This document shows, one piece after another, positions 1 through 64,000 of a stretch of DNA of 64,000 nucleotides. The notes under the pieces were generated by a model. That model was not told the DNA's origin, made no database searches, and saw nothing but the letters and a program-made list of their open reading frames with translations. The first letter of the stretch is position 1, and every line of letters begins with the position of its first letter. Source of the stretch: Clostridia bacterium (lineage in GTDB: Bacteria > Bacillota > Clostridia > Oscillospirales > CAG-272); NCBI GenBank assembly GCA_017455905.1, contig JAFTLQ010000006.1, positions 7,033-71,032 on the forward strand, in the 5' to 3' direction. The translations under genes were made by a program, and so were the position numbers.

Positions 1-1
1 A

Positions 2-961
2 TCCAGACAGAGAATTCGTGAAGAGATCTCTTATACCTCGGGCGCATTGGTGTTTGAGGGCTTTACGTATCGCTTTATCCACGAGGCGGGGAAGAACGGC
101 TGCATCGTCTTCGTTGAGGGCGGCGACGCCCACGCGGACAACATGGCCAAGATTCTGGCGGTGTCCTTGGGGAACATTAAGGAGCTGTACGACGAAAAGT
201 ACGATAAGGTCGCCTTTATAAAAAACATCATCCTGGACAACATATTGCCGAGTGATATATACGTCAAATCCAACGAATTCCACTTTGATAACGAGGTGCG
301 TCGCGCGATCATGATCATCAAGTTCCCGACCATGGGTGACCTGTCGGCCTATGAGATGGTCCAGGCGTACAGCAACGGTGAGCGCGGCTACGTCATCAAC
401 ATCAACGAGCAGGACGCGGTGCTGGCCAAGGAGCTGGCAGAGGACGCCGAGGTGGAGGATCTGGAGCGCGAGGCAAACGAGATCCTCTCTTATATGGAAA
501 AGGAATACATGCTCAAGCCCCTGATCGGCGTATCCTCCATCGTGGATTCGTTGAAGGATCTGGCTCGCGCGTACAAGGAAGCGCGTGTTTCGCTGGAGGT
601 CGGCAAGGTGTTTGATATCGAGCACCACATCATGTCGTATGAAAATCTCGGCATTGGCCGCCTGATCTATCAGCTGCCGACGACGCTGTGTGAGATCTTC
701 CTGCAGGAGGTCTTCAAGAAGGGATCGCTGGAGTCGCTTGACCGCGAAACGCTCATGACTGTGCAGAGCTTCTTCGAAAACAACCTCAACGTGTCGGAGA
801 CCTCGCGCAAGCTGTTCGTACACCGTAACACGCTGGTGTACCGTCTGGAAAAGATCCGTAAGCTGACGGGCCTTGACCTGCGTGAGTTTGATCACGCCGT
901 CACCTTCAAGGTGGCCCTGATGGTCAAAAAGTATCTGACAAACAAGCAGACGAAATTCTGA
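2..961 (+). CDS. CdaR/PucR-family transcriptional regulator (5'-partial)
   Basis: Frame is open from the window edge; C-terminal HTH NLNVSETSRKLFVHRNTLVYRLEKI is typical of PucR/CdaR. Confidence 0.85.
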   Translation, partial: SRQRIREEISYTSGALVFEGFTYRFIHEAGKNGCIVFVEGGDAHADNMAKILAVSLGNIKELYDEKYDKVAFIKNIILDNILPSDIYVKSNEFHFDNEVRRAIMIIKFPTMGDLSAYEMVQAYSNGERGYVININEQDAVLAKELAEDAEVEDLEREANEILSYMEKEYMLKPLIGVSSIVDSLKDLARAYKEARVSLEVGKVFDIEHHIMSYENLGIGRLIYQLPTTLCEIFLQEVFKKGSLESLDRETLMTVQSFFENNLNVSETSRKLFVHRNTLVYRLEKIRKLTGLDLREFDHAVTFKVALMVKKYLTNKQTKF

Positions 962-1089
962 TACTGCTCTCTTATATCGACGGGATCCGATAAGACTTTT
1001 TCGTAAAGTATATACGGAGCCATCTCGGACAGGGTCCTCCCTTTGTAGCGGCGACCCTGTCGATTTTCAATTATACCCGAGGAGTCATC

Positions 1090-2694
1090 ATGAAAAAACT
1101 TGTATCGCTGGCCCTTATCCTGTGCCTGCTGTGCTGTGCGCTCGTCGGCTGCGGTGGCCGCATTCTGACTGCGGAGGAGCTGATGGCCAATATCGCCGAG
1201 GATCCTCCCGCCGATCGTACCGACGTTGTTGCTATCTTTGAAACGTGGGATATGCCCTCCTTCTATTCGGGCACCTTCCGTCCGTACCTCGCGGCGTACG
1301 AAGGCCGTATGCAGACGCACGGTGTCACGCCGCTGATGCTGGCACGCATGGCCGCAACGGATTTCGTTGAGACGGAGTACGACGCGATCAACCTGTCGAA
1401 CAGGCAAGAGGTGACGAGTGCGCTGCTTCGCTGCTACGAGCGGGCGGCCGAGACGCTGTGCCCTCCCTTGACGCAGGCAGAGGATCTGCGCGCGGCGATC
1501 GATACTGGGGGGCAGACGCATGACTATGCGTCGATGTACCTTGTCGCCTGGGGCTACCCGTCCTTCGTTACGCAGAAGCTGATGGCGGTTGAAACGCTGT
1601 TTGATATCTATTACTATAAAGACATGAAGACACCCGCCGAAATGGCGGCGGCCGTGGCCAACGCCTTCCTTGATACGGCGTATGGCGCGGTGTCGCTGAC
1701 CGACCGCACGTCGGTGACCGACGCGTATCTGACCCTGTACGTCGATGCCATCGGCGACCGGTATTCCAAATACCGCGTTCCCGAGCTTGCCGAGCAGTAC
1801 GAGGAGGATCGCAACGGCGAGTACGTCGGCATCGGCATTACCGTACAGCGCGACGAGCAGACCGACGAGCTGCACATCGTGGCACTCAATCCCGAGGGAC
1901 CTGCCAAGGCAGCGGGTATAGAGGTCGGTGACCTGCTGTACGCCGTCGACGGCGTCCTGGTCAGCGAGCTTGGCTACAATGCCGCCATATCCGCCGTACG
2001 CGGCGAGGTAGGAACGACGGTGACGGTGACCGTCCTGCGTGACGGAGGAGCGTTGATCGATTGTACGATCGAGCGCGTGTCGCTGGTGGATATCACCGTG
2101 ACGTATTCGATCAAGGATGGCATCGGCTATATTCAGATCACCGAATTCAAGACCAATACCGCCGAGCAGTTCCGTGCCGCCATCGATGCGATGGAGCAGG
2201 CCGGCGTGCGCGGGGTCATTTACGACCTGCGCGACAATCCGGGCGGCGCGCTGTCCTCGGTGACCGATGCGATCGGCTATCTTGTGCCGAAGGGCACGCG
2301 CATCGCCTCCTTCAGCACGTATATGGATCCCGTTGACAGCGAGACCGAGCATGCCTTCCGCGTGCCGTCAGTCGTGCTTTGTAATGAAAATACCGCCTCG
2401 GCGGGTGAGCTCTTTACCGCCGCGCTGCGCGATTTCAGCACCGATGCCTTTGATCTGCAGGACGCGACGATCGTCGGTGTGCCGACGTACGGAAAGGGCG
2501 TTATGCAGTCGACCTTTACGATGTACGACGACTCCACCGTTACCGTGACGGTGGCGCAGTACAATCCTCCGTCGGGCGTTAACTACGACGGCGAGGGCAT
2601 CGTGCCCGACGTCATCGTACAGCAGCAGGCCGAGGGCGACGCACAGCTTTCGCGTGCGTACGAGATCCTCAGAACCCAAATACCGAATGAATAA
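1090..2694 (+). CDS. S41 carboxyl-terminal processing protease (CtpA-like) lipoprotein with PDZ domain and N-terminal extension
   Basis: Lipobox LVGC; YVGIGI PDZ start; DLRDNPGG, TASAGE, TYGKG motifs; RBS GAGGAG. Confidence 0.9.
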   Translation: MKKLVSLALILCLLCCALVGCGGRILTAEELMANIAEDPPADRTDVVAIFETWDMPSFYSGTFRPYLAAYEGRMQTHGVTPLMLARMAATDFVETEYDAINLSNRQEVTSALLRCYERAAETLCPPLTQAEDLRAAIDTGGQTHDYASMYLVAWGYPSFVTQKLMAVETLFDIYYYKDMKTPAEMAAAVANAFLDTAYGAVSLTDRTSVTDAYLTLYVDAIGDRYSKYRVPELAEQYEEDRNGEYVGIGITVQRDEQTDELHIVALNPEGPAKAAGIEVGDLLYAVDGVLVSELGYNAAISAVRGEVGTTVTVTVLRDGGALIDCTIERVSLVDITVTYSIKDGIGYIQITEFKTNTAEQFRAAIDAMEQAGVRGVIYDLRDNPGGALSSVTDAIGYLVPKGTRIASFSTYMDPVDSETEHAFRVPSVVLCNENTASAGELFTAALRDFSTDAFDLQDATIVGVPTYGKGVMQSTFTMYDDSTVTVTVAQYNPPSGVNYDGEGIVPDVIVQQQAEGDAQLSRAYEILRTQIPNE

Positions 2695-2729
2695 TTAAAT
2701 AAAATATAGAAAGCGCATAGGAGAACATC

Positions 2730-3209
2730 ATGGCAGAACAGAAGATTTACACAGTGGAGGGCTTTCAGGCCCTGCAGGATGAGCTTGATTACCTGCAAAA
2801 CGTCCGTGTAGAGGAAAACAAAAAGGAGATATCCACCGCGCGTGCCTTCGGCGACCTGTCGGAGAACAGCGAATACGACGAGGCAAAGGCCGAGCAGGGC
2901 AAGATCCACGCCCGCATCGCCGAGCTGCGCGAGATGATCGCCAACGCTAAGGTCATCGACGAGTCCGAGATCGACAAATCCCGTATCAGCGTCGGCTCCA
3001 TCGTCAAGCTGTTCAACAAGACGAGAAACAAGGAATTTACCTATCACATCGTCGGCTCGTACGAGACCGATCCCCTCAACGGTAAGATCTCCGACTCCTC
3101 GCCCATCGGTATGGCGCTCATCGGAGCCAAGGAAGGGGACGAGATCACGGTGCTCGGTGCCAAGGAGCAGCAGCTGGTGATCCTCAACGTCCGCCGCGCG
3201 AAGGAATGA
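2730..3209 (+). CDS. greA: Transcription elongation factor GreA
   Basis: FGDLSENSEYDEAK and ISDSSPIG motifs; lies upstream of lysS. Confidence 0.97.
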   Translation: MAEQKIYTVEGFQALQDELDYLQNVRVEENKKEISTARAFGDLSENSEYDEAKAEQGKIHARIAELREMIANAKVIDESEIDKSRISVGSIVKLFNKTRNKEFTYHIVGSYETDPLNGKISDSSPIGMALIGAKEGDEITVLGAKEQQLVILNVRRAKE

Positions 3210-3226
3210 CATAAAGGGGAATACAC

Positions 3227-4741
3227 ATGAACGAAATGAACGAAACCGTCCGTCCCGGCAGCACCACCAATGAGCTGCAGGTGCGCAGAGATAAGCTGGC
3301 CGCTCTCGTAGCGGCGGGCTGTGACCCGTACACGCTGACCAAGTTCGACGTCAGCACGACGAGCGTTGCCATCCTGTCGGATTTTGCCGAGAGGGAGGAG
3401 GCGCTTGCCGCCTCGGGCGACACCATGACCGTGCGTATTGCCGGCCGTATGATCAGCCGCCGCGTCATGGGAAAGGCGTCCTTTGCCCATATCGATGACG
3501 GCGAGGGCCGCATCCAGCTGTACGTATCCCGCGATTCCCTCGGCGAGGAGGCCTACGCAGGCTTCAAAAAGTGGGACGTCGGCGACATCCTCGGTATCGA
3601 GGGCTTCGCCTTCCGTACCCGTACGGGCGAGATATCGGTGCACGCGACCTCGGCGACGCTTCTGTCGAAGTCGCTGCTTCCTCTGCCTGAAAAGTTCCAT
3701 GGTCTGACCAATCTGGAGCAGAGATACCGTCAGCGGTACGTCGACCTCATCGTCAATCCCGAGGTCAAGGACACCTTTGTCAAGCGCTCCAAGATCCTCA
3801 CCCTTATCCGTCGCTACCTTGACGGCAAGGGCTTCCTGGAGGTCGATACACCCATCCTCGTTCCGCTGGAGATCGGTGCCTCGGCCCGTCCCTTCGTGAC
3901 GCATCACAACACGCTGGATATGGATATGTATCTGCGTATCGAAACGGAGCTGTATCTCAAGCGCCTCATCGTCGGCGGCATGAACCGCGTCTATGAGGTC
4001 GGCCGTATTTTCCGTAACGAGGGTATGGATACCAAGCACAACCCCGAATTCACCACCATCGAGCTGTATCAGGCGTACACCGATTACTACGGCATGATGG
4101 ATCTGGTCGAGGATCTTTATAAGATGCTCGCCCGCGAGGTGTGCGGCGATACCAAGATCACTTACCAGGGACAAGAGATCGATCTCGGTCACTGGGAACG
4201 CATGACGATGGCCGAAGCCGTCAAGAAATATGCAGGAGTTGACTACTATTCTTGGCAAAATGACGAGGAAGCCAGACAGTGTGCCAAGGAAAAGCACGTG
4301 GAGGTTCCCGCCGATGCTACGTGCGGCACCGTGCTTGTCGAGCTGTTCGACGCCTACGTAGAGGATAAGCTCATCCAGCCGACCTTCATCTACGATTACC
4401 CCGTAGAGAACAGCCCTCTTGCCAAGCGCAAGCCCTCCGATCCTCGTTTTACCGAGCGCTTTGAGTATTTCATCAATTGCACCGAATTCGGCAACGCCTT
4501 CTCCGAGCTCAACGATCCCATCGACCAAAAGGCTCGCTTCGAGGCCCAGGTGGAGAAGAAGCGCGCCGAGGAGCCGAACTGCCGCGCCGAGGTCGACTAC
4601 GACTTCGTCACCGCGCTGGAATACGGCATGCCCCCCACAGGCGGCCTTGGCTTCGGCGTCGACCGTATGGTCATGCTGCTGACCGATTCCGCCTCCATCC
4701 GCGACGTGCTTCTGTTCCCGACAATGAAGCCGCAGGAGTAA
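3227..4741 (+). CDS. lysS: Lysine--tRNA ligase (class II)
   Basis: RYRQRYVDL, FRNEG, HNPEFT, YGMPPTGGLGFGVDR, IRDVLLFP. Confidence 0.98.
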   Translation: MNEMNETVRPGSTTNELQVRRDKLAALVAAGCDPYTLTKFDVSTTSVAILSDFAEREEALAASGDTMTVRIAGRMISRRVMGKASFAHIDDGEGRIQLYVSRDSLGEEAYAGFKKWDVGDILGIEGFAFRTRTGEISVHATSATLLSKSLLPLPEKFHGLTNLEQRYRQRYVDLIVNPEVKDTFVKRSKILTLIRRYLDGKGFLEVDTPILVPLEIGASARPFVTHHNTLDMDMYLRIETELYLKRLIVGGMNRVYEVGRIFRNEGMDTKHNPEFTTIELYQAYTDYYGMMDLVEDLYKMLAREVCGDTKITYQGQEIDLGHWERMTMAEAVKKYAGVDYYSWQNDEEARQCAKEKHVEVPADATCGTVLVELFDAYVEDKLIQPTFIYDYPVENSPLAKRKPSDPRFTERFEYFINCTEFGNAFSELNDPIDQKARFEAQVEKKRAEEPNCRAEVDYDFVTALEYGMPPTGGLGFGVDRMVMLLTDSASIRDVLLFPTMKPQE

Positions 4742-4748
4742 ATATGAC

Positions 4749-4787
4749 AAAACGACCCAAGATGTCTTTGCTATCTTGGGTCGTTTC
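4749..4787 (+). terminator. Hairpin, probable terminator after lysS
   Basis: aaacgacccaagat...atcttgggtcgttt inverted repeat. Confidence 0.6.
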
Positions 4788-4856
4788 ATTAACGCAGATC
4801 CAAACGTAAGCCGGATGGTGTAAAAACAGAAAACAGGTAAGGATTGGTGTTTTGAA

Positions 4857-5765
4857 ATGAAAAAAGTGCTTGTTACCGGTGGAACGGTTTTTGTCAGTCG
4901 ATATATAGCGGAGTATTATGTTCGCAAAAGCTATGATGTTTATGTATTGAATAGAAACACCAGAGCACAGAGTGAAGGGGTTACTCTAATAGAAGCTGAT
5001 AGAAAAAACTTAGGTGATGTTCTAAGGGATCATCACTTCGATGTGGTTTTCGATGTTACTGCATACAACGCGAATGACGTAGACGCTTTACTGGATGGGT
5101 TGGGAAGCTTCGATGATTATATATTGATCAGCTCAAGCGCGGTATATCCGGAATCCTGTGTACAACCGTTTGACGAACATACACCGGTTGGCGAAAATAA
5201 GATATGGGGCAAATACGGAGTGGGTAAAATCGAAGCGGAGCACACTTTACAGGCACGAGTTCCGGGTGCCTATATTCTCCGTCCTCCATACGTATACGGA
5301 CCGATGAATAACGTTTACCGTGAGGCATTTGTTTTTGACTGTGCTATGCAGGAGCGTAAGTTTTATATACCGAGAGACGGAGAATTGAAGCTTCAGTTCT
5401 TTCATATTAAGGACCTTTGCCGATTTATGGATGTTTTGTTGGAAAAGCATCCGGAGAAAAAGATTTTCAACGTTGGAAACGAGGAAACGATTACCGTAAA
5501 GGAATGGGTGCAGACCTGTTATCAGATCGTGGGAAAACCGCTCGAGCTTGTTCCCGTGCATCAAGACATAGAACAGCGGAATTATTTTTGTTTTTATGAC
5601 TATGAGTATTATTTAGATGTAGGCGCGCAAAAACAGCTTATGTCGACGACCGAGCAACTGGAAGCCGGCTTGCGAGAGGCGTTTGCATGGTATCTCGGCC
5701 ATTCGGATGCGGTAAACAAAAAGCCGCTTATTCGTTATATAGATACCCATTTAGCCATAGAATAA
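4857..5765 (+). CDS. NAD-dependent epimerase/dehydratase family protein
   Basis: VLVTGGTVFVS, ISSSAVY, YxxxK (YGVGK); lower GC than the backbone. Confidence 0.85.
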   Translation: MKKVLVTGGTVFVSRYIAEYYVRKSYDVYVLNRNTRAQSEGVTLIEADRKNLGDVLRDHHFDVVFDVTAYNANDVDALLDGLGSFDDYILISSSAVYPESCVQPFDEHTPVGENKIWGKYGVGKIEAEHTLQARVPGAYILRPPYVYGPMNNVYREAFVFDCAMQERKFYIPRDGELKLQFFHIKDLCRFMDVLLEKHPEKKIFNVGNEETITVKEWVQTCYQIVGKPLELVPVHQDIEQRNYFCFYDYEYYLDVGAQKQLMSTTEQLEAGLREAFAWYLGHSDAVNKKPLIRYIDTHLAIE

Positions 5766-5783
5766 GAGTTTCAATGTACCTTC

Positions 5784-5823
5784 AAAGCACCCCCGACGGT
5801 CCTTGCCGTCGGGGGTGCTTTTT
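5784..5823 (+). terminator. Rho-independent terminator
   Basis: aaagcacccccgacgg-tccttg-ccgtcgggggtgcttt followed by a T-run. Confidence 0.85.
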
Positions 5824-5914
5824 GCAATCCATATTAGTTTCGTAAGTTTTGTTGACTAAAAAATTTATGAGCCTCTTTTTTGCATCAAACAACTTGTCAC
5901 AATCATGGCACAAA

Positions 5915-5957
5915 GTTGGCGGCGGGTGGCCGCGACGGCCGCGACGGCCGCGGGAGC
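5915..5957 (+). repeat. GC-rich direct repeat, left copy
   Basis: gttggcggcgggtggccgcgacgg; second copy at 8609 with one mismatch. Confidence 0.75.
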
Positions 5958-6030
5958 ACCCGTCCGTCTACGGTACGTGTATGATAGTGTATGCTCGCTG
6001 TTCACTTTTGTAAATATTCAATGAATCGTA

Positions 6031-6083
6031 TTGACATAACAGTCTACATGTGGTAGACTATATACGTCTACAAGCATTAGACG
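6031..6083 (+). promoter_or_regulatory. Sigma-A promoter overlapped by two BlaI/CopY-type operator palindromes
   Basis: TTGACA(6031)-17-TAGACT; palindromes agtctac-atgtg-gtagact (6041-6059) and cgtcta-caagcat-tagacg (6065-6083). Confidence 0.75.
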
Positions 6084-6094
6084 GAGGATTTTTT

Positions 6095-6457
6095 ATGAAT
6101 GAAGTTAGACTTGGTGTTATAGAATCGAGATTTGCTGATATCGTTTGGGAGAAGGCGCCGCTTACAACCGCAGAGCTTATTAGGCTTTGCGAGGCAGAGT
6201 TCGATTGGAAGCGCACCACTACATATACCGTATTAAAAAGGCTTTCCGAACGCGGAATTTTCAAGAACGATAACGGAACTGTTACGGTTTTGATTTCAAA
6301 AGACGAGTTTTATTCTATGCAAAGCGAAAAGGTTGTCAAAGAAAGCTTTGGAGGTTCGCTCCCTGCGTTCATAGCTGCATTTACTTCAAGGCAAAACTTG
6401 AGTGATGACGAGATTGCAGAAATCAGAGCCATCATTGAAAACATGAAAAGGAGTTAA
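6095..6457 (+). CDS. BlaI/MecI/CopY family repressor
   Basis: WKRTTTYTVLKRL..RG and FGGSLPAFIAAF; start moved to the ATG at 6095 behind GGAGG. Confidence 0.92.
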   Translation: MNEVRLGVIESRFADIVWEKAPLTTAELIRLCEAEFDWKRTTTYTVLKRLSERGIFKNDNGTVTVLISKDEFYSMQSEKVVKESFGGSLPAFIAAFTSRQNLSDDEIAEIRAIIENMKRS

Positions 6458-6459
6458 CG

Positions 6460-8400
6460 ATGGAAGACTTATTCATACACGTATTGAATATAAGCATCGC
6501 TGCAAGCTTCCTCGTTTTAGCCATAATTCTTTATCGCTTATTCGCAAAAAAAACTCCAAAATGGGTTTCGGTTCTGCTTTGGGGACTTGTTGGATTAAGA
6601 TTGCTTTTTCCTTTCAATATTGAAAGTGCTATGAGTCTTATTCCAAGCAAAAATACTATACCTACTACGATTACTCACGACAGATATCCCGCGCTTGATA
6701 CAGGATTCGGAAGTGTTGACGAAATAGTTAACCCTATTCTTTCCGGTTCAATGGAAGCACGTCCTGAATACAGCTCGAATCCTATGCATACCTTGATAAC
6801 AATTCTCGGTTGGATCTGGCTTGCTGTTATGTTCGGTATGCTTATCTATATGACGCTATCGTTTATTTACCTGCGTATAAAAACAAGGGTTAAGGTAGAG
6901 CGCGAAGACAACGTATATCTTTGCGATTATGTAAAAACTCCGTTTATACTTGGAATAATCAGACCACGCATTTATTTGCCTTCGGATATATCCGATAAGG
7001 ATTATTCGCTTGTTGTGGCGCACGAAAGGGCGCATATAAAAAGACTCGACCACATTTGGAAACCTCTCGGTTTCTTGCTTCTCTCGGTTTATTGGTTCAA
7101 CCCGCTTTTATGGATCGCTTACATTCTTCTTTGCCGTGATATTGAGTCAGCATGTGACGAGAAGGTTATATCAGATCTTGGCGATAACGAAAAAGCAGAT
7201 TACTCCGAGGCGTTACTTTCTCTCGGCATAAAAAGCAGAGTTATCTCCGCTTGCCCTTTGGCTTTCGGAGAGGTGTCAGTTAAATCGAGAGTGTCGGCTA
7301 TTTCAAAGTATAAAAAGCCCGCGACAATTGCTATCGTTATTTCACTTGCCGTGTGCACGATCTTTGCCGTGTGCTTCTTAACATACAAAAAGAACGATGC
7401 CGTAGCAATAAACACGGGAATTTGGTATGCCGGTAAGGTAATCGGTGCGACAGATACAAATGCTACCTGCGATGATGTACCGCTCTTTGCTTTTACCGAA
7501 AACGGTGACATTCTTGTTGAATCAAATAACCTTGCAGAGCTTTCTTACGTTAAGCTCGGTAAAATGAATACCGCATACGTATCCAAAAGTGAATATGATG
7601 CGCTTTTTGAAGGTGTGACCTTCCGTGAAGGCTACGATGCGAAATATTTCGGCGACGTCATCAAAGCTGCTTGGAGAATTACTCCATCCGTTTATTCGGG
7701 TATCGATCATAAAGAGGTGTACCTGTTGCGTTCCGAAAAAGAGCTGTATATGGGGTATGTCGATGACGATAAAATCGTGGCACTATACGAATTGAGATTC
7801 AACGAAACACTGCCAACCTATCTCTATACAAACCAATACACATCCCCTAATTTGATAGGTGCTTCGATCATCCTTGATACACAAAATAAAAGCGGACGTA
7901 TAGTATTTACAGAGTCAAATTATTCACCGACAGGGACATACGTGTACGAAAATTCCAAAGTGATTTTTACAACCGATGATGCTTTTGCTCTTAGGCTTGT
8001 ATTCCTGAGCGCAGGGGACACACTTATATTTTCAGAAAAAGATTCGGATATCAAGGGCTTTTCGGGACTGTTCCCTGATGGAGTTTCTTTCCATGTTTAC
8101 TATCAGATCTACACGGCATCCGGCGTTATAAAATGGTTCGATATCAACGGAGACGGAAAACAAGAATTCGTCTTTGCACACATAGGCAATAGCGGTGAAT
8201 TACAGTATATCGTTCACGCGCAGGGGGTGACTCTTGCAAACAATACGATTCCTTTCACAAAATACGATGATGCTCGGTTTGAGGAAAAGGATGGCGAGCT
8301 TTACCTTGTTTGCGAATATCGCGAGGGGGATTTCAACTCCTATCGCTATAAAGCAAGCTTTGACGGTGAAAATCTTGTATTCACACCGGAGGAATCATGA
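6460..8400 (+). CDS. BlaR1-like M56 membrane metallopeptidase with unassigned C-terminal extracellular domain
   Basis: TPFILGIIRPRIYLP, HERAH (HExxH), WFNPLLW, ESACDE. Confidence 0.92.
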   Translation: MEDLFIHVLNISIAASFLVLAIILYRLFAKKTPKWVSVLLWGLVGLRLLFPFNIESAMSLIPSKNTIPTTITHDRYPALDTGFGSVDEIVNPILSGSMEARPEYSSNPMHTLITILGWIWLAVMFGMLIYMTLSFIYLRIKTRVKVEREDNVYLCDYVKTPFILGIIRPRIYLPSDISDKDYSLVVAHERAHIKRLDHIWKPLGFLLLSVYWFNPLLWIAYILLCRDIESACDEKVISDLGDNEKADYSEALLSLGIKSRVISACPLAFGEVSVKSRVSAISKYKKPATIAIVISLAVCTIFAVCFLTYKKNDAVAINTGIWYAGKVIGATDTNATCDDVPLFAFTENGDILVESNNLAELSYVKLGKMNTAYVSKSEYDALFEGVTFREGYDAKYFGDVIKAAWRITPSVYSGIDHKEVYLLRSEKELYMGYVDDDKIVALYELRFNETLPTYLYTNQYTSPNLIGASIILDTQNKSGRIVFTESNYSPTGTYVYENSKVIFTTDDAFALRLVFLSAGDTLIFSEKDSDIKGFSGLFPDGVSFHVYYQIYTASGVIKWFDINGDGKQEFVFAHIGNSGELQYIVHAQGVTLANNTIPFTKYDDARFEEKDGELYLVCEYREGDFNSYRYKASFDGENLVFTPEES

Positions 8401-8608
8401 ACGAAAAGCGATAAAGTGTTGTTCGCGATCACTCGGTTGTTGTCGCCTTACTCGTAGGGAGATAACCAAAGCCGTTAAAAAATTACCCAGTTTTACCGGT
8501 TCGGAGAAAACGAATGGGAAGTAAAATTACAGATCTTACGAAGAAATACGATTCATTCGGCACGGAAATCGTAGCACGCGGCGGTGTTGATCTTACCCCT
8601 AACATAAC

Positions 8609-8645
8609 GTTGGCGGTGGGTGGCCGCGACGGTCGGTGGGGGAGC
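8609..8645 (+). repeat. GC-rich direct repeat, right copy
   Basis: gttggcggtgggtggccgcgacgg matches 5915. Confidence 0.75.
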
Positions 8646-8787
8646 GGTACGAAGGCATACCTATGCCGAAAGGGGCGGGGCGTGTCCCGCGTTTGTTTTC
8701 AGAAAAGATACACATGCGCCTTGACGGCGGTGGAAAAAAGGGATATAATAGAGGCAACAGAAGAAAACGCCGATAGGAGGCTGACCG

Positions 8788-9549
8788 ATGGACGAAAAAA
8801 TACCGGATGCCGAGATCCGTCCGCACTCTTCCGTGTGGGAGAAGCTGGATAATTTTTGGTATCACTATAAGTGGCACACGCTGATCACGCTGTTCTTGGT
8901 CGTTGTGGTGACCGTTTGCACGCTGCAGATGTGCAACAAGCAAAGCTACGACGTGTACGTCATGTATGCGGGGAACGTGTCTATCTCGCGTACCACCGAT
9001 GACGGAACCGATCCGATGTATCCGACGATGCAGGAGGCGATCGGCCCCTTTGCTGAGGATCGCGACGGGGACGGCGAGGTGACGGTCTCGCTCAACACGC
9101 TCTATATCCTGTCCAACAAGGAGATCGAGGAGGAGAACCGCCGCCGCGAGGAGCTGAGTCAGACGACGGGCGTGGCATACGACGAGGTCAACGCCTCTTA
9201 TATCAAGGATAACCTCGCCGTGTTCCAAAGCGACGTTCGGTACAGCGATTATTATATCTGCATTTTATCGAAAACCATGTACGCGATATCGCGCACCTCG
9301 GCCGACGGAACACCTATCTATGCGTCCCTTGCCTCGTATGCCGAGGGGACCGATCTGGTGTTGTATGCCGATGACGCCATCCTGCTGTCGTCGACGCCGC
9401 TGTCGGAATGCGCCATCTTTGAGGATCTGCCGAAGGATACCGTCATTTGCTTGCGCGCACTCAGCGAGGTGTCAGCCGGCAAGGCAAGAAACCGCGAGGT
9501 GTACGCGGCTGCTGAGGCGACCTTCCGCCGCATGCTGGGCGTAGCGTGA
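8788..9549 (+). CDS. Membrane-anchored hypothetical protein
   Basis: N-terminal KLDNFWYHYKWH plus a TM helix; RBS AGGAGG; backbone codon usage. Confidence 0.75.
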   Translation: MDEKIPDAEIRPHSSVWEKLDNFWYHYKWHTLITLFLVVVVTVCTLQMCNKQSYDVYVMYAGNVSISRTTDDGTDPMYPTMQEAIGPFAEDRDGDGEVTVSLNTLYILSNKEIEEENRRREELSQTTGVAYDEVNASYIKDNLAVFQSDVRYSDYYICILSKTMYAISRTSADGTPIYASLASYAEGTDLVLYADDAILLSSTPLSECAIFEDLPKDTVICLRALSEVSAGKARNREVYAAAEATFRRMLGVA

Positions 9550-9587
9550 TGGCCCTTCAGGCAAGGTATACGTGATGAGATTTCAAA

Positions 9588-9908
9588 AAAAGGGGCTGCT
9601 TCATTTAGGCATAACCGCAAACAAAAAGGTAGAGGCACTGTTAAATTCATGTGCCCCTACCCTGTTTTTTCAATTTTTATGGGATCAAGGTTGAAAACCT
9701 ATGGTTTTCTCCTTTTTTATTTGTTTTTGTTTGCTATCGCCGTATCGTCGCTCACCGTACACTCGTACGCCTCTCGCTCCTCAGCCGACGATTTCTGCTC
9801 TAAATCAAGCAGTCCCCAAAGGTGCTTCGCACTAAGAATTCAGCAAGTATACTTTTTCAGATACAAAAGCCTTGATTTCGCTGAATTCTTAATGACTCAG
9901 CCCCTTTT
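9588..9908. mobile_element. Putative MITE / non-autonomous IS remnant
   Basis: Terminal inverted repeats aaaaggggctg (9588) / cagcccctttt (9898); AT-rich interior with hairpins; no credible ORF. Confidence 0.45.
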
Positions 9909-9923
9909 GCTTTATAAGGGCTT

Positions 9924-10409
9924 TTACAGATCCGCGATGAGGGCGGCACGGCTCTGACGGTCGAGGGTGCGGTAATCCTCGATCACATAGCGGTTATCGT
10001 CGGCGTCGCGGATGCGGACGTAGCCGTCGGGGCTGACGCGGATGTCGTGGTTGCGGTTGCGTATGTCGAAGCGCTTGCGGCCGCGGTCCGTTTCGACCGT
10101 AAAGCGCAGGGTACCGTATTTTTCTACGGCTTGCACGATGCGCAGGATGCGCGGCACGAGATAATAGTCGGCCAGGCTGTCCTCAACGGTGTGCCGACTG
10201 TCCTCGTTAAGATCCGTCAGTGCGCGCACGACGCACATCTCCTGCCCTTGCTCGTCGAGCAGGGTGATATAGGTGCTCGGCGCGCTGATGGGGAAGAGGC
10301 GGCGCGGCTGAAGTCCGTCCCACGTCCGACCGTCCGACAGGCGAACGGTGACGAGCTGATTTTCAAAGGGGAGGATGCTATCCTTGTCGGACAAAAAGAG
10401 TCGTTCCAT
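9924..10409 (-). CDS. DUF1854-like domain protein
   Basis: PRRLFPIS...YITLLD...YYLVPRI...VETDRG...DADDNRY pattern; downstream of an ABC transporter; ATG at 10409 with RBS. Confidence 0.75.
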   Translation of the reverse strand: MERLFLSDKDSILPFENQLVTVRLSDGRTWDGLQPRRLFPISAPSTYITLLDEQGQEMCVVRALTDLNEDSRHTVEDSLADYYLVPRILRIVQAVEKYGTLRFTVETDRGRKRFDIRNRNHDIRVSPDGYVRIRDADDNRYVIEDYRTLDRQSRAALIADL

Positions 10410-10454
10410 AAAGAAATCCTTTCGTTTTGACAACAATTCTGCGCAAATATAGAC

Positions 10455-12776
10455 TTATAAGCGTTCTTCTTCGCGGAGTTGCTCGGCTTCCTGCGTCATG
10501 GATTGGATCTTGACGAGCTTGTAATATTTGCCCTTGAGTGCCATCAGCTCCTCGGGGGTGCCGTTTTCAATGATGCGGCCGTTATCCACGACGAGGATGC
10601 GGTGGGCGCGGCGCAGGGTGGAGAGGCGGTGGGCGATCATGATGGTCGTTTTTCCGACGATCAGGCGGTCGATGGCCTCTTGAATGAGATGCTCGGTCTC
10701 CGAGTCGACGGCGGCCGTTGCCTCGTCAAAAATGAGAATCGAGGGGTTCTTCAGCACGGCGCGTGCGATGGACAAACGCTGCTTTTCACCGCCCGAAATA
10801 CCCACGCCGCGCTCACCGAGGGTGGTATCGTAGGCGTCGGGCTGTCGGGCGATAAAGCCATGGGCGTTGGCAATATCGGCGGCGTGCATGACATCCTCGA
10901 CGGTGGCGTCGGGATCGCCGTAGGCGATGTTGTTGTAGATGGTGTCGCTGAACATCATCGGATCCTGTTGAACGAAGCCGATGTGGCTGCGGTAGGCAGA
11001 CAGGTCAAGATTTTTGATATTGTGCCCGTCGACGAGGATCTCGCCCGAGTATCCGTCGTAGAAGCGCATGAGCAGGTTGATGATGGTCGATTTGCCCGAG
11101 CCCGTCGTACCGACGATGCCGACGACCTCGCCCGGCTCGACGGTGAAGGACACGTCGTCAAGGACCTTTTTGGTACGGTCAAAGGAAAAGCCGACGTGCA
11201 AAAATTCGATCTTGCCGTCAAGGGTCTGCGGACAGATGTGGCAGTCCTCCTGCGTTTCGGGCTCGGCCTCCAGGATGTCGAGGATCTTTTCGGTGGAGGC
11301 GAGGGCGCTCTGGAAGGAGTCGGAGAGGTTGGCAAAGAAGGACACGGGGTTATAGAACATGGCGGCGTAGGAGATAAAGCTGACGACAAGACCCGCGGAA
11401 TACGTGGGATCGCCGCTGATGACGCGGCTGCCGCCGAAGGCCCAGATGATCAGCGAGCCGCAGGTGATAAAGAAGGACACGCATTGGGGAAAGGCGGTCG
11501 CGATCTTTCCGAGGCGCAGATCCATTGAGAGCCAGTCGTTGTTCTTTTCATCGAAGCGCTCGGAGGAGCGCTTTTCACCGGTAAAGGACTTGATGACCTT
11601 GACGCAGGGGATGGTGTCCGAGAGCGTGGCGAACACGCGCGACCAGCGCCGCCAGATGCGGCGATAATACGGCCGCAGCTTGAGAGAGAAGAAGCGGCTG
11701 AGAAAGACGATGATCGGCACGGGCAGAAGCGATAGCAGCGTCAGCGTCGGATTCAGTGCAAGCATGATCACGATGATGCCCATGAGCTGAAAGGCGTGCA
11801 CGACGGCCTCCTGGGTGATACGCAGGATGAAGGACTGCAGGGTATTGGCGTCACCGGAGATGCGGTTGATGACGGCACCCGTGGAGGTCTTGTCGTAGAA
11901 GCGCATGGGAAGCGTCTGCGCTTTTTTGTAGATATCGGAGCGCAGCGCCGATACCGCACGGTCACCGACGGTACGCATCAGATACGAACGCAGGATGCCG
12001 ACGCCGTACTGCAGGATATAGGTAAAGAGCAGACATAGGATCATCGTCAGCAGCAGCCGCGATGCATCGCCGCCGACGGCACGCTCGATCCACAGAAGCA
12101 CGGCGTTGGTCGATGCACCGCTGCCCGAGGGGAAGACGTTATCGACGATGAAGCCCGTGATCGCGGGAGGGACGAGGGCCATGACGGTGGTGAACAGCGA
12201 CAGGAAGATACAGAAGATGAGCGTCTTCATCTGCGGCTGTATGTATTTGTAGAACTGACGGACGATCTTGGTCTTGGAGCGGCACATGATGCACGAGGCA
12301 CCGGGGTGCAGCAGCGTGCGGCCGCACGTGGGGCAGACGCTGAGGGCGCGCTCAAAGGTGACGGCCATGACGGCGCATTCCTCCGTCAGGTTGGCGCCCT
12401 CCTTGACGTGTGTGATAAACAGCGCGGCCGCATCGCACAGCGCGGCGACGGCGTAGGTATAGCGGAACAGAATATGCCGCCTGCCGTCGGCGAGGACGGC
12501 CGACAGCGTCGCGTTGCCGTACATACGGCGTGCCTGCGGCTCCTGCAGGTCGGCGTAGGCGTACGTTTCGTATACGCCCTCCTCGCCGTCGTAGACGAAC
12601 AGCGCGTCCGACGAAAAGAAAAGGGCGGTATCGGAATATCGGCCGTGTCGGTTGAGGTCACCGACAATGGCAAACAGAATATTCCGTCCGCTCTGTTCAA
12701 TCGATTGTACGACGGTCTGTGCACCGTCGGGGATGGCCTTGTTTTTCAGAATGGTATCCGTGTTCATATCGTCCAC
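10455..12776 (-). CDS. ABC exporter (fused permease + ATPase) with N-terminal extension
   Basis: Walker A GTTGSGKS, ISGGEKQR, ILIFDEAT, IAHRLST; CPTC...CIMC before the TM domain. Confidence 0.92.
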   Translation of the reverse strand: MDDMNTDTILKNKAIPDGAQTVVQSIEQSGRNILFAIVGDLNRHGRYSDTALFFSSDALFVYDGEEGVYETYAYADLQEPQARRMYGNATLSAVLADGRRHILFRYTYAVAALCDAAALFITHVKEGANLTEECAVMAVTFERALSVCPTCGRTLLHPGASCIMCRSKTKIVRQFYKYIQPQMKTLIFCIFLSLFTTVMALVPPAITGFIVDNVFPSGSGASTNAVLLWIERAVGGDASRLLLTMILCLLFTYILQYGVGILRSYLMRTVGDRAVSALRSDIYKKAQTLPMRFYDKTSTGAVINRISGDANTLQSFILRITQEAVVHAFQLMGIIVIMLALNPTLTLLSLLPVPIIVFLSRFFSLKLRPYYRRIWRRWSRVFATLSDTIPCVKVIKSFTGEKRSSERFDEKNNDWLSMDLRLGKIATAFPQCVSFFITCGSLIIWAFGGSRVISGDPTYSAGLVVSFISYAAMFYNPVSFFANLSDSFQSALASTEKILDILEAEPETQEDCHICPQTLDGKIEFLHVGFSFDRTKKVLDDVSFTVEPGEVVGIVGTTGSGKSTIINLLMRFYDGYSGEILVDGHNIKNLDLSAYRSHIGFVQQDPMMFSDTIYNNIAYGDPDATVEDVMHAADIANAHGFIARQPDAYDTTLGERGVGISGGEKQRLSIARAVLKNPSILIFDEATAAVDSETEHLIQEAIDRLIVGKTTIMIAHRLSTLRRAHRILVVDNGRIIENGTPEELMALKGKYYKLVKIQSMTQEAEQLREEERL

Positions 12777-13131
12777 CGTTATTCCTTATTCGCACAGCGT
12801 GCGACATGCCTCAGGCGAGAGGCAACGTTATGAACCCCGATGAGAGGTCGTACCCATTGTAGTATACTTCGGCCGATAAGTCAATGCTTTTTAAAAATTC
12901 GTAAATTTTTGTGACAAATGAAGCGCAAGGGCGGATAACGGTTGACGTGCTTAGCCAAACTGCACATAATGTTTTACAAAAAATTCCGTTTCCTTTTTTG
13001 CGATACGTCCGATCGTGTCGTACGCTTGACGGATGTAAAATTTATCCCCCGCCTTGACAAATGAGAGAAGGTGTGATACAATAGGTACACGACCAAAGAA
13101 ACTACAAGTCCAACTCTTACGGGAGGTATGT

Positions 13132-13278
13132 ATGGATAAACAAGTGACGACCTTTGAGGATGCGCGTTTGACGATCATCCCCTTTGATGCGGAGGATATT
13201 ATTACGACCAGCGGCACCGGCGGTATATACGTGGATGAGGATGGTAACATCGTCCTTCCGACGATCCCTTTTGATTGA
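13132..13278 (+). CDS. 48-aa small peptide, RiPP/lasso-precursor-like
   Basis: GGAGG at 13122, ATG at 13132; own promoter (TTGACA near 13054) and terminator; EDIITTS-G motif. Confidence 0.65.
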   Translation: MDKQVTTFEDARLTIIPFDAEDIITTSGTGGIYVDEDGNIVLPTIPFD

Positions 13279-13307
13279 TCTTTGATCCCCTCTTGCCTAA
13301 TCATATA

Positions 13308-13349
13308 GAGGTTGTCTCAAGCGTGCGTTTGAGACAGCCTTTATTTTTC
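13308..13349 (+). terminator. Rho-independent terminator
   Basis: aggttgtctcaa...ttgagacagcct followed by ttattttt. Confidence 0.8.
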
Positions 13350-13437
13350 ACGCGTGGGTGCGCGATAAGGATTGACTTTTCTCCGCGCCTATGCTACAAT
13401 AGAAAAAACATGCCTTCATCAAAAAAGGAGACCCGTT

Positions 13438-14076
13438 ATGATCCGTGTGGAACGTATATCCGTTATGAATTTTGAAAACGCTATCCGCGGCGCGCGCAAT
13501 CCGCTCAACAGCTGGGCGCGTATGGACAGCTATTACGACCAGGCCGGCCGCTTCGTTCTGGGAGAGAACGATCTGTCCTTGGCGCACCGCCTGGCTAAGG
13601 CAGGCAGCGATCATCGCAAATTCCTTCGTCAGGTCATCGTTACGATGGACATTACCGCTCCCTTATATTGGTGGAAGGAATTCGACACCTACAAGGTCGG
13701 CACGGTGGCGAACTCCACCTCCACGATGCATAAGATTCAGGCCAAGGCCTTTGAAAGAGCCGATTTCGCCTGCGACCGTATGAGCGAGGATGCCCTTGCC
13801 GTGCTGGACGGGGTCATCGCGTATCTGGAGCGCGAGCGCGTTCTGTATAACGAGACCAAGGAGCTCTCGCACTGGCACAACATGATCCAGCTTCTGCCCT
13901 CGTCCTTTATGCAGATGCGTACGGTGACGATGAACTACGAGGTGCTTATCAATATGTACTATGCCCGCCGCCACCACAAGCTGGCCGAATGGCATACGCT
14001 GTGCGACGCCATTGCCGCCTTGCCCTATGCCAACGAGCTGATCCTCGTCAAGGAGACGAAGGGTGAGGAGGCGTAA
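13438..14076 (+). CDS. ThyX/Thy1-like (flavin-dependent thymidylate synthase-like) protein
   Basis: HRKFLRQ...ITAPLYWWKEFDTY...STMH...NYEVL...RRHHKLAEW; RBS AGGAG. Confidence 0.6.
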   Translation: MIRVERISVMNFENAIRGARNPLNSWARMDSYYDQAGRFVLGENDLSLAHRLAKAGSDHRKFLRQVIVTMDITAPLYWWKEFDTYKVGTVANSTSTMHKIQAKAFERADFACDRMSEDALAVLDGVIAYLERERVLYNETKELSHWHNMIQLLPSSFMQMRTVTMNYEVLINMYYARRHHKLAEWHTLCDAIAALPYANELILVKETKGEEA

Positions 14077-14080
14077 GACG

Positions 14081-15013
14081 GTGGGACGATACAGACACGC
14101 ACGGTGCGTGCTCATCTGCCTGCTTCTCATCGTCGCCTGCCTTTTATCCGTGTCCTGCCACGTGCGCGAGGAGGACGCGACACCGATCGATTTCCGTACC
14201 TATCAGACGTACGAGGATTGGCAGGGAGCCGACGGCGAGACGGTGGTCATCCGAGGCTATATGGCAACGGCCACGGCCGCGGGGGACGCCTTCTTCCAAT
14301 TGGTCAACGCGCCGTATACGCGCCGACCGACCGCCGGGGAAAACTCCTTCTTTATTGACGTTTACCCGGCCCGCGGCGAGACCGTCACCGCCGTACCGAC
14401 GGCAGCGATCAAGGTCGTCGGCCGCGTGGAGCTTGCACCGCAGGACAAGCCCTTCGTCGACGAGCTCGGCTACGAAAGCTACGTTCGCCTCGTGGATGCG
14501 ACCTACGCCATCCTGAGCGCCGAGGAGCTGACAGGGGACGCTGCCGTCTGGCGCACAGTCGCCGCCTCGGGACTGATCAACAACGTCATGGACGCCTTCA
14601 ACTACGCGCACTTCGTCTGTGCATGGACGGAGTATACGGGGAAAAACAGCGACGGAACGCAGTTTTATCTGTATCCCGACGATGCGCGCGCGTTTATCAC
14701 CGAGGAGGGCGGACAATACTATTACGGGTACTCCGACGGATATTTCGACCGCCTGTCCGGGCGGGCGATCGACCTCGATGCGCAGGTATGCGCCGAGCTG
14801 TCGGATATTCTTACGGAGCTGGGAGAGCTCAGCGCCGAGGGGCTTGCCTCCCTGAACGGCAACAACTATACGCAGGTCGCCCTGTCGGGCGAGGATATTC
14901 TGTCGGGCTTCGTCGGACACGCCTACGTGCTCAACGATGCCGAGGAGCTGATGGAGGAATACGAGGCGCTGTTTGCGCGTCTGAACGATTGGCTCGCCCG
15001 CTTTGCTCTGTAA
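14081..15013 (+). CDS. Hypothetical lipoprotein
   Basis: Basic N-terminus, hydrophobic stretch, SVSC lipobox-like; GTG start behind GAGGAGG. Confidence 0.7.
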   Translation: MGRYRHARCVLICLLLIVACLLSVSCHVREEDATPIDFRTYQTYEDWQGADGETVVIRGYMATATAAGDAFFQLVNAPYTRRPTAGENSFFIDVYPARGETVTAVPTAAIKVVGRVELAPQDKPFVDELGYESYVRLVDATYAILSAEELTGDAAVWRTVAASGLINNVMDAFNYAHFVCAWTEYTGKNSDGTQFYLYPDDARAFITEEGGQYYYGYSDGYFDRLSGRAIDLDAQVCAELSDILTELGELSAEGLASLNGNNYTQVALSGEDILSGFVGHAYVLNDAEELMEEYEALFARLNDWLARFAL

Positions 15014-15105
15014 GAGGGGCGACGGTAGCAGGAGCAAGATAAAAAACGACCGACGTACGTCGGGTCCGCCGAGCGGGTGCCCGACGTACGGTTGGAGAAA
15101 TATCT

Positions 15106-17229
15106 ATGGAAAACTGGAAAAAACAAGCGATCAATCTACTCATGGGCATGACGCTGGAGGAAAAGGCAGACCCTTCGGTATGCGCGTACACGCCGTCCAA
15201 GACGCAGCTTAGTGCCGTCGAGGAGCACGGACGCCGTACGGCCTCACCCGAGCGTCACGGGGTATCCTCCCGACGCCTTTGTCAGCTGTTAGAGGCCCTG
15301 GAGGCCGAGGAGCGTGCCAACGTACGCACGGTGTACGCCGTTAAGGACGGCCACGTCCTGCTGGACGCCTCGCGCCCCGGCTTTGATTCCCATACCTTTT
15401 ACTTATCGCATTCCATGGCCAAGAGCGTGACGGGTATGCTCATCGGCACGCTGGTCGATGAGGGGGCGCTGTCGCTTTCGGACACGGTGGCGAGTTTCTT
15501 CCCCGAATACACCTACAAGGACCGTCGCTTTGCGAGCATGACCGTGGAGCATCTTCTGATCATGTCCTCGGGCGTTCCCTTCGCCGAGGTCGGCGTGGTC
15601 ACGGAGGTCGATTGGGGCCGTGCCTTCTTTTCTTCGACGCTCAGCTTTGCCCCCGGTAAGGAATTTATGTACAACAGCATGAATTCCTACATCCTCGGCC
15701 GCATTGCGGAAAAGGTCAGCGGCAAGGATCTGTTTTCGCTCGCCAAGGAGCGTCTGTTTGAGCCGCTCGGCATTGACAACGCCTTTTGGGAGAGGGATGC
15801 ACAGGGGCACGCCAAGGGCGGCTTCGGTCTGTATCTGTCCGCTGCCTCATGGGCCAAGCTCGGCTCGCTGTACGTTTCGGGCGGCGTGTATAACGGCCGC
15901 CGCTTGCTCAGCGAATCCTGGATCGAGCAGTCAAGCGCCGCGCATATGCAAACACCCGCGAGCCTCGGTGATTTTGATTACGGCTATCACGTCTGGGTCA
16001 ACCGCATGGGGGGCGAGGTGCTCTTCAACGGTATGCTCGGACAAAACGTGTGGATCCGTCCGAGCACCGGCACGGTCGCGGTCATTCTGTCGGGCAACAG
16101 CGAGCTGTTTCAGCAGAGTCCGGCACTGTCGCTTTTGCGTACGTATCTGTTCGATCTGCCCGAAGGGGAGCGGGCGAGTCTGTCGGAGCGCCGACGCTTG
16201 CGCCGCAAGCAAAAGGAATTCTTTAAAAACCGTACGCCCGTGACGCCTAAGCCACCCGTGCGCGGCCTTTGGGCAGCCGTTACGGGCAAGGGACGCCATC
16301 CCTTTGACGCGGCGTGGGAGCCCATGCTCGGCACCTATTGCCTGCAGGAGAATAACGCCGCCCTTCTTCCTATGTTCGTCCGCCTGATGCAAAACAATTA
16401 CGAGACGGACGGTATCCGCACCCTGACCTTCCTGCGCGAGGACGAGGAGCTGTATATGGAGCTTCTGATCGGTGCGTCGACCTATCGCCTTCCCGTCGGT
16501 CTGTACGACTATCGCACGTGTACGCTTTCGGTAGGCGGCGAGAGCTATATCGTTCGCACGCGGGCACAGGCGGTGACCGACGGGGAGGGGGCATGCTCGT
16601 ATACGATCGAGTGTGTGTTCCCCGAGCTGCCGAACACGCGCATCATTCAGCTCTATCCGAGCGAGCAGGGGCGCCTGCGCGTCGTGCTCCGTGAGCTTCC
16701 GGATCAGCGATTGCTGGAGTCCTTCCGCAACTCCTTCCTCTCTCCCGGTGCCAAGGGATCGATGATCTTCGGCCTGCTGCAACGGTACATGGGCGAGGGC
16801 TTCTTGGAGGAAAAGGCGACGTCCGTCTTTGAAAAATCCATCATGGGCGGCCTTGCCTCACATCCGGATACAGAGGCCTATTTGCAAGAGCTTTCGGTCG
16901 AAAGGACAACAAGACTTAACAAATATGCTACTATCCAAGGATTGATCCGCCGCTTCGTCGGCTCGGATGACACGCCAAGCGAGTCGGAGGACTCGCCCGA
17001 GCAGACGCAGGAAAAGGGCGGCTCGTGGTTTGACACCGTCATGTCCGCCTTTCGCTTCGGACGCGGACGTGCCCGCCGAAGCACACCCGACGGGGCGCCG
17101 ACCGACATTCCGGTCACCGACGCGCCGACGGATGTATCGGAGGTCATGCCGACGGAGGACGTGAGTGATGGACCCACGGCGGTACCGAGTGACGAGTCGA
17201 TCTCCGAGAATAAAGATCAACGTATATAA
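15106..17229 (+). CDS. Serine hydrolase (beta-lactamase/class C-like fold) with C-terminal extension
   Basis: SxxK (SMAK), YNS motif, GMLGQ; low-complexity PTD-rich tail. Confidence 0.85.
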   Translation: MENWKKQAINLLMGMTLEEKADPSVCAYTPSKTQLSAVEEHGRRTASPERHGVSSRRLCQLLEALEAEERANVRTVYAVKDGHVLLDASRPGFDSHTFYLSHSMAKSVTGMLIGTLVDEGALSLSDTVASFFPEYTYKDRRFASMTVEHLLIMSSGVPFAEVGVVTEVDWGRAFFSSTLSFAPGKEFMYNSMNSYILGRIAEKVSGKDLFSLAKERLFEPLGIDNAFWERDAQGHAKGGFGLYLSAASWAKLGSLYVSGGVYNGRRLLSESWIEQSSAAHMQTPASLGDFDYGYHVWVNRMGGEVLFNGMLGQNVWIRPSTGTVAVILSGNSELFQQSPALSLLRTYLFDLPEGERASLSERRRLRRKQKEFFKNRTPVTPKPPVRGLWAAVTGKGRHPFDAAWEPMLGTYCLQENNAALLPMFVRLMQNNYETDGIRTLTFLREDEELYMELLIGASTYRLPVGLYDYRTCTLSVGGESYIVRTRAQAVTDGEGACSYTIECVFPELPNTRIIQLYPSEQGRLRVVLRELPDQRLLESFRNSFLSPGAKGSMIFGLLQRYMGEGFLEEKATSVFEKSIMGGLASHPDTEAYLQELSVERTTRLNKYATIQGLIRRFVGSDDTPSESEDSPEQTQEKGGSWFDTVMSAFRFGRGRARRSTPDGAPTDIPVTDAPTDVSEVMPTEDVSDGPTAVPSDESISENKDQRI

Positions 17230-17258
17230 GATACTAAAGTATAGGAGAACAGAATACC

Positions 17259-20147
17259 ATGAAAGAACAGCAAGTCCTTCACGGCTTCCGTGTCACGCGC
17301 GTACGGTCTCTGGCAGAGATCGACGCCACCATGTACGAGATGGTGTATGAGAAGAACGGTGCACAGCTCGTCTACCTGGATCGTAAGGATACCAATAAGA
17401 CCTTTGCCATCGCCTTCAAGACCATTCCCGACGACGATACGGGCGTCTTCCACATCATCGAGCATTCGGTGCTCTGCGGCTCGCAGAAGTATCCGACCAA
17501 GGATCCCTTCGTTGAGCTTCTCAAGGGCTCCTTGCAGACCTTCCTTAATGCCTTTACCTTCCCCGACAAGACGATGTATCCCGTCTGTAGCCGTAACGAC
17601 AAGGACTTTCTGAACCTGATCGACGTCTATATGGACGCCGTGTTGCATCCGCAGATCCTGCATAAGCCGGAGATCTTCTATCAGGAGGGCTGGCACTACG
17701 AATGGACCTGTCGTGACGAGGAGCCGACCTACAAGGGTGTCGTATTCAACGAGATGAAGGGTGCGTATTCCTCGGTCGACGGTCTGGTCGAAGAAAAGAT
17801 GTCCGCTCTTTTGTATCCCGACAACTGTTACGGCAAGGATTCGGGCGGCGACCCCGTGCATATTCCCGAGCTTACCTACGAAAAATTCGTGGCTTGCCAC
17901 GCCAAATATTATCATCCCTCCAACGCCCGCATCTTCCTTGACGGAACGATGAACCTTGACGACGTGCTGGCCAAGATCGACAGCTTCCTGTCGGAGTACG
18001 AGCGTCTGGAGCTTTGTGCCGACATTCCCGATCAGGCACCGATCGGCGACGTTTGCTCCGAGGCCGAGTACGAGCTGTCCGAGAGCGAGGACGAGCACGC
18101 CAAGGTGCGTCTGACGCTCGGCTTTATGGGCTTCCCCTATCACGCACAGCGCGAGGGCGTGGCGCTGTCACTTCTGACCTCGGTGCTTTGCGGCTCTAAC
18201 GAGGCGCCTCTTAAGCAGGCTCTTCTCAGCCGTCACCTGTGCCAGGACGTCAATATTATCTATCAGGATGGCATCCAGCAAAGCTCGGTGCAGATCGATA
18301 TTCAGAACATCGAGGAGTCCAATATCGACGAGATCCGTACCGTCGTCTACGACGTTCTGCGTGAGGCGGCAAACGGTGCCCTTGAGCCTGCCCGTATGAC
18401 GGCGGCGCTCAACAGTCTGGAGTTCCGTCTGCGTGAGCGCGACTTCGGTCGTTTCCCCCGCGGCCTTGTTTACGCGATGTCCTCGCTGGAGTCGTGGCTG
18501 TACGGCGGCGACCCGGCACAGAATCTGTGCTACGACGAAACGCTCGCCTTCCTGCGTGAGCATCTGACTGACGGATATTTCGAGGATCTCATCCGTCGTC
18601 TGTTCCTTGAAAGCGATCACCGCGCGACGCTCATCCTGAAGCCCTCCAAGACGCTGGCTGACCGCCGTCTGGCCGAGGAGCGTGCACGCCTTCAGCAGGC
18701 AAAGGCCTCCTTCTCCGAGACGCAGATCGAGCAGATCCTCTCGCTCAACCGCCGCCTGGCTGAGTGGCAGCAGACCCCTGACACGCCCGAGGCGATCGCC
18801 TCGCTGCCTGCGCTGTCGCTGTCGGACATCTCCGACAAGCCCGAGCCCAAGCCTCTGACGGTCACCGAGGCGGACGGTGTCACCGTGCTGACGCACGACG
18901 TACCTACCGCCGGCATTCTGTATACCGATCTGTATTTCAACGTGGCCGATGCCAAGGCGGAGGAGCTGCCGCTTTTGTCGCTGCTTTGTCATCTGTTCAC
19001 GCACACGGCGACCGAGGATCGTGACGCGCTTGCCGTACAGGACCGCATTAAGACGCACCTCGGCTATCTGTCCATGACCCTCACTCCCGTGTCCGTCGGT
19101 ACGGCTGCTGAGCGGGCGAAGCTGTATCTGGACGTTGCCAGCGGCGTTCTGGAAAAAAATAAGGAGATGCTTCCCGACATTCTCCGTGAGCTCTTCTTCC
19201 GCTCCAAGCTTGACAACCGTGAGCAGATCCACAACATCCTTCGTCAGATCAAGATGGAGCAGGAGGCCTTCCTTCTCTCCGCCGGTCATCAGGTCGGAGT
19301 CAGCCGTACCATGGCGGCTCTGACGGCGGCGGGTGCGATCGCCGAGCTGAGCAAGGGCTACAGCTTCTACGCTTGGGTCAAGGAGATCGAGGAGAGCTTT
19401 GACGAGCGCGCGGACGAGCTGATGGCGTCCCTTGCCTCGCTGATGAAGCGTTATCTGACGCGTGACCGCCTGCTTCTGTCGGTCAGCGGTGCGTGCGAGC
19501 CGAGCTTCATCCATACACTCATCGAATGCTTGCCCGTCGACGGTGTCAACGCACCGACCTTCGTTTCGATCGCTCCCATGGGCGTCAAGCGTGAGGGTAT
19601 CCGCATTCCCTCGCAGATCTCGTACGCCGTTCGTGCTGCACAGCTGCCCACCTACACGGGTGCGATGGCCGTAGCCGAGGGACTGCTCTCGTATGAATAC
19701 CTGTGGAATCGCATCCGCGTACAGGGCGGTGCGTACGGCGCCGGTCAGGGCGTGCGCAAAAACGGATATACCTTCCTGTATACCTATCGCGATCCCGACG
19801 CTGCACGTTCCCTTGGCGTCTTTGATACGGTCGCCTCGTATCTGCGCTCGTTTGCCGAGGGCGGCGAGAGCGTGGAGAAGTATATTATCGGCGCGATCGG
19901 CAGCTCGGAGCCGCTTATGTCGCCCCGTGCCCTTGGTGACGCCGCCAATGCCGAATACCTGAGCGGTACAAGCTACGAGGATGCCTGCCGCATCCGTCGC
20001 GAGATGCTGGCGACGACGTCGAAGGAGCTTTGCGAGATCGCCGATATGCTGGAGCGCGCTCTGGCGAACGGCGCGGTATGCGTCGTCGGCGGCAAGGATA
20101 AGCTGGCCGCCTGCGATGGATGCCTCGATACGGTCTTTGATATGTAA
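17259..20147 (+). CDS. M16C insulinase-family / presequence-protease-like metallopeptidase
   Basis: HIIEH (HxxEH), FLNAFTFPDKTMYP, GVVFNEMKG, IRVQGGAYG, YRDP. Confidence 0.95.
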   Translation: MKEQQVLHGFRVTRVRSLAEIDATMYEMVYEKNGAQLVYLDRKDTNKTFAIAFKTIPDDDTGVFHIIEHSVLCGSQKYPTKDPFVELLKGSLQTFLNAFTFPDKTMYPVCSRNDKDFLNLIDVYMDAVLHPQILHKPEIFYQEGWHYEWTCRDEEPTYKGVVFNEMKGAYSSVDGLVEEKMSALLYPDNCYGKDSGGDPVHIPELTYEKFVACHAKYYHPSNARIFLDGTMNLDDVLAKIDSFLSEYERLELCADIPDQAPIGDVCSEAEYELSESEDEHAKVRLTLGFMGFPYHAQREGVALSLLTSVLCGSNEAPLKQALLSRHLCQDVNIIYQDGIQQSSVQIDIQNIEESNIDEIRTVVYDVLREAANGALEPARMTAALNSLEFRLRERDFGRFPRGLVYAMSSLESWLYGGDPAQNLCYDETLAFLREHLTDGYFEDLIRRLFLESDHRATLILKPSKTLADRRLAEERARLQQAKASFSETQIEQILSLNRRLAEWQQTPDTPEAIASLPALSLSDISDKPEPKPLTVTEADGVTVLTHDVPTAGILYTDLYFNVADAKAEELPLLSLLCHLFTHTATEDRDALAVQDRIKTHLGYLSMTLTPVSVGTAAERAKLYLDVASGVLEKNKEMLPDILRELFFRSKLDNREQIHNILRQIKMEQEAFLLSAGHQVGVSRTMAALTAAGAIAELSKGYSFYAWVKEIEESFDERADELMASLASLMKRYLTRDRLLLSVSGACEPSFIHTLIECLPVDGVNAPTFVSIAPMGVKREGIRIPSQISYAVRAAQLPTYTGAMAVAEGLLSYEYLWNRIRVQGGAYGAGQGVRKNGYTFLYTYRDPDAARSLGVFDTVASYLRSFAEGGESVEKYIIGAIGSSEPLMSPRALGDAANAEYLSGTSYEDACRIRREMLATTSKELCEIADMLERALANGAVCVVGGKDKLAACDGCLDTVFDM

Positions 20148-20181
20148 GTTTTTCATCCAATCGGTAATCGTCATAAAGAAC

Positions 20182-20233
20182 AAAAAAGAGCATGGAATTG
20201 TAAGCTTTTGCTTGCAATTCCATGTTCTTTTTT
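20182..20233. terminator. Bidirectional terminator
   Basis: aaaaaagagcatggaattgtaagc...gcttgcaattccatgttctttttt between convergent genes. Confidence 0.85.
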
Positions 20234-20236
20234 GTA

Positions 20237-21532
20237 TTAAACGAACAGAGATAGCATGCCGATAGCGGCGAGAAGCGATGGGATGGAAACGGAGGAGCCG
20301 ATACGGATAAAATCCCTCAGATCAAATGCGACACGTTCACGGCGAAGAATGTCCGCCCACATGATACCTGCCAGCGCACCGACGGGGGTCAGACAAGCGC
20401 CGAGGTTGGAGCCGATGATGGAGGCGTAGGCGGCGGCCATGGTACCTGCCTGTTCCGCAAGCCCCGCAAAGAGAACGCTCATGGGGATGTTGTTGATGAG
20501 GTTGGCACTGAAAAAGGAGGCGAGGCCAAAGGAGAGGGGATGCGGCCCGGCGCTCAGAAAGGCGGCGATGTAGTCGCAGACGCCGTTTTCGTTCAGGGAA
20601 ATGACGAGGATGAACATCGACAGCATAAAGGGGACGAGCTCCCACGGCATACGCTTTACCGTGCGCCACAGGATGACGGGGCGCTCACGCCGTGTGCGGC
20701 GGTAGATCAGCACGCAAATAAACAGCGAGATCGCAAGGCCAAGGCTGATCCACCACATCTCAAGGCCGATATACGAGGAGATGCTGAGCAGCAGGATGCA
20801 GATCCCGAGATGAATGAGCCCGACGGTGACCAGCGATCGCTCGCTCACAGGTTGCACCTCGACGCTGTCGCAGGTGATGGGCTCGGCGAGGGTGCGCCGA
20901 AACAGCAGATACAGGATCAGCAACGATACGAGGCCGGCGGCGAGAGTGGGAGCCCACATATACCCGATGTACTCAAAAAAGCCAAGCTCAAGGAAGGAGG
21001 CGATGTAGATGTTGGTCGGATTGCCGATCATCAGCACTATGCTCCACGTGTTAGCGGCGAGGAACTCGGCAAACAGGTAAGGGAGCGGTCGGATTCCGGC
21101 GCGTCTGGAAAAGGCGCAGATAAAGGGCGTGAAGGTGAGGATGATGATGTCGTTGGAGGTAAAGACCGTCAGCACGGCTACAACGACATACAGAAGAAAG
21201 AACAGACGCTTTTGCGATGTGCCCGCCCGTCGAAGGGTGACGGAGGCGAGGTAGCGGAAGAAGCCGAGCTCATCGAGGAAAATGGAAAAGACCGTCATGG
21301 ACAAAAACAGGACGAGGATCTTGAGCGGGCCGACGGAGGAGGCACCGAGGATGCCCTCCAGCACGCCCGTCGGGGACGCACAGCCCGCAGCAAGCAGGGC
21401 GATGGCGCCGAGGACGGCAAAAAAGCAGTAGCCGCCCATCTGAAAGCGTCCGATACGGATGACGGGAATATAGAACACGGAAAAGATCATCAGCGCGACC
21501 GTCAGGCCGCAAAGGATCAAAGTCAGAGCCAT
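20237..21532 (-). CDS. ArsB/NhaD (IT superfamily) permease
   Basis: FTSNDIIIL, IGNPTNI, NLINNIP, IGSNLG; polytopic membrane protein. Confidence 0.85.
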   Translation of the reverse strand: MALTLILCGLTVALMIFSVFYIPVIRIGRFQMGGYCFFAVLGAIALLAAGCASPTGVLEGILGASSVGPLKILVLFLSMTVFSIFLDELGFFRYLASVTLRRAGTSQKRLFFLLYVVVAVLTVFTSNDIIILTFTPFICAFSRRAGIRPLPYLFAEFLAANTWSIVLMIGNPTNIYIASFLELGFFEYIGYMWAPTLAAGLVSLLILYLLFRRTLAEPITCDSVEVQPVSERSLVTVGLIHLGICILLLSISSYIGLEMWWISLGLAISLFICVLIYRRTRRERPVILWRTVKRMPWELVPFMLSMFILVISLNENGVCDYIAAFLSAGPHPLSFGLASFFSANLINNIPMSVLFAGLAEQAGTMAAAYASIIGSNLGACLTPVGALAGIMWADILRRERVAFDLRDFIRIGSSVSIPSLLAAIGMLSLFV

Positions 21533-21568
21533 GGCGACAGGTCAACCTTTCATGTAAGGCAAAATGGG

Positions 21569-22513
21569 TCAGATAAGCTCCAAAACGGGAAGGAGCAGGG
21601 TCATCAGCGGCAGCGTTACGGCGCTTAGAATGGTGCCGAGCAGCACGATGCCTGCCGCATCACGCTGTCCCTCTCCGACGATCTCGGAAAAGTTGAGCAC
21701 GATGGAGGCGGCCGGACAGCAGGCAAGAATAAAGAAGGTGCGCTTGAGATAGATATCCAGCGGTAAAAACAGCACGAGCAGGAGCGCGACGAGCGGCATG
21801 ACGCATTGCTTGATCAGAATGGTGACGTAGGCCTTGACGTTCGTAAATACGCGTCGAAGGTCGACCGTTGCCAGGCGCATACCCATGATGAGCATGGACA
21901 GCGGTGAGCACATGCGTCCGAGAATGGTGATCATGCTATACAGATCGGCCTGCACGGGAATGTTCAGGCAAAGCAGCAGCATGCCGACGCAGGCACCGAG
22001 CATCGCGGGATTCAGAAGGACCTTGCCGAGGCGGATATATGAGGTGTCGCGGGCGATGATCGCCGAGCCGACCGTCCATCCAAGCACGTTCATGATCACG
22101 CCGTAGACGGTGGTGTAGACGATGAGCTCGGAGGCGATCGCAGGAAAGAGCGCTTCCAGAATGGGGATGCCGAAAAAGGCGCAGTTACCAAAGGTGGTGG
22201 CGATGGTGATGATGCGATAGACGGCGTCCTTATTCTTTTTTCGCAGGATCAGATAGGCACCGCCGAGCATAATGGCGTGAATGGCAATGACGAGCAGGGC
22301 GAACTGGCCCATGCGAAGAAGCGTTTCGGGGGAATTGGTCGCGCTTTTCAGCGTGTAGATCGCCAGACACGGCTGGCAAACGTACAAAAGGATCTTAGAC
22401 GCGCCGGGGATGCACGCCTCGTCGATCATGCGCCGACGGATGAGCACGTACCCCGGTACGGCGGTGGCAAGCAGAACGCCGACGGCGATCAGCGCTACGA
22501 AGAAGGTGGTCAT
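21569..22513 (-). CDS. AEC (auxin efflux carrier) family transporter
   Basis: FGNCAFFGIPI, NPAMLG, CPAAS; about 10 TM segments. Confidence 0.88.
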   Translation of the reverse strand: MTTFFVALIAVGVLLATAVPGYVLIRRRMIDEACIPGASKILLYVCQPCLAIYTLKSATNSPETLLRMGQFALLVIAIHAIMLGGAYLILRKKNKDAVYRIITIATTFGNCAFFGIPILEALFPAIASELIVYTTVYGVIMNVLGWTVGSAIIARDTSYIRLGKVLLNPAMLGACVGMLLLCLNIPVQADLYSMITILGRMCSPLSMLIMGMRLATVDLRRVFTNVKAYVTILIKQCVMPLVALLLVLFLPLDIYLKRTFFILACCPAASIVLNFSEIVGEGQRDAAGIVLLGTILSAVTLPLMTLLLPVLELI

Positions 22514-23712
22514 GACAGCCTCACAAAATAATTGGTGTTATAGGGAATGGACACGGGATCGATCTCGTCGAAGGCCTCGGTGCGCGTAACGTCGCCCGTC
22601 CGCTCGGAGAGCATATCGCGGTGCAAGGCCGAGGCACAGTCAAGGTAGAAGTCGGAGAAGAAAACGGATACATCCTCGTCGGTGTAGCCACCCTCGGGAA
22701 GGGACATACGGTAGATATAGCAGATGCCGTCCTCGTAGGCGACCTTGGTATAGCTGCCGATCGCGGCCGACAGCGCCGCCTCGGTCAGGGTGGGGTAGAC
22801 GGAGGCGAGATCCTGCGTGGCGGAGGCATCAGCGGCAAAATACCAGCCGGTGTCGTCATAGACGGGATCGCCGTCACCGTATTTGTCCATAAAGGTCTGC
22901 AGCATGGTTTCGGTGATGACGGGGCCGCTACCGCCGGTAAGGTTTTCGATCGCGCGGTCGAGGGATGCGATATCCTCCGCGCGGCGCTCCTTTTCAAGCT
23001 CGGTCAGCTCGATGGTCTTGTAGGTGCCGTCGTTCAGAAGGATGTGGTTGCCGTCTTCGTCGGTGGCGAGCTTATTTTCCGTGCGGATAAAGAGCATCTT
23101 GACGTAGACGTACGCGTCGGCGTAATAGGCGTCGCAGGCGTCCGTGTCGTAGGCCACATATTGACCACCCGCGCCGTACAGGGCGGTGAAGAGATGCTCG
23201 GCCTTATATTGGAGCGTGGTGGCGGTGAGAAGATCGTCATAGGTGAAGCCGTAGGCGGAGATCTGCTCGTTGAAGCTCGCACGGTCTCCGTCCGCGCGGA
23301 AGTCGACCAGCTCGTCGACGGCGTCGCGGATGGTCTGCTTTTCGGTGCGCGACAGCGAGGCCACGCTGTCAAAGAGCAGCGCGCTGACCGCTACGGTGCG
23401 TACGTAGTCCTCCGCATAGGCGGCAAAGGCGTCCCCGTAGCTCACCCCGTCGCCGCGGTCACGGCGAAAGAAGGCGGCGGTATCGGAGGCCGTGATGCCG
23501 GCGGCGGACAAGGAGCGCAGGTATACCGTCTTACAGTAGGATACGAAATAGGAATACACGCCCTTCGAGATCGTCAAGCCCTCGTAGCGCATCACCGCAC
23601 GTGCATTACGGACGGCGGCAATGGTGCCGAATACCGCGGCAAAGGCGATGGCAACGATCAGGGTGAGGACGATCGTAAAGAGGAGCCATTTATTTTTCTT
23701 TAAGACGCTCAT
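22510..23712 (-). CDS. Membrane-anchored protein, probably a degenerate PrsA/SurA-like foldase
   Basis: ATG at 23712 overlaps the mfd stop (ATGA); N-terminal anchor; position after mfd; weak parvulin-like C-terminus. Confidence 0.6.
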   Translation of the reverse strand: MSVLKKNKWLLFTIVLTLIVAIAFAAVFGTIAAVRNARAVMRYEGLTISKGVYSYFVSYCKTVYLRSLSAAGITASDTAAFFRRDRGDGVSYGDAFAAYAEDYVRTVAVSALLFDSVASLSRTEKQTIRDAVDELVDFRADGDRASFNEQISAYGFTYDDLLTATTLQYKAEHLFTALYGAGGQYVAYDTDACDAYYADAYVYVKMLFIRTENKLATDEDGNHILLNDGTYKTIELTELEKERRAEDIASLDRAIENLTGGSGPVITETMLQTFMDKYGDGDPVYDDTGWYFAADASATQDLASVYPTLTEAALSAAIGSYTKVAYEDGICYIYRMSLPEGGYTDEDVSVFFSDFYLDCASALHRDMLSERTGDVTRTEAFDEIDPVSIPYNTNYFVRLS

Positions 23713-26700
23713 GCAGAGGGAGCCTCCTTGTTTGATACTTCGGTATAGGCCTTGAGAATGGCAAAGGCGGTGTCGGTCGCATCCTCGTCGGTCTTCAGGC
23801 GGTAGAGCACCGCCGGCGTCCCGACACCGCGAAGCGACAGGCCGGGGAAGCGAAGGAACAGCTCCGACCAGACGGCAAGATCCGCCTTGTCGGGCAAAAA
23901 GCGCAGGTAGCCGCCCGAGCATTCGATGCGCCGCAGACGGTAGGCGGCGCCGCGACTGCGCATGTAGGCGATGCGCAACAGGCGCTCCGCGACCCGCGGC
24001 GGATCGCCAAAGCGGTCGCACAGCTCGTCGAGGACATCCTGCATATCCTCCTCTGAGCCGATCAGAGAGATCTTCTTATACATATCCATGCGCGCAGGCT
24101 CGCTGGGGATATACGAGGCGGGAAGCAGGGCGTCGATCTTGATATCCACGGTGCAGTCGAAGGCCTCGGGACGTCCCTCGCCCTTTTCCTCCAACACCGC
24201 CTCGTTCAGCAGCCGCACGTACAGGTCGTAGCCGACGCTTTCGATATAGCCGTGCTGCTCGGCACCGAGCAGATTACCCGCGCCTCGGATCTCCAGGTCG
24301 CGCAGGGCGATCTTGAAGCCTGCACCGAATTCGGCGTATTCACGGATGACCTGCAGACGCTTGCGTGCGACCTCCGAGAGGGCCTTGCCCTTGCGGTAGG
24401 TAAAATATGCGTAGGCCTGTCGCTCGCTGCGACCGACACGGCCGCGCAGCTGATGCAGCTGAGACAGACCCATGCGATCCGCTCCTTCAATGATGAGGGT
24501 GTTGGCGTTAGGCAGGTCGACGCCCGTTTCGATGATCGTCGTGCAAACGAGGATGTCCAGCTCGCCGCGCACGAGCAGCTGCCAGATGTCCTCCAGCGTG
24601 TCGTGCTCCATCTGCCCGTGGGCATAGGCGATGCGCGCCTCGGGGAAGTCGTTGGTCAGCCGACCGGCGACGAGATCGATGTCCTCCGTTTTATTATATA
24701 GGTAGAGCACCTGTCCGCGTCGCGACAGCTCGCGGCGGATGGCGTCGTACAGCACCGCGTCGTCGTGCTCCAGCACGTAGGTCTGCACGGGACGGCGGTC
24801 GGAGGGGGCCTCGTCGAGGATGGAGATGTCATTTATACCGCTCATGGCCATGTTGAGCGTGCGGGGGATAGGGGTGGCCGTCAGCGTCAGCACGTCGACA
24901 CCGGTGGAAAGCGTTTTGAGCTTTTCCTTTTGCGCCACGCCGAAGCGCTGCTCCTCGTCGACGATGAGCAGGCCGAGATCGCGGAACTCCAGGTTTTTGG
25001 AAAGCAGCTTGTGCGTGCCGATGAGCAGATCGATCTCGCCGCGCTTGGTGCGGCGCAGAATGGCCGCCTGCTCCTTTGGCGTGCGGAAGCGCGAGAGCAT
25101 TTCCACGGTCACGGGATACCGACGCATGCGCGACAGGGCGGTCTGATAATGCTGCAGGGCGAGGATGGTCGTCGGTACGAGGATGGCCGCCTGTTTGCCG
25201 GCCAAAATGGCCTTGAACACGGCGCGCAGGGCAACCTCGGTCTTGCCAAAGCCCACGTCGCCGCAGAGCAGGCGGTTCATGGGAACGGGGCGCATCATGT
25301 CCCCCTTGATCTCCTCGATCGCCTGCGCCTGGGCTGCCGTCAGCTCAAATTCAAACGAATCCTCAAACTCGCGCTCCATCTCGCCATCGGCAGGGAAGGC
25401 AAAGCCCGGCGTGCGGGCGCGGCGCGCATACAGCTGGATCAGGTCACGGGCGATGTCGGCCACCGCACGCTTGGCGCGTGCCTTGGCGCGTCCCCAATCG
25501 GCGCCTCCCATGCGAGAGAGCTTGACGGTGCCGTCGCTGTCGCGGGCACCGATGTATTTGCCGATCATCTCCAGGCGGTCGCAGGGGACGAACAGCTTAT
25601 CCGTTCCTGCGTACTGAAGCGTAATATAATCGCGTGCGTGTCCGTCGACGCGCACCGTTTCGATGCCCTCAAAGCGGCCGATACCGTAATTGCGGTGAAC
25701 GACGTAGTCACCGACGGACAGGTCGGCATAGCTCATCAGTCGCTCGCCCGCACCGCCGACGCGGCGAAGGACGCGCCTCTGCCGCCGCTCGGCCATGACC
25801 GCCTTGCCGCTGTCCTTACTCATGGACAGGACGGCGATCTTTGGCATGAGAAGCTCAAACCCCTCGTCAATCGAACCGACGGTTATATAAATGCCGCCGA
25901 TTTGTAAAGATGTATAGTCAAATTTACTGTTTTTATAAGTGGGGACCGTGGAGATCTCCTGCGAGCGGAGCGTCTCGGACAGCGAGTCGGCGCCGCTTTC
26001 ATTTTCACATACGAGGATGGTACGGTAGCCGCTTTTGCGGAAGGTGATAAGATCCTCAAACAACAGCGACGGGTTGTCGCCGTAGGCTACGGCGCGGCGG
26101 CTTCGGAAGCCGAACAGGCCACCCTCTCGCTGTGTACCGACGCCTCCCGAGAAGGGATTGATATGCACGCTCACGTGCGACTGCAGTGCGTTCTTATATT
26201 GCTTTTCGTCGGCGAGCGGAGCGTGTGAGCTTGCGCTGAGTGTCCCCTCCTCGATAAGGGCGGCGCAGGAGTCCTTATAGCGCGAAAGCGTGCGGCGCAG
26301 GGCGTCCAGGCACTCGTTCGTTCCCTCAATGAAGACGACGGAGCGAGTGGAGTCAAGATAGGAAAACAGCGTCGGCTCCTCGGGATAGATGAGGGATAGG
26401 TATTTGTCGGCGAAGGGCAGGGACAGACCCTGCTCCAGCGCGGTCTTTTCGGACGATAGGCGTGCCTCGGCCTGTGCCGAGGGGGCGTTGGCAAGCAGAC
26501 GGCCGACCTCGCGGGCGATACGCGCACGCGCCGCCTTGTCGACCAGCACCTCGGAGGCGGGGAGCAGGTGACGCTCGGGACAGGCGTCGGTCATGCGCTG
26601 ATCGATGGGATCAAAGCAACTCATGCGATCGATCTCGTCGCCGAAAAATTCGATGCGCACGGGCGGCTCGTCCTCGCGGTCGTACAGGTCAAGAATACCG

Positions 26701-27251
26701 CCGCGGCGGGCAAACTGTCCGACGCTCTCGACGGTATCCGTACGGACAAAGCCGAGGGCGCTGAGGCGCTCGCACAGCTCGTCGATGTCGGCGATATCGC
26801 CGACACGCAGAGAGATCGCGTGGGCGCGCAGGGTATCCTTTGGCACGGTATACAGCGCGGCGGCCGTCGGCGTCGTAACGACGACGTCGCAATGCCCCGA
26901 CATCAGCTCGGACAACACGGAAAGCCTCTCACGCTCGGTGTCGTGGGAGGCAGAAACGGAATGAAGGACAAGATCTCGTTCGGGATAGGTGCGCACGCGC
27001 AGAGCGCTCTCCTTCAGCGCGTGCGAGGCGGCGTACATACGCCGCTCGTCGGGGACGAGGATGAGCACGGGGGCGTGTGAGCGCTCGCAGGCCTCGGTGA
27101 CGCCTTCCACGAGGAAGGCGGTATCGGCACCGCGGGAGAGTCCGTTTACGATCAGCGGCAGGGGACGGGGGGTGCGCAGCTGCTCGTCAAGTGCGGCAAG
27201 AAAGCCGTTAAATTCCCGATCGAGACGGATCAGGGGGGTAAGCTGCTTCAT
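23709..27251 (-). CDS. mfd: Transcription-repair coupling factor
   Basis: GDYVVHRNYGIG, CGDVGFGKTEVA, DEEQRFGV, TATPIPRTL, QLRGRVGR. Confidence 0.98.
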   Translation of the reverse strand: MKQLTPLIRLDREFNGFLAALDEQLRTPRPLPLIVNGLSRGADTAFLVEGVTEACERSHAPVLILVPDERRMYAASHALKESALRVRTYPERDLVLHSVSASHDTERERLSVLSELMSGHCDVVVTTPTAAALYTVPKDTLRAHAISLRVGDIADIDELCERLSALGFVRTDTVESVGQFARRGGILDLYDREDEPPVRIEFFGDEIDRMSCFDPIDQRMTDACPERHLLPASEVLVDKAARARIAREVGRLLANAPSAQAEARLSSEKTALEQGLSLPFADKYLSLIYPEEPTLFSYLDSTRSVVFIEGTNECLDALRRTLSRYKDSCAALIEEGTLSASSHAPLADEKQYKNALQSHVSVHINPFSGGVGTQREGGLFGFRSRRAVAYGDNPSLLFEDLITFRKSGYRTILVCENESGADSLSETLRSQEISTVPTYKNSKFDYTSLQIGGIYITVGSIDEGFELLMPKIAVLSMSKDSGKAVMAERRQRRVLRRVGGAGERLMSYADLSVGDYVVHRNYGIGRFEGIETVRVDGHARDYITLQYAGTDKLFVPCDRLEMIGKYIGARDSDGTVKLSRMGGADWGRAKARAKRAVADIARDLIQLYARRARTPGFAFPADGEMEREFEDSFEFELTAAQAQAIEEIKGDMMRPVPMNRLLCGDVGFGKTEVALRAVFKAILAGKQAAILVPTTILALQHYQTALSRMRRYPVTVEMLSRFRTPKEQAAILRRTKRGEIDLLIGTHKLLSKNLEFRDLGLLIVDEEQRFGVAQKEKLKTLSTGVDVLTLTATPIPRTLNMAMSGINDISILDEAPSDRRPVQTYVLEHDDAVLYDAIRRELSRRGQVLYLYNKTEDIDLVAGRLTNDFPEARIAYAHGQMEHDTLEDIWQLLVRGELDILVCTTIIETGVDLPNANTLIIEGADRMGLSQLHQLRGRVGRSERQAYAYFTYRKGKALSEVARKRLQVIREYAEFGAGFKIALRDLEIRGAGNLLGAEQHGYIESVGYDLYVRLLNEAVLEEKGEGRPEAFDCTVDIKIDALLPASYIPSEPARMDMYKKISLIGSEEDMQDVLDELCDRFGDPPRVAERLLRIAYMRSRGAAYRLRRIECSGGYLRFLPDKADLAVWSELFLRFPGLSLRGVGTPAVLYRLKTDEDATDTAFAILKAYTEVSNKEAPSA

Positions 27252-27293
27252 GTAGGCCTCTTAGTAAGGGGGACGTTCGTTTGATTCTCTTTT

Positions 27294-27917
27294 TTATGCG
27301 AAATATTTTCCCATGGCTTCCTCCATGCGGTCGCTGACTATCAGCTCGGCGATCTCCGGAGCCGCCTTCAGGACGGGCTCCATCGCCTCCAGGTCGGCCG
27401 TACCAAAGCGCGACAGCACCCAATCGGCCAGGTCGTAGTCCGGGCGGGGCTTGTTGCCGACGCCGATCTTGACGCGGGGGAAGGCATCGGAGCCGATGTG
27501 CTCGATAATGCTCTTGAGGCCGTTGTGACCGCCGGCCGAGCCCTTGCGGCGCAGACGCAGCTTGCCGGGAGGGAAGCTGATCTCATCGTGCAGCACGAGG
27601 ATGTGCTCGGGGGGTATCTTATAAAAGGCAGCCGCTTCGCCGACGGCGACGCCGGAGTTATTCATCAGGGTCGTCGGCTTCATAAGAAGGACGCGGTGCG
27701 AGGCGATCGTCGCTTCACACGTGAGGGCGTGAAATTTGGCGCGATCGGTGCGCACACCGAGCGCCTGTGCGATTCGGTCGATGGCAAGGAAGCCGGCGTT
27801 GTGCCGCGTTTTTTCGTACGCGGATCCGACGTTGCCGAGACCGACGATCAACCATTCGACGGAGCCGCGGTCGGAGGAGCTTGATTCAATGGACTTGAAC
27901 AGATCAAATATATTCAT
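27294..27917 (-). CDS. pth: Peptidyl-tRNA hydrolase
   Basis: LIVGLGN, TRHNAGF, MKPTTLMN, GGHNGLKS; start taken at ATG 27917. Confidence 0.96.
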   Translation of the reverse strand: MNIFDLFKSIESSSSDRGSVEWLIVGLGNVGSAYEKTRHNAGFLAIDRIAQALGVRTDRAKFHALTCEATIASHRVLLMKPTTLMNNSGVAVGEAAAFYKIPPEHILVLHDEISFPPGKLRLRRKGSAGGHNGLKSIIEHIGSDAFPRVKIGVGNKPRPDYDLADWVLSRFGTADLEAMEPVLKAAPEIAELIVSDRMEEAMGKYFA

Positions 27918-27964
27918 GAAGATATCCGATATTTGTAAAGTTTTATTTGTTTTTTGCTTGCTTT

Positions 27965-29860
27965 TTAAAAGTTTACCCATTCGGTGCTGTCCGCGTCGGA
28001 GGGCATACGGAAGTCACCGCGCGGGGACAGACCGACCGATCCGATCTTGGGACCGTCGGGCAGACAGGAGCGCTTGAATTGCTGAGAGAAGAAGCGGCGC
28101 AGGAACACGGTAAGCCACGAGCGGATGACGTCCTCCTCGTATACGCCGCGGAAGGTAGCGACCGCCAGACGGCACAGCTTACTCGGCGTGTAGCCGTAGC
28201 GGACGGTATGGTAGAGAAAATAGTCGTGCAACTCGTACGGGCCGACGAGCCCCTCGGTGCACTGTGCGATCTCCCCGTCCTTGGGCGGCAGAAGCTCGGG
28301 GCTGACGGGCGTTTCCAGCACATCGCGAAGCGTGGCGGCCACGTCGGCGTCACCGTCGGCCTCCGCCTGCTGTGCACAGTAGTCCACGATATGACGGATG
28401 AGAGTCTTCGGCACGTCGGCGTTGACGGCGTACATGGACATGTGATCCCCGTTGTAGGTGGCCCATCCGAGAGCCAGCTCCGACAGGTCGCCCGTTCCGA
28501 CGACGAGACCGCCCTCGGCGTTGGCGATATCCATCAGCACCTGTGTGCGCTCACGTGCCTGCGCGTTTTCGTAGACGACGTCAAAGGCGTCCTGCGCGTG
28601 TCCGATGTCCTCAAAGTGACGGCTGACGGAGGCCTTGATATCGACGGTACGAAGCGTGGCACCGAGCTGCTCGGTCAGCGCCTCGGCGTTACTCTTGGTT
28701 CTCACCGTCGTTCCGAAGCAGGGCATCGTGACGGCAATCACCGATGTGCGTTCGCGTAGGAGAATGTCCATGGCGCGTACAGCAACGAGCAGGGCGAGGG
28801 TGGAGTCAAGACCGCCCGATATACCCAGCACGGCACAGCGTGCGTGCGAACGCTCCACGCGTGCGGCAAGGGCGCGCGCCTGCATATCCAGCGTGAGGGC
28901 GCACCGCGCACGAAGCTCGGCAGGGTCGCTCGGAACGAAGGGGAAGCGGCGCGGCGGATGCGTCAGCGCCGTTTCTGTCACGGTCAGCGTGAAGGGGCAG
29001 GCGGTATAGGCGGCATTGGCATGCTCCGATACGGAGGCACGCTTGCGGCGCTCGCTCACGATGCGGTCGAGGTCGAGCTCGGCGACGAGCGAGGCAGAGG
29101 TATCGAACGGCGCGGAGGCGGCGACGGTGCGACCGCGATCCATCAGCAGACGCTGACCGGCGAATAGATAGTCGGTGCCGCTTTCGCCCTCGCCAGCGTT
29201 CGCATATATACCGGCACACGTGTGGCGCATAGTATAAGCCGACAGCACGGTGCGGCGTGCCTCGGCCGCGCCAATGAGCTCGGGGGAGGCGTCGAGATCC
29301 GCGATCAGCGTGGCACCGGCAGCGCAGGCATCGCGCACCGTCTGCTCATCGGAGCCGAACACGGGCGCGATGACAAGGGACGGCATGGTCGTACAGGGAA
29401 AGAGCAGATGCGCACCAAGGCGCGTGCGTTGCCCTGCATAGGTCAGCGTGCATACCTCAGCGGGCGCAGAGGAAAAATAGCGCGTGTCCTGCAGAGGACT
29501 GTGCGCGTCGGGTGCTTTGACCTTCAGGCCGAGAAGCTCGCCGCGGCATACGACGGCGGCGCAGTCGTACAGCTTGCCCTCGTGTGCGACGGGCACGCCG
29601 AGGATGCAGACGATGTCCTTGTCACGGGTCTGCTCCATATAGTGAGCGAGCGCCGCCTGCGCACGGTCAAGGAGTGTCGTCTGAAAAAACAGGTCGGCAC
29701 AGGTGGCGCCCGTGACCGAGAGCTCGGGGAATACGAGGACCTTGACACCGTCCGAGGCGGCCGTGCGGGTCAGCTTGATCGCTTCTTCGATGGTATACGT
29801 GGGGTTGGCCAGTCGGGAGGTCGGACAGGCCGCACCGACACGAATGAATCCGTCTTTCAT
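27965..29860 (-). CDS. nadE: NAD+ synthetase, two-domain type (nitrilase-like domain degenerate)
   Basis: LGISGGLDSTLAL, ENAQARER, GTGDLSE, GDHMSMY, QQFKRSCLPDGPK. Confidence 0.95.
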   Translation of the reverse strand: MKDGFIRVGAACPTSRLANPTYTIEEAIKLTRTAASDGVKVLVFPELSVTGATCADLFFQTTLLDRAQAALAHYMEQTRDKDIVCILGVPVAHEGKLYDCAAVVCRGELLGLKVKAPDAHSPLQDTRYFSSAPAEVCTLTYAGQRTRLGAHLLFPCTTMPSLVIAPVFGSDEQTVRDACAAGATLIADLDASPELIGAAEARRTVLSAYTMRHTCAGIYANAGEGESGTDYLFAGQRLLMDRGRTVAASAPFDTSASLVAELDLDRIVSERRKRASVSEHANAAYTACPFTLTVTETALTHPPRRFPFVPSDPAELRARCALTLDMQARALAARVERSHARCAVLGISGGLDSTLALLVAVRAMDILLRERTSVIAVTMPCFGTTVRTKSNAEALTEQLGATLRTVDIKASVSRHFEDIGHAQDAFDVVYENAQARERTQVLMDIANAEGGLVVGTGDLSELALGWATYNGDHMSMYAVNADVPKTLIRHIVDYCAQQAEADGDADVAATLRDVLETPVSPELLPPKDGEIAQCTEGLVGPYELHDYFLYHTVRYGYTPSKLCRLAVATFRGVYEEDVIRSWLTVFLRRFFSQQFKRSCLPDGPKIGSVGLSPRGDFRMPSDADSTEWVNF

Positions 29861-29981
29861 ACACAGGACTCCTATGCATAGTTTTTTCTTATTTTAGCAT
29901 ACAATCGCGCGAAAGTCAATTCAAATATAAGAGATATGCCTCGCTGTACCTAAAAATTTTTTGAGATTTTCAAAAAAAGGG

Positions 29982-30010
29982 TTGACAAAGCTCGTTTTGT
30001 TTGGTATAAT
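29982..30010 (+). promoter_or_regulatory. Consensus sigma-A promoter for tRNA-Thr
   Basis: TTGACA-17 nt-TATAAT. Confidence 0.9.
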
Positions 30011-30036
30011 AGCATGCGCATATGTGAGCATGGTAT

Positions 30037-30112
<76 letters not shown>

Positions 30113-30116
30113 GACA

Positions 30117-30151
30117 CCCCCGAGGACAACCGTCCTCGGGGCTTTGGCTTT
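30117..30151 (+). terminator. Terminator after tRNA-Thr
   Basis: ccccgagg...cctcgggg followed by a T-rich tail. Confidence 0.75.
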
Positions 30152-30246
30152 TCAGGAGCATTTCTGTGTCGAAAAGCCCGTGGGTCGATTTTTTTAAAAA
30201 AAACGGCTATTGTTAGTATATAGCAGATAGTTATAGGACAACGCGT

Positions 30247-31134
30247 ATGAGTGAATTTTTTCATGAGGTTTTGCTGGAGGGTCTGATCGACACGCTCAAG
30301 ATCATGCCCTTCCTGTTTTTGACCTATCTTTTGATGGAGTTTATCGAGCATCGTGCCGCCGGGCGTACGCAGGACCTTGTCCGTCGCGCCGGCTCGTTCG
30401 GCCCCTTGCTCGGCGGTCTTGTCGGCGCCGTGCCGCAGTGCGGCTTTTCCGCCGCGGCGGCGAGCCTGTACGCCGGGCGCATCCTTTCGGTGGGCACGCT
30501 GCTCGCGGTGTTCCTGTCCACCTCGGACGAGATGCTGCCGCTTTTGATCTCAGGCGGTGCGCCCGTCGGGCGTATTCTGTCGCTCGTCGGCATTAAGGTG
30601 GCGGTCGGTATCCTCGTCGGCTTCGCCGCTGACCTTATCCTGCGCCTGTGCCGTCGGGAGAAGGAGGAGCTGTGCGTGCATAGCCTGTGCGAGGACGAGG
30701 GCTGTCATTGCGAAAAGGGTATCCTTCGCTCGGCCCTTCATCATACGCTCCACATCACCATCTTTCTGTTCCTTGTGACGGTCGGCATCGGAACGGTCGT
30801 CTTCTTCGTCGGCGAGGACCTTCTCAAGGACGTGCTGTATGACCGTCCCTTCGTCAGCCATCTTATCGCGCTGCTCGTCGGCTTTATCCCCAACTGCGCC
30901 GCCTCGGTCGCCTTGACCGAGCTGTACCTCGGCGGCTTTGTGACCGCCGGCACGCTTTTGTCGGGGCTTTTGCCCGGTGCGGGCGTCGGTCTGCTCGTGC
31001 TGCTGCGTACCAACAAGCGTGTGAAGGAAAACGTCCTCATCGTACTGACGCTGGCTCTCGTCGGCCTGACCGTCGGTCTGCTCGTCGATCTGACGGGCCT
31101 ATCGGACGCCTTGCTTCGTATTGGCATCGGGTGA
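30247..31134 (+). CDS. Putative metal (manganese-type) transporter membrane protein
   Basis: GAVPQCGF, LSTSDE, GFIPNCAAS; Cys/His-rich loop CVHSLCEDEGCHCE. Confidence 0.7.
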   Translation: MSEFFHEVLLEGLIDTLKIMPFLFLTYLLMEFIEHRAAGRTQDLVRRAGSFGPLLGGLVGAVPQCGFSAAAASLYAGRILSVGTLLAVFLSTSDEMLPLLISGGAPVGRILSLVGIKVAVGILVGFAADLILRLCRREKEELCVHSLCEDEGCHCEKGILRSALHHTLHITIFLFLVTVGIGTVVFFVGEDLLKDVLYDRPFVSHLIALLVGFIPNCAASVALTELYLGGFVTAGTLLSGLLPGAGVGLLVLLRTNKRVKENVLIVLTLALVGLTVGLLVDLTGLSDALLRIGIG

Positions 31135-31354
31135 TCGGGTCACGGTACGCCGTACGCAGATCGCCTTAGCGTTGTGCCCCTGCGGACACGAGCCTTCGGT
31201 TGATATATGAAACAAAAAGAGGAACCGACGCTTGGGTGATGTCCTCAAACGCAGGTTTAACAAAATAGCAGAAAAGCACTTATGATGAACGATAAAGAAT
31301 CGTCTGTCATAAGTGCTTTTGCGTTGCTTTTGTCTTATTTGCCCGATGGTTACG

Positions 31355-31533
31355 GTGAAGTTTTCGCTCACGCGAAAGTGAAGTTGCTTTGCAGTGAAGT
31401 TTGCTGCTTTGCAAAGCAAAGTAGCAAGTGAAGTTAAGTTTGCCCCTCACTTTGACGAAGGCAAAACTTCACTATCCGCAGGATAACTTCACTTACATAG
31501 TAAACTTCACTTGCCCGTAAGGGCAAACTTAGT
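31355..31533. repeat. REP-like palindromic cluster
   Basis: Four GTGAAGTT followed by three inverted AACTTCAC, with small hairpins between. Confidence 0.8.
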
Positions 31534-31642
31534 TAATGGGCGTACTCGAAAACTGCATTTTCGGGCACGCCCATTTTGTTCGTACTCCTTTTTCGTGCAA
31601 AGCAAGGGGCGTGTTACCGCCCGGTTTATGGGCATAGGATCT

Positions 31643-32509
31643 TTACATACATATCGCCATAATGAGCGTGCCGATCACCATCAGAGCAAGACCGAAAAAG
31701 GCCTTTTTTGACAACTTTTCTTTGAATATAACGTAGGATAAGGCGATCGTTACGACAATACTCAGCTTGTCCACCGGTACGACTACGCTGACGATGCCGT
31801 TTCGTATGGCGTAATAATAGCAAAGCCACGAGGCACCGGTCGCTACGCCCGAAAGGCAGATGAACAAAAGCTCCTTTTTGTCCAACCCCTTCAGCTGCCT
31901 GTGCTCGCCCTTGGCAAAGACGATGCCCCAAGCCATTACGAGCACGACGATGGTGCGAATGGCGGTGCCGAGGTTGGATTCTACGCCTGATATGCCGATC
32001 TTGGCAAGGATCGAGGTCAGCGCCGCAAACACGGCGGACAATACCGCGTAAACGATCCACCGTTTACCCTTCGTTTCCTTGTCGGTGACCTTTTTTTCGA
32101 TCATAAGGTAGATACCGACGCCGAGAAGTGCCGTGCTGATGAGCTTGACGGCCAGATGGTGCGTCTCGGAAAACAAGAGGATAGCGAGGAGCACCGATAG
32201 GATGGTGCTGGATTTATCGATGGGGGCGACCTTGTTTACGTCGGCCAGGGACAAGGCCTTGAAATAGCATATCCACGAGGCACCCGTCGCCAGTCCCGAC
32301 AGAATGAGAAATATCCATGATCGCGGTGCAATGGCGGTGATCGTGTCCAGCGAGCCGACGATACCTACCATCAGCAGCGAAAACAGCAGCACAACGACCG
32401 TGCGAAGGGCCGTTGCCACGTCCGAGCTTGTTTTGCGTATGCCGCACTTGGCGAGTATGGTCGTCAGCCCCGCAAATACCGCCGATGCGATGGCCGCTAT
32501 CAGCCACAT
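31643..32509 (-). CDS. EamA/DMT family transporter
   Basis: Two repeated halves (FAxLTxILAKxG...LSGxATGASWxCY...PxDK). Confidence 0.92.
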   Translation of the reverse strand: MWLIAAIASAVFAGLTTILAKCGIRKTSSDVATALRTVVVLLFSLLMVGIVGSLDTITAIAPRSWIFLILSGLATGASWICYFKALSLADVNKVAPIDKSSTILSVLLAILLFSETHHLAVKLISTALLGVGIYLMIEKKVTDKETKGKRWIVYAVLSAVFAALTSILAKIGISGVESNLGTAIRTIVVLVMAWGIVFAKGEHRQLKGLDKKELLFICLSGVATGASWLCYYYAIRNGIVSVVVPVDKLSIVVTIALSYVIFKEKLSKKAFFGLALMVIGTLIMAICM

Positions 32510-32670
32510 ATCCTTTGTCCTCCTGTGTCGTAGGCTTACCGACCGACCGTTCGGTCCCGAAGGGGATCCAAGAGAGTCGTCTGTACGACAGTCATTATAG
32601 CGATGCTCGATCGGGATATCAAGCCGTATGGAAAATTTTACGGAAGCACCGACCTTCGATATAGCGAGTG

Positions 32671-34011
32671 CTACGTCGGAGGCCTGTGCTTCAGGTCGTC
32701 CGTGGCCGGATTATCGATCAGCGCACCGTCCTCGGCAAAGCGCGAGCCGTGACAGGGACAGTCCCACGAATGCTCGGCGGCGTTGTATTTGAGGGCGCAG
32801 CCCAGGTGCGGACAGCGGGGGGCCATCGGCGTCAGCAGGTTAAACAGCGTTTCATAGGCGTTTACGGCCAGCTGCGGGCGAAGGATGCTTCGCGACGGCG
32901 AGAACACGTCGGCATACGGAGCAGGCTTCCCACCGATAAGATCCGATAGGATCATAGCCGACACCATCGCCGAGGTCATCCCCCACTTGTTGAACCCGGT
33001 TGCCACGTATACGTCGGGGGTGCCTTTGGCATACGGTCCGATATACGGAACGCCGTCCAGGGTCATGCAGTCCTGCGTGGCCCACCTCGCCACGATGCGG
33101 GCGTTTGTATAATGCTGCTGTGCGAAGGCCTCCGGCTCGCGCCAGCCTCCGCCGCTTTTGCCCGTGCGATGCCCACCGCCGCCGAGGAGCAAGAGGTTGC
33201 CGTGCATACGGAAGGACAGCCCCTTGTCCGACGCATCCACGTACATGCCGTCGACATCGGGTGCGCCGTCCAACGCCAGGACGTACGAGCGGTGCTGATA
33301 CATTTTCAAAAAATACCCGCCGTGTTTATTGACGATGGGAAAATGCGTGGCAACGATCATCCGTTTACAGTGGATTGTGCCGTGCTGCGTGACGGCCGTG
33401 CCTTGTCCCAGCTCCAGGACCTTGGTGTGTTCATAGATGGGTAGATCTCGTGCGATCGCAAACAGGAAGGACAGCGGATGAAACTGCGCTTGCTCCTTGA
33501 CGCGCACAGCGCCCGCGACCTTGAAGGGGAGCGGCAGCTCGTCGAAGACGTCCGCCCGGACGCCTAAGCGACGCAAGGCATCCGCCTCGCGCTCGATCGC
33601 CGCGCGGTCATGTAGGGAATACACGTAGGCGTCCTTTTCCTCGTACTCGCAGGGAAACGTTCGACACAGGTCGGCATAGAGCTCACACGCCTGCCGCTGT
33701 GCCTGCAGGTACAGCCGCGCCCGATCGTATCCAAAGCGACGGATCAGCTTGTCATACAGCAGGCCGTGGCCGAGCGTGATCTTTGCCGTCGTGCCCTTTG
33801 TGATCCCGCTGCCAATGCGGTCAGCCTCCACGAGAAGACAATCCACGCCTGCCTTCTTTAACCAATAGGCGCACAGGACTCCCGTGATGCCGCCGCCGAT
33901 GATCAGAACGTCCGTGTGCTTGCTTTCCTTCAGCGGCTCAAAGGACACGCGCTCCGCCTGCCGTTCCCAAATGGACGCCGCATGCTCACCGCCGCTTTCG
34001 TTTTGTTCCAT
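32671..34011 (-). CDS. FAD-dependent oxidoreductase with C-terminal Rieske [2Fe-2S] motif (YhfW-like)
   Basis: IIGGGITG; TGFNKWGMT; CPHLGC...WDCPCHGSRF. Confidence 0.92.
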   Translation of the reverse strand: MEQNESGGEHAASIWERQAERVSFEPLKESKHTDVLIIGGGITGVLCAYWLKKAGVDCLLVEADRIGSGITKGTTAKITLGHGLLYDKLIRRFGYDRARLYLQAQRQACELYADLCRTFPCEYEEKDAYVYSLHDRAAIEREADALRRLGVRADVFDELPLPFKVAGAVRVKEQAQFHPLSFLFAIARDLPIYEHTKVLELGQGTAVTQHGTIHCKRMIVATHFPIVNKHGGYFLKMYQHRSYVLALDGAPDVDGMYVDASDKGLSFRMHGNLLLLGGGGHRTGKSGGGWREPEAFAQQHYTNARIVARWATQDCMTLDGVPYIGPYAKGTPDVYVATGFNKWGMTSAMVSAMILSDLIGGKPAPYADVFSPSRSILRPQLAVNAYETLFNLLTPMAPRCPHLGCALKYNAAEHSWDCPCHGSRFAEDGALIDNPATDDLKHRPPT

Positions 34012-34048
34012 TCCTTCACCTCCCAAACATACGGGTAGTGTTCCCGTT

Positions 34049-35161
34049 TTAGGGGGCATCCATACGCTCCTTTTCTTTTACGTCCTGTGCGATCCGTTCG
34101 GCGATCGCCTGCGCGGCGCCGTGCGTCCCCGTCAGCGCCGAAAGGCGGCGCGCCTCGGCATCGACGGGCGGCGCTTGCTCGATCGCACGTATGCAGGCGT
34201 TGGCTATGGTGAATACGCGCGCGGGGGAGCGTCCCGTCAATGTGAGCTCCCCGCGCGAAAGCTCCGCCTCCCGCTCGGTGACGTCGCGCAGCACCAGCGT
34301 GCGCACGCCGAGATACGCCGCCTCCTCCTGTACGCCGCCCGAGTCGGTAAGGACGAGATCGGCACACAGCAGCTGCTCGTAAAAGGCACGCGGCCCCATT
34401 GGCTTGCACAGATGCGCACGGGCGGTATGCCCGAGGACGTCCTGCGCTACCTCCTTTGCCGTCGGGTGCATAGGAAAGAACAGATCAAAGGCGGGATGCG
34501 CGTCGAGCAGGCGCCGTATCGATACCAGCAGGCGACGGCGCAGGGAGGTATCGGTCTCCCGTCGGTGCAGGGTCAAAAGGAGGCGGTAACGGCCGTCGCT
34601 TGGGTGTGTGTGGCACGAGGGAAGGATGGCGTGCAGCGCATCGAGGACGGTATTGCCGACGCAAGCCACGGAGGATGGCGCGACCCCCTCGCGTAGCAGG
34701 TGGGCGCGTGCTTGCTCCGTCGTGGCAAAATGCACCGACGCCATCGCCGTCAAGGCGCGGCGCAGCATCTCCTCGGGGTACGGCTCGTCGTAGACGCCCG
34801 TGCGAAGCCCCGCCTCCATGTGATACAGAGGTATGTGCCGAAAAAAGGCGCAAAGCCCACCCGCAAAGGCGGACAGCGTGTCGCCCTGTACGACGACGGC
34901 GCACGGTGTGAGTGCCGCAAGGGCGTGATCGATCGGGGGGAGCATGGCGGTCAGCGTATTGGTGAGTGTGCCCTCGCCCCTTGCGGGAAGGCGAAGGTCG
35001 GGCAGTATACCGAACAGGTCAAAGACCTCCTCCGCCAGATGCGTGTGCTGGGCGGTGAATAGCACGCGCGTCGGGATCGACGCGCATCGCAGCGCACGCA
35101 CCACGGGCAACACCTTGATCGCCTCCGGTCGCGTGCCGAGAATACATAGCACGGGATGCAT
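34049..35161 (-). CDS. wecB: UDP-N-acetylglucosamine 2-epimerase (non-hydrolysing)
   Basis: GTRPEAIK, VQGDT, HMEAGLRT, PYPEE, TDSGGVQEEA. Confidence 0.92.
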   Translation of the reverse strand: MHPVLCILGTRPEAIKVLPVVRALRCASIPTRVLFTAQHTHLAEEVFDLFGILPDLRLPARGEGTLTNTLTAMLPPIDHALAALTPCAVVVQGDTLSAFAGGLCAFFRHIPLYHMEAGLRTGVYDEPYPEEMLRRALTAMASVHFATTEQARAHLLREGVAPSSVACVGNTVLDALHAILPSCHTHPSDGRYRLLLTLHRRETDTSLRRRLLVSIRRLLDAHPAFDLFFPMHPTAKEVAQDVLGHTARAHLCKPMGPRAFYEQLLCADLVLTDSGGVQEEAAYLGVRTLVLRDVTEREAELSRGELTLTGRSPARVFTIANACIRAIEQAPPVDAEARRLSALTGTHGAAQAIAERIAQDVKEKERMDAP

Positions 35162-35233
35162 ACGGCCTCCGAAAAAAAGACTACCCGAGAGATCTCGGGT
35201 AGTGCATGGTATGCGTATGTGTGCGCCGATATG

Positions 35234-35851
35234 TCACCGTTCGGTCGGCTCGTCGTCCTCGATGACGGTACCGTCGGTATCGAAGCTGACGGCAAAGGTC
35301 AGGCGGATCTCGCGCCGCTCGTTGACCGTAGACGCGGTGAGCGTGCCCATCGGCGTCGTGAGACTGTACGGCGGTTGCGCAAAGAGCGCCGCGGTGTCGA
35401 TGCCCTCTATCTTATAAAAGGAAAGCAAGCGCAGCACGGACGCCTTGCCGCCGACGGCCTTACAGCGCAGTTGACAAAAGGGCTGTGCGTCCTCGTCCTT
35501 TATAAAGGCCAGCGTGGGCGTTCCTTCGTCGCAGCCGATGACCTCCACGCGCAGCTTGTGATGCGGCAGGACGGTGAGGACCAGCGTTTTATCCTTGACG
35601 AGGAGCACCTTGTCGCGCGAGGAATACCGTCCGACGGTGCGCACGTCCTCGTACGAAAAGCGAACCAGGCGGAAGAAATACAGAAAATCAAAGAGGATCA
35701 AGCCGCAGAAAACGACGATCATGGGATACAGACGCACGACGGTCGTCATGCGTCCATTGTAGTATAGAGCGATCGCCAGGACGAGGAGCAGCGGCAGCTC
35801 GGTCAGGAAATACCGCCATTTGGTGGACGTCATGTATATGCGTTTTTTCAT
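35234..35851 (-). CDS. Hypothetical membrane protein (2 TM)
   Basis: ATG at 35851 with RBS AAGG; two hydrophobic segments. Confidence 0.7.
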   Translation of the reverse strand: MKKRIYMTSTKWRYFLTELPLLLVLAIALYYNGRMTTVVRLYPMIVVFCGLILFDFLYFFRLVRFSYEDVRTVGRYSSRDKVLLVKDKTLVLTVLPHHKLRVEVIGCDEGTPTLAFIKDEDAQPFCQLRCKAVGGKASVLRLLSFYKIEGIDTAALFAQPPYSLTTPMGTLTASTVNERREIRLTFAVSFDTDGTVIEDDEPTER

Positions 35852-35993
35852 AAGGTGCCTTTCCTTTCGGCGTGTCGTATACCTTATTATACCGCACAAG
35901 CGCGTGCAATGCAAGGGGAAATTGTAAACTTGTATATTCCGTACAAAAAGAGATTTTTCTTTTGTGCAAAAGGGAGAAAAGTACAAAAGGATA

Positions 35994-36022
35994 TTGACAT
36001 CGGGCGAAATATTTGTTATACT
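35994..36022 (+). promoter_or_regulatory. Sigma-A promoter
   Basis: TTGACA-17-TATACT with extended TG. Confidence 0.85.
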
Positions 36023-36031
36023 AAAGACGTC

Positions 36032-36163
36032 AAAAGGGAGTAGTACTTGTCTTACAGGCAAGTGCATCGGCCGTCAACACAGCCTTCATGAGAGCTCGGA
36101 CGATGCAGAATCGAAAGATTGTACAAGACTTTTACTGTAACAGTACGGTAAAGGTCTTTTTTT
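36032..36163 (+). ncRNA. yybP-ykoY (Mn2+-sensing) riboswitch-like aptamer plus overlapping terminator
   Basis: AAAAGGGAGUAG...CGUCAACAC...ACAAGACUUUU; terminator agacttttactgta-acag-tacggtaaaggtct-T run uses the 3' strand of P1. Confidence 0.8.
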
Positions 36164-36264
36164 CATAAAATGAAAAGGACTTGACCGTTTGACAGCGAGC
36201 ACGCGGTGCACACGCGTGTTCAAGGAACAAAACAAAAAACAAATTTTTTTAGGAGGACTTAGTT

Positions 36265-37671
36265 ATGCCAGGTCTTATTATTGCGGCCGCTGTCGTGGTG
36301 GCTCTCCTTGTTTTGCTCGTTATTGCGGGCTATATGAAAGCGCCCCCGGATACCGCATTCATCATTTCCGGTCCCTTGAAGCGCCGCGTGCTGATCGGTA
36401 AAGCCGGTTGGCGTATGCCCTTTATCACCCGTGTCGACCGTCTGTCGCTGCGCGTTATGCAGGTCGACGTCAAAACGAGTGAGGCCGTTCCCACCAACGA
36501 GTTCATCAACGTAACCGTTGACGGTGTCGCAAATATCAAGGTGTCGAGCGATACGGAGTGTCTCAATAAGGCAGCCGAGGCGCTGCTTGGTATGAGCCGC
36601 GTCGAGCTGATCAGCATGGTCACCCAGGTGCTGGAGGGTAATATGCGTGAGATCGTCGGCTCCGTCGGCCTGAAGGAAATGGTACAGGACCGCCAGGGTG
36701 TTGCCAAGAAGATCACCGAAAACGTCGTGCCTGATATGCGCAAGCTTGGTATCGAGGTCGTCAACTTCAACATCCAGAACTTCAAGGATGCTGCCGGAAC
36801 GATCGAGAACATGGGTATTGACAACGTTGAGCAGATCCGCAAGAATGCCCAGATCGCCAAGGCGAACGCCCAGCGCGATATCGCCATCGCTACCTCCAAC
36901 GCACAGCAGGAGGCCAACGCCGTTAAGGTCGAGGCAGAGAAGAAGATCGCCGAGCAGAATGCCGAGCTTGCCATCCAGCAGGCCGACATGAAGGTCAAGG
37001 CCGATACCAAAAAGGCCGAGGCTGACGCCGCGTACGCCATTCGCGAGCAGGATCAGCGCAAGATCATCGAGGTCGCCAAGACCGAGGCCGACATCGCTCG
37101 CCGCGAGAAGGAAGCCGATCTTGCCGAAAAGGATATTGCCATCCGTGAGCGCGAGTTGGATGCACAGATCCGCAAGCAGGCTGATGCAATGAAGTACCAG
37201 ACCGAGAAGGAGGCTGAGGCCGACCTCATCCGCCGTCAGAAAGAAGCCGAGGCAAAGCTTTACGAGATCATCAAGGATGCCGAGGCAGAGAAGGCAAGAG
37301 CCGAGGCCGTCCGCTTCGCTATGGAGCAGGAGGCCGAGGGTATCCGTGCCAAGGGCCTTGCTGAGGCAGAGGCCATCGAAAAGAAGGCCGAAGCACAGAA
37401 AAAGATGGGTGAGGCATCCGTTCTTGAGATGTACCTCAACGCCCTACCCGAGGTCGTTAAGAACGCCGCTATGCCCCTGTCCAAGACCGACAAGATCGTT
37501 ATGTACGGCGACGGCAATTCGACCAAGGTCGTCCGTGACGTGATGACCAGCGCCAACCAGATCATGGAGGGCGTCAAGGAATCCACCGGTATTGATCTCG
37601 GCTCGCTTCTGGCAGGCTTCGCTGTCGGTAAGACGACGAACAAGCCGAGCGACGAAAGCACCGCCGAATAA
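36265..37671 (+). CDS. Flotillin / SPFH (band 7) family protein
   Basis: N-terminal TM, SPFH domain (LEGNMREIVG), long EA-rich coiled coil, PLSKTDKIVMY. Confidence 0.93.
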   Translation: MPGLIIAAAVVVALLVLLVIAGYMKAPPDTAFIISGPLKRRVLIGKAGWRMPFITRVDRLSLRVMQVDVKTSEAVPTNEFINVTVDGVANIKVSSDTECLNKAAEALLGMSRVELISMVTQVLEGNMREIVGSVGLKEMVQDRQGVAKKITENVVPDMRKLGIEVVNFNIQNFKDAAGTIENMGIDNVEQIRKNAQIAKANAQRDIAIATSNAQQEANAVKVEAEKKIAEQNAELAIQQADMKVKADTKKAEADAAYAIREQDQRKIIEVAKTEADIARREKEADLAEKDIAIRERELDAQIRKQADAMKYQTEKEAEADLIRRQKEAEAKLYEIIKDAEAEKARAEAVRFAMEQEAEGIRAKGLAEAEAIEKKAEAQKKMGEASVLEMYLNALPEVVKNAAMPLSKTDKIVMYGDGNSTKVVRDVMTSANQIMEGVKESTGIDLGSLLAGFAVGKTTNKPSDESTAE

Positions 37672-37690
37672 CGGCCATTTTCCAACAAAC

Positions 37691-37728
37691 AAGAAGGACA
37701 GAGAACCTTGCGTTCTCTGTCCTTTTTT
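37691..37728. terminator. Terminator between convergent genes
   Basis: aagaaggacagagaac...gttctctgtccttttt. Confidence 0.8.
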
Positions 37729-37746
37729 GTCCTATTTGACAAGCGA

Positions 37747-38694
37747 TCAAAAGCTTAGACGTACGATGTGGCGGGCGTTAAAGAATTTACCGAAGATGTA
37801 CTTGTTGGAGGCACTTTCGGTGAGGGTGATCACGGTGCCGTCGTAGTAGTCAAGATCCTCGCCCATGGCGGGGCCGTGGATCTCGTCGACGACCTTGTCG
37901 AGATAGTAGACGGGGGCGCCGTCGAGGGTCGTTTGGGCATCCGTTGCCTCGTCGGCGTTATATACGTAATACACCGTATCGGAGAGGCCGTAGGAGGTCG
38001 ACAGGATGATCTTGCCGTCGGGGGTGAAGCACATGCCCTGGACGCTGTTGCGAATGGAATAGACCTTGAGAGGGGTCGACAGGTCGCTCAGCGCGTACTG
38101 CGTGCAGATGGCGTAGTGCATGCCCTCGGCGCTGTCGTATTCATGTCCCTCGATGGTGTACTTTCCTCCGTCGTGAAATTCACCGACGTACAGATACGTG
38201 TCGTCGGTATAGACGAAGGAGGCGCTGTTGTTGACCTCGATGCCATCACCGACGTCCAGCGTGTCGCCCTCCTTGGCCGACAGAAGGTCGGTCAGCGACA
38301 GCGTAAAGATGCGGCTTCCGTTGGCGATGTAAACGGTGTCGCCCGTCGTGGCAATACCGCCCGCGTGGCCGGTGAAGCTCTTGTCACCGCGCGAAAGCTC
38401 GACGTAATACGACTCATTGTCGGTGGTCGTAACGTAGATACGGGAGGCGGATTTGTCCTTCATGTAGCCCGACACCAGCAGGACGCCGTGCTCCTCGGCT
38501 GCGGCGATGCCCTGGCAGACAAAGCCGTCCGAAAGGCCGGGGTTCTTGCAGAGCGTCTCTTCCATGGCGTAATAGTCACGGTAGATGGCGAACTTCGCTG
38601 CGTTCAGCACGGCAAGGACGAGCAGAACGAGCGCGACGACCGAGGCAAGGATGATGCCGACGATCTTGGCGGTTACGATACATATGCGATTCAT
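37747..38694 (-). CDS. Membrane-anchored hypothetical protein (possible beta-propeller)
   Basis: N-terminal TM; repeated QG(I/M) strand starts; backbone codon usage. Confidence 0.7.
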   Translation of the reverse strand: MNRICIVTAKIVGIILASVVALVLLVLAVLNAAKFAIYRDYYAMEETLCKNPGLSDGFVCQGIAAAEEHGVLLVSGYMKDKSASRIYVTTTDNESYYVELSRGDKSFTGHAGGIATTGDTVYIANGSRIFTLSLTDLLSAKEGDTLDVGDGIEVNNSASFVYTDDTYLYVGEFHDGGKYTIEGHEYDSAEGMHYAICTQYALSDLSTPLKVYSIRNSVQGMCFTPDGKIILSTSYGLSDTVYYVYNADEATDAQTTLDGAPVYYLDKVVDEIHGPAMGEDLDYYDGTVITLTESASNKYIFGKFFNARHIVRLSF

Positions 38695-38771
38695 AGATAA
38701 GGCCTTTCTTTGTTAACGATCATGAGGAATATCGTGCTATATGCTTGCAATATGTAAACCATACATAGCAT

Positions 38772-39329
38772 TTAGACGATAGAGTCGTCGCGATGGCGGT
38801 CCGCCCATGCACGCATAAGCAGGGCGAAGAAGCTTTCGCCGCCGGCGGCGCGCAGCGTGGGAAGCTTGTAATCCTCGCGCATACCGAGCGTGTATACGGT
38901 GGTATCCTCCTGCGACCGTGCATGCAGCGCGACGTCCGCCGCCGCGGCCACGGACAGGAGCAGCTGCTGAAGCTCGGGTGTGGGAAGGGTACGGGTCGGC
39001 AGCGTCAACGATAGCTCAAGCGCACCCGGCACATCACACAGGTGCAAATGTATGGGACCGCTATGACACAGACGGTCGATCATCAGGCACAAGAGCCTGG
39101 CCAGCGCATCGACATGGGAGGCATACAGGCGGTGAAGCTGTCCGCTCACCGTCAGCTCTACCGCACCGCGGTAGGCCTCGGCAAGAAACCGCTCAAGATC
39201 GCGCCGTATCTCCTCGCCCGACAGTAGGGTGGCCGACGTGCCTGCGGCGTTGGGCGCGAGAGGGAAGGGAACCGATTTCGGTGCCTGCTCCCGTGTCATA
39301 GGCGGCGTTCCTTTGGTGTATCGCTTCAT
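38772..39329 (-). CDS. Hypothetical protein
   Basis: Directly follows the hprK stop on the same strand. Confidence 0.55.
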   Translation of the reverse strand: MKRYTKGTPPMTREQAPKSVPFPLAPNAAGTSATLLSGEEIRRDLERFLAEAYRGAVELTVSGQLHRLYASHVDALARLLCLMIDRLCHSGPIHLHLCDVPGALELSLTLPTRTLPTPELQQLLLSVAAAADVALHARSQEDTTVYTLGMREDYKLPTLRAAGGESFFALLMRAWADRHRDDSIV

Positions 39330-39330
39330 A

Positions 39331-40263
39331 TTACACGCTTCCGAGCGATTCCATGAGGCGCTTGTTAAATTCCTCGGGCGTGTTGTAGCCCATGCGCTTC
39401 TGACGGGCGTTCATGGCAGCGACCTCAATAACGACGGACAGGTTACGTCCGGGGGAGACGGGCACGACGATGGTGGGCACGCGGATGCCGAGAATGTCGG
39501 TATAATGCTCCTCCAGACCCAGGCGGTCGTACATCTTGCCCTGCTGCCACAGCTCCATGGTGATGACGAGGTCGATTTTTTCGGTCTCCTTGACCGCACC
39601 CATACCAAACAGGCGGCGCACGTCCACGATGCCGATGCCGCGCAGCTCAACGTAGTGGCGGATGAGAGAGGGCGCACGGCCGACGAGGGTGGTGTCGGAT
39701 ACGCGCTTGATCTCAACGGCGTCGTCGGCGATCAGACGGTGACCGCGCTTGATCAGCTCGATGGCCGTCTCACTCTTACCGATACCGGAGTCGCCGAGGA
39801 GCAGGATGCCCTCGCCGTACACCTCGATAAAGACGCCGTGACGCGTGATGCGCGGTCCCAGCTCCACGTTGAGGTAGGCGATCAGCGCGGCCATAAATTC
39901 GGAGGTCTTCACGCTCGTGCGCAGCACGGGAACGGCGTATTCCTCCGCGAGAGCGAGCATTTCGTCGGAAATGTCGAGAGATGTCGTCACGATGATGCCG
40001 ACGGGCTTGGCGCGGAACAGGTCCTCCAGACGCGCGTGACGCTCGGCATCGGGCAGCTGCTTGAGGTACAGATGCTCCACCTTACCGATGATCTGCAGAC
40101 GCTCGGGCTCAAAGTGGTCGTAGAAGCCGACCAAGGGAAGTCCCGGGCGGTTGACACCCGCGCAGGAAACGAAGATCTGCTCGGGCAGGGTGGGAAGATA
40201 AAAGGTTTCAAGAGAAAAACGGTCGATGATGCTCGACATCGCAACGGTATATTGTTCGTTCAT
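39331..40263 (-). CDS. hprK: HPr(Ser) kinase/phosphorylase
   Basis: VNRPGL, GDSGIGKSETAIELIKRGHRLIADD, PGRNL; ATG at 40263 with GGAGG. Confidence 0.97.
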   Translation of the reverse strand: MNEQYTVAMSSIIDRFSLETFYLPTLPEQIFVSCAGVNRPGLPLVGFYDHFEPERLQIIGKVEHLYLKQLPDAERHARLEDLFRAKPVGIIVTTSLDISDEMLALAEEYAVPVLRTSVKTSEFMAALIAYLNVELGPRITRHGVFIEVYGEGILLLGDSGIGKSETAIELIKRGHRLIADDAVEIKRVSDTTLVGRAPSLIRHYVELRGIGIVDVRRLFGMGAVKETEKIDLVITMELWQQGKMYDRLGLEEHYTDILGIRVPTIVVPVSPGRNLSVVIEVAAMNARQKRMGYNTPEEFNKRLMESLGSV

Positions 40264-40426
40264 GCGCAACCTCCGCTTTGGGCGTTTTTCCTTTATTCTA
40301 CCACACGCGCGGGGCAATTGCAAATGTTTTTAAAAAAAAGTCCTCTTTTTTCCCTTCCGCTTGATTTATTTACATTTATGTGATACAATAAGAGGCGAAA
40401 ATGGTAAAAAAGTCTGAGGAAACGAT

Positions 40427-41506
40427 ATGAAACGAATCATCGCCCTGCTTCTATGCGTTGCCTGCCTGTTTACGGTCATCTCCTGCGGGAGCGCGTATCC
40501 CCCCGTCGAGAGCACCGAGGAGGAGCAGCGCACCGTGATGACGCTCACCCTTGAAGGGAAGAGCTACGAGGTCAAATACGAGCTGTACCGCGCCTTTGCC
40601 CTTATGTATCGGGACGAGATGGCGGAGGGCGTCAGCGACCCGTGGAGCGACGATGCGCTGGTCGACGCGCTGCATGCACGCGTCTGTGAGCAGATCTATG
40701 AGATCTATGCGACGCTGGCGCTTTGCGAGACGGTGGGCATCGACCTCTACGATAAAGAGACCGACGATACCGTCGAGGAATACATCCGCTTGAGCATTGA
40801 GGGGGATGACTACTTTGAGGGTCTCGGCTCGTACGACGCGTACCTTGCCGCGCTCAAGGAGGATTATCTCAACTATGCCGTCGCCGATCTGCTGTACCGC
40901 TACAGCATCGGTCAGGATGCGCTGTATACGTATTATATGGGAACGTATGATTACATTACCGACACGTATAAGGACAGCGCCTTGACCGTGACCGACGAAA
41001 AGGTCAACGTTTTTTACGCCGCCGACGATACGGCACGCGTCATGCTCATCTATCTGTCGCATCAGGTCTACTCCGATGCCGAGGCACGTCTCACGCGCTC
41101 CACGCTCCTTGCCGAGCTGGGAGACGGCGGCGAGGCCGCCATGGCCGATTGGCTGCTCCGCCATACGGCGACGTCCGAGCAGATCACCCGCGGCGAGATC
41201 CTCTCGCCGTACACCCTTGACGATCTCGTCTACGCCGACGTCACCGAGGCAGCACTCGCTCTCGGGGTCGGTGAAATGAGCGAGCTGATTCCCGTGTCGG
41301 GCGACGACGTCTACGGCTACTACCTCGTCTACCGTATGGATAAGCCGGCCTCGTACCTTGAGGACAACCGCTCCGACGTACGCGATACCTACCTCCTGCA
41401 CGAGATTGGCAAGATCTTTTCGAGCACAAAGGACGCCCTGCGCGACAGCCGCACCGACGCCCCCCTGCTTGCCACGCTGGACATCGCCACCATGTCGATG
41501 GATTGA
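40427..41506 (+). CDS. Hypothetical lipoprotein, SurA/parvulin-like (degenerate)
   Basis: VISC lipobox; ALALGVGEMSELI...YGYYLVYR resembles a parvulin C-terminus. Confidence 0.65.
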   Translation: MKRIIALLLCVACLFTVISCGSAYPPVESTEEEQRTVMTLTLEGKSYEVKYELYRAFALMYRDEMAEGVSDPWSDDALVDALHARVCEQIYEIYATLALCETVGIDLYDKETDDTVEEYIRLSIEGDDYFEGLGSYDAYLAALKEDYLNYAVADLLYRYSIGQDALYTYYMGTYDYITDTYKDSALTVTDEKVNVFYAADDTARVMLIYLSHQVYSDAEARLTRSTLLAELGDGGEAAMADWLLRHTATSEQITRGEILSPYTLDDLVYADVTEAALALGVGEMSELIPVSGDDVYGYYLVYRMDKPASYLEDNRSDVRDTYLLHEIGKIFSSTKDALRDSRTDAPLLATLDIATMSMD

Positions 41507-41563
41507 CGTCCCCACCCACCGAGCGGCGCGGCCGCTCGGTGGCAAAAGCCCTTCGTTATATGA

Positions 41564-41603
41564 GTCGACGTAGCTCAGCCGGACAGAGCAACCGCCTCCT
41601 AAG
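41564..41603 (+). pseudogene. 5' half of disrupted host tRNA-Arg(CCT) (attL)
   Basis: gtcgacg-ta-gctc-agccggaca-gagc-a-accgc-ctCCTaa, then an abrupt switch to AT-rich DNA. Confidence 0.92.
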
Positions 41604-41692
41604 GAAACACTCTATCCGTCATATATCACTAAATATGGTATATAATAGAGCAAATATACACCATATATTGTGTTTTGTCAACATAAAAAATC

Positions 41693-41717
41693 AAATCGGT
41701 ATAAAAATCGGTATAAA
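41693..41717 (+). repeat. Tandem AAATCGGTATAAA, putative integrase arm sites of the left end
   Basis: Two copies at 12-bp period; share GGTAT with the right-end repeats at 51495-51537. Confidence 0.6.
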
Positions 41718-41762
41718 TTTTATAATTTTTGTTCCGTTTAATAACTTTCAAAACGTTAAAAT

Positions 41763-41839
41763 CTTTCCGTAGCGTAATCGGATAACGCAATCGCCTCCTA
41801 AGCGATAGACTGTGGGTTCAATTCCCGCCGGAAAGGCCA
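41763..41839 (+). tRNA. Complete island-borne tRNA-Arg(CCT)
   Basis: Acceptor ctttccg/cggaaag, D arm gcgt/acgc, anticodon arm atcgc-ctCCTaa-gcgat, T arm gtggg-ttcaatt-cccgc, G discriminator, CCA. Confidence 0.93.
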
Positions 41840-41840
41840 A

Positions 41841-41930
41841 AAAGAGATTGTTCGCAAGAGCAATCTCTTTATTTTTTTGCTTTCCATAGGAATTACTTTT
41901 CGGAGGCGTTGCGTTTAGCATTGACTTTTT
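41841..41930 (+). repeat. ~90-bp terminator+promoter module, copy 1
   Basis: aaagagattgttcgcaagagcaatctcttt...gcattgactttt; TTGACT(41921)-17-TATAAT; near-identical to 42366. Confidence 0.9.
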
Positions 41931-41972
41931 TATTCTTAACGTGTATAATTGTATTGTAAAGGAGTTGATTCT

Positions 41973-42344
41973 ATGAAAAAAATACAAACTATGAATGGTT
42001 TATTGAAGGATGTTTTTAATTCTCCAAAGAATTTTATTTTATTTCCATTTGCAATTATCGGTTGTGTGTTTATTGTTATTTTCTATGTCTGCTGTCCGTT
42101 TTATATGCTTGCGGAGTTGTTTGTTAATGAGTTACACTCTATAATCAAAGCAGATGGCGAAAATGATTCTAACGGCGCACAAGTAGTAAAAAATCTAATC
42201 GGGTTTGGCTTTGTTGTTATGTTTAACTTTTTGAGAAGTATTCTTGCTATTTTGCTTGCAATAGGTTATTTTATGACATCGGTTGCTTTTACTATATCTT
42301 CTATTGGAAAGTTAAAGAATAATCCATTCGCATACTCTATATAA
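41973..42344 (+). CDS. Hypothetical membrane protein
   Basis: AAGGAG RBS, ATG at 41973; two long hydrophobic segments. Confidence 0.7.
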   Translation: MKKIQTMNGLLKDVFNSPKNFILFPFAIIGCVFIVIFYVCCPFYMLAELFVNELHSIIKADGENDSNGAQVVKNLIGFGFVVMFNFLRSILAILLAIGYFMTSVAFTISSIGKLKNNPFAYSI

Positions 42345-42365
42345 AATACTAATGAAAAAATTACA

Positions 42366-42453
42366 AAGAGATTGTTCGCAAGAGCAATCTCTTTATTTTT
42401 TTGCTTTCCGTTCGAATAACTTTTCGGAGGCGTTGCGTTTTGCATTGACTTTT
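42366..42453 (+). repeat. ~90-bp terminator+promoter module, copy 2
   Basis: Matches 41841; TTGACT(42445)-17-TATAAT(42468). Confidence 0.9.
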
Positions 42454-42477
42454 CCTTTTGAAAGATTTATAATATAG

Positions 42478-42681
42478 GCATACCACATTTCTTTTTCAAT
42501 TGAATAATAAGTATTGCTCGCTTTTTAATGTTTGCTATGAAGGTATAATTTCGGTAGAATTATACCTAATCCGTTTATGATTCCTTTATGGCAAACGTGA
42601 GCGAAAAAAGAAGTGTGGTAGCTTGTGAAAGGGTATAATCTGCGGATGCCGCTTTCGCAAGAGGGCGGCATTCTTATTTTG
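42478..42681 (+). ncRNA. Candidate structured ncRNA (long rod plus terminator)
   Basis: Own promoter; nested helices 42481-96/42605-20, 42515-21/42597-603, 42530-43/42583-96; terminator 42645-42680. Confidence 0.6.
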
Positions 42682-42776
42682 TGCTAATGAACTAAATACG
42701 TGCAATATAAAAGCCGTTGGAAACAAATACTCGTTGTTTTCACGGCTTATTTTGTTTTTTGGGGATAGGAAAAGTT

Positions 42777-43313
42777 ATGGAAACTAAATCGTGTTGCTTT
42801 ATAGGTCATCGAACAATAAGGGATAAAGAAACAATTGAAAAACGATTGATAGAGAAAGTGACAACTCTGATAAAAGAAGGGGTGGACACCTTTTATTTTG
42901 GTAGCCGAAGCCGATTTGATGACTTGGCTTGGGAAGTCGTATCTAAGCTCAAAGAAGAATATCAAGAAATTAAAAGAATCTACGTTCGCTCGTCTTACGC
43001 TTACATAGATGATTCTTACAAGAATTATTTATTGGAATCTTATGAAGATACATATATGCCCGAAGGTGTTGAAAATGCAGGGGCTGCTTCTTATGTAGAA
43101 CGTAATCAAGCTATGATAAATTCAAGTGATGTTTGTGTTTTCTATTATGATGAAAATTATTTGCCGGCACGAAGAAAACAATCAAGACGTGCGCTGTCGG
43201 ATTATCAACCTAAAAGTGGAACAAAAATAGCTTTTGATTACGCTACTAAAAAAGGAAAGAAAATAATAAATATCGCAAAGGAACAAGATGGCAAAGGCGA
43301 AGAAAATAGTTAA
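42777..43313 (+). CDS. SLOG / DUF1273 (YspA-like) family protein
   Basis: SCCFIGHR, FYFG..SRFD, RNQAMIN.SD, SGTKIAFDYA. Confidence 0.8.
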   Translation: METKSCCFIGHRTIRDKETIEKRLIEKVTTLIKEGVDTFYFGSRSRFDDLAWEVVSKLKEEYQEIKRIYVRSSYAYIDDSYKNYLLESYEDTYMPEGVENAGAASYVERNQAMINSSDVCVFYYDENYLPARRKQSRRALSDYQPKSGTKIAFDYATKKGKKIINIAKEQDGKGEENS

Positions 43314-43731
43314 GCACACATTATTATCTCTTGGCGTTGTAGGTATTATAATTTCACTTTTAATAGGCTTGGGATTGCTATTTGATAAGAATAATCCAAC
43401 TTATGAAAGCGTTCCATACACAGTTGAAGAACCGAAAGTATATGTGACCAAATACGGAGATTGTTATCATAGTTATGATTGTTCTTATTTGCACTCATCA
43501 ATGATAGCAAAAGGAAAGGACAAAGCAAGAGAACAAGGATATAGGGCTTGTAGCAAATGTAACGGCGTTGCAAATGGACTGATAGAGGTAACGTACTATA
43601 AACAAGTCAAAAAGGATATGACCAATGACATCATATCAAGTTCGATTATTTGGGGTGTGATTATAGGTGGAATCACATATACTTTTATCTATAAAAAAAT
43701 TGCACATAATAAGAACGTAAGAGTCGGATAG
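43288..43731 (+). CDS. Membrane protein with small Cys/His metal-binding (Ada-like) domain
   Basis: VYVTKYGDCYH..DC..L...GYRACSKC between two TM helices. Confidence 0.7.
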   Translation: MAKAKKIVKHTLLSLGVVGIIISLLIGLGLLFDKNNPTYESVPYTVEEPKVYVTKYGDCYHSYDCSYLHSSMIAKGKDKAREQGYRACSKCNGVANGLIEVTYYKQVKKDMTNDIISSSIIWGVIIGGITYTFIYKKIAHNKNVRVG

Positions 43732-43874
43732 GGATATTTCGGCTCTTTTTATTTGTAAACTTTTTTCAATAGGGTTCAAATGTCCCAACTTTTACCCATT
43801 TGACGGTTTACTTTACCCACGATAAGTGTTATAATTATATTATGGATTATTATAACAATGAAAGGAGTTAACTT

Positions 43875-44861
43875 ATGTTCTCTCAAAATGCAACCCGTAT
43901 AAAACTTTTGAAGATATGGGAAATTCTATGCCAAGAAACCGATGAAGAGCATCCAATGGAGTCATTGACTTTAATTGAGAAACTTGCTGAAATGGGTATT
44001 CCCTGCACGAGAAAAACTCTTTATACAGATATACAAATTCTTAATGATTGTGGTTACGAGATTATCTGCTCTCGAAAAAAGAAGAACGAATACTACGTTA
44101 TTGATAGAAGTTTTGATTTGCCTGAGTTACATATACTCTTGGATGCCGTACAAGCGGCAAGCTTCATTACGCCTAAAAAGACAAAAGAATTTGTAAACAA
44201 GATAGCGGCTTTAGCAGGTAGTAGAAGTGGCGAAGTTATAAAAAGGAATATCGTTGCTTTTAATACGACGAAGAATACCAATGAAGCCATCTATTATTCT
44301 ATAAATGAAATAGCAACAGCGATAAACAAAAAGAAAAAAATAGAATTTGTTTACTTTGATTATGATGCCGATTACAAGAAGGTTTATAGAAAAGATGGGG
44401 CTAAATATGTTGTAAATCCTTATGCTACAATCTTTTCAGACGATAACTACTATTTGCTCGGATATAACGACAAATATAAAACAATTACACACTATCGTGT
44501 AGATAGAATGGAACACGTAAAGATGATTGAAGATGAATTAGTTCCCTTGTCTGACGATAAAGTATTTGACGTTAGAAAACATAAGAAAGAGTTGTTTGGA
44601 ATGTTTACGGGCAACGAGGAAAAGGTTTCTTTCGTTATAGATGGCAATATGTTGGATGTTGTATTTAGTAAGTTCGGTAGTGATATTAAATTGAAGAAGA
44701 TTGATGATGGTCATTATTCTTTTACAGCCGAAGTCCAAATAAGCCCGATATTCTTTGGGTGGTGTTGTGCTTTTGGCGAAAGGCTGAAAGTTGTAGCACC
44801 GGATAGCGTAATTGAAAAGATAAAAGAACACGTAAAAACGATAACAAATATGTATGAGTAA
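43875..44861 (+). CDS. WYL-domain transcriptional regulator (paralog 1)
   Basis: N-terminal wHTH (RKTLYTDI), VNPYA...NYYL...HYRVDRM, WCX-like tail. Confidence 0.9.
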   Translation: MFSQNATRIKLLKIWEILCQETDEEHPMESLTLIEKLAEMGIPCTRKTLYTDIQILNDCGYEIICSRKKKNEYYVIDRSFDLPELHILLDAVQAASFITPKKTKEFVNKIAALAGSRSGEVIKRNIVAFNTTKNTNEAIYYSINEIATAINKKKKIEFVYFDYDADYKKVYRKDGAKYVVNPYATIFSDDNYYLLGYNDKYKTITHYRVDRMEHVKMIEDELVPLSDDKVFDVRKHKKELFGMFTGNEEKVSFVIDGNMLDVVFSKFGSDIKLKKIDDGHYSFTAEVQISPIFFGWCCAFGERLKVVAPDSVIEKIKEHVKTITNMYE

Positions 44862-44881
44862 ATATCGGAGGAAAACTTGTT

Positions 44882-45547
44882 ATGATGATATGCCCTTTGA
44901 GTGTATTTGAAGAATTAAAGGATAAGCCCGAAAAGGAAATAAGGACGGCTATTCGTGGCTATAAGAATCAAATAGGACGATTAAAAAAGATACTTGAAAA
45001 TCCCGATTTTGAAGAGAATATGTGTCCTTCTCACGACTTACAACTGCAAATGAATAGAGAGTATTTGCAAAACGCAATTATGGCTCTGATAAGTGCAGGA
45101 TTTGAATATCAACCAAGCAAAAGCGAAGAAAAGTCAGACTTGTTTAACGAACGTTTGGAAGATTTAATGCAAATTGAATTTAACGTGGGTGGTTTTTTCA
45201 GTACACACGAAAGATACATTATTAAATTCGACGAAACGGACGAAGCGTTGTTCACGTATGACGTTGGTTTAGGTTATGATAGCGAAGTTGTTAGAAAAAC
45301 CATTTCAAAGCAAGAGTGCATTAAAGAATTAAAAGACTTGTATATGGGCGAGTGGAAACGCAAGTATTGGGCAGATGTGTTAGACGGAATACAATGGGAA
45401 GTTAAGTTATGGTTCTACCACAATAATCAAAAGACTTTCTATGGTAGCAACGCTTTCCCTTTTAGCTATGAGAAATTGAAAGAACTTTGTGAAATGTGGT
45501 GTCTTGATATTGAAGCAGAAATAAACGATGGAGAGGTAAAAAAATGA
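44882..45547 (+). CDS. Hypothetical protein
   Basis: GGAGG RBS; continuous operon-like spacing. Confidence 0.7.
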   Translation: MMICPLSVFEELKDKPEKEIRTAIRGYKNQIGRLKKILENPDFEENMCPSHDLQLQMNREYLQNAIMALISAGFEYQPSKSEEKSDLFNERLEDLMQIEFNVGGFFSTHERYIIKFDETDEALFTYDVGLGYDSEVVRKTISKQECIKELKDLYMGEWKRKYWADVLDGIQWEVKLWFYHNNQKTFYGSNAFPFSYEKLKELCEMWCLDIEAEINDGEVKK

Positions 45548-45930
45548 TTATAAAAAGAGAGTATGTAAGATTTATTGACTTGATAAATAGCGATAAAAAA
45601 GCAAAAGAAGTCTTTATAAAAGCTTTTGAAAGCTCCTATAAAGGCGAAACAAAAGAAAGAAAAGAAGAAATCTTTGGTATGTTGTCAACACAATGTTTGT
45701 ACCAAAGAGATATGGGTTGGTGTTTCAAAAATATAGGTGATTTGATTCAAGGATTTGAAAAATTAGATATAGAAGAACCATATAATAACGGAATGACATT
45801 TTCCAATGTAAACAAGGTAGAAATCGTTGAACGTGAAGATGATAGACTTGTTTTACACTTAATAAATATCTTTGATGGCGAAGAACGTATTGTTGCTATC
45901 AAAGAATTAGAAGCCGAAATTAACGAATAA
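45544..45930 (+). CDS. Hypothetical protein
   Basis: ATGA overlap with the previous gene; GAGG RBS. Confidence 0.65.
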   Translation: MIIKREYVRFIDLINSDKKAKEVFIKAFESSYKGETKERKEEIFGMLSTQCLYQRDMGWCFKNIGDLIQGFEKLDIEEPYNNGMTFSNVNKVEIVEREDDRLVLHLINIFDGEERIVAIKELEAEINE

Positions 45931-46022
45931 ATGCGAGATAAAATTTAGTTGCGACTATATTTTGTCTTGAAAAATTCATTTATATATGATACAATATAGG
46001 CATAACTTAAACGAGGTGTGTT

Positions 46023-46226
46023 ATGGTTAGTTATAAAAAGCTATGGAAACTTCTCATTGATAAGGAACTGTCTAAAAAAGAACTCGCTGAAAAAGCCGGT
46101 TTGAGTACGTACACTCTAACCAAGATGAACAAAGGCGATTCAGTCAAGTCTGATACGTTGGTTAAGATTTGTAAGGCTCTTAATTGCACGTTTGACGACA
46201 TTATGGAAATAGTTGAAGGAGAATAA
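46023..46226 (+). CDS. Cro/C1-type HTH regulator
   Basis: SYKKLWKLLIDK...LVKICKALNC..DIME; precedes hsdM. Confidence 0.9.
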   Translation: MVSYKKLWKLLIDKELSKKELAEKAGLSTYTLTKMNKGDSVKSDTLVKICKALNCTFDDIMEIVEGE

Positions 46227-46228
46227 CA

Positions 46229-47338
46229 ATGGCAAAGGCACAAAAGCAAGAAAAGACTATGGAAGCGGCTCTTTGGGAAGCGGCTAATAAATTACGTGGC
46301 GCAGTAGAACCTGCGGAATACAAGCACGTTGTTCTCAGCTTAATCTTCTTGAAATATGCAAGTGATAAGTTTGAAGAACGCAGACAAGAAATTATAGACG
46401 AAGGACACGGCGATTTTGTAGATAACGTTGCTTTCTACACGATGAAGAGTGTTTTCTATTTGCCGCCTGAATCTCGTTGGTCTTATATTATGGAACAGTC
46501 AAAGCAAAGCGATATTGCTTTGAAGATAGATACTGCTCTTTATACCATTGAAAAGAACAATGAATCTTTGAAAGGTGCTTTGCCGGATAACTATTATTCT
46601 CGTCTTGGACTTGATACGTCTAAACTCTCTTCTTTGCTCGATGAAATCAATAAGATTGAAATGGCAAAGGATAAAGAACAAGATATTATGGGTAGGGTGT
46701 ATGAATACTTCCTTTCTAACTTTGCTCTTCAAGAAGGTAAAGGTAAGGGAGAGTTCTATACTCCGAAATGTATCGTTAATTTGATTGCAGAACTTATCGA
46801 ACCTTATAAGGGAAAGATTTATGACCCTTGTTGTGGTTCGGGTGGTATGTTCGTTCAATCTATGAAGTTCGTACAAGCTCATAACGGAAACACTCGTGAA
46901 ATCGCTGTTTTCGGACAAGAAGCAACCAACACAACCTTGAAACTTGCTCGAATGAACTTGGCTATTCGTGGCATCAATGGAAATCTTGGTAAGAAAGCTG
47001 TAAGTACGTTTATGATACCGATAGAACTTACCGCAGACGCAATTGAACACTTGGGTAGCGACTTCTATCATATAAGACACATTTTTAACGCATTGAGAGA
47101 ACACAAAGAATTGCTTGAGCAACCTGACTATAAACGTCTGTATGACGAAGCTCAAGACTTCCTTTTCAGACACGCAGTTGAGTTTTCCGGTTGGAACAAA
47201 GACAGACGTGAATGGGGATATGATTGGATTGAATTTCTTGCCGATCTTAACAATTCCCACGATGATAATAATGAAAAATACTCCATAGAAACTGTGGATT
47301 CTTTTCTTGCGGAAAGAAGAAAAATTTGGAACTCATAA
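46229..47338 (+). pseudogene. hsdM: Truncated type I R-M methyltransferase (HsdM N-terminal ~260 aa) fused to an unrelated tail
   Basis: LWEAANKLRG, GEFYTP, YDPCCGSGGMF present; similarity ends near 47011 before the catalytic NPPF/Y motif; no hsdS or hsdR. Confidence 0.85.
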
Positions 47339-47467
47339 GAGACCTCTTTTTAGTGTGGTCTCTTATTTTTATTTTCGATTGAGAAGTACAAACTTTTGTA
47401 CTTGTGGTTGTTTACTTTTTCTACAATATATGATATAATATAAGATATTATGGGGAGGTGTAACTAT

Positions 47468-48469
47468 ATGGAATCCCAAAACAACGTAAGAATCAAAATG
47501 TTAAAGATATGGGAACTTCTCTGTCAAGAGACAGACGAAGATCATCCGATGGACACAATCACAATACTCGCTAAATTGAAGGAAATGGGGATCGTTTGCG
47601 ACAGACGTACCCTATATAATGACATAAAGATCCTGAATGACTGTGGTTATGAAATAATCTGCCGCCGTTCTCGGAATAACGAATATTTTGTTATTGACCG
47701 TAGCTTTGATTTGCCCGAATTACATATTCTTCTCGATGCTATTCAGGCAGCCGGATTTATTACAAAATCCAAAAGCAAGGTGCTGATAGATAAGGTTGCA
47801 AGTCTCGCAGGAAGTCGTAAAGGCGAAGTTCTCAAGAGAAACATTGTTGCCTTCAATACGACAAAGAACACCAATGAGGCAATTTACTATTCTATCAACG
47901 AGATTATTGAAGCTATCAAGCAACAGAAAAAGATAGCGTTCCTCTACTTCGATTATGACCATAAGCACAATAGAGTTTATCGCAAAGACGGGCACCATTA
48001 TGTAGTGAATCCTTTTGCAACGGTGTTCTCTAACGATAACTACTATCTTGTGTGTTATAACGACGTACACCGAACTATCACTCATTATCGTATTGACAGA
48101 ATGGATAAGGTTATAATCTTGCCTGATAAGCCCATTTCACCTTTGCCTGAAGGTCAAACTTTTAGCATTTCAAGACACAAGAAACAAGTCTTTGGAATGT
48201 ACACCGGAAACGAGGTTGAGGTCACATTTGTCATAGATAAAGAACTGATCGACGTTGTGTTTGAAAAGTTTGGAGAAAAGACAAAAATAATGCCCTACGG
48301 AGACGATAAATACCTGTTCAAAGCTGAAGTCCAAGTAAGCCCTGTATTTCTCGGTTGGGTATGTGCTTTTGGAAAGCGTTTGAAGGTAACTTCGCCCCAA
48401 AGCGTAGTTGATAGCATCCAAGCACATTTGGAAGAATTGAGACAAAATTACGAAACCAAAGGAGAATGA
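47468..48469 (+). CDS. WYL-domain transcriptional regulator (paralog 2)
   Basis: Colinear with 43875, with long identical blocks (VIDRSFDLPELHILLDA; KRNIVAFNTTKNTNEAIYYSINEI). Confidence 0.9.
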   Translation: MESQNNVRIKMLKIWELLCQETDEDHPMDTITILAKLKEMGIVCDRRTLYNDIKILNDCGYEIICRRSRNNEYFVIDRSFDLPELHILLDAIQAAGFITKSKSKVLIDKVASLAGSRKGEVLKRNIVAFNTTKNTNEAIYYSINEIIEAIKQQKKIAFLYFDYDHKHNRVYRKDGHHYVVNPFATVFSNDNYYLVCYNDVHRTITHYRIDRMDKVIILPDKPISPLPEGQTFSISRHKKQVFGMYTGNEVEVTFVIDKELIDVVFEKFGEKTKIMPYGDDKYLFKAEVQVSPVFLGWVCAFGKRLKVTSPQSVVDSIQAHLEELRQNYETKGE

Positions 48470-49131
48470 AAATGCCAAGAACTATTACTGTAAAAGGTGT
48501 AGGTGCAGTATCCGCCAAGCCTGATTTAATCGTTATTACAATGACTCTCGAAAACAAAGATATGGATTACGAAACTTCGGTTGATATGTCTGCAAAACAG
48601 ATTCAAGAACTTTGCTCTGCGCTTGTTCAAATTGGATTTGAACAGATAGATTTGAAGACAACGAGTTTCAACGTAAGCACCTCGTATGATAATGTGAAGG
48701 ATCGCAATGGCAATTACAAGAGAGTCTTCGATGGGTACGAATGTACACACCGTCTGAAGTTGGAATTTGACTTGGATATTTCCTTGCTTGGAAAGGTACT
48801 CGCAGCTATCGCTTCTTGCTCTGCTAACCCTGAACTTTCTATCGGATTTACTGTTAAAGAACCCTCTGCGGTAAGTGCCGAATTACTTAAGTCTGCTACT
48901 GCAAATGCAAAAGCAAAAGCAGAGATTCTTTGCGAGGCTTCGGGGGTAAAATTGGGCTCTTTGCTAACTATTGATTACAATTGGGGTGAACTCAATGTGT
49001 ATTCCACTACAAGATACGAAATGGAAGAAAAGTGTATGGCAATGCCTTGTGGCGGAATTGCCGATATGAATTTTGAACCTGACGATATAGACGTAAGTGA
49101 TACGGTAACATTCGTTTGGGAGATTGCATAA
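48466..49131 (+). CDS. SIMPL domain (DUF541) protein
   Basis: TITVKG.G.VSAKPD...A.ANAKAKAEIL..ASGVKLG...VTFVWEI. Confidence 0.85.
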   Translation: MKMPRTITVKGVGAVSAKPDLIVITMTLENKDMDYETSVDMSAKQIQELCSALVQIGFEQIDLKTTSFNVSTSYDNVKDRNGNYKRVFDGYECTHRLKLEFDLDISLLGKVLAAIASCSANPELSIGFTVKEPSAVSAELLKSATANAKAKAEILCEASGVKLGSLLTIDYNWGELNVYSTTRYEMEEKCMAMPCGGIADMNFEPDDIDVSDTVTFVWEIA

Positions 49132-49142
49132 GGAGGAGTTCA

Positions 49143-49769
49143 ATGGGAGTAACGCGAGAAACATTAGAAAACGGAAATGTATTAAAAGCACTTACTGCTT
49201 CTCCAACGCTGATTCAAGCATTGAAGGAGTACCGCATTTGGTGGGATGTTCGGAGAGAAACTTATGGTGATTATCTACAGGAAACGGATAAAATTTTCAC
49301 TCAAAACAACGGCAAAAACATTCACCCAAGCACGCTTTATGAATGGAACAAAAGAATCCTTAAAGCCGCCGGAATCGAGCATTATTCATTGCACAGTATT
49401 CGACACACGAATATCACTATGCAGATTGCCGCAGGAGTTCCTATTGTAACGGTATCTGCTCGTGCAGGACACGCTCGTGCAAGCACTACAACCGACACCT
49501 ATGCTCACTTCATTCGCAGTAGCGACGTCGCCGCAGCCGAAACGATAGATCACCTTTTCGATAACGGAGACCAACCCGATACCACCACAATAACGGAACC
49601 TCCCAAAAAGAAGGTTGAGCTCGTTCAATCCTTCAGAAAAGCGAAAGCTGAAATGGAGCGTTTAGGGATTGAAACCTATGACGAATATCTTGAATATTTG
49701 GAGTTCGTAGAAGCTACCAAAAGCAGAGGTAGTGGTCAGGGTGCAGACGGTGATACCGAGATGGACTGA
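49143..49769 (+). pseudogene. C-terminal fragment of a tyrosine recombinase/integrase
   Basis: HSIRHT (HxxR), AGH, DTYAH (catalytic Tyr); arm-binding, core-binding and first Arg regions absent. Confidence 0.85.
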
Positions 49770-49961
49770 ACCCATCAAAAAAAGAATGCACTCTTTGAAA
49801 AAAGGGTGCATTTTCTATTCAAATACGGTGCATAAATAATCGCATACGCATTGACAATTTGTTGATTTTATGGTATAATATTTATGCTGAAATTGGAATA
49901 GGAATTTAATATAGCATTCCAACGAGACGAACCTTTATTACAAGTGTGAATGGCACGATTT

Positions 49962-50005
49962 TGTACACCCGTGTACACCCTATTTTGTACACCCTTTGTA
50001 CACCC
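49962..50005 (+). repeat. Four direct TGTACACCC repeats, putative integrase arm sites
   Basis: Copies at 49962, 49972, 49986, 49997; 126 nt before a CTCCTAAG core. Confidence 0.85.
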
Positions 50006-50131
50006 GAAAGGCAAAAAGCAGGGCGAAAGTTACTTCAAATCACGCACAAAACGAAAGATATTTGACGAAAAATACGCCAAAAACCGCCTAAAATAAGCCA
50101 TTTTGAAGATAGACTCAAACACTTGAATAAA

Positions 50132-50175
50132 CTCCTAAGTTTCTGTTGTGAGTTCGATTCTCGCCGGGGAGGCCA
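50132..50175 (+). pseudogene. Orphan 3' half of a third tRNA-Arg(CCT)
   Basis: ctCCTaa-gtttc-tgtt-gtgag-ttcgatt-ctcgc-cggggag-g-cca, followed by terminator aagaccgc...gcggtctt. Confidence 0.85.
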
Positions 50176-50262
50176 TAAGACCGCTTTAATGCGGTCTTTT
50201 TCTTTTTTGTCACCAACAAAAAAGTTGGCTAAGATCACCTTAGCCAACTGTCACCTTGTTTA

Positions 50263-51339
50263 TTATGTTTTTTCGATTAAAAGCTCTCTCACCGCATTTA
50301 TTTCGGAATCTGCAAGCCCCAATGAACGCAAAAAATTTTCTGTTGCTGTTTGGTAGCTGTCACCGTAGGTAAGCAACTTCTCACAAAATTTACCCATAGC
50401 AATATAGTTCACATTATCATTCTGTTGTACGTATGCGCGAGATCGCTTACCTTGCGGCGAAAACGTGGTCATTTCATAACAATGCATAGCATCGGCAAAT
50501 CCAACGCCCAGCAGACAATGTAGCAGGAAAACGATCGTACCGGTTCTATCCGCGCCTGCGTTACAGTGCAAATACACAGGATAGTTTTCCGCTTTCCCAA
50601 GCACGCGGAATATATCGGGAATGTTTTTATTGCGCTCATCATTCGAAAAAATATTGTCATAAGTCGGCATCGGAAGCTTATAATACGGCAGCGAAGCGTC
50701 TAATTCATTCGCCGTTTGAACTGGTTTTTCCCCACTTTCCGTATAATAGCAATCGTCATCGCCCGTGACGCGGAGATCTATTTCCGAGCGGATTCCAAGC
50801 TCCTTTACCATGATCTTACGAACGCCGTCTGTCATGCGATACGTATTGTTCCAGCGATTGTTCAAATGCGTACCACGGTAAAACATACCGTATTTCACTT
50901 TGCCGCACGGTGTACTATAACCGCCTGCGTCTCTTACGTTTCTGGGTCCAAATCCCTCATCATCCATACACCTTAGCGGACGGACGATGCAGTTTTCAGT
51001 AACAAAGCTTATCCTCTCCGAACAAGCCTCTCCGTTTGTGGAAAACACCTGCGCGTAATATTTCGTATCAGGCAGCAGCGTAGCGAGATTGACCTTGTTG
51101 TCCTTAATAACCCGCTCCGCATACGGAGTAAGTGTTTCCAGCTTTGAAAAACGCAAGATACAGCCGTCTGCATCTCCTTCAAGATACAAATATGATTCCT
51201 GCTTATCCGCATCGCCTGACGGCGTGTTTTTCACCATTTCTGCGCTCACCTCAAAATCCATTTCAAGATATGCGCGAAGGGTGGGATGCAGGAGCGTCAC
51301 CACACTATCGATAGGTTTAAACACAATGCTATATGCCAC
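50263..51339 (-). CDS. Protein-tyrosine phosphatase-like protein
   Basis: NVRDAGG, EIDLR, P-loop HCNAGADRTG. Confidence 0.88.
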   Translation of the reverse strand: MAYSIVFKPIDSVVTLLHPTLRAYLEMDFEVSAEMVKNTPSGDADKQESYLYLEGDADGCILRFSKLETLTPYAERVIKDNKVNLATLLPDTKYYAQVFSTNGEACSERISFVTENCIVRPLRCMDDEGFGPRNVRDAGGYSTPCGKVKYGMFYRGTHLNNRWNNTYRMTDGVRKIMVKELGIRSEIDLRVTGDDDCYYTESGEKPVQTANELDASLPYYKLPMPTYDNIFSNDERNKNIPDIFRVLGKAENYPVYLHCNAGADRTGTIVFLLHCLLGVGFADAMHCYEMTTFSPQGKRSRAYVQQNDNVNYIAMGKFCEKLLTYGDSYQTATENFLRSLGLADSEINAVRELLIEKT

Positions 51340-51494
51340 AATAAAACTCCTTGGTTAGTAAGAAAAGATATTATCATTATAATTCCTTTCGCTTAAAAAA
51401 ACAAGGTGTTTTTTATTATTTATCAAATACCCTTAGAAGAAAATACGCGATCACTATCCATGCAGTTGTAGTGCTTAGATGAAAGCGTATCAAA

Positions 51495-51537
51495 TTGGCA
51501 TAGTTTTGGTATAATTTTTGGTATTAAAGTTGGTATT
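51495..51537 (+). repeat. Four TTGG(T/C)AT repeats, putative arm sites of the right end
   Basis: Copies at 51495, 51506, 51518, 51530; 122 nt before the attR core. Confidence 0.7.
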
Positions 51538-51659
51538 AGAAGCGAAAATTACTTGACGAAACGAACAAAAAGCCTTAAAATAGACGCATTTTAGGGCATA
51601 AAACGCACGAAAATCAAGAAAAATCGCATTTTTAACGCCACTTTTACGGTAGGAAAGCA

Positions 51660-51704
51660 CTCCTAAACGGTAGGTCGGAGGTTCGAATCCTCTCGTCGAC
51701 GCCA
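51660..51704 (+). pseudogene. Displaced 3' half of host tRNA-Arg(CCT) (attR)
   Basis: ctCCTaa-acggt-aggtc-ggagg-ttcgaat-cctct-cgtcgac-g-cca; cgtcgac pairs 7/7 with gtcgacg at 41564. Confidence 0.93.
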
Positions 51705-51729
51705 AAGGCAGCCGAAAGGCTGCCTTTTA
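51704..51729 (+). terminator. Terminator of the original tRNA gene
   Basis: aaaggcagcc-gaaa-ggctgccttt. Confidence 0.8.
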
Positions 51730-51825
51730 AGTAAAAAGGTATAGGAATTTATATTTTCACCACAGCCACCAAGCATAGGCGCAAAATGGAACCTATGCGG
51801 CTTATTATATAAAGAAAAAGACCGA

Positions 51826-52599
51826 CTTCCGTCGCTCGCTAACGTTGTTCTCCATAACGACGTTGAAAGCGTTGGATACGAAGCTTTCCATGGTTGCGGA
51901 CTTACAACAATTACATTTGGAAACGGCATTAAAAGCATTGACGAGTATGCTTTTAACGGAACTTACAACACCGTGGCTATACATATAGATTCAATTGCTA
52001 CGTGGTGCAATATTGACTTTGGAAGCAATTCACTTCCATACAACAAAAACTTGGTGATTGATGGCACTATTGTTAAAGACGTTGTGATTCCTGACGGCAT
52101 TACCGAAATAAAACCGTATGCGTTTTATTATTTTAAAAATATCGAAAGTGTTACATTAGGAAAAGACGTGACGAGCATCGGCGAATGGGCTTTCTATTTT
52201 TGTAACGGACTAAAGACGGTCGAATTTAACGAAGGTCTGTTATCAATCGAAGATTATGCGTTTGGTGCGTGCTCCGGTTTGACACAAATTATTTTTCCGG
52301 ACAGCTTACAGACGATCAAGGAAGGTGCGTTCAGCGGATGTAGCAGCCTTGCGTCGATTGTTTTGGGGCGCAAAATTACAACTATCGAAGCGTATGCTTT
52401 CAGCAGCTCATATCCTTGGCCGATATACTATCACGGCGCCTTCAGCGAGTTCAATGCAACGATAGGTAAAAACAATCAAAACTTGAACGTTGCAAAGCAA
52501 GGCATATACTATTATTCTTCAACAGAACCTACGGATACGAATTACACCTATTGGTATTATTCCGATGATGGCGTTCCAACACTTTGGCCAACGGAATAA
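51826..52599 (+). pseudogene. 5'-truncated BspA-type leucine-rich repeat protein
   Basis: Repeats such as VTSIGEWAFYFCNGL; LRR pattern continues upstream of the called GTG with no RBS or start. Confidence 0.75.
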
Positions 52600-52762
52600 A
52601 TCGAAAAAAGTCTGCGTCGCACGATGTACGCACAGACTTTGACTAACGACTTGGCGGCAGGCTATGCAATATAGCTTGTCGCCTTTTCTTTTTTCTTCTC
52701 TACATGTAACTTGCGAATGTAGGTTTTTTCATTTTTTAAAAGGTCGCCTATAAGGTCTTTTT

Positions 52763-52847
52763 TGTCCACCCGTTGTACACCCGCACGATATAAGACACCA
52801 CAAAATCGCCCGCACGCCGATAGCCGGGGCACGTATGAAAGCTCCTA
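52763..52847 (+). repeat. att-arm-like repeat, copy 1 (internally shortened)
   Basis: TGTCCACCC-gt-TGTACACCC...ggggcacgtatgaaagCTCCTA. Confidence 0.8.
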
Positions 52848-52974
52848 TTCTGTATCAATTTCTCACAAAAACACATACTATTTACGAGAAAATTCAAGTT
52901 TTTCTCACATCCCATTGACTAATCTCGTAAAATATGCTATAATTTATGAGAAAACAAGTTGCTTGGGAGTTTGT

Positions 52975-54021
52975 ATGAGAAAATTCAACTATACGGCATT
53001 AAAAAATATGAAGTGGGATTCCGAAATGATGGGATACGTTGCCATCATTCACGAAATGAAGGGTAAGCAGGTACTTTATCTTAGGCAAAAGCCCGAAACG
53101 CTTGACAAGCTTGTAGAAATCGCAAAGGTACAAAGCACCGAAAGCTCCAACGAGATCGAGGGAATCCGCACGACTAACACTCGCCTGAAGCAGCTTGTGT
53201 CAGAAAAAACAACACCAAAAAATCGTGACGAGCAAGAAATCGCCGGATATCGTGATGCGCTTGCCGTGATACACGAAAGCTTTGAATATATTCCTCTGAC
53301 AACGAATTATCTTTTACAGTTGCATAAAATTTTGTATAGCCATTCGGTAAAAGACGTTGGTGGAAAATTCAAAACGACACAGAATTATATCAGCGCAACC
53401 GACAGCGAGGGAAACCCATTCACCCTATTTACGCCGCCTGTGCCGTATGAAACACCCGATATGATATCGGAGCTTTGCGATGCGTTCAACCGCGCTATCG
53501 CAGAATGCGATGTTGACCCGCTTATACTCATACCCATCTTCATTCACGATTTTCTTTGTATCCACCCTTTCCTCGACGGAAACGGGAGAATGAGCCGCTT
53601 GCTCACAACGCTTCTCTTATACCGTAGTGGATATATGGTCGGCAAATATATTTCCTTAGAGGCAAAAATCGCAAAGAATAAAAATCTATATTACGACGCC
53701 TTGGAGCAATCACAAGTCGGTTGGCACGATGCGAGCGATGATCCCACACCTTTCGCTAAGTATTTGCTCGGTACGATCATATCCGCATATCGTGATTTTG
53801 AGGAGCGAATGGACATTGTTGGTGATAAAGATTCCGCTATGGATATCGTTACAAAAGCCGTTGCAACAAGGATAGGCAAATTCACAAAGGCGGATATTGC
53901 CGCTTTGTGTCCTTCCATCAGCGCAAGCTCTGTGGAAAGCTCACTAAAAAAATTAGTACGTAACGGTGTTGCTCGAAAACACGGAAACGGTAGAGCTACC
54001 TTCTACACAAGAAATATATGA
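52975..54021 (+). CDS. Fic family protein with C-terminal HTH
   Basis: HPFLDGNGRMSR; inhibitory-type SNEIEG; promoter TTGACT(52915)-17-TATAAT; ATG at 52975. Confidence 0.93.
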   Translation: MRKFNYTALKNMKWDSEMMGYVAIIHEMKGKQVLYLRQKPETLDKLVEIAKVQSTESSNEIEGIRTTNTRLKQLVSEKTTPKNRDEQEIAGYRDALAVIHESFEYIPLTTNYLLQLHKILYSHSVKDVGGKFKTTQNYISATDSEGNPFTLFTPPVPYETPDMISELCDAFNRAIAECDVDPLILIPIFIHDFLCIHPFLDGNGRMSRLLTTLLLYRSGYMVGKYISLEAKIAKNKNLYYDALEQSQVGWHDASDDPTPFAKYLLGTIISAYRDFEERMDIVGDKDSAMDIVTKAVATRIGKFTKADIAALCPSISASSVESSLKKLVRNGVARKHGNGRATFYTRNI

Positions 54022-54022
54022 G

Positions 54023-54137
54023 CGTCCACCCGCGGTACACCCACACAATATATAGCTCCGTGGAAATCACCCTCAACCACAAAACCTACCAAGCGTAAAA
54101 TCTGCATTTCCCTCGGATCTTACGCTTATTTTGCAAA
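54023..54137 (+). repeat. att-arm-like repeat, copy 2
   Basis: GTCCACCC-gc-GGTACACCC...agcgtaaaatctgcatttccc..ggat.ttacgctt.ttttgcaa shared with copy 3. Confidence 0.8.
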
Positions 54138-54142
54138 ACCTC

Positions 54143-54182
54143 TTGACTTGTGGCTAAATATAGTGTATAATTTAGCCACAAG
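54143..54182 (+). promoter_or_regulatory. TA operon promoter with 13-bp perfect operator palindrome
   Basis: TTGACT-17-TATAAT overlapped by cttgtggctaaat...atttagccacaag. Confidence 0.85.
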
Positions 54183-54212
54183 AGCATATAATAAAAACGG
54201 AGGTAAATCATA

Positions 54213-54470
54213 ATGACTATTATTCCTATGCGTGACTTAAAAGACACCGTTGAAATTGAAAGACGTTGCGCCGAAGCAGGCGGTCCCGTATTCGTTACTA
54301 AAAACGGTTACGGCAGACTTGTTGTAATGGATATTGAGTATTACGAGAAAACAATGAGCAAAATATATGAAGCCAAGCTTGTAAACGATGGACTTTCCGA
54401 TATCGAAAGCGGTAAAACCGTAGACGGCGACGCTGTAAGAGCAAGAATGGCCGAGAAGTATGGAGTTTGA
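54213..54470 (+). CDS. Phd/YefM family antitoxin
   Basis: IIPMRDL...PVFVTKNGYGRLVVMDIEYYE. Confidence 0.9.
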   Translation: MTIIPMRDLKDTVEIERRCAEAGGPVFVTKNGYGRLVVMDIEYYEKTMSKIYEAKLVNDGLSDIESGKTVDGDAVRARMAEKYGV

Positions 54471-54786
54471 GTATTCATATCGGTTTACAGAGAAGGCTGC
54501 GCAGGATTTTGACGAGATCCTGCGCTACATATCGGTTGACTTGGCAAATCCCGTTGCCGCGCAAAATCTTGGAAAAAAGATTTTTGAAAAAATTGACGTT
54601 GTAAGAGCCTTTCCGAATTCCGGTGCTCCTATTGAAAATGAGTTTTTATCTGATAAGACGGTGCGTAAATTGTTAGCGGATAATTACATTATTTACTACA
54701 AGGCACATTACGAAGAAAACATCATTTCAATCGTCCGTATCGTTTATGGCAAGCGTAATCTTGATGAAATTTTACGAGATATTTAG
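54460..54786 (+). CDS. RelE/ParE family toxin
   Basis: FTEKAAQDF..I..YI...NYIIYY...IVRIVYGKRN; overlaps the antitoxin gene. Confidence 0.9.
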   Translation: MEFEYSYRFTEKAAQDFDEILRYISVDLANPVAAQNLGKKIFEKIDVVRAFPNSGAPIENEFLSDKTVRKLLADNYIIYYKAHYEENIISIVRIVYGKRNLDEILRDI

Positions 54787-54824
54787 TTTTTCGTGCGGGC
54801 GAAATATAGAGTTTGATTTATATT

Positions 54825-54987
54825 TGTCCACCCGTTGTACACCCACACGATACAAACCACCACAAAAGATACCAACAAACACACAACATACGAGCGTAAA
54901 ATCTGCATTTCCCGCGGATTTTACGCTTGTTTTGCAAGAAAATCGCCCACGCGCAGATAGCCCGGGGCACGTATGAAAATTCCTAAG
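54825..54987 (+). repeat. att-arm-like repeat, copy 3 (longest, ends in TTCCTAAG)
   Basis: Contains both the copy-1 and copy-2 blocks; arm-to-core gap 135 nt. Confidence 0.8.
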
Positions 54988-55007
54988 GGGTAGTTACAGG
55001 TAGATTT

Positions 55008-55066
55008 CAAATCATGAAGCCGTAAGGCTTCAATTCATGGCGGCTTGCCGTCAATTCATCAATTCG
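55008..55066. repeat. Short REP-like cluster (CAATTCAT units with mini-hairpins)
   Basis: tgaagcc-gtaa-ggcttca, tggcggc-tt-gccgtca, repeated caattcat. Confidence 0.5.
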
Positions 55067-55227
55067 CACGTGTGTTCACAAATGCAGTGCTTGTTAAATC
55101 TTAATTAAAGACACCAAAATTGATTGACAAAAGTAACTCAAAAGCACTTATGGCAAGATTTCCATAAGTGCCTTTTGCTACCTTCAGGGAGATGCTGAAA
55201 ATCAGCAAATACAATGTTTCAAACAAT

Positions 55228-55431
55228 TCATACCGTGAGTAGTGGAGAAGCGTGTTTGCTTTCCCCTTCGCTTTTGGAATCAAATTCGGGAAAACAAAGC
55301 AAGTAGTAGTCACACTCGTCGCAACAACATTCAAAGCCTTGCTCTCCGTTGCCAAGACACACATTAGGCTCTCCCGGAGTCAGTTCTACTTCGGTAATAT
55401 CGATTACCTTTTTGGGAATAACTTTACTCAT
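55228..55431 (-). CDS. Small Cys-rich hypothetical protein
   Basis: GAGGTG RBS; CLGNG...ECCCDECDYYLLC. Confidence 0.65.
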   Translation of the reverse strand: MSKVIPKKVIDITEVELTPGEPNVCLGNGEQGFECCCDECDYYLLCFPEFDSKSEGESKHASPLLTV

Positions 55432-55451
55432 ACACTCACCTCATCAGCATA

Positions 55452-55612
55452 CAAAAAAGTGCGCCCCAAAAGGAACGCACCGAAAAAATGCATCCCCTTA
55501 GTTTGTTGTCACACAAATGCTCTCCCAACGAAGGTATGAGGAAAAGGAGAAAACACTTTTTACCAAAAGTATTTTCCCTTCGTTGGTTAGAACATATGCA
55601 ATTTGTGTGACG
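55452..55612 (-). ncRNA. Candidate structured ncRNA/leader (rod plus terminator)
   Basis: Promoter TTGACA(55646)-17-TAAAAT; helices 55508-18/55601-11, 55525-34/55577-86; terminator 55453-55480. Confidence 0.55.
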
Positions 55613-55799
55613 AGAATATTTTACCATAGTTCTGCCGATTTGTCAATATAGCTTGAAAATGTTACAAAAATATTCTTGCATTGATGTCTTTAATTTAGTC
55701 AGTGCTTGCAAAGAAAAGTGGACGAGGAGTTTTAAACACTCTTCGTCCTTTTCCTTGATAAGCACTGACTTAATGAAAGATACTAAAGCTGCATACGTG

Positions 55800-55843
55800 C
55801 CCTCTCACCCGCTGTCGCGGGAGCTCTCCCGTGGGGCGAGCCT
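55800..55843. repeat. Single REP-like palindromic unit
   Basis: ccctctcacccgc-tgtc-gcgggagctctccc-gt-ggggcgagcc double hairpin at the AT-rich/backbone boundary. Confidence 0.45.
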
Positions 55844-55858
55844 AACGCTTGAAAGGGG

Positions 55859-56710
55859 TCAGACACCCGAATAGGCGGAGAAGCCGCCGTCGATCGGCAG
55901 AACGACGCCCGTGATGAAGCCGGCCGCCTTGTCGTTGAGAAGGAAGAGCAGACCGCCCTCCAACTCCTCGGTCAGGCCGAAGCGTCCCATCGGCGTGGCG
56001 GCCAGGATCTTACCCGTGCGCGCGGTGGGCGTGCCGTCGCGGTTGAACAGCAGCGCGGCGTTCTGCTTGGTGGAGAAGAAGCCGGGCGCGATGGCGTTGA
56101 CACGGATGCCGACCTTGGAGAAATGGACGGCGAGCCACTGCGTAAAGTTGGAGATCGCGGCCTTGGCACCCGAGTAAGCGGGGATCTTGGTCAGCGGCGT
56201 GTACGCGTTCATGGACGAGATGTTCAGAATGGAGCATCCCTCGCGGCCGACCATCTGACGGGCAAAGGCCTGTGTCGGCAGAAGCGTGCCGAGGAAGTTT
56301 AAGTTGAAAACAAAGCCGACGCCCGACGCATCGAGGTCAAAAAAGCTCTTGGTATCGGCGTCGATATCGCCAAGCTCAAAGTATTCCTTGTCGGTCGTCG
56401 CGCGCGGATTGTTACCGCCGGCACCGTTGACGAGGATGTCGCAGGGGCCGAGCTCGGCCAGCACGCGATCGGCGACGTCGTAGCAGATGTCCTTGTCAAG
56501 CACGTTGCAGGCATAAGCGCGGGCAATGCCGCCCTCGTCGGTGATCTCCTTGGCAAACCCTTGAGCCGCGGGCTCGTTGAGGTCAAGGAGGGCAACCTTA
56601 GCACCCGCGCGGGCGAGCACCTTGGCGAAATAGCTGCACAGCACGCCGCCGGCGCCTGTGACGACGGCAACCTTGCCGGAAAGATCGGTATTCAGTACGT
56701 TGTTTTGCAT
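55859..56710 (-). CDS. SDR oxidoreductase, D-mannonate oxidoreductase-like
   Basis: TGAGGVL, NGAGGN, NISSM, YSGAK, downstream of uxuA. Confidence 0.88.
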   Translation of the reverse strand: MQNNVLNTDLSGKVAVVTGAGGVLCSYFAKVLARAGAKVALLDLNEPAAQGFAKEITDEGGIARAYACNVLDKDICYDVADRVLAELGPCDILVNGAGGNNPRATTDKEYFELGDIDADTKSFFDLDASGVGFVFNLNFLGTLLPTQAFARQMVGREGCSILNISSMNAYTPLTKIPAYSGAKAAISNFTQWLAVHFSKVGIRVNAIAPGFFSTKQNAALLFNRDGTPTARTGKILAATPMGRFGLTEELEGGLLFLLNDKAAGFITGVVLPIDGGFSAYSGV

Positions 56711-56761
56711 GATATGTATCCTTCTTTGTTTGGAAATGAAAAGAAATGTTGTCGTTTCTTG

Positions 56762-57817
56762 TTATTTTTTCGCTTGATGCTCCGCCGCTTCGAACAGACC
56801 GTTGATATAGGCGGCACCGAGTGCGCGGTCAAACAGGCCGTAGCCCGGCTTGCCCGTTTCGCCCCAGATCATGCGTCCGTGGTCGGGGCGCACGTAGCCG
56901 TCGTAGCCGGCCTCCGCTAAAGCGCGAACGATCTCGTACATATCGAGCGAGCCGCAGGAGCTGAGGTGGGCGCGCTCCTCAAAGGAGCCGTCCTCCATGA
57001 TCTTGACGTTGCGGATGTGCATAAAGGCAATGCGATCCATCGCCGCATATTTCTTGACCATAGCGACGACGTCGTTGCTTGCCGCACAGCCGAGCGAGCC
57101 GGTGCACAGGCACAGGCTGTTGGCCGGGCTGTCCACGATCGACAGCAAGCGGTCGAGATTTTCCTCGCAGGTGATGATGCGAGGCAGGCCGAAGATGGGG
57201 TAGGGCGGATCGTCGGGGTGCATGGCCATGCGCACGTCGCACGCCTGTGCGACGGGGATGACGGCCTTGAGGAAGCGCGTCAGGTTGCGCCACAGGCCCT
57301 CCTCGCCGAGGGCGCCGTAGGCGGTGATAAGCTCGCGCACCTCCTCCTGCGTGTAGCTGGCGTCCCAGCCGGGAAGATGAATATCATCCTTCAGCGGGTC
57401 AAGACCGCGCATCTGCTCCCAATACATAACGAGGCTGGTCGAGCCGTCGGGTGCTTCACGGTCGAGCTGGGTGCGCGTCCAGTCAAAGACGGGCATAAAG
57501 TTGTATGTGATGCACTTGACGCCGTAGGCCGCACAGCGACGGATATTTTCGCAGTAGACCTCTAGCAGATCGTCGACGCGTCCGCGCCCGAGCTTGATAT
57601 CCTCGTGCACGGGGATGGATTCCACCACGTCGAAGACGAGACCGTGTGCCTCGCACGCCTCCTTCATACGGCGCAGGCTTTCTTCGCTCCATACCTCACC
57701 GGGCTTGACGTCGTAGACCGCCGAAACGATCGAGCGCATGCCGGGGATCTGCGATATGTAGCGCAGGGATACGGGATCGCTTTCACCGTACCAACGGAAG
57801 GACAGCTTCATATTCAT
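56762..57817 (-). CDS. uxuA: Mannonate dehydratase
   Basis: FRWYG..DPV, ESIPVHEDIK, YNFMPVFDWTR, HPDDPP, RPDHGR, PGYGLFDRALG; ATG at 57817 with AGGAG. Confidence 0.96.
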   Translation of the reverse strand: MNMKLSFRWYGESDPVSLRYISQIPGMRSIVSAVYDVKPGEVWSEESLRRMKEACEAHGLVFDVVESIPVHEDIKLGRGRVDDLLEVYCENIRRCAAYGVKCITYNFMPVFDWTRTQLDREAPDGSTSLVMYWEQMRGLDPLKDDIHLPGWDASYTQEEVRELITAYGALGEEGLWRNLTRFLKAVIPVAQACDVRMAMHPDDPPYPIFGLPRIITCEENLDRLLSIVDSPANSLCLCTGSLGCAASNDVVAMVKKYAAMDRIAFMHIRNVKIMEDGSFEERAHLSSCGSLDMYEIVRALAEAGYDGYVRPDHGRMIWGETGKPGYGLFDRALGAAYINGLFEAAEHQAKK

Positions 57818-58117
57818 AAAAACTCCTTGTCGAGGCTTCCTCCCTTGTGTAAAAAAGAAAGCAGGGCAGCCCCGTGTTTTTTGGTTTTCGGTTGTTTGCC
57901 GATGCAGGGGGACATGACCGTGCCCGTCGGGATGCCATGGGAGGCCCTGCGTATATAGTATACCATAGGTAGGAAAAAGAATCAAGTCCCATGCGCGCAA
58001 TTTTTGGGAATCGGTGCCTGCCTGTCGGACGGTCGCCGCACCTGCGAGCGCTAAGAAAAAAGCGGCCGCGCACGGTATGTGCGCGGCCGCTTCGTGTTTT
58101 ATACGGTGGCTGTTTTT

Positions 58118-60022
58118 TTATTCGCCTTGCGTGACCTCGAAGGAGAGCGAAACGCTGGTGAGTGTGCGATCCGTGCTGTCGGGCGTCAGCGTCGAAAGAT
58201 CGACGTCCTCGCTGCCCTCGGGAAGGGTGTACTCCGCCGTTTCGGCCGTTGCGAAGAGGAACATCATGCCGTAGAGGTTACCATCTTCGTCTTCCATAAG
58301 CATGATGGCAAACGGAGCCTCGGACATCGAAACGGTTTCGGTGTATACGGAGGCATAGCCGTATTCGGGTTCGATCTCCTCGTCCTTGTATACGCCAAGG
58401 GTTGCACCGTCAGCGACGGTATAGCCGTTGTCCTCCAGGATGGCTTTGTCGATGGCGGGCGTGTTTTCAGCAAAGAGCTGCATCAGCTCCTCGTATGCTG
58501 TGGTATCCTCCAGCTTCGTGGGAGCGAAGGTGAGATCGATGGAGCCGTCCATGCTGTCGCCGCTGATCGCGTAGGTAAAGCCGCCGTCGGTGACGGTCAT
58601 CGTGCCGGTCATGCCGGGAACGCTCGTCGTGTAGCCAATGGGCTTGCCGGCCTTATCAAGATGGATGGTGTACAGGAAGCTTGCCTCCAGCTCGTCGATG
58701 GCTGCATCGATCTGGGCTTTGACCATGGCGCCGTTACCGCCGTTCATCAGGTCGTAAAGCTTGGTCGTTTCGATCATGGTGGTGACCTGCGCGATCTGAG
58801 CCAACAGATCCTCGCTCGTGGGTGCCTGCTGGGCATCCTCGGAGGTCATGGACATCAGAATAAAGTCGGATACGGTGGTGGAGAGGAACTCCTCGTTTTC
58901 CAGCAGCTCCTCGAGCGATATGCCGAGAAGTGCATCCAGCGTGAAGGTGTCATCCTCCATGTATACGCCGATGACGTCCTCGATAAGTGCGGCGATATCA
59001 AGGATATCCATGCCGGTGGTGTCTTCGACAAAGGCGATCGCGTCGGAAACGTCAACGGACAGCAGGACGGGGATGGCGTTCTTGAGGGTCGTGTAGGTGC
59101 CCTCGCCGCAGAGCATGTCGATGAGGTCGCTCAGCGTAGCGTCTGCCATCGTTGCGTTCCACTCGTGCATAACGGAGAGATCCAGAACGACGTCCGTGCC
59201 GGTTTCCGCGCCCTTCACGGTGAAGAAGGTGTCAAGTGCCTGTTGCATCGCCTCGGTCAGTGCCGATGCAAGCAGCTCGGAGGCCGTCGTGTCGGCGGGA
59301 AGCATATCCTCGATGGAGGGAAGCTCGACGCCTTCAAAGAGGGGAGCAATGTAGGTTTCGATGACGGTCATCGTCTTTCCGATGATGTCCAGCGTCTCTT
59401 CGTCAAGCAGACGGGTGGGATCGCTCATGATGGACTGCATCATGTTCGAGGGATTGACGAGCATCTTCGTGTTTTGGCTCTCACCGTCCCCGGACATCGT
59501 GACATCCATCAGGATCGCAGAGCCGGCCGAATAAACGTCGATCGTTATCTGCGTGTCATTCTGCTTCACGGTGATCGTACCGTAGGCGAAGATGCCGTCC
59601 TCGGTCGGATACAGGTTGAGATCGGCGTTGACGATCGCGGCGTTGACCGCAGACGAAGTGGCTGCCGGCGTCGGTTCGAGTGTGGACTGCTCAACGGACA
59701 GATCCTTGATAACAAGCTTCAGCCCCTCAGCCGTCTCGGGCATGGTGGGGAAGAGCTGCTCCACGGTGACGATCGCCTCGCCGCAAACGCCGCAGGTGGC
59801 ATGGCCATCGTGGCCGAGCGCGGGGATCTCTTCCGTGGTGGTCTCACCGCACAGCGTGCAGGTCAGCGTCTGGCTGCCCTTTTCCGTACAGGTGGGCGCG
59901 GTGTCCACGGTGGGATCGCCGTATGTATGCTCGCACGGTGTCACGCAGGATGCCAGCGCGAAGCAGGACAGCGCCGCGATCAGCACGCAGATGAGAAGTG
60001 TGCGTACAAGTGTGTGTTTCAT
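58118..60022 (-). CDS. Large acidic lipoprotein with N-terminal Cys/His repeat
   Basis: LASC lipobox; CEH...PTCTEKG...CTLCG...PALGH...CGVCG; GGAGG RBS. Confidence 0.8.
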   Translation of the reverse strand: MKHTLVRTLLICVLIAALSCFALASCVTPCEHTYGDPTVDTAPTCTEKGSQTLTCTLCGETTTEEIPALGHDGHATCGVCGEAIVTVEQLFPTMPETAEGLKLVIKDLSVEQSTLEPTPAATSSAVNAAIVNADLNLYPTEDGIFAYGTITVKQNDTQITIDVYSAGSAILMDVTMSGDGESQNTKMLVNPSNMMQSIMSDPTRLLDEETLDIIGKTMTVIETYIAPLFEGVELPSIEDMLPADTTASELLASALTEAMQQALDTFFTVKGAETGTDVVLDLSVMHEWNATMADATLSDLIDMLCGEGTYTTLKNAIPVLLSVDVSDAIAFVEDTTGMDILDIAALIEDVIGVYMEDDTFTLDALLGISLEELLENEEFLSTTVSDFILMSMTSEDAQQAPTSEDLLAQIAQVTTMIETTKLYDLMNGGNGAMVKAQIDAAIDELEASFLYTIHLDKAGKPIGYTTSVPGMTGTMTVTDGGFTYAISGDSMDGSIDLTFAPTKLEDTTAYEELMQLFAENTPAIDKAILEDNGYTVADGATLGVYKDEEIEPEYGYASVYTETVSMSEAPFAIMLMEDEDGNLYGMMFLFATAETAEYTLPEGSEDVDLSTLTPDSTDRTLTSVSLSFEVTQGE

Positions 60023-60136
60023 AATGTACCTCCAAAAAATAATTTTATTGTACTGCTACCTAAAGTATAGCATAAAACCGAAGGTTTGTCAATGATTTCG
60101 TTCGTTAAAATATTGGAAACGTCGGTGGCCGCAGGC

Positions 60137-61216
60137 TTAGAGGTGCGTGGGCGTCTGCCCGTACAGGGCCAGGTAGCCGCGGGCCATCGTCTGTACCGAG
60201 AAGGCCTCGGAACGCGCGAGCGCTCCCCGACCGTAGGTCTCGCGCCGCTCGGCGGATGCATATACCTCGGCAAAGGCACGGGCGATCGCCTCCGTTTCAA
60301 CGGGGACGAGGCGGGCATCCTCGCCGTCGCGCAGCATATCGGGCACGCCGCCGACCGCCGTTGCCACGATGGGAAGCGCACTTCCCATGGCCTCGATGAG
60401 CGTCATCGGCACGCCCTCGTACAGAGAGGGAAGGGTAAACAGATCGGCCTCGGCAAGGAAGGGATAGACGTTTGACTGCAGCCCCAGCAGATGCACGGCG
60501 TCCTCTAAGTTATGCTCGCGGATATACGCTTCGAGGCGCGCGCGGCCGTCGCCGTCACCGATGAGGCACAGCTCGGAGTCTCTGTGCTCCTCGTGAAAGA
60601 GGCGGAAGGCCTCCAGCATCCCCAGGTGATTTTTTTGCTCGTTAAACCGACCGATGTGAAGGATGCGGAAGGGGGTGTGCGCCGTATAGTCGGTTTTTTG
60701 TATACAGCGCGACAGATCAATACCGTTATACAGAACGCCGACGGCATCCTCGGGCAGCCCGTAGGTCGCCACGACGGTGCGCAGGATCTCGGGGCTGAGG
60801 GCGACGGGGGTGACACGCCCCCTTTGGTACGCCCGACGGGCAAGGAAGCGATCGGCTCGTCCGAATTCCTTCTCGGCCATGTTGTGCACAGTATGCACCA
60901 TGCGCCACGCGTGCCCGCGCGAGGCGAAAAGCACGTATTTCAGCGCGTGCAGATGCGTATGCACGGCGTCGGGGGACAGCTCGCAAAGCAGACGGCGAAG
61001 CTTTCGTATGATCGAAAGGTCAAGCCCCGGCTGCTTGCCGAGATACTCGACGCGTATGCCGTCGGCCTCCAGCCGCTCGGTGATGGGTGTGCGCGTGTCG
61101 TACAGACTGATGGCCGTGACCTCATGCCCTGTACGTTGAAGCTCACGGGACAGCTGCTCACACATGATCTCCGCGCCACCCATGGAAAAATCGGGAATGA
61201 TCTGAACGATCCTCAT
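60137..61216 (-). CDS. Glycosyltransferase family 4
   Basis: GGAE, HTVHN, IGRFNEQKNH, PSLYEGVPMTLIEAM. Confidence 0.92.
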   Translation of the reverse strand: MRIVQIIPDFSMGGAEIMCEQLSRELQRTGHEVTAISLYDTRTPITERLEADGIRVEYLGKQPGLDLSIIRKLRRLLCELSPDAVHTHLHALKYVLFASRGHAWRMVHTVHNMAEKEFGRADRFLARRAYQRGRVTPVALSPEILRTVVATYGLPEDAVGVLYNGIDLSRCIQKTDYTAHTPFRILHIGRFNEQKNHLGMLEAFRLFHEEHRDSELCLIGDGDGRARLEAYIREHNLEDAVHLLGLQSNVYPFLAEADLFTLPSLYEGVPMTLIEAMGSALPIVATAVGGVPDMLRDGEDARLVPVETEAIARAFAEVYASAERRETYGRGALARSEAFSVQTMARGYLALYGQTPTHL

Positions 61217-61379
61217 ACGATTCCTTTCGCGGCCAAGCCGCCTGTTTTTTCTTCATTCTATCACAGAATGCACGTGCTGTCAAGCCCGCGTGATATTCAC
61301 ACTTGACGAACGGCCGTATCTGCGGTATACTAAAGACAGAAGACTACGCTGACGCAAGCGTAAAAGGGAAGGTATAGCT

Positions 61380-64000
61380 ATGCAGAACAAGCAACAAGCG
61401 ATGGGCAAGCGCTTTTGGCTCGCCCTCGTCATTTTCAGCCTGACAGGCCAGATCGCCTGGGTCGTTGAAAACATGTATTTCAACGTCTTTATTTATCAGA
61501 TGTTCCGTGCTGACGCACAGGATATTTCCCTGATGGTGGCGGCCAGCGCGGTCAGCGCGACGCTGACGACGATCTTCATCGGTGCCTTGTCCGACCGTGT
61601 CGGCAAGCGAAAGCTGTTCATCGTCGGCGGCTATATTTTATGGGGCATCTCCATCCTCAGCTTTGCGCTCATCCGCTTGGATATCATCGAAGCCGTGTTC
61701 GGTCAGACGGTGTCGGCGGCCGGCATCGGCGTGACGCTCGTCATTCTCATGGATTGCGTCATGACCTTTTTCGGCTCGTCGGCCAACGACGCCGCGTTCA
61801 ATGCGTGGCTGACCGAAACCGCCGAGGGAGAGGGACGGGGCGCTGCCGAGGGCGTCAACGCGATGATGCCGCTGGTCGCCATCCTGGCCGTCTTCGGCGG
61901 CTTTATGGCCTTTGATCTGACGGTGCCCGAGAGCTGGACCTATATCTTCCTGATCATCGGCTCCGCCGTCACGCTGATCGGTATCCTCGGTATCTTCCTC
62001 ATCCGCGACAGCGCGGTGGTGCAGGAGGACAACCGCCAGTATTTCAAAAACATTTTCTACGGCTTCCGCCCCTCGGTCATCAAGCAAAATCCCCTTCTGT
62101 ATCTCTGCCTTGCCGCGTTTTCCGTGTTCGGCATTTCCATTCAGATCTTTATGCCCTACCTCATTCTGTACTACACGGAAGGGCTAAAAATGCAAAATTA
62201 TGTTGTCATTATGGCGCCTGCAATCGTGCTTGCCTCGGTAGCCACCGCGCTGTACGGACGCCTGTATGACAAGTGGAAATTTGAAAGATCTGTCTTTCCG
62301 GCACTTATATCTCTTGCGGTCGGCTATCTCGTGCTCTACCTTTGCCGCAGCACCGTGCCCGTCTTTATCGGCTCGCTGCTGATGATGTGCGGATATCTTT
62401 GCGGCATGGCGGTGTTCGGGGCGGTCATCCGTGACCTGACCCCCAAGCATAAGGCGGGTATGTTCCAGGGGCTTCGCATCGTGGCGCAGGTGCTCATCCC
62501 GGGTATCATCGGTCCTGTGATCGGCGCGGCGGTGCTGTCCGACGCCGATACGGTCACCAATCAGGACGGTACGGTGTCCTTTATTCCGAACGAGAGGATC
62601 TTCCTGGCGGCGCTGATCGTTTTGCTCGTGCTCCTCGCCGCGCTCGCCACGCTGCTCTATATAAAGAAACGCACCAAGCGCTCGCGCGAGGGAGCGTCGC
62701 AGAACGTGCATACGCTGTATACGCCGTGGGCCGAGCAGGCGGACGGTGCGTGGGACGTGTATCCCCGTCCGCAGCTTCGCCGCCACAGCTTTCTGTCGCT
62801 GAACGGTCAGTGGCAGTTTGAGGCTGTGGCCTCCGATACGCCGCCCGCTGCCTACGGACGTACCATCCGCGTTCCCTTTTCACCCGAAAGTCCGCTGTCG
62901 GGGATCGGCGAGCGCTGCGCAGAGGATACGACCCTCTTTTATTCGACGACCTTCCGTTTGCCGGGCGGCTTCGTGCGCGACCGCGTGCTGCTGCATTTCG
63001 GGGCGGTCGACCAGTATGCGTCCGTCGCGCTCAACGGCACACCTCTCGGCGAGCATGCGGGCGGCTACGAGCCCTTTACCTTTGACGTGACCGAGCACGT
63101 GCACACGGAGGGCGATAACGTCCTTACCGTCCGCGTGCGCGACGAGCTGTCGCGGCACGTGCTTCCGTACGGCAAGCAGCGGCAGGATCGCGGCGGCATG
63201 TGGTACACACCGACCTCGGGCATCTGGCAGACGGTGTGGATCGAGAGCGTGCCGGACAGGTACCTTCGCTCCATGCGCATCGACGCCGACGATCGGCGTG
63301 TCACGGTCGCCTTTGACGGCATCACCGAGGGCGATATGTGCATACAAACGCCCGAGGGCGACGTTCATGTGCCGATTCGGGACGGCTGTGCCGCGGCCGA
63401 CATCCCGCACGCGCGCCTGTGGTCGCCCGAGGATCCGTACCTCTACCGCTTTACGGTGCAGGCGACGGGCGGCGACGTGGTCGAGAGCTATTTTGCCATG
63501 CGTACGCTGTCGGTGCGCGAGGTGGACGGGTATCCCCGTCTGTGCCTCAACGGCGAGCCGTATATCTTCCACGGCCTGTTGGATCAGGGCTATTACAGCG
63601 ACGGACATCTGACGCCCGCCTCGCCCGAGGCGTATACCTACGACATTCAGACGGTGAAGGCGCTCGGCTTCAACGTCCTGCGCAAGCACATCAAGATCGA
63701 GCCTGATATCTTTTATTACGAATGCGATCGGCTGGGTATGATCGTGTTTCAGGATATGGTCAACAATGGACGCTACGCCTTCCTGCGCGATACCGCGCTT
63801 CCGACCGTCGGCTATAAGCGCCGCGACGATCGCCGCCTGCACCGTGACGAGGCTGCGCGGGAGGCCTTTATCGCCCACATGGAGGCAACGGTGAAACGCC
63901 TGTATAACCACCCGTGTATTTGTTATTGGACCATCTTCAACGAGGGCTGGGGACAGTTCGACAGCGGCCGTATGTACGACCGCCTGCGTGCGCTGGACGG
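61380..64000 (+). CDS. MFS transporter fused in frame to a glycoside hydrolase family 2 domain (3'-partial; missing from the ORF track)
   Basis: Hand translation from ATG 61380: GALSDRVGKRK (MFS motif A), then with no stop YPRPQ..LNGQW, LHFGAVD, SGIWQTVW, RKHIKIE, WTIFNEGWGQ. Confidence 0.9.
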   Translation, partial: MQNKQQAMGKRFWLALVIFSLTGQIAWVVENMYFNVFIYQMFRADAQDISLMVAASAVSATLTTIFIGALSDRVGKRKLFIVGGYILWGISILSFALIRLDIIEAVFGQTVSAAGIGVTLVILMDCVMTFFGSSANDAAFNAWLTETAEGEGRGAAEGVNAMMPLVAILAVFGGFMAFDLTVPESWTYIFLIIGSAVTLIGILGIFLIRDSAVVQEDNRQYFKNIFYGFRPSVIKQNPLLYLCLAAFSVFGISIQIFMPYLILYYTEGLKMQNYVVIMAPAIVLASVATALYGRLYDKWKFERSVFPALISLAVGYLVLYLCRSTVPVFIGSLLMMCGYLCGMAVFGAVIRDLTPKHKAGMFQGLRIVAQVLIPGIIGPVIGAAVLSDADTVTNQDGTVSFIPNERIFLAALIVLLVLLAALATLLYIKKRTKRSREGASQNVHTLYTPWAEQADGAWDVYPRPQLRRHSFLSLNGQWQFEAVASDTPPAAYGRTIRVPFSPESPLSGIGERCAEDTTLFYSTTFRLPGGFVRDRVLLHFGAVDQYASVALNGTPLGEHAGGYEPFTFDVTEHVHTEGDNVLTVRVRDELSRHVLPYGKQRQDRGGMWYTPTSGIWQTVWIESVPDRYLRSMRIDADDRRVTVAFDGITEGDMCIQTPEGDVHVPIRDGCAAADIPHARLWSPEDPYLYRFTVQATGGDVVESYFAMRTLSVREVDGYPRLCLNGEPYIFHGLLDQGYYSDGHLTPASPEAYTYDIQTVKALGFNVLRKHIKIEPDIFYYECDRLGMIVFQDMVNNGRYAFLRDTALPTVGYKRRDDRRLHRDEAAREAFIAHMEATVKRLYNHPCICYWTIFNEGWGQFDSGRMYDRLRALD

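Follow-up and report, generated by a model that had tools for sequence, protein, structure and literature searches.

In 2002, Williams reportedly described subfamilies of integrases whose crossover falls within the anticodon loop of tRNA genes. Classical tRNA-targeting islands bring along the tRNA segment that they displace, and the gene is thereby regenerated at one junction, according to the text of PMC4383910 available to us. For actinobacteriophages (Fionnbharth, LeBron, Gaia and others), tRNA-dependent lysogeny has been established experimentally (Guerrero-Bustamante and Hatfull, mBio 2024, PMC10865867). The accessible part of that paper presents it as a behaviour that had gone unrecognised in some actinobacteriophages, asks how common it is elsewhere, and cites the Lactobacillus johnsonii prophage Lj965 as not rebuilding its tRNA and encoding a cognate one.

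Here we analysed a 64,000-nt stretch of a contig from a Clostridia bacterium (the window), in which a block of low G+C content at 41603-51659 likely belongs, as a decayed and mosaic member, to a family of integrative islands that split their target tRNA gene and supply a tRNA of their own.

The split resident gene and the island-borne tRNA

The resident tRNA-Arg(CCT) gene lies as two halves at the ends of the island, at 41564-41602 and 51660-51704, both on the + strand. The 5ʹ half begins 57 nt after the stop codon of a G+C-rich host ORF and comprises the acceptor strand GTCGACG, the D arm, the 5ʹ strand of the anticodon stem and the loop CTCCTAA (GTCGACG...CCTCCTAA). The other part consists of the right core (51660-51666) and the 3ʹ half (CTCCTAA...CGTCGACGCCA), ending in CGTCGAC-G-CCA. 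When 41603-51666 was removed in silico with a script working by coordinates, ARAGORN called the product as a 77-nt tRNA-Arg(cct) with a 7/7 acceptor stem, intact D and T arms and a single C31.A39 mismatch. In relatives, five intact tRNA-Arg(CCT) genes carry G at position 39, and their D, anticodon and T arms differ little. Neither junction is itself a tRNA gene, because ARAGORN's sole tRNA in the region is at 41763-41839 and Rfam gave no tRNA match besides this one over 41000-56500 at E<=1. The displaced 3ʹ half is absent directly after the core at attL, where the sequence reads GGAAACACTCTATCCG... The first-pass annotation had stated that the island splits a host tRNA-Arg(CCT) at the anticodon loop, that neither junction rebuilds the gene and that a full tRNA with the same anticodon lies inside, and all three statements hold. 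The G+C content steps from 0.55-0.63 to 0.29-0.47 exactly at 41600, but low G+C, and with it the foreign DNA, continues beyond 51704 to approximately 55800.

The island ends have 7 bp in common (CTCCTAA), and attB overlaps the host tRNA gene. This sequence occurs four times at the locus on the + strand, at 41596, 41795, 50132 and 51660, and the left core (41596-41602), being the anticodon loop, is the presumed crossover segment. The left arm of the island (P'-like, 41603-41762, + strand) is without tRNA sequence and contains a CTATCCG box (41612-41618) and two CGGTATAA repeats spaced by 12 bp (41697-41704 and 41709-41716, + strand). The right arm (P-like) has three TGGTATWA repeats, also 12-bp-spaced (51507-51538, + strand). 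Runs or pairs of GGTATWA in the 1.25-Mb assembly to which the window belongs were found only at these two ends, in the same orientation, and we infer that they are arm-type integrase sites. The right arm recurs in a metagenome contig (L088), joined there to a different tRNA 3ʹ half, and 51659/51660 is therefore a true element boundary. Immediately after the 3ʹ half of the window lies a G+C-rich terminator hairpin with a T run (GGCAGCC-GAAA-GGCTGCC, 51707-51728, + strand); in L088, the different 3ʹ half is succeeded by a near-identical hairpin, which was found nowhere else in the data searched. As none of the five genomes having the window's left arm contains its right arm, the two ends of the island may come from different elements.

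The island-borne tRNA-Arg(CCT) (41763-41839, + strand, the orientation of the split gene) was detected by both ARAGORN and Rfam (RF00005, 65.8 bits) and is followed by a terminator-like hairpin with a T run (41841-41878, + strand). It is the commonest element tRNA, with the same sequence in 11 other loci. When 19 distinct element tRNAs were aligned, double changes preserved pairing at 18 of the 21 pairs; this covariation indicates that the element tRNAs are selected. A simple scan of the + strand from the junction to the island tRNA revealed no sigma-70-like promoter, and a lone TATAAT was present at 41721-41726. The tRNA is presumably expressed and would complement the lost gene. The assembly is a metagenome-assembled bin of 40 contigs and 1.25 Mb, in which the one Arg(cct) gene detected is island-borne; the single detected tRNA-Arg(CCT) of this assembly is thus of foreign origin, and since the assembly is 55.8% complete, the genome could contain another, and the permanent replacement stated at first pass is at most a presumption.

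A family of islands in gut Clostridia

One pass of a pattern scan over 185,579 species-representative genomes yielded 54 loci. In 48 of them, a tRNA-Arg 5ʹ half terminated by the core lay 70-112 nt before the repeats, a feature not demanded by the pattern, and the left junction was composed of the tRNA 5ʹ half, the core, a YTATCC box and a non-tRNA arm with two GGTATWA repeats. ARAGORN called a whole tRNA-Arg(cct) after the repeats in 42 of the 54 loci, always with the anticodon of the destroyed gene (42/42). A split target with a whole replacement tRNA is the stereotyped design of this island family. The left arm and tRNA of the window type occur in 12 places, where they adjoin nine different acceptor 5ʹ strands; this suggests that insertion took place independently several times. 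At least 53 species-level genomes contain the family, and their record titles name human, chicken, ruminant and rabbit samples. Within the order of the host, the junction signature CCTCCTAAGN{7,11}TATCC was not enriched (12 of 401 genomes, versus 16 control matches in 15 genomes).

In about 18 loci, the element tRNA is directly followed, in convergent orientation, by an integrase of one clade, with 58-100% identity to the protein of locus L054; in eight of these loci it is full length (470-547 aa; PF00589). Two copies, L014 (5.3 kb) and L065 (1.6 kb), were without any integrase, and in at least five loci (L016, L027, L044, L045 and L049) the element tRNA was itself cut by a further element. 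Elements with matching halves were also found in the faecal scaffold MT835493.1 (35,463 bp; the integrase is intact, the element has its own tRNA, and both arms contain GGTAATG repeats) and in the complete Christensenella chromosome CP091723.1 (8,745 bp, with GGTATTA repeats at both ends). Both pairs of halves, when rejoined, gave a tRNA-Arg(cct), and the sole whole gene matching CTCCTAA and the T arm in a pattern search of CP091723.1 was the element-borne one. Among the tested ORFs of L054, only two matches were obtained, one to an integrase and one to an S24 repressor/UmuD-like protein. Neither the 12 island ORFs of the window (Pfam) nor the ten largest ORFs in the 35-kb element (PHROGs) matched a capsid, portal, terminase or tail family, and no phage structural gene was found among the tested ORFs of the elements examined. 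The proposal, made at first pass, of a strategy like tRNA-dependent lysogeny in a non-phage clostridial island is well supported by the split halves and whole tRNAs of these loci.

We propose that the islands insert by means of a tyrosine integrase into the anticodon loop of tRNA-Arg(CCT), using a core of 7-9 bp, (C)CTCCTAA(G). Because they carry no copy of the displaced 3ʹ half, the target gene is left as two dead halves at the island ends. The island tRNA, which has its own terminator, is set inward from the left end by approximately 160 nt and shares the orientation of the target, would presumably decode AGG instead.

An alternative that we regard as unlikely accepts the element tRNA as real and family-typical and holds that complementation is not its main job, as the host would read AGG by tRNA-Arg(UCU); the tRNA would then be a portable landing pad offering a fresh attB to the next element or for re-integration, an anticodon-nuclease-resistant spare or an aid to island genes. 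A tRNA-Arg(TCT) gene does exist in the assembly, and the host uses AGG rarely (2.76 per 1000 codons), though 498 of its 881 long ORFs contain it. The element tRNAs cut by further elements in the five loci above and the defence-type cargo (Type I R-M and WYL, with Fic and ParE nearby) also speak for it, and an anti-defence idea is raised in the discussion of PMC10865867, as far as its accessible text goes. However, the anticodon shared in all 42 cases makes complementation the simplest account, and the AGG usage of island ORFs is only slightly above that of the host (4.0 versus 2.8 per 1000), with AGA, which the island tRNA does not read, being favoured there.

Mosaic interior and assembly of the island

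The cargo common to sister elements (41949-47012, + strand; Pfam and blastn) comprises a small ORF and, on the same strand, genes assigned by Pfam as YpsA/SLOG (42717-43313), a WYL regulator (43875-44861), an HTH protein (46023-46226) and hsdM (ORF 46229-47338), of which the 5ʹ part is shared with the sisters. The blastn identity of 75-92% to L043 and L036 over 41949-47012 stops inside hsdM at 47012, indicating that the island is a mosaic; a contig from sequencing run X5 also differs from the window past 47012. The segment at 47450-49131 (+ strand), encoding a second WYL regulator and a SIMPL/DUF541 protein (Pfam), had no blastn match in the family loci beyond 68% WYL paralogy and was absent from run X5. 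Near the right end, a tyrosine phosphatase family protein is encoded on the − strand (50263-51339; Pfam PF13350, 3.5e-21). Defence-type genes identified by Pfam are Type I R-M and WYL in the cargo, and Fic and ParE nearby.

The first-pass annotation regarded the island integrase as truncated. There is indeed only a C-terminal tyrosine integrase fragment, a 217-aa ORF at 49116-49769 (+ strand; phrog_1) covering PF00589 positions 82-167 of 172 only, but it probably does not belong to the islands themselves. With the L054 family integrase it shares 25% identity. Four TGTACACCC repeats (49962-50005, + strand), taken to be arm-type sites from an element of a second kind, lie between the fragment and the third core, and the window contains nine matches to this repeat versus 0.44 expected. 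They stand 127 nt before that core, a geometry matching that of the GGTATWA repeats before 51660. The third core, CTCCTAA, opens another tRNA-Arg(CCT) 3ʹ half (50132-50175, + strand; acceptor strand CGGGGAG, CCA), with a hairpin and T run next; on reading the sequence, this half fits neither the half at 41564 nor the anticodon stem of the island tRNA. As the fragment is flanked by TGTACACCC, its own core and a third 3ʹ half, whereas the island ends carry GGTATWA, it is probably the remnant of a second element and not the maker of the junctions at the two island ends. The assembly contains no integrase-like match other than this fragment; lacking a cognate integrase, the window copy is presumably no longer able to excise by itself.

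Farther right, a relic junction (54825-55020, + strand) contains a TGTCCACCC/TGTACACCC pair (54825-54844). A core that has decayed to TTCCTAA (54980) follows after 137 nt, together with the decayed remains of a tRNA 3ʹ half that resembles the one in L088. Two observations are at odds with a simple model: the position of this relic, rightward of the 'host' 3ʹ half, and the terminator common to the window and L088.

The rearranged state of the island, with hsdM cut at 47012, an integrase fragment, a third tRNA half and a relic junction, would also suit a decay accident, in which a classical restoring island lost its 3ʹ half by rearrangement and the whole tRNA is a chance passenger from an earlier host; the integrase fragment, TGTACACCC repeats, core and 3ʹ half do resemble a classical attP or attR. 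We consider this very unlikely, because the junction layout of 5ʹ half, core, YTATCC box, repeats and whole tRNA recurs in 48 of the 54 loci, among them elements with an intact integrase and one in a complete chromosome, a pattern that independent decay would not produce. An assembly or binning artefact, with a contig chimeric at tRNA-like repeats and a host tRNA that is really intact, is scarcely credible: the bin has 40 contigs, the contigs of run X5 break at the cores and many family loci sit at contig ends, yet Logan contigs of run X1 (possibly the window's source sample) cover 41318-41870 and 49717-52300 with 0 differences and so bridge both junctions, run X5, from another study, gives similar depths of 13.1 for the host flank and 10.1 for the left part of the island, and the same architecture exists in the complete chromosome CP091723.1, whose record name suggests long reads.

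No relative with an intact tRNA gene at the same place was found: the five intact tRNA loci were non-syntenic in their flanks, and the 14 loci with the left-flank gene were without a tRNA. A metagenome scan for the empty site gave no match, and no contigs joined across the island were found in four runs.

Nested insertion and comparison with known systems

Within the reading of an island family that splits its target and supplies its own tRNA, a 'tRNA relay' is conceivable, and we put it forward tentatively. Each incoming island would destroy the resident tRNA-Arg(CCT), whether host- or island-borne, and install its own, and the miniatures would be satellites. The new copy, a few hundred bases away, would be the cell's only such tRNA and also the next landing pad, so the newest island would be hard to lose and islands would nest like Russian dolls at one locus. 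Miniatures without an integrase, of which the window's left-arm type would be one, would retain arms, tRNA and cargo and would be moved in trans by the integrases of full members with common GGTATWA arm repeats.

Carrying a tRNA would make the integrated state self-stabilising and renew the attachment site, which would explain island pile-ups. Island finders assume a regenerated tRNA and a displaced fragment at the ends, and would misplace or miss such islands. The compact attP, tRNA and integrase module could become an integration tool for poorly tractable gut anaerobes, in the manner of mycobacterial systems. For the genome of the window itself, the practical point is small.

The islands resemble classical Islander-type islands and prophages in the tyrosine integrase, the tRNA attB, the 7-nt anticodon-loop crossover and the pile-ups at one tRNA. 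Unlike in classical islands, newcomers nest inside the tRNA of the previous element. Further, their junction does not form a tRNA, and the islands provide a whole gene separately, in contrast to the islands described in the accessible text of PMC4383910. Lj965 is, like the islands, a Firmicutes element reported (by citation in the available part of PMC10865867) to disrupt a tRNA and carry a possible complementing one. However, Lj965 is a complete prophage of the siphovirus type, in which terminase, portal, head and tail genes are present, and its four tRNA genes (annotated Ser, Glu, Tyr and Phe) lie approximately 12 kb from the integrase, none being tRNA-Arg.

Compared with the actinobacteriophages, as described in the part of PMC10865867 available to us, the islands share a tyrosine integrase (full length in sister elements, a fragment beside other repeats in the window), an attB inside a tRNA gene and putative arm-type repeats flanking the core. 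The common core is short in both (8-17 bp in the phages, 7-9 bp in the islands), and for this reason no tRNA is rebuilt at attL or attR. The two differ in hosts (gut Clostridia versus Actinobacteria) and targets (the anticodon loop of tRNA-Arg(CCT) versus the Lys, Ile2 and Leu genes tabulated there). The islands carry defence and other cargo with no phage structural gene among the tested ORFs, whereas the described elements are temperate phages; unlike the phages, L014 and L065 are without an integrase, and the island tRNA directly adjoins attP and serves the next element as its target. The tRNA requirement is proven for the phages and presumed for the islands. The family thus apparently follows the logic of tRNA-dependent lysogeny at tRNA-Arg(CCT), in cargo and defence islands rather than in phages.

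The split tRNA-Arg(CCT) gene and its putative replacement

ARAGORN identified two tRNAs in the 64-kb window, and the sole one in the studied region was a tRNA-Arg(cct) at 41763-41839, which scored 65.8 bits in Rfam; from 41000 to 56500, no further Rfam tRNA match was obtained, even at E<=1. The two parts of another tRNA-Arg(CCT) gene bound the island, with GTCGACG, the D arm, ACCGC and CTCCTAA at 41564-41602 (5ʹ part) and CTCCTAA, the variable loop, the T arm, CGTCGAC, G and CCA at 51660-51704 (3ʹ part). When 41603-51666 was deleted by coordinates with a script and the product was subjected to ARAGORN, the rejoined halves were called as a 77-nt tRNA-Arg(cct) with a perfect acceptor stem and a single C31.A39 mismatch. 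Five relatives, three of which belong to the same genus, have intact tRNA-Arg(CCT) genes that carry G39 and matching D, anticodon and T arms. At 41600, the G+C content falls from 0.55-0.63 to about 0.3-0.45. As the ARAGORN and Rfam calls, the sequence, the rejoining, the relatives' genes and the G+C step agree, the first-pass annotation was correct in describing a split tRNA gene accompanied by a whole island tRNA, and this held at every coordinate. Its statement that neither junction rebuilds the gene also stood, with no tRNA called by ARAGORN or Rfam in the region beyond 41763-41839, and the excised site passed the ARAGORN check that it had proposed.

Searches for an uninterrupted site were made with the flanking DNA and proteins, in metagenomes and in sequencing runs; none was found, which does not establish its absence. 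The left-flank DNA matched relatives in the tRNA part only, and the flanking proteins had no match near the five intact tRNA-Arg(CCT) genes. The 14 loci with homologues of the left-flank gene (33-41% identity) contained no tRNA, and the exact 5ʹ half was present in 0 metagenome contigs. No contig of the runs X1, X5, X9 and X13 joined 41602 to 51667; the small shares in X9 and X13 were just tRNA-like or island pieces from other organisms.

Ends and interior of the island

At the left end, the core CTCCTAA is followed by non-tRNA DNA with a CTATCCG box nine bases beyond the core. The left arm carries two CGGTATAA repeats, 12 bp apart, at 41697 and 41709, and the whole tRNA starts 46 nt past them and is followed by a terminator. 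The right arm has three TGGTATWA repeats with 12-bp spacing at 51507-51538, in the same orientation as those on the left and 122 nt before the right core. In the 1.25-Mb assembly, GGTATWA repeat pairs occur only at the two ends of the island. We infer that these repeats are putative arm-type integrase sites of one attP divided by integration. In attL (41581-41618) and most family loci, a conserved YTATCC box lies 8-12 nt past the core; it is the inverted complement of the tRNA D-loop GGATA, located about 15 nt before the core, and the inverted repeat surrounds the attL crossover. The box may mimic the tRNA and act as a core-type integrase site.

Next to the island tRNA, a 109-nt direct repeat (41841-41949 and 42365-42473, 87% identity) contains a terminator and a promoter-like TTGACT-17-TATAAT, and a 131-aa open reading frame (ORF) with no Pfam match sits between the copies. 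In run X5, 41889-42414 is missing from a contig, indicating that this cassette is polymorphic between strains. A simple promoter scan found none for either the island tRNA or the split host tRNA. The left arm contains AT-rich palindromes followed by T runs. We speculate that the island tRNA might be driven by the promoter of the host tRNA (promoter capture).

The Pfam matches inside the island are, from left to right, YpsA/SLOG, a WYL regulator, an HTH protein, hsdM, a second WYL, SIMPL and an integrase fragment, with a tyrosine phosphatase on the opposite strand. The hsdM gene ends after 116 of 311 profile positions, and the integrase fragment covers only positions 82-167 of 172. The stretch 41580-47012 shares 75-92% identity (blastn) with elements of two other genomes (L043 and L036), the match ending within hsdM, and contigs of run X5, which comes from another study, hold the host flank and the left part of the island without 47012-50146. 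A module at 49116-50205 comprises the C-terminal integrase fragment, four TGTACACCC repeats, CTCCTAA, a third tRNA-Arg(CCT) 3ʹ half and a terminator. The window holds nine TGTACACCC repeats compared to 0.44 expected, four of them downstream of the integrase fragment; the third CTCCTAA lies 127 nt past these four, and the 3ʹ half of this other tRNA-Arg(CCT), with the acceptor strand CGGGGAG, is at 50132-50175. The first-pass annotation had taken the truncated integrase as the island's own. As the fragment adjoins TGTACACCC repeats, unlike the GGTATWA type at the island ends, it belongs to another module. The module has the appearance of a classical (restoring) relative's attP or attR, nested within the island; the TGTACACCC type may be of the restoring kind.

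Low G+C persists to about 55800, past the tRNA 3ʹ half, in a region with a BspA-type LRR fragment (51973-52599), Fic (52762-54021) and Phd/ParE (54213-54786). A 45-110-nt module, TGTCCACCC-N2-TGTACACCC, is found at 52761, 54024 and 54823, each copy upstream of a gene, and a long hairpin at 55678-55789 gave only weak miRNA-family Rfam scores. Rightward of the "host" 3ʹ half, 54825-55020 is a relic of another junction. At 54980-55020, a decayed core (TTCCTAA) and a decayed tRNA 3ʹ half resemble the intact 3ʹ half of a metagenome contig, L088. Between 51740-55800 and the arm before 50132, the common part consists of TGTMCACCC pairs only, with no whole arm. In L088 (540-980, minus strand), the right arm of the window is joined to another tRNA-Arg 3ʹ half, and the terminator GGCAGYCGAAAGGCTGCC is nearly identical in L088 and the window, after different 3ʹ halves. 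A single history joining 51740-55800 and the L088 terminator was attempted and could not be fitted. The present 3ʹ half and terminator may have come from an older element of the restoring kind that carried TGTMCACCC repeats.

Elements of the same design in other genomes

Species-representative genomes were scanned with a pattern of two GGTATWA repeats, 60-90 nt and CCTCCTAAG, which yielded 54 loci, mainly in Christensenellaceae and unclassified Clostridia bins from gut samples. This number is a lower bound, because MT835493.1 has GGTAATG instead of the scanned arm repeat. One locus, L034, was rejected as a chance match inside a coding region. ARAGORN called the matched tRNA as a whole tRNA-Arg(cct) in 42 of the 54 loci; among the other 12, three were cut by the locus end, five were re-split, three were disrupted otherwise (L018, L052 and L066), and the last was L034. 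In L016, L027, L044, L045 and L049, the element tRNA is cut at the core and the arm of the next element follows. Although the scan pattern did not include the upstream 5ʹ half, 48/54 loci had, on the same strand and 70-112 nt before the repeats, a tRNA-Arg 5ʹ half that ended in the core and had the YTATCC box after it. Those without it were L034, L028, L030 and L035, as well as L039 and L040, both of which lack upstream sequence. L030 was also considered as a circular element and rejected, the DNA before its core being a chromosomal SDR gene region.

The 42 element tRNAs represent 19 distinct sequences, and in their alignment 18 of 21 predicted pairs were preserved via two-sided changes, indicating that they are maintained genes. 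The commonest is identical to that of the window. In 12 places, the tRNA and left arm of the window adjoin acceptor 5ʹ strands of nine different kinds, indicating repeated insertion. The family pattern had 0 matches in the viral_contigs collection. The right arm of the window was present in 0 of the five genomes with its left arm; in G061, no right end of the sister element was found within 32 kb. The junction signature CCTCCTAAGN{7,11}TATCC, which is too unspecific as a prevalence measure, matched 12 of 401 genomes of the host's order versus 16 control matches. This non-enrichment fits a foreign, lower-G+C origin of the island and gives it no independent support.

Directly after the element tRNA, in convergent orientation, lies the gene of a tyrosine integrase (about 480-500 aa; PF00589 plus SAM-like domains, phrog_1). 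It was found in 18 loci, with 58-100% identity to the L054 protein, and eight of the ORFs were full length. For the element subtype of the window, there was no integrase nearby. Two copies of this subtype are bounded on both sides and have no integrase: a 5.3-kb copy with a ClpB-like ATPase gene (L014, oriented, 1629-6948) and a 1.6-kb copy reduced to the arms, the tRNA, a small ORF and a fragment of YpsA (L065, oriented, 3724-5292). Their right-end 3ʹ halves do not match the left-end 5ʹ halves, as expected in nested arrays.

The first-pass annotation had suggested a search for intact integrase homologues with a split plus a whole tRNA-Arg, and such elements were indeed found. The best integrase match in the phage collection (57.5%) was MT835493.1, a 57-kb faecal scaffold, in which a 35,463-bp low-G+C element lies between a tRNA-Arg 5ʹ half and the matching 3ʹ half. 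Each arm of this element contains GGTAATG repeats, and the element also encodes the integrase and a tRNA-Arg(cct) of its own; its in silico excision produced a tRNA-Arg(cct). According to PHROGs, its ten largest ORFs included a helicase, SbcC-like, PAPS-reductase-like and DNA polymerase (phrog_1268) proteins and no structural phage family. This record carries the label "Bacteriophage sp.", possibly in error. Its sequence is that of a bacterial scaffold in which host DNA flanks the 35.5-kb island. The complete chromosome CP091723.1 contains an 8,745-bp element that interrupts the tRNA of an earlier element and carries GGTATTA repeats at each end; the rejoined halves gave a tRNA-Arg(cct). Searching this genome for CTCCTAA plus a T arm gave a single whole gene, carried by an element, together with one displaced half. 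On the reverse strand of this locus (L069, turned-locus 1824-1867), the outermost displaced 5ʹ half is mutated (core CCTTCTAA, D loop CTCGGCAGG), and the displaced 3ʹ half is missing one T-arm base. As dead halves decay in L069 and those in the window are nearly clean, the comparison suggests a recent insertion in the window.

Proposed mechanism and relation to tRNA-dependent lysogeny

The reading best supported by these sequences is that the element would integrate site-specifically at the anticodon loop of tRNA-Arg(CCT), that its core would be too short for rebuilding the gene, and that the whole element-borne tRNA with the same anticodon would serve as a substitute, its complementing role being putative. 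The claim of function is weakened by several points. The host uses AGG rarely, at 2.76 per 1000 codons and in 498 of 881 long ORFs of a crude ORF set; tRNA-Arg(TCT) is present in the assembly, which is 55.8% complete; the simple scan gave no promoter; no empty site was found; and the junction signature is not enriched in the host's order.

The literature searches gave, among the matches listed, no report of islands of this kind in Clostridia. Lj965 was considered as a relative and rejected: this element is of another kind and has no tRNA-Arg. In PMC10865867, the defining features of tRNA-dependent lysogeny are a tyrosine integrase, location of attB within a tRNA gene, a short core without reconstruction, and a cognate phage tRNA that is needed for viable lysogens. 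Compared to that account, the islands follow the same logic and, taken as a family, display four of its features in their sequences: the attB in a tRNA gene, the short core, the whole cognate tRNA, and a tyrosine integrase that is full length in sister elements and in the window only a C-terminal fragment beside other repeats. The "phage" feature was absent from the island members examined. The earlier interpretation, same-anticodon complementation by the logic of tRNA-dependent lysogeny in a non-phage island, is supported at the sequence level and extends to the family, in which the design of the window appears to be general and a variant of this already known tRNA-dependent logic.

Follow-up and report, generated by a model that had tools for sequence, protein, structure and literature searches.

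The orphan tRNA 3' half found at 50140-50175 (+) in the window, i.e. the whole stretch of 64,000 nt of Clostridia DNA that was analysed, is best explained as a relic of site-specific integrative cassettes that were stacked one inside the other and aimed at the anticodon loop of tRNA-Arg(CCU), an interpretation to which we assign a probability of about 0.8. More specifically, the findings support its identification as the 3' half of a replacement tRNA-Arg(CCT) that was carried by an outer cassette and into whose anticodon loop the right end of another element has cut. The orphan consists of the anticodon-stem strand GTTTC, followed by TGTT, the T arm GTGAG-TTCGATT-CTCGC, the acceptor strand CGGGGAG, a G and the terminal CCA, which ends at 50175. 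It is preceded by an 8-nt core, CTCCTAAG, at 50132-50139 (+), which corresponds to tRNA positions 32-39 and forms the junction between the right arm of the inner element and the split outer tRNA, and is followed directly on its 3' side by a terminator-like hairpin at 50177-50198 (+). A sequence-only reading of 49143-50210 had listed an integrase fragment, arm repeats, the core, a tRNA 3' half that ends in CCA and a terminator behind it, and each of these features is present where it had been placed. The same reading held that neither 5' half in the window offers a partner for the orphan's anticodon strand, and that its T stem and acceptor strand resemble the tRNA of the island more than that of the host, and both observations are borne out: the anticodon strand forms only 2/5 pairs with each of the two 5' halves, and a comparison of 3' halves gives an identity of 0.73 for the island tRNA and of 0.65-0.67 for the host. 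The acceptor strand of the orphan makes 7/7 pairs, two of them G-U, with the 5' strand of the intact island tRNA and 4/7 with the host 5' half, and the total pairing comes to 12/12 with the 5' half of L038, a contig from another MAG (see below), to 9/12 with the 5' half of the inner tRNA and to 6/12 with the host. The only whole tRNA-Arg(CCT) recognized in the region by ARAGORN and Rfam is at 41763-41839; Rfam gave no match for the tRNA halves as such, nor for the D-loop insert, and the outer 5' half is absent from the organism's own assembly (56% complete) with up to 6 substitutions allowed.

The 5' half of a host tRNA-Arg(CCT) is displaced to 41564-41603 (+; acceptor strand GTCGACG, anticodon-stem strand ACCGC, with the core CTCCTAAG at 41596-41603) and is 91% identical over 35 nt to the 77-nt tRNA-Arg(CCT) genes of relatives, and the host 3' half is found at 51660-51704 (+; CTCCTAA, A, CGGT, T arm, acceptor strand CGTCGAC, G, CCA). 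Since these two halves pair with each other, in 7/7 positions of the acceptor stem and 4/5 of the anticodon stem, the host gene is split by the entire segment 41604-51659, with the orphan lying inside that insert. The failing pair of the anticodon stem is accounted for by position 39 of the host 3' half, which is A (51667) and not G. The remaining copies of the core are the one at the orphan, 50132-50139, and the one that opens the host 3' half, 51660-51666(7). No tRNA was called at either of the host junctions, and the host 5' half runs into GAAACACTC, not into a 3' half.

What follows the host 5' half is a left arm at 41604-41762 (+), with GGTAT[AT] repeats at 41637, 41698 and 41710 and with related left arms in L025, L027, L032, L035 and L037, then an intact replacement tRNA-Arg(CCT) at 41763-41839 (+; acceptor stem CTTTCCG/CGGAAAG, called by ARAGORN, Rfam tRNA 65.8 bits), and then its predicted terminator at 41841-41870 (+). 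The assembled part of the genome (56%) has no tRNA-Arg(CCT) besides this inner one, and it has a tRNA-Arg(TCT) on C9; tRNA-Arg(TCT) may read AGG to some extent. The inner tRNA pairs with itself in 12/12 positions and gives no sign of a chimeric 5' half, and a scan of viral contigs for it returned no match. A metagenome contig, L040, starts at the core and continues through the same left arm, inner tRNA and terminator (L040 1-348 corresponds to window 41595-41949, with 94.4% identity over 355 nt), ending before any right end. Because the same linkage occurs in this independent contig, the arm at 41604-41762 belongs to the inner tRNA, and core, arm, tRNA and terminator make up one native unit; the arm is also of a different subtype from that upstream of the outer tRNA in L038. 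The sequence-only reading had counted the inner left arm as missing, and on this point it has to be corrected, as the comparison with L040 makes the arm that is present the inner one. Missing, accordingly, are one core and, from the outer cassette, the left arm and the tRNA 5' half.

Using the 28-nt T arm and acceptor of the orphan as a query for exact matches in a database with one genome per species, we found 15 loci (L024-L038), all from MAGs of gut or rumen Clostridia. The match is preceded in 15/15 loci by GGAAC, the cognate strand of the orphan's GTTTC, and the same core, and the orphan matches the 3' halves of the intact tRNAs at these loci with 100% identity. A 75-nt tRNA-Arg(CCT) was called by ARAGORN in all 14 loci submitted, L034 having been left out as it is cut by the contig end, and the intact tRNA of the orphan type scores 54.8 bits against the Rfam tRNA model. 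The recurrence of the exact 28 nt in 15 other genomes, each time with GGAAC and the same core, shows that the orphan is not a chance match. Upstream of the intact tRNA, at a distance of 145-157 nt, 10 of the 15 loci have a displaced tRNA-Arg 5' half with the core, and the conserved end of the left arm, i.e. the last tens of bases before the tRNA with GGTAT-type repeats, is found in 13 of the 14 loci that have upstream sequence. L031 has neither the displaced 5' half nor the conserved left arm, which suggests that its tRNA may be chromosomal. The orphan might have turned out to be a piece of another isotype or of an ordinary chromosomal tRNA; judging from these loci its tRNA type is of the right isotype, tRNA-Arg(CCT), and mostly cassette-borne. 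An order-level pattern search of 401 genomes gave 10 matches with two mismatches, all of them chromosomal-looking 75-nt tRNA-Arg(CCT) genes whose T arm is identical and whose acceptor differs (0.84-0.86 identity), and among these 401 genomes no match with fewer than two mismatches to the T arm and acceptor was found outside the orphan's own genome. All 15 exact matches are intact; a second genome with the same split tRNA was not found among them, and the splitting has been seen once.

The most telling of the 15 loci is L038, a 3.5-kb contig in which the intact tRNA is succeeded by the terminator and the phosphatase gene that also come after the orphan. In the window this gene, which encodes a member of the tyrosine/dual-specificity phosphatase family (Pfam Y_phosphatase3, 3.5e-21), is the cargo of the outer cassette at 50263-51339 (-), and the right arm of the cassette extends over 51489-51659 (+), with GGTAT[AT] at 51508, 51520 and 51532 and GGCAT[AT] at 51497. 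Window positions 50129-51488 match L038 505-1864 with 98.75% identity over 1360 nt. This homology starts exactly at the core, 28 nt of the L038 5' half being without a counterpart in the window, and the homology of the 14 other intact tRNAs to the window likewise begins at the core. In L038 the cassette occupies the tRNA of a different host. The right arm of the outer cassette recurs with 90-93% identity in L030 and L026, and there the core and the tRNA 3' halves of other hosts come after it. No integrase was found by Pfam in the outer cassette. The search for an allele with only the outer element and an intact tRNA beside the phosphatase gene, which had been suggested from the window alone, was thereby successful, L038 being that predicted allele, and this intermediate supports the insertion of a second element into a cassette-borne tRNA. 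The proposal of nested insertion itself is well supported by the intact tRNAs in 15 genomes, 10 of them inside split-tRNA cassettes, and by the intermediate, and so is the accompanying idea that a replacement tRNA regenerates a target for the next arrival, in that an element-borne tRNA has itself been split and L038 provides its unsplit allele.

The segment that separates the inner tRNA from the orphan is not easily read as one clean element. Its cargo at 41871-49142 (+), as annotated by Pfam, PADLOC and repeat analysis, is a mosaic that encodes a YpsA/SLOG protein, a Cro/C1-type HTH protein, two WYL-domain regulators in paralogous modules (43875-44861 and 47450-48469), a truncated Type I methyltransferase cut to the first ~260 profile positions (46229-47338) and a SIMPL/DUF541 protein (48466-49131), and repeat analysis also disclosed a terminator-promoter module that is present twice (41841-41949 and 42365-42473). 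Next, cut short where it meets the SIMPL gene, comes the C-terminal fragment of a tyrosine integrase at 49143-49769 (+; the ORF is 49116-49769, with an ATG at 49143), which matches Pfam Phage_integrase, PF00589, only at profile positions 82-167 of 172 and corresponds, with 48% identity, to residues 325-464 of the 464-aa integrase of the viral contig L041. About 324 N-terminal residues are absent, the region of the first catalytic Arg included, and on account of this loss the fragment is predicted to be incapable of activity. The right arm that follows at ~49940-50131 contains four direct GTACACCC repeats at 49963-50005, which we regard as putative arm-type sites; GTACACCC has 9 copies in the window as against 0.81 expected, a number reached by 0 of 100 shuffles. 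Considering that the repeats differ between the two ends, GGTAT-type on the left arm and GTACACCC on the right arm, we read the inner segment as the fused remains of at least two elements, and if so, the stack had three or more layers.

No relative of the integrase fragment was found either in loci L001-L040 or elsewhere in its genome, and neither the window locus nor the assembled 56% of the genome contains a full-length integrase. The nearest relatives of the fragment (48-50% identity) are those of L041, a 45-kb viral contig, and of L044, from a genome of the same order, in both of which the integrase gene lies at the tRNA end on the other strand and adjoins the arrangement of a displaced 5' half, CTCCTAA, an arm and an intact tRNA-Arg(CCT). 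No integrase was found in the cassettes of L030, which encodes a Type III R-M system and an HNH protein, of L026 or of L038, and the whole assembly of G424, the genome with L029 and L030, has a single match to PF00589. It would follow from these two observations that most cassettes of this tRNA-replacing family must be moved in trans.

On these grounds the following mechanism can be put forward. Only the 8-nt core CTCCTAAG would be common to element and target, such that insertion kills the tRNA gene and does not rebuild it. At ~150 nt in from its left end, each element would supply a complete tRNA-Arg(CCU) that has a promoter region and a terminator of its own, and since this substitute has the same anticodon loop, it would offer a fresh attachment site. 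The outer cassette, with its CTCCCTG...CGGGGAG tRNA and the phosphatase gene (now 50140-51659), would first have occupied a tRNA-Arg gene, and an integrase-bearing element would then have entered the substitute tRNA of the cassette, leaving the outer tRNA 3' half stranded behind the right arm of the newcomer. The tRNA now working would be that at 41763-41839. As for the outer left arm and 5' half, they would have been lost by recombination between two att cores that were not natural partners; the fact that the host 5' half joins the inner arm exactly at the core speaks for such site-specific recombination rather than a random deletion. This could have happened either by a deletion in place between the two left junctions, or by excision elsewhere of the inner attL together with the outer attR, followed by integration here of the composite as one unit. 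Catalysis by an integrase, the order of the events and the mode of loss of the 5' half are what we infer from an anatomy that, like the intact and outer-only alleles and the native linkage of inner arm and tRNA, can be observed directly.

The second of these routes amounts to a variant of the preferred explanation, and we consider its chances to be somewhat short of even. It would have the nesting take place in another host, with the composite 41604-51659 integrating as one unit, the orphan being carried along as cargo and the outer left arm and 5' half staying behind in the donor. Such an arrival requires no deletion, it agrees with the host halves flanking the composite exactly at the cores, and the GGTAT[AT] repeats on both the inner left and the outer right arm mean that one integrase could pair the two; that the outer cassette sits in a different host tRNA in L038 is also in keeping with it. 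Further, L008, from a genome of the same order (G035), has four 5' halves stacked upstream of a tRNA-Arg(CCT), which is the kind of scar that stacks of such cassettes should leave, and this stack, being free of cargo, is what would be expected as the reciprocal product of the packaging of a composite. However, the array of L008 could have other origins and is unassembled on its 3' side, the same composite was found in no other genome or contig, and a deletion in place between two direct cores would yield an identical final structure. A second match in the G035 genome proved to be a tRNA-Arg(TCT) cluster and was set aside.

The sequence-only reading had offered yet another account of the missing half, in which homologous recombination of the similar outer and inner 5' halves removed the inner left arm, so that the arm now present would be the outer one. 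It can be said for this account that the acceptor strands of the cassette tRNAs are related, the inner 5' strand pairing 7/7 with the orphan, and that GGTAT repeats are common to the left arm and the outer right arm. We nevertheless think it very improbable. The junction lies exactly at the core, L040 joins the same arm to the same inner tRNA over the 355 nt from the core, the arm that precedes the outer tRNA in L038 belongs to another subtype, the inner tRNA is fully self-paired with no chimeric 5' half, and the outer and inner 5' halves differ at many positions.

Nor does a plain tandem accretion, in which the phosphatase cassette had only ever carried a 3' half in its att site and no replacement tRNA was ever split, account well for the orphan. 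A junction of right arm, core and non-tRNA sequence of the sort that this would produce does exist, at 52841-52847, but in 15/15 other genomes the 3' half in question belongs to a complete tRNA, among them L038, where it stands beside the phosphatase gene, and the orphan, which pairs only 6/12 with the host 5' half, could not have restored the host gene. We therefore give this possibility just as little credence as the recombination of 5' halves, and retain the nesting of a second element within the replacement tRNA of the first.

The continuity of the locus was examined in Logan contigs. Run X1 has two contigs here, one of 6015 nt that agrees with 47011-52500 in every letter (0 differences) and one on 41000-41824; X1 is possibly the source sample, and its contigs thus count as a second assembly and not as a second sample. 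No run other than X1 bridged the orphan junction with at least 31 nt on both sides, X4 and X5 covering parts of the block. X5, a run of a different study, has a 719-nt contig that departs from 41000-41640 by 17 letters and 4 gaps and reaches 37 nt past the left junction, and the contigs of X4 end and start at 50161 and 50132, and also at 41604. A joint in X4 of 49098 to 51659 was disregarded, one of its sides being 21 nt, and a joint in X9 of 41603 to 51668 (one contig, shorter side 38 nt) was rejected as an empty site, since its flanks are unlike those of the window and point to a related intact tRNA. That the orphan is an artefact of two populations joined by the assembler at a short shared tRNA sequence is the least credible of the alternatives: the genome is indeed a 56%-complete MAG in 40 contigs, and the breaks of the X4 contigs at 50132-50161 and 41604 imply alternative contexts in that sample, but what the orphan has in common with the intact tRNAs leftward of the junction is limited to the 8-nt core plus two bases, much shorter than the words that assemblers use, the independently built 6015-nt contig of X1 equals the window without a difference, and the host halves flank the whole block in register.

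The two flanking proteins were used to look for an empty site in five same-genus genomes; their orthologues (31-39% and 63-67% identity) are on different contigs there, which left no site that could be defined as empty. A DNA search of 41 relatives returned matches at the level of tRNAs only, a plasmid collection had no match, and a phage collection had a single one, of 72.8% identity over 750 nt of the methylase, or 7% of the query. No phage structural or lysis genes were seen among the ORFs scanned with Pfam and PADLOC.

The low-G+C block that begins with the insert at 41604 (~40% G+C, vs ~58% for the host) extends beyond the host 3' half to ~55790, and simple nesting does not predict this right-hand part with its att relics. 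It contains a truncated LRR gene, a SoFic-like Fic gene and Phd/ParE, and the att relics consist of a right-arm relic at 52764-52847 (+; GTCCACCC, GTACACCC) that ends in a damaged core, GCTCCTA, and then TTCTG, an arm-only relic at 54024-54136, and a right-arm relic at 54826-55001 (+) that is followed by TTCCTAAG and then by 14 nt (GGGTAGTTACAGGT) of a tRNA-Arg 3' half of the 75-nt type. The 3' half behind GGGTAGTTACAGGT is intact in the resident tRNA of L026. As the same order of modules is repeated in L026, with 85% identity in the Fic region, the right-hand block may have moved as a unit. The locus as a whole is a decayed mosaic.

A broader model could be envisioned, in which the locus is a self-renewing array, integron-like and lacking a fixed platform: each cassette would bring the next att site, such that the array grows inward, recombination between any two cores would reshuffle it, and the pairing of an inner left with an outer right end would package composites and leave stacks of cargo-free 5' halves. 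The decoding of AGG would pass to the innermost cassette, and this could stabilise defence-type cargo such as R-M, Fic and toxin-antitoxin genes and WYL regulators. We advance this model tentatively and would sooner bet against it than for it. If the tRNAs of the cassettes do serve as att sites, a single chromosomal tRNA gene would become an open-ended landing pad, where each arrival renews the target and takes over a part of the translation apparatus of the host, and that would be a simple route to islands of defence and accessory genes in gut Clostridia and to composite elements of several cassettes. For annotation, it would mean that lone tRNA halves at such loci are to be taken as layer marks of insertions and not as split or trans-spliced tRNA genes, and that what passes for the one 'host' tRNA-Arg(CCU) in such a genome could be of foreign origin.

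Parts of this picture have parallels in known systems. The CIMEs of the ICESt1/ICESt3 family of Streptococcus are elements bounded by att sites and devoid of an integrase, which accumulate at one site and presumably move in trans and in composite form; their accretion is side by side, with duplicated att sites. The outer cassette, which lacks an integrase, and the tandem-looking junction at 52841-52847 could be taken for such accretion. Unlike in CIMEs, the new target here lies inside the tRNA gene of the resident element, resulting in nesting, and the layers are marked by pieces of tRNA instead of simple att repeats.

A literature search, which apart from one paper (PMC10865867) was confined to listings, gave nothing on nested tRNA-replacing elements in Clostridia. 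The classical islands in tRNA and tmRNA genes, according to the Islander work (PMC4383910), bring along a copy of the part that they displace, so that the target is regenerated at one of the junctions. Like these, the present elements insert into a tRNA gene, have their ends marked by displaced fragments and build up in tandem at a single tRNA, but neither of the junctions here is a tRNA, a whole separate tRNA being supplied. The closest parallel is the tRNA-dependent lysogeny of actinobacteriophages and mycobacteriophages (Guerrero-Bustamante & Hatfull, mBio 2024, PMC10865867), where the principle is one of destroying and replacing: the att site of a tyrosine integrase overlaps a tRNA gene, the common core is ~10 bp, the tRNA is not rebuilt, and a tRNA that matches in isotype is supplied by the element. 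In the window and among the relatives of the orphan we likewise find the att site in a tRNA gene, a short core, in this case of 8 nt, no reconstruction and an element-borne tRNA of the same isotype, here the tRNA-Arg(CCT) at 41763-41839 and those of the orphan's relatives. The differences are that the cassettes described here are small, non-phage elements of gut Clostridia, often without an integrase of their own, that their tRNA forms part of the left arm, at 145-157 nt from the core, and that nesting, which that paper raises as a speculation for plasmids, where a second plasmid may use the tRNA of the first as its attB, is observed here in a natural genome. The locus is thus a worked case of such nesting, complete with an outer-only allele and a native inner left end, in which the 3' relics were kept and the 5' relics lost.

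The first acceptor pair is C1-G72 in both types of cassette-borne tRNA-Arg(CCT), namely the intact replacement tRNA of the inner cassette (window 41763-41839) and the tRNAs of L024-L038, the 15 loci with an exact 28-nt match to the orphan 3' half. Among the tRNA-Arg(CCT) genes in this analysis, those of host type and the other chromosomal ones start with G1. On the 3' side of the replacement tRNA, a terminator-plus-promoter module is present twice (41841-41949 and 42365-42473, 87% identity), and the two copies enclose a 131-aa ORF. The piece between the copies is absent from L040, a metagenome contig matching the inner left end, and from one contig of X5, a sequencing run from another study. 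A promoter-like site with a perfect TTGACA-17-TATAAT and an extended TG lies on the plus strand at 49851-49879, between the integrase fragment on one side and the arm repeats on the other, and faces the att core with the orphan half.

In five genomes, the D loop of the displaced host tRNA-Arg(CCT) 5' half holds a conserved insert of ~65-115 nt (L025:2503-2650 and L035:5067-5214, both on the minus strand, L027:1132-1284, L029:5919-6021 and L038:178-327). RNAalifold predicted 28 pairs, 13 of them with compensatory changes, and a comparison with Rfam gave no match; this could be a structured RNA, or else a small insert that is site-specific. The T loop of the displaced tRNA-Arg 3' halves is broken after GGTTCG in three genomes (L024, L026 and L034), where the interrupting sequence has a conserved hairpin, ..CCGTCCTTCCC.G.GGGAAGCTTGT.AGAC.., and looks like the end of a different kind of insert that has the T loop as its target. 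At locus L008, four tRNA-Arg(CCT) 5' halves, two of type GCCCCCG and two of type GTTTCCG, stand in a row on the minus strand within the first 500 nt of the contig (G035:C17); identical 83-nt spacers separate the last three, ahead of a tRNA that is cut by the contig end.

Past the host 3' half, low-GC DNA carries on through window 51705-55790. Besides three right-arm relics, this stretch contains a truncated LRR_5 gene, encodes a SoFic-like Fic protein (52762-54021) and includes a Phd/ParE pair (54213-54786); L026 has the same module order.

More remote integrase relatives (34-40% identity, 460-500 aa) all have a tRNA gene of a different isotype no more than about 1.5 kb away: tRNA-Met in L046, L047 and L050, tRNA-Arg(ACG) in L048, tRNA-Leu in L052, tRNA-Thr in L053 and tRNA-Pro in L054.
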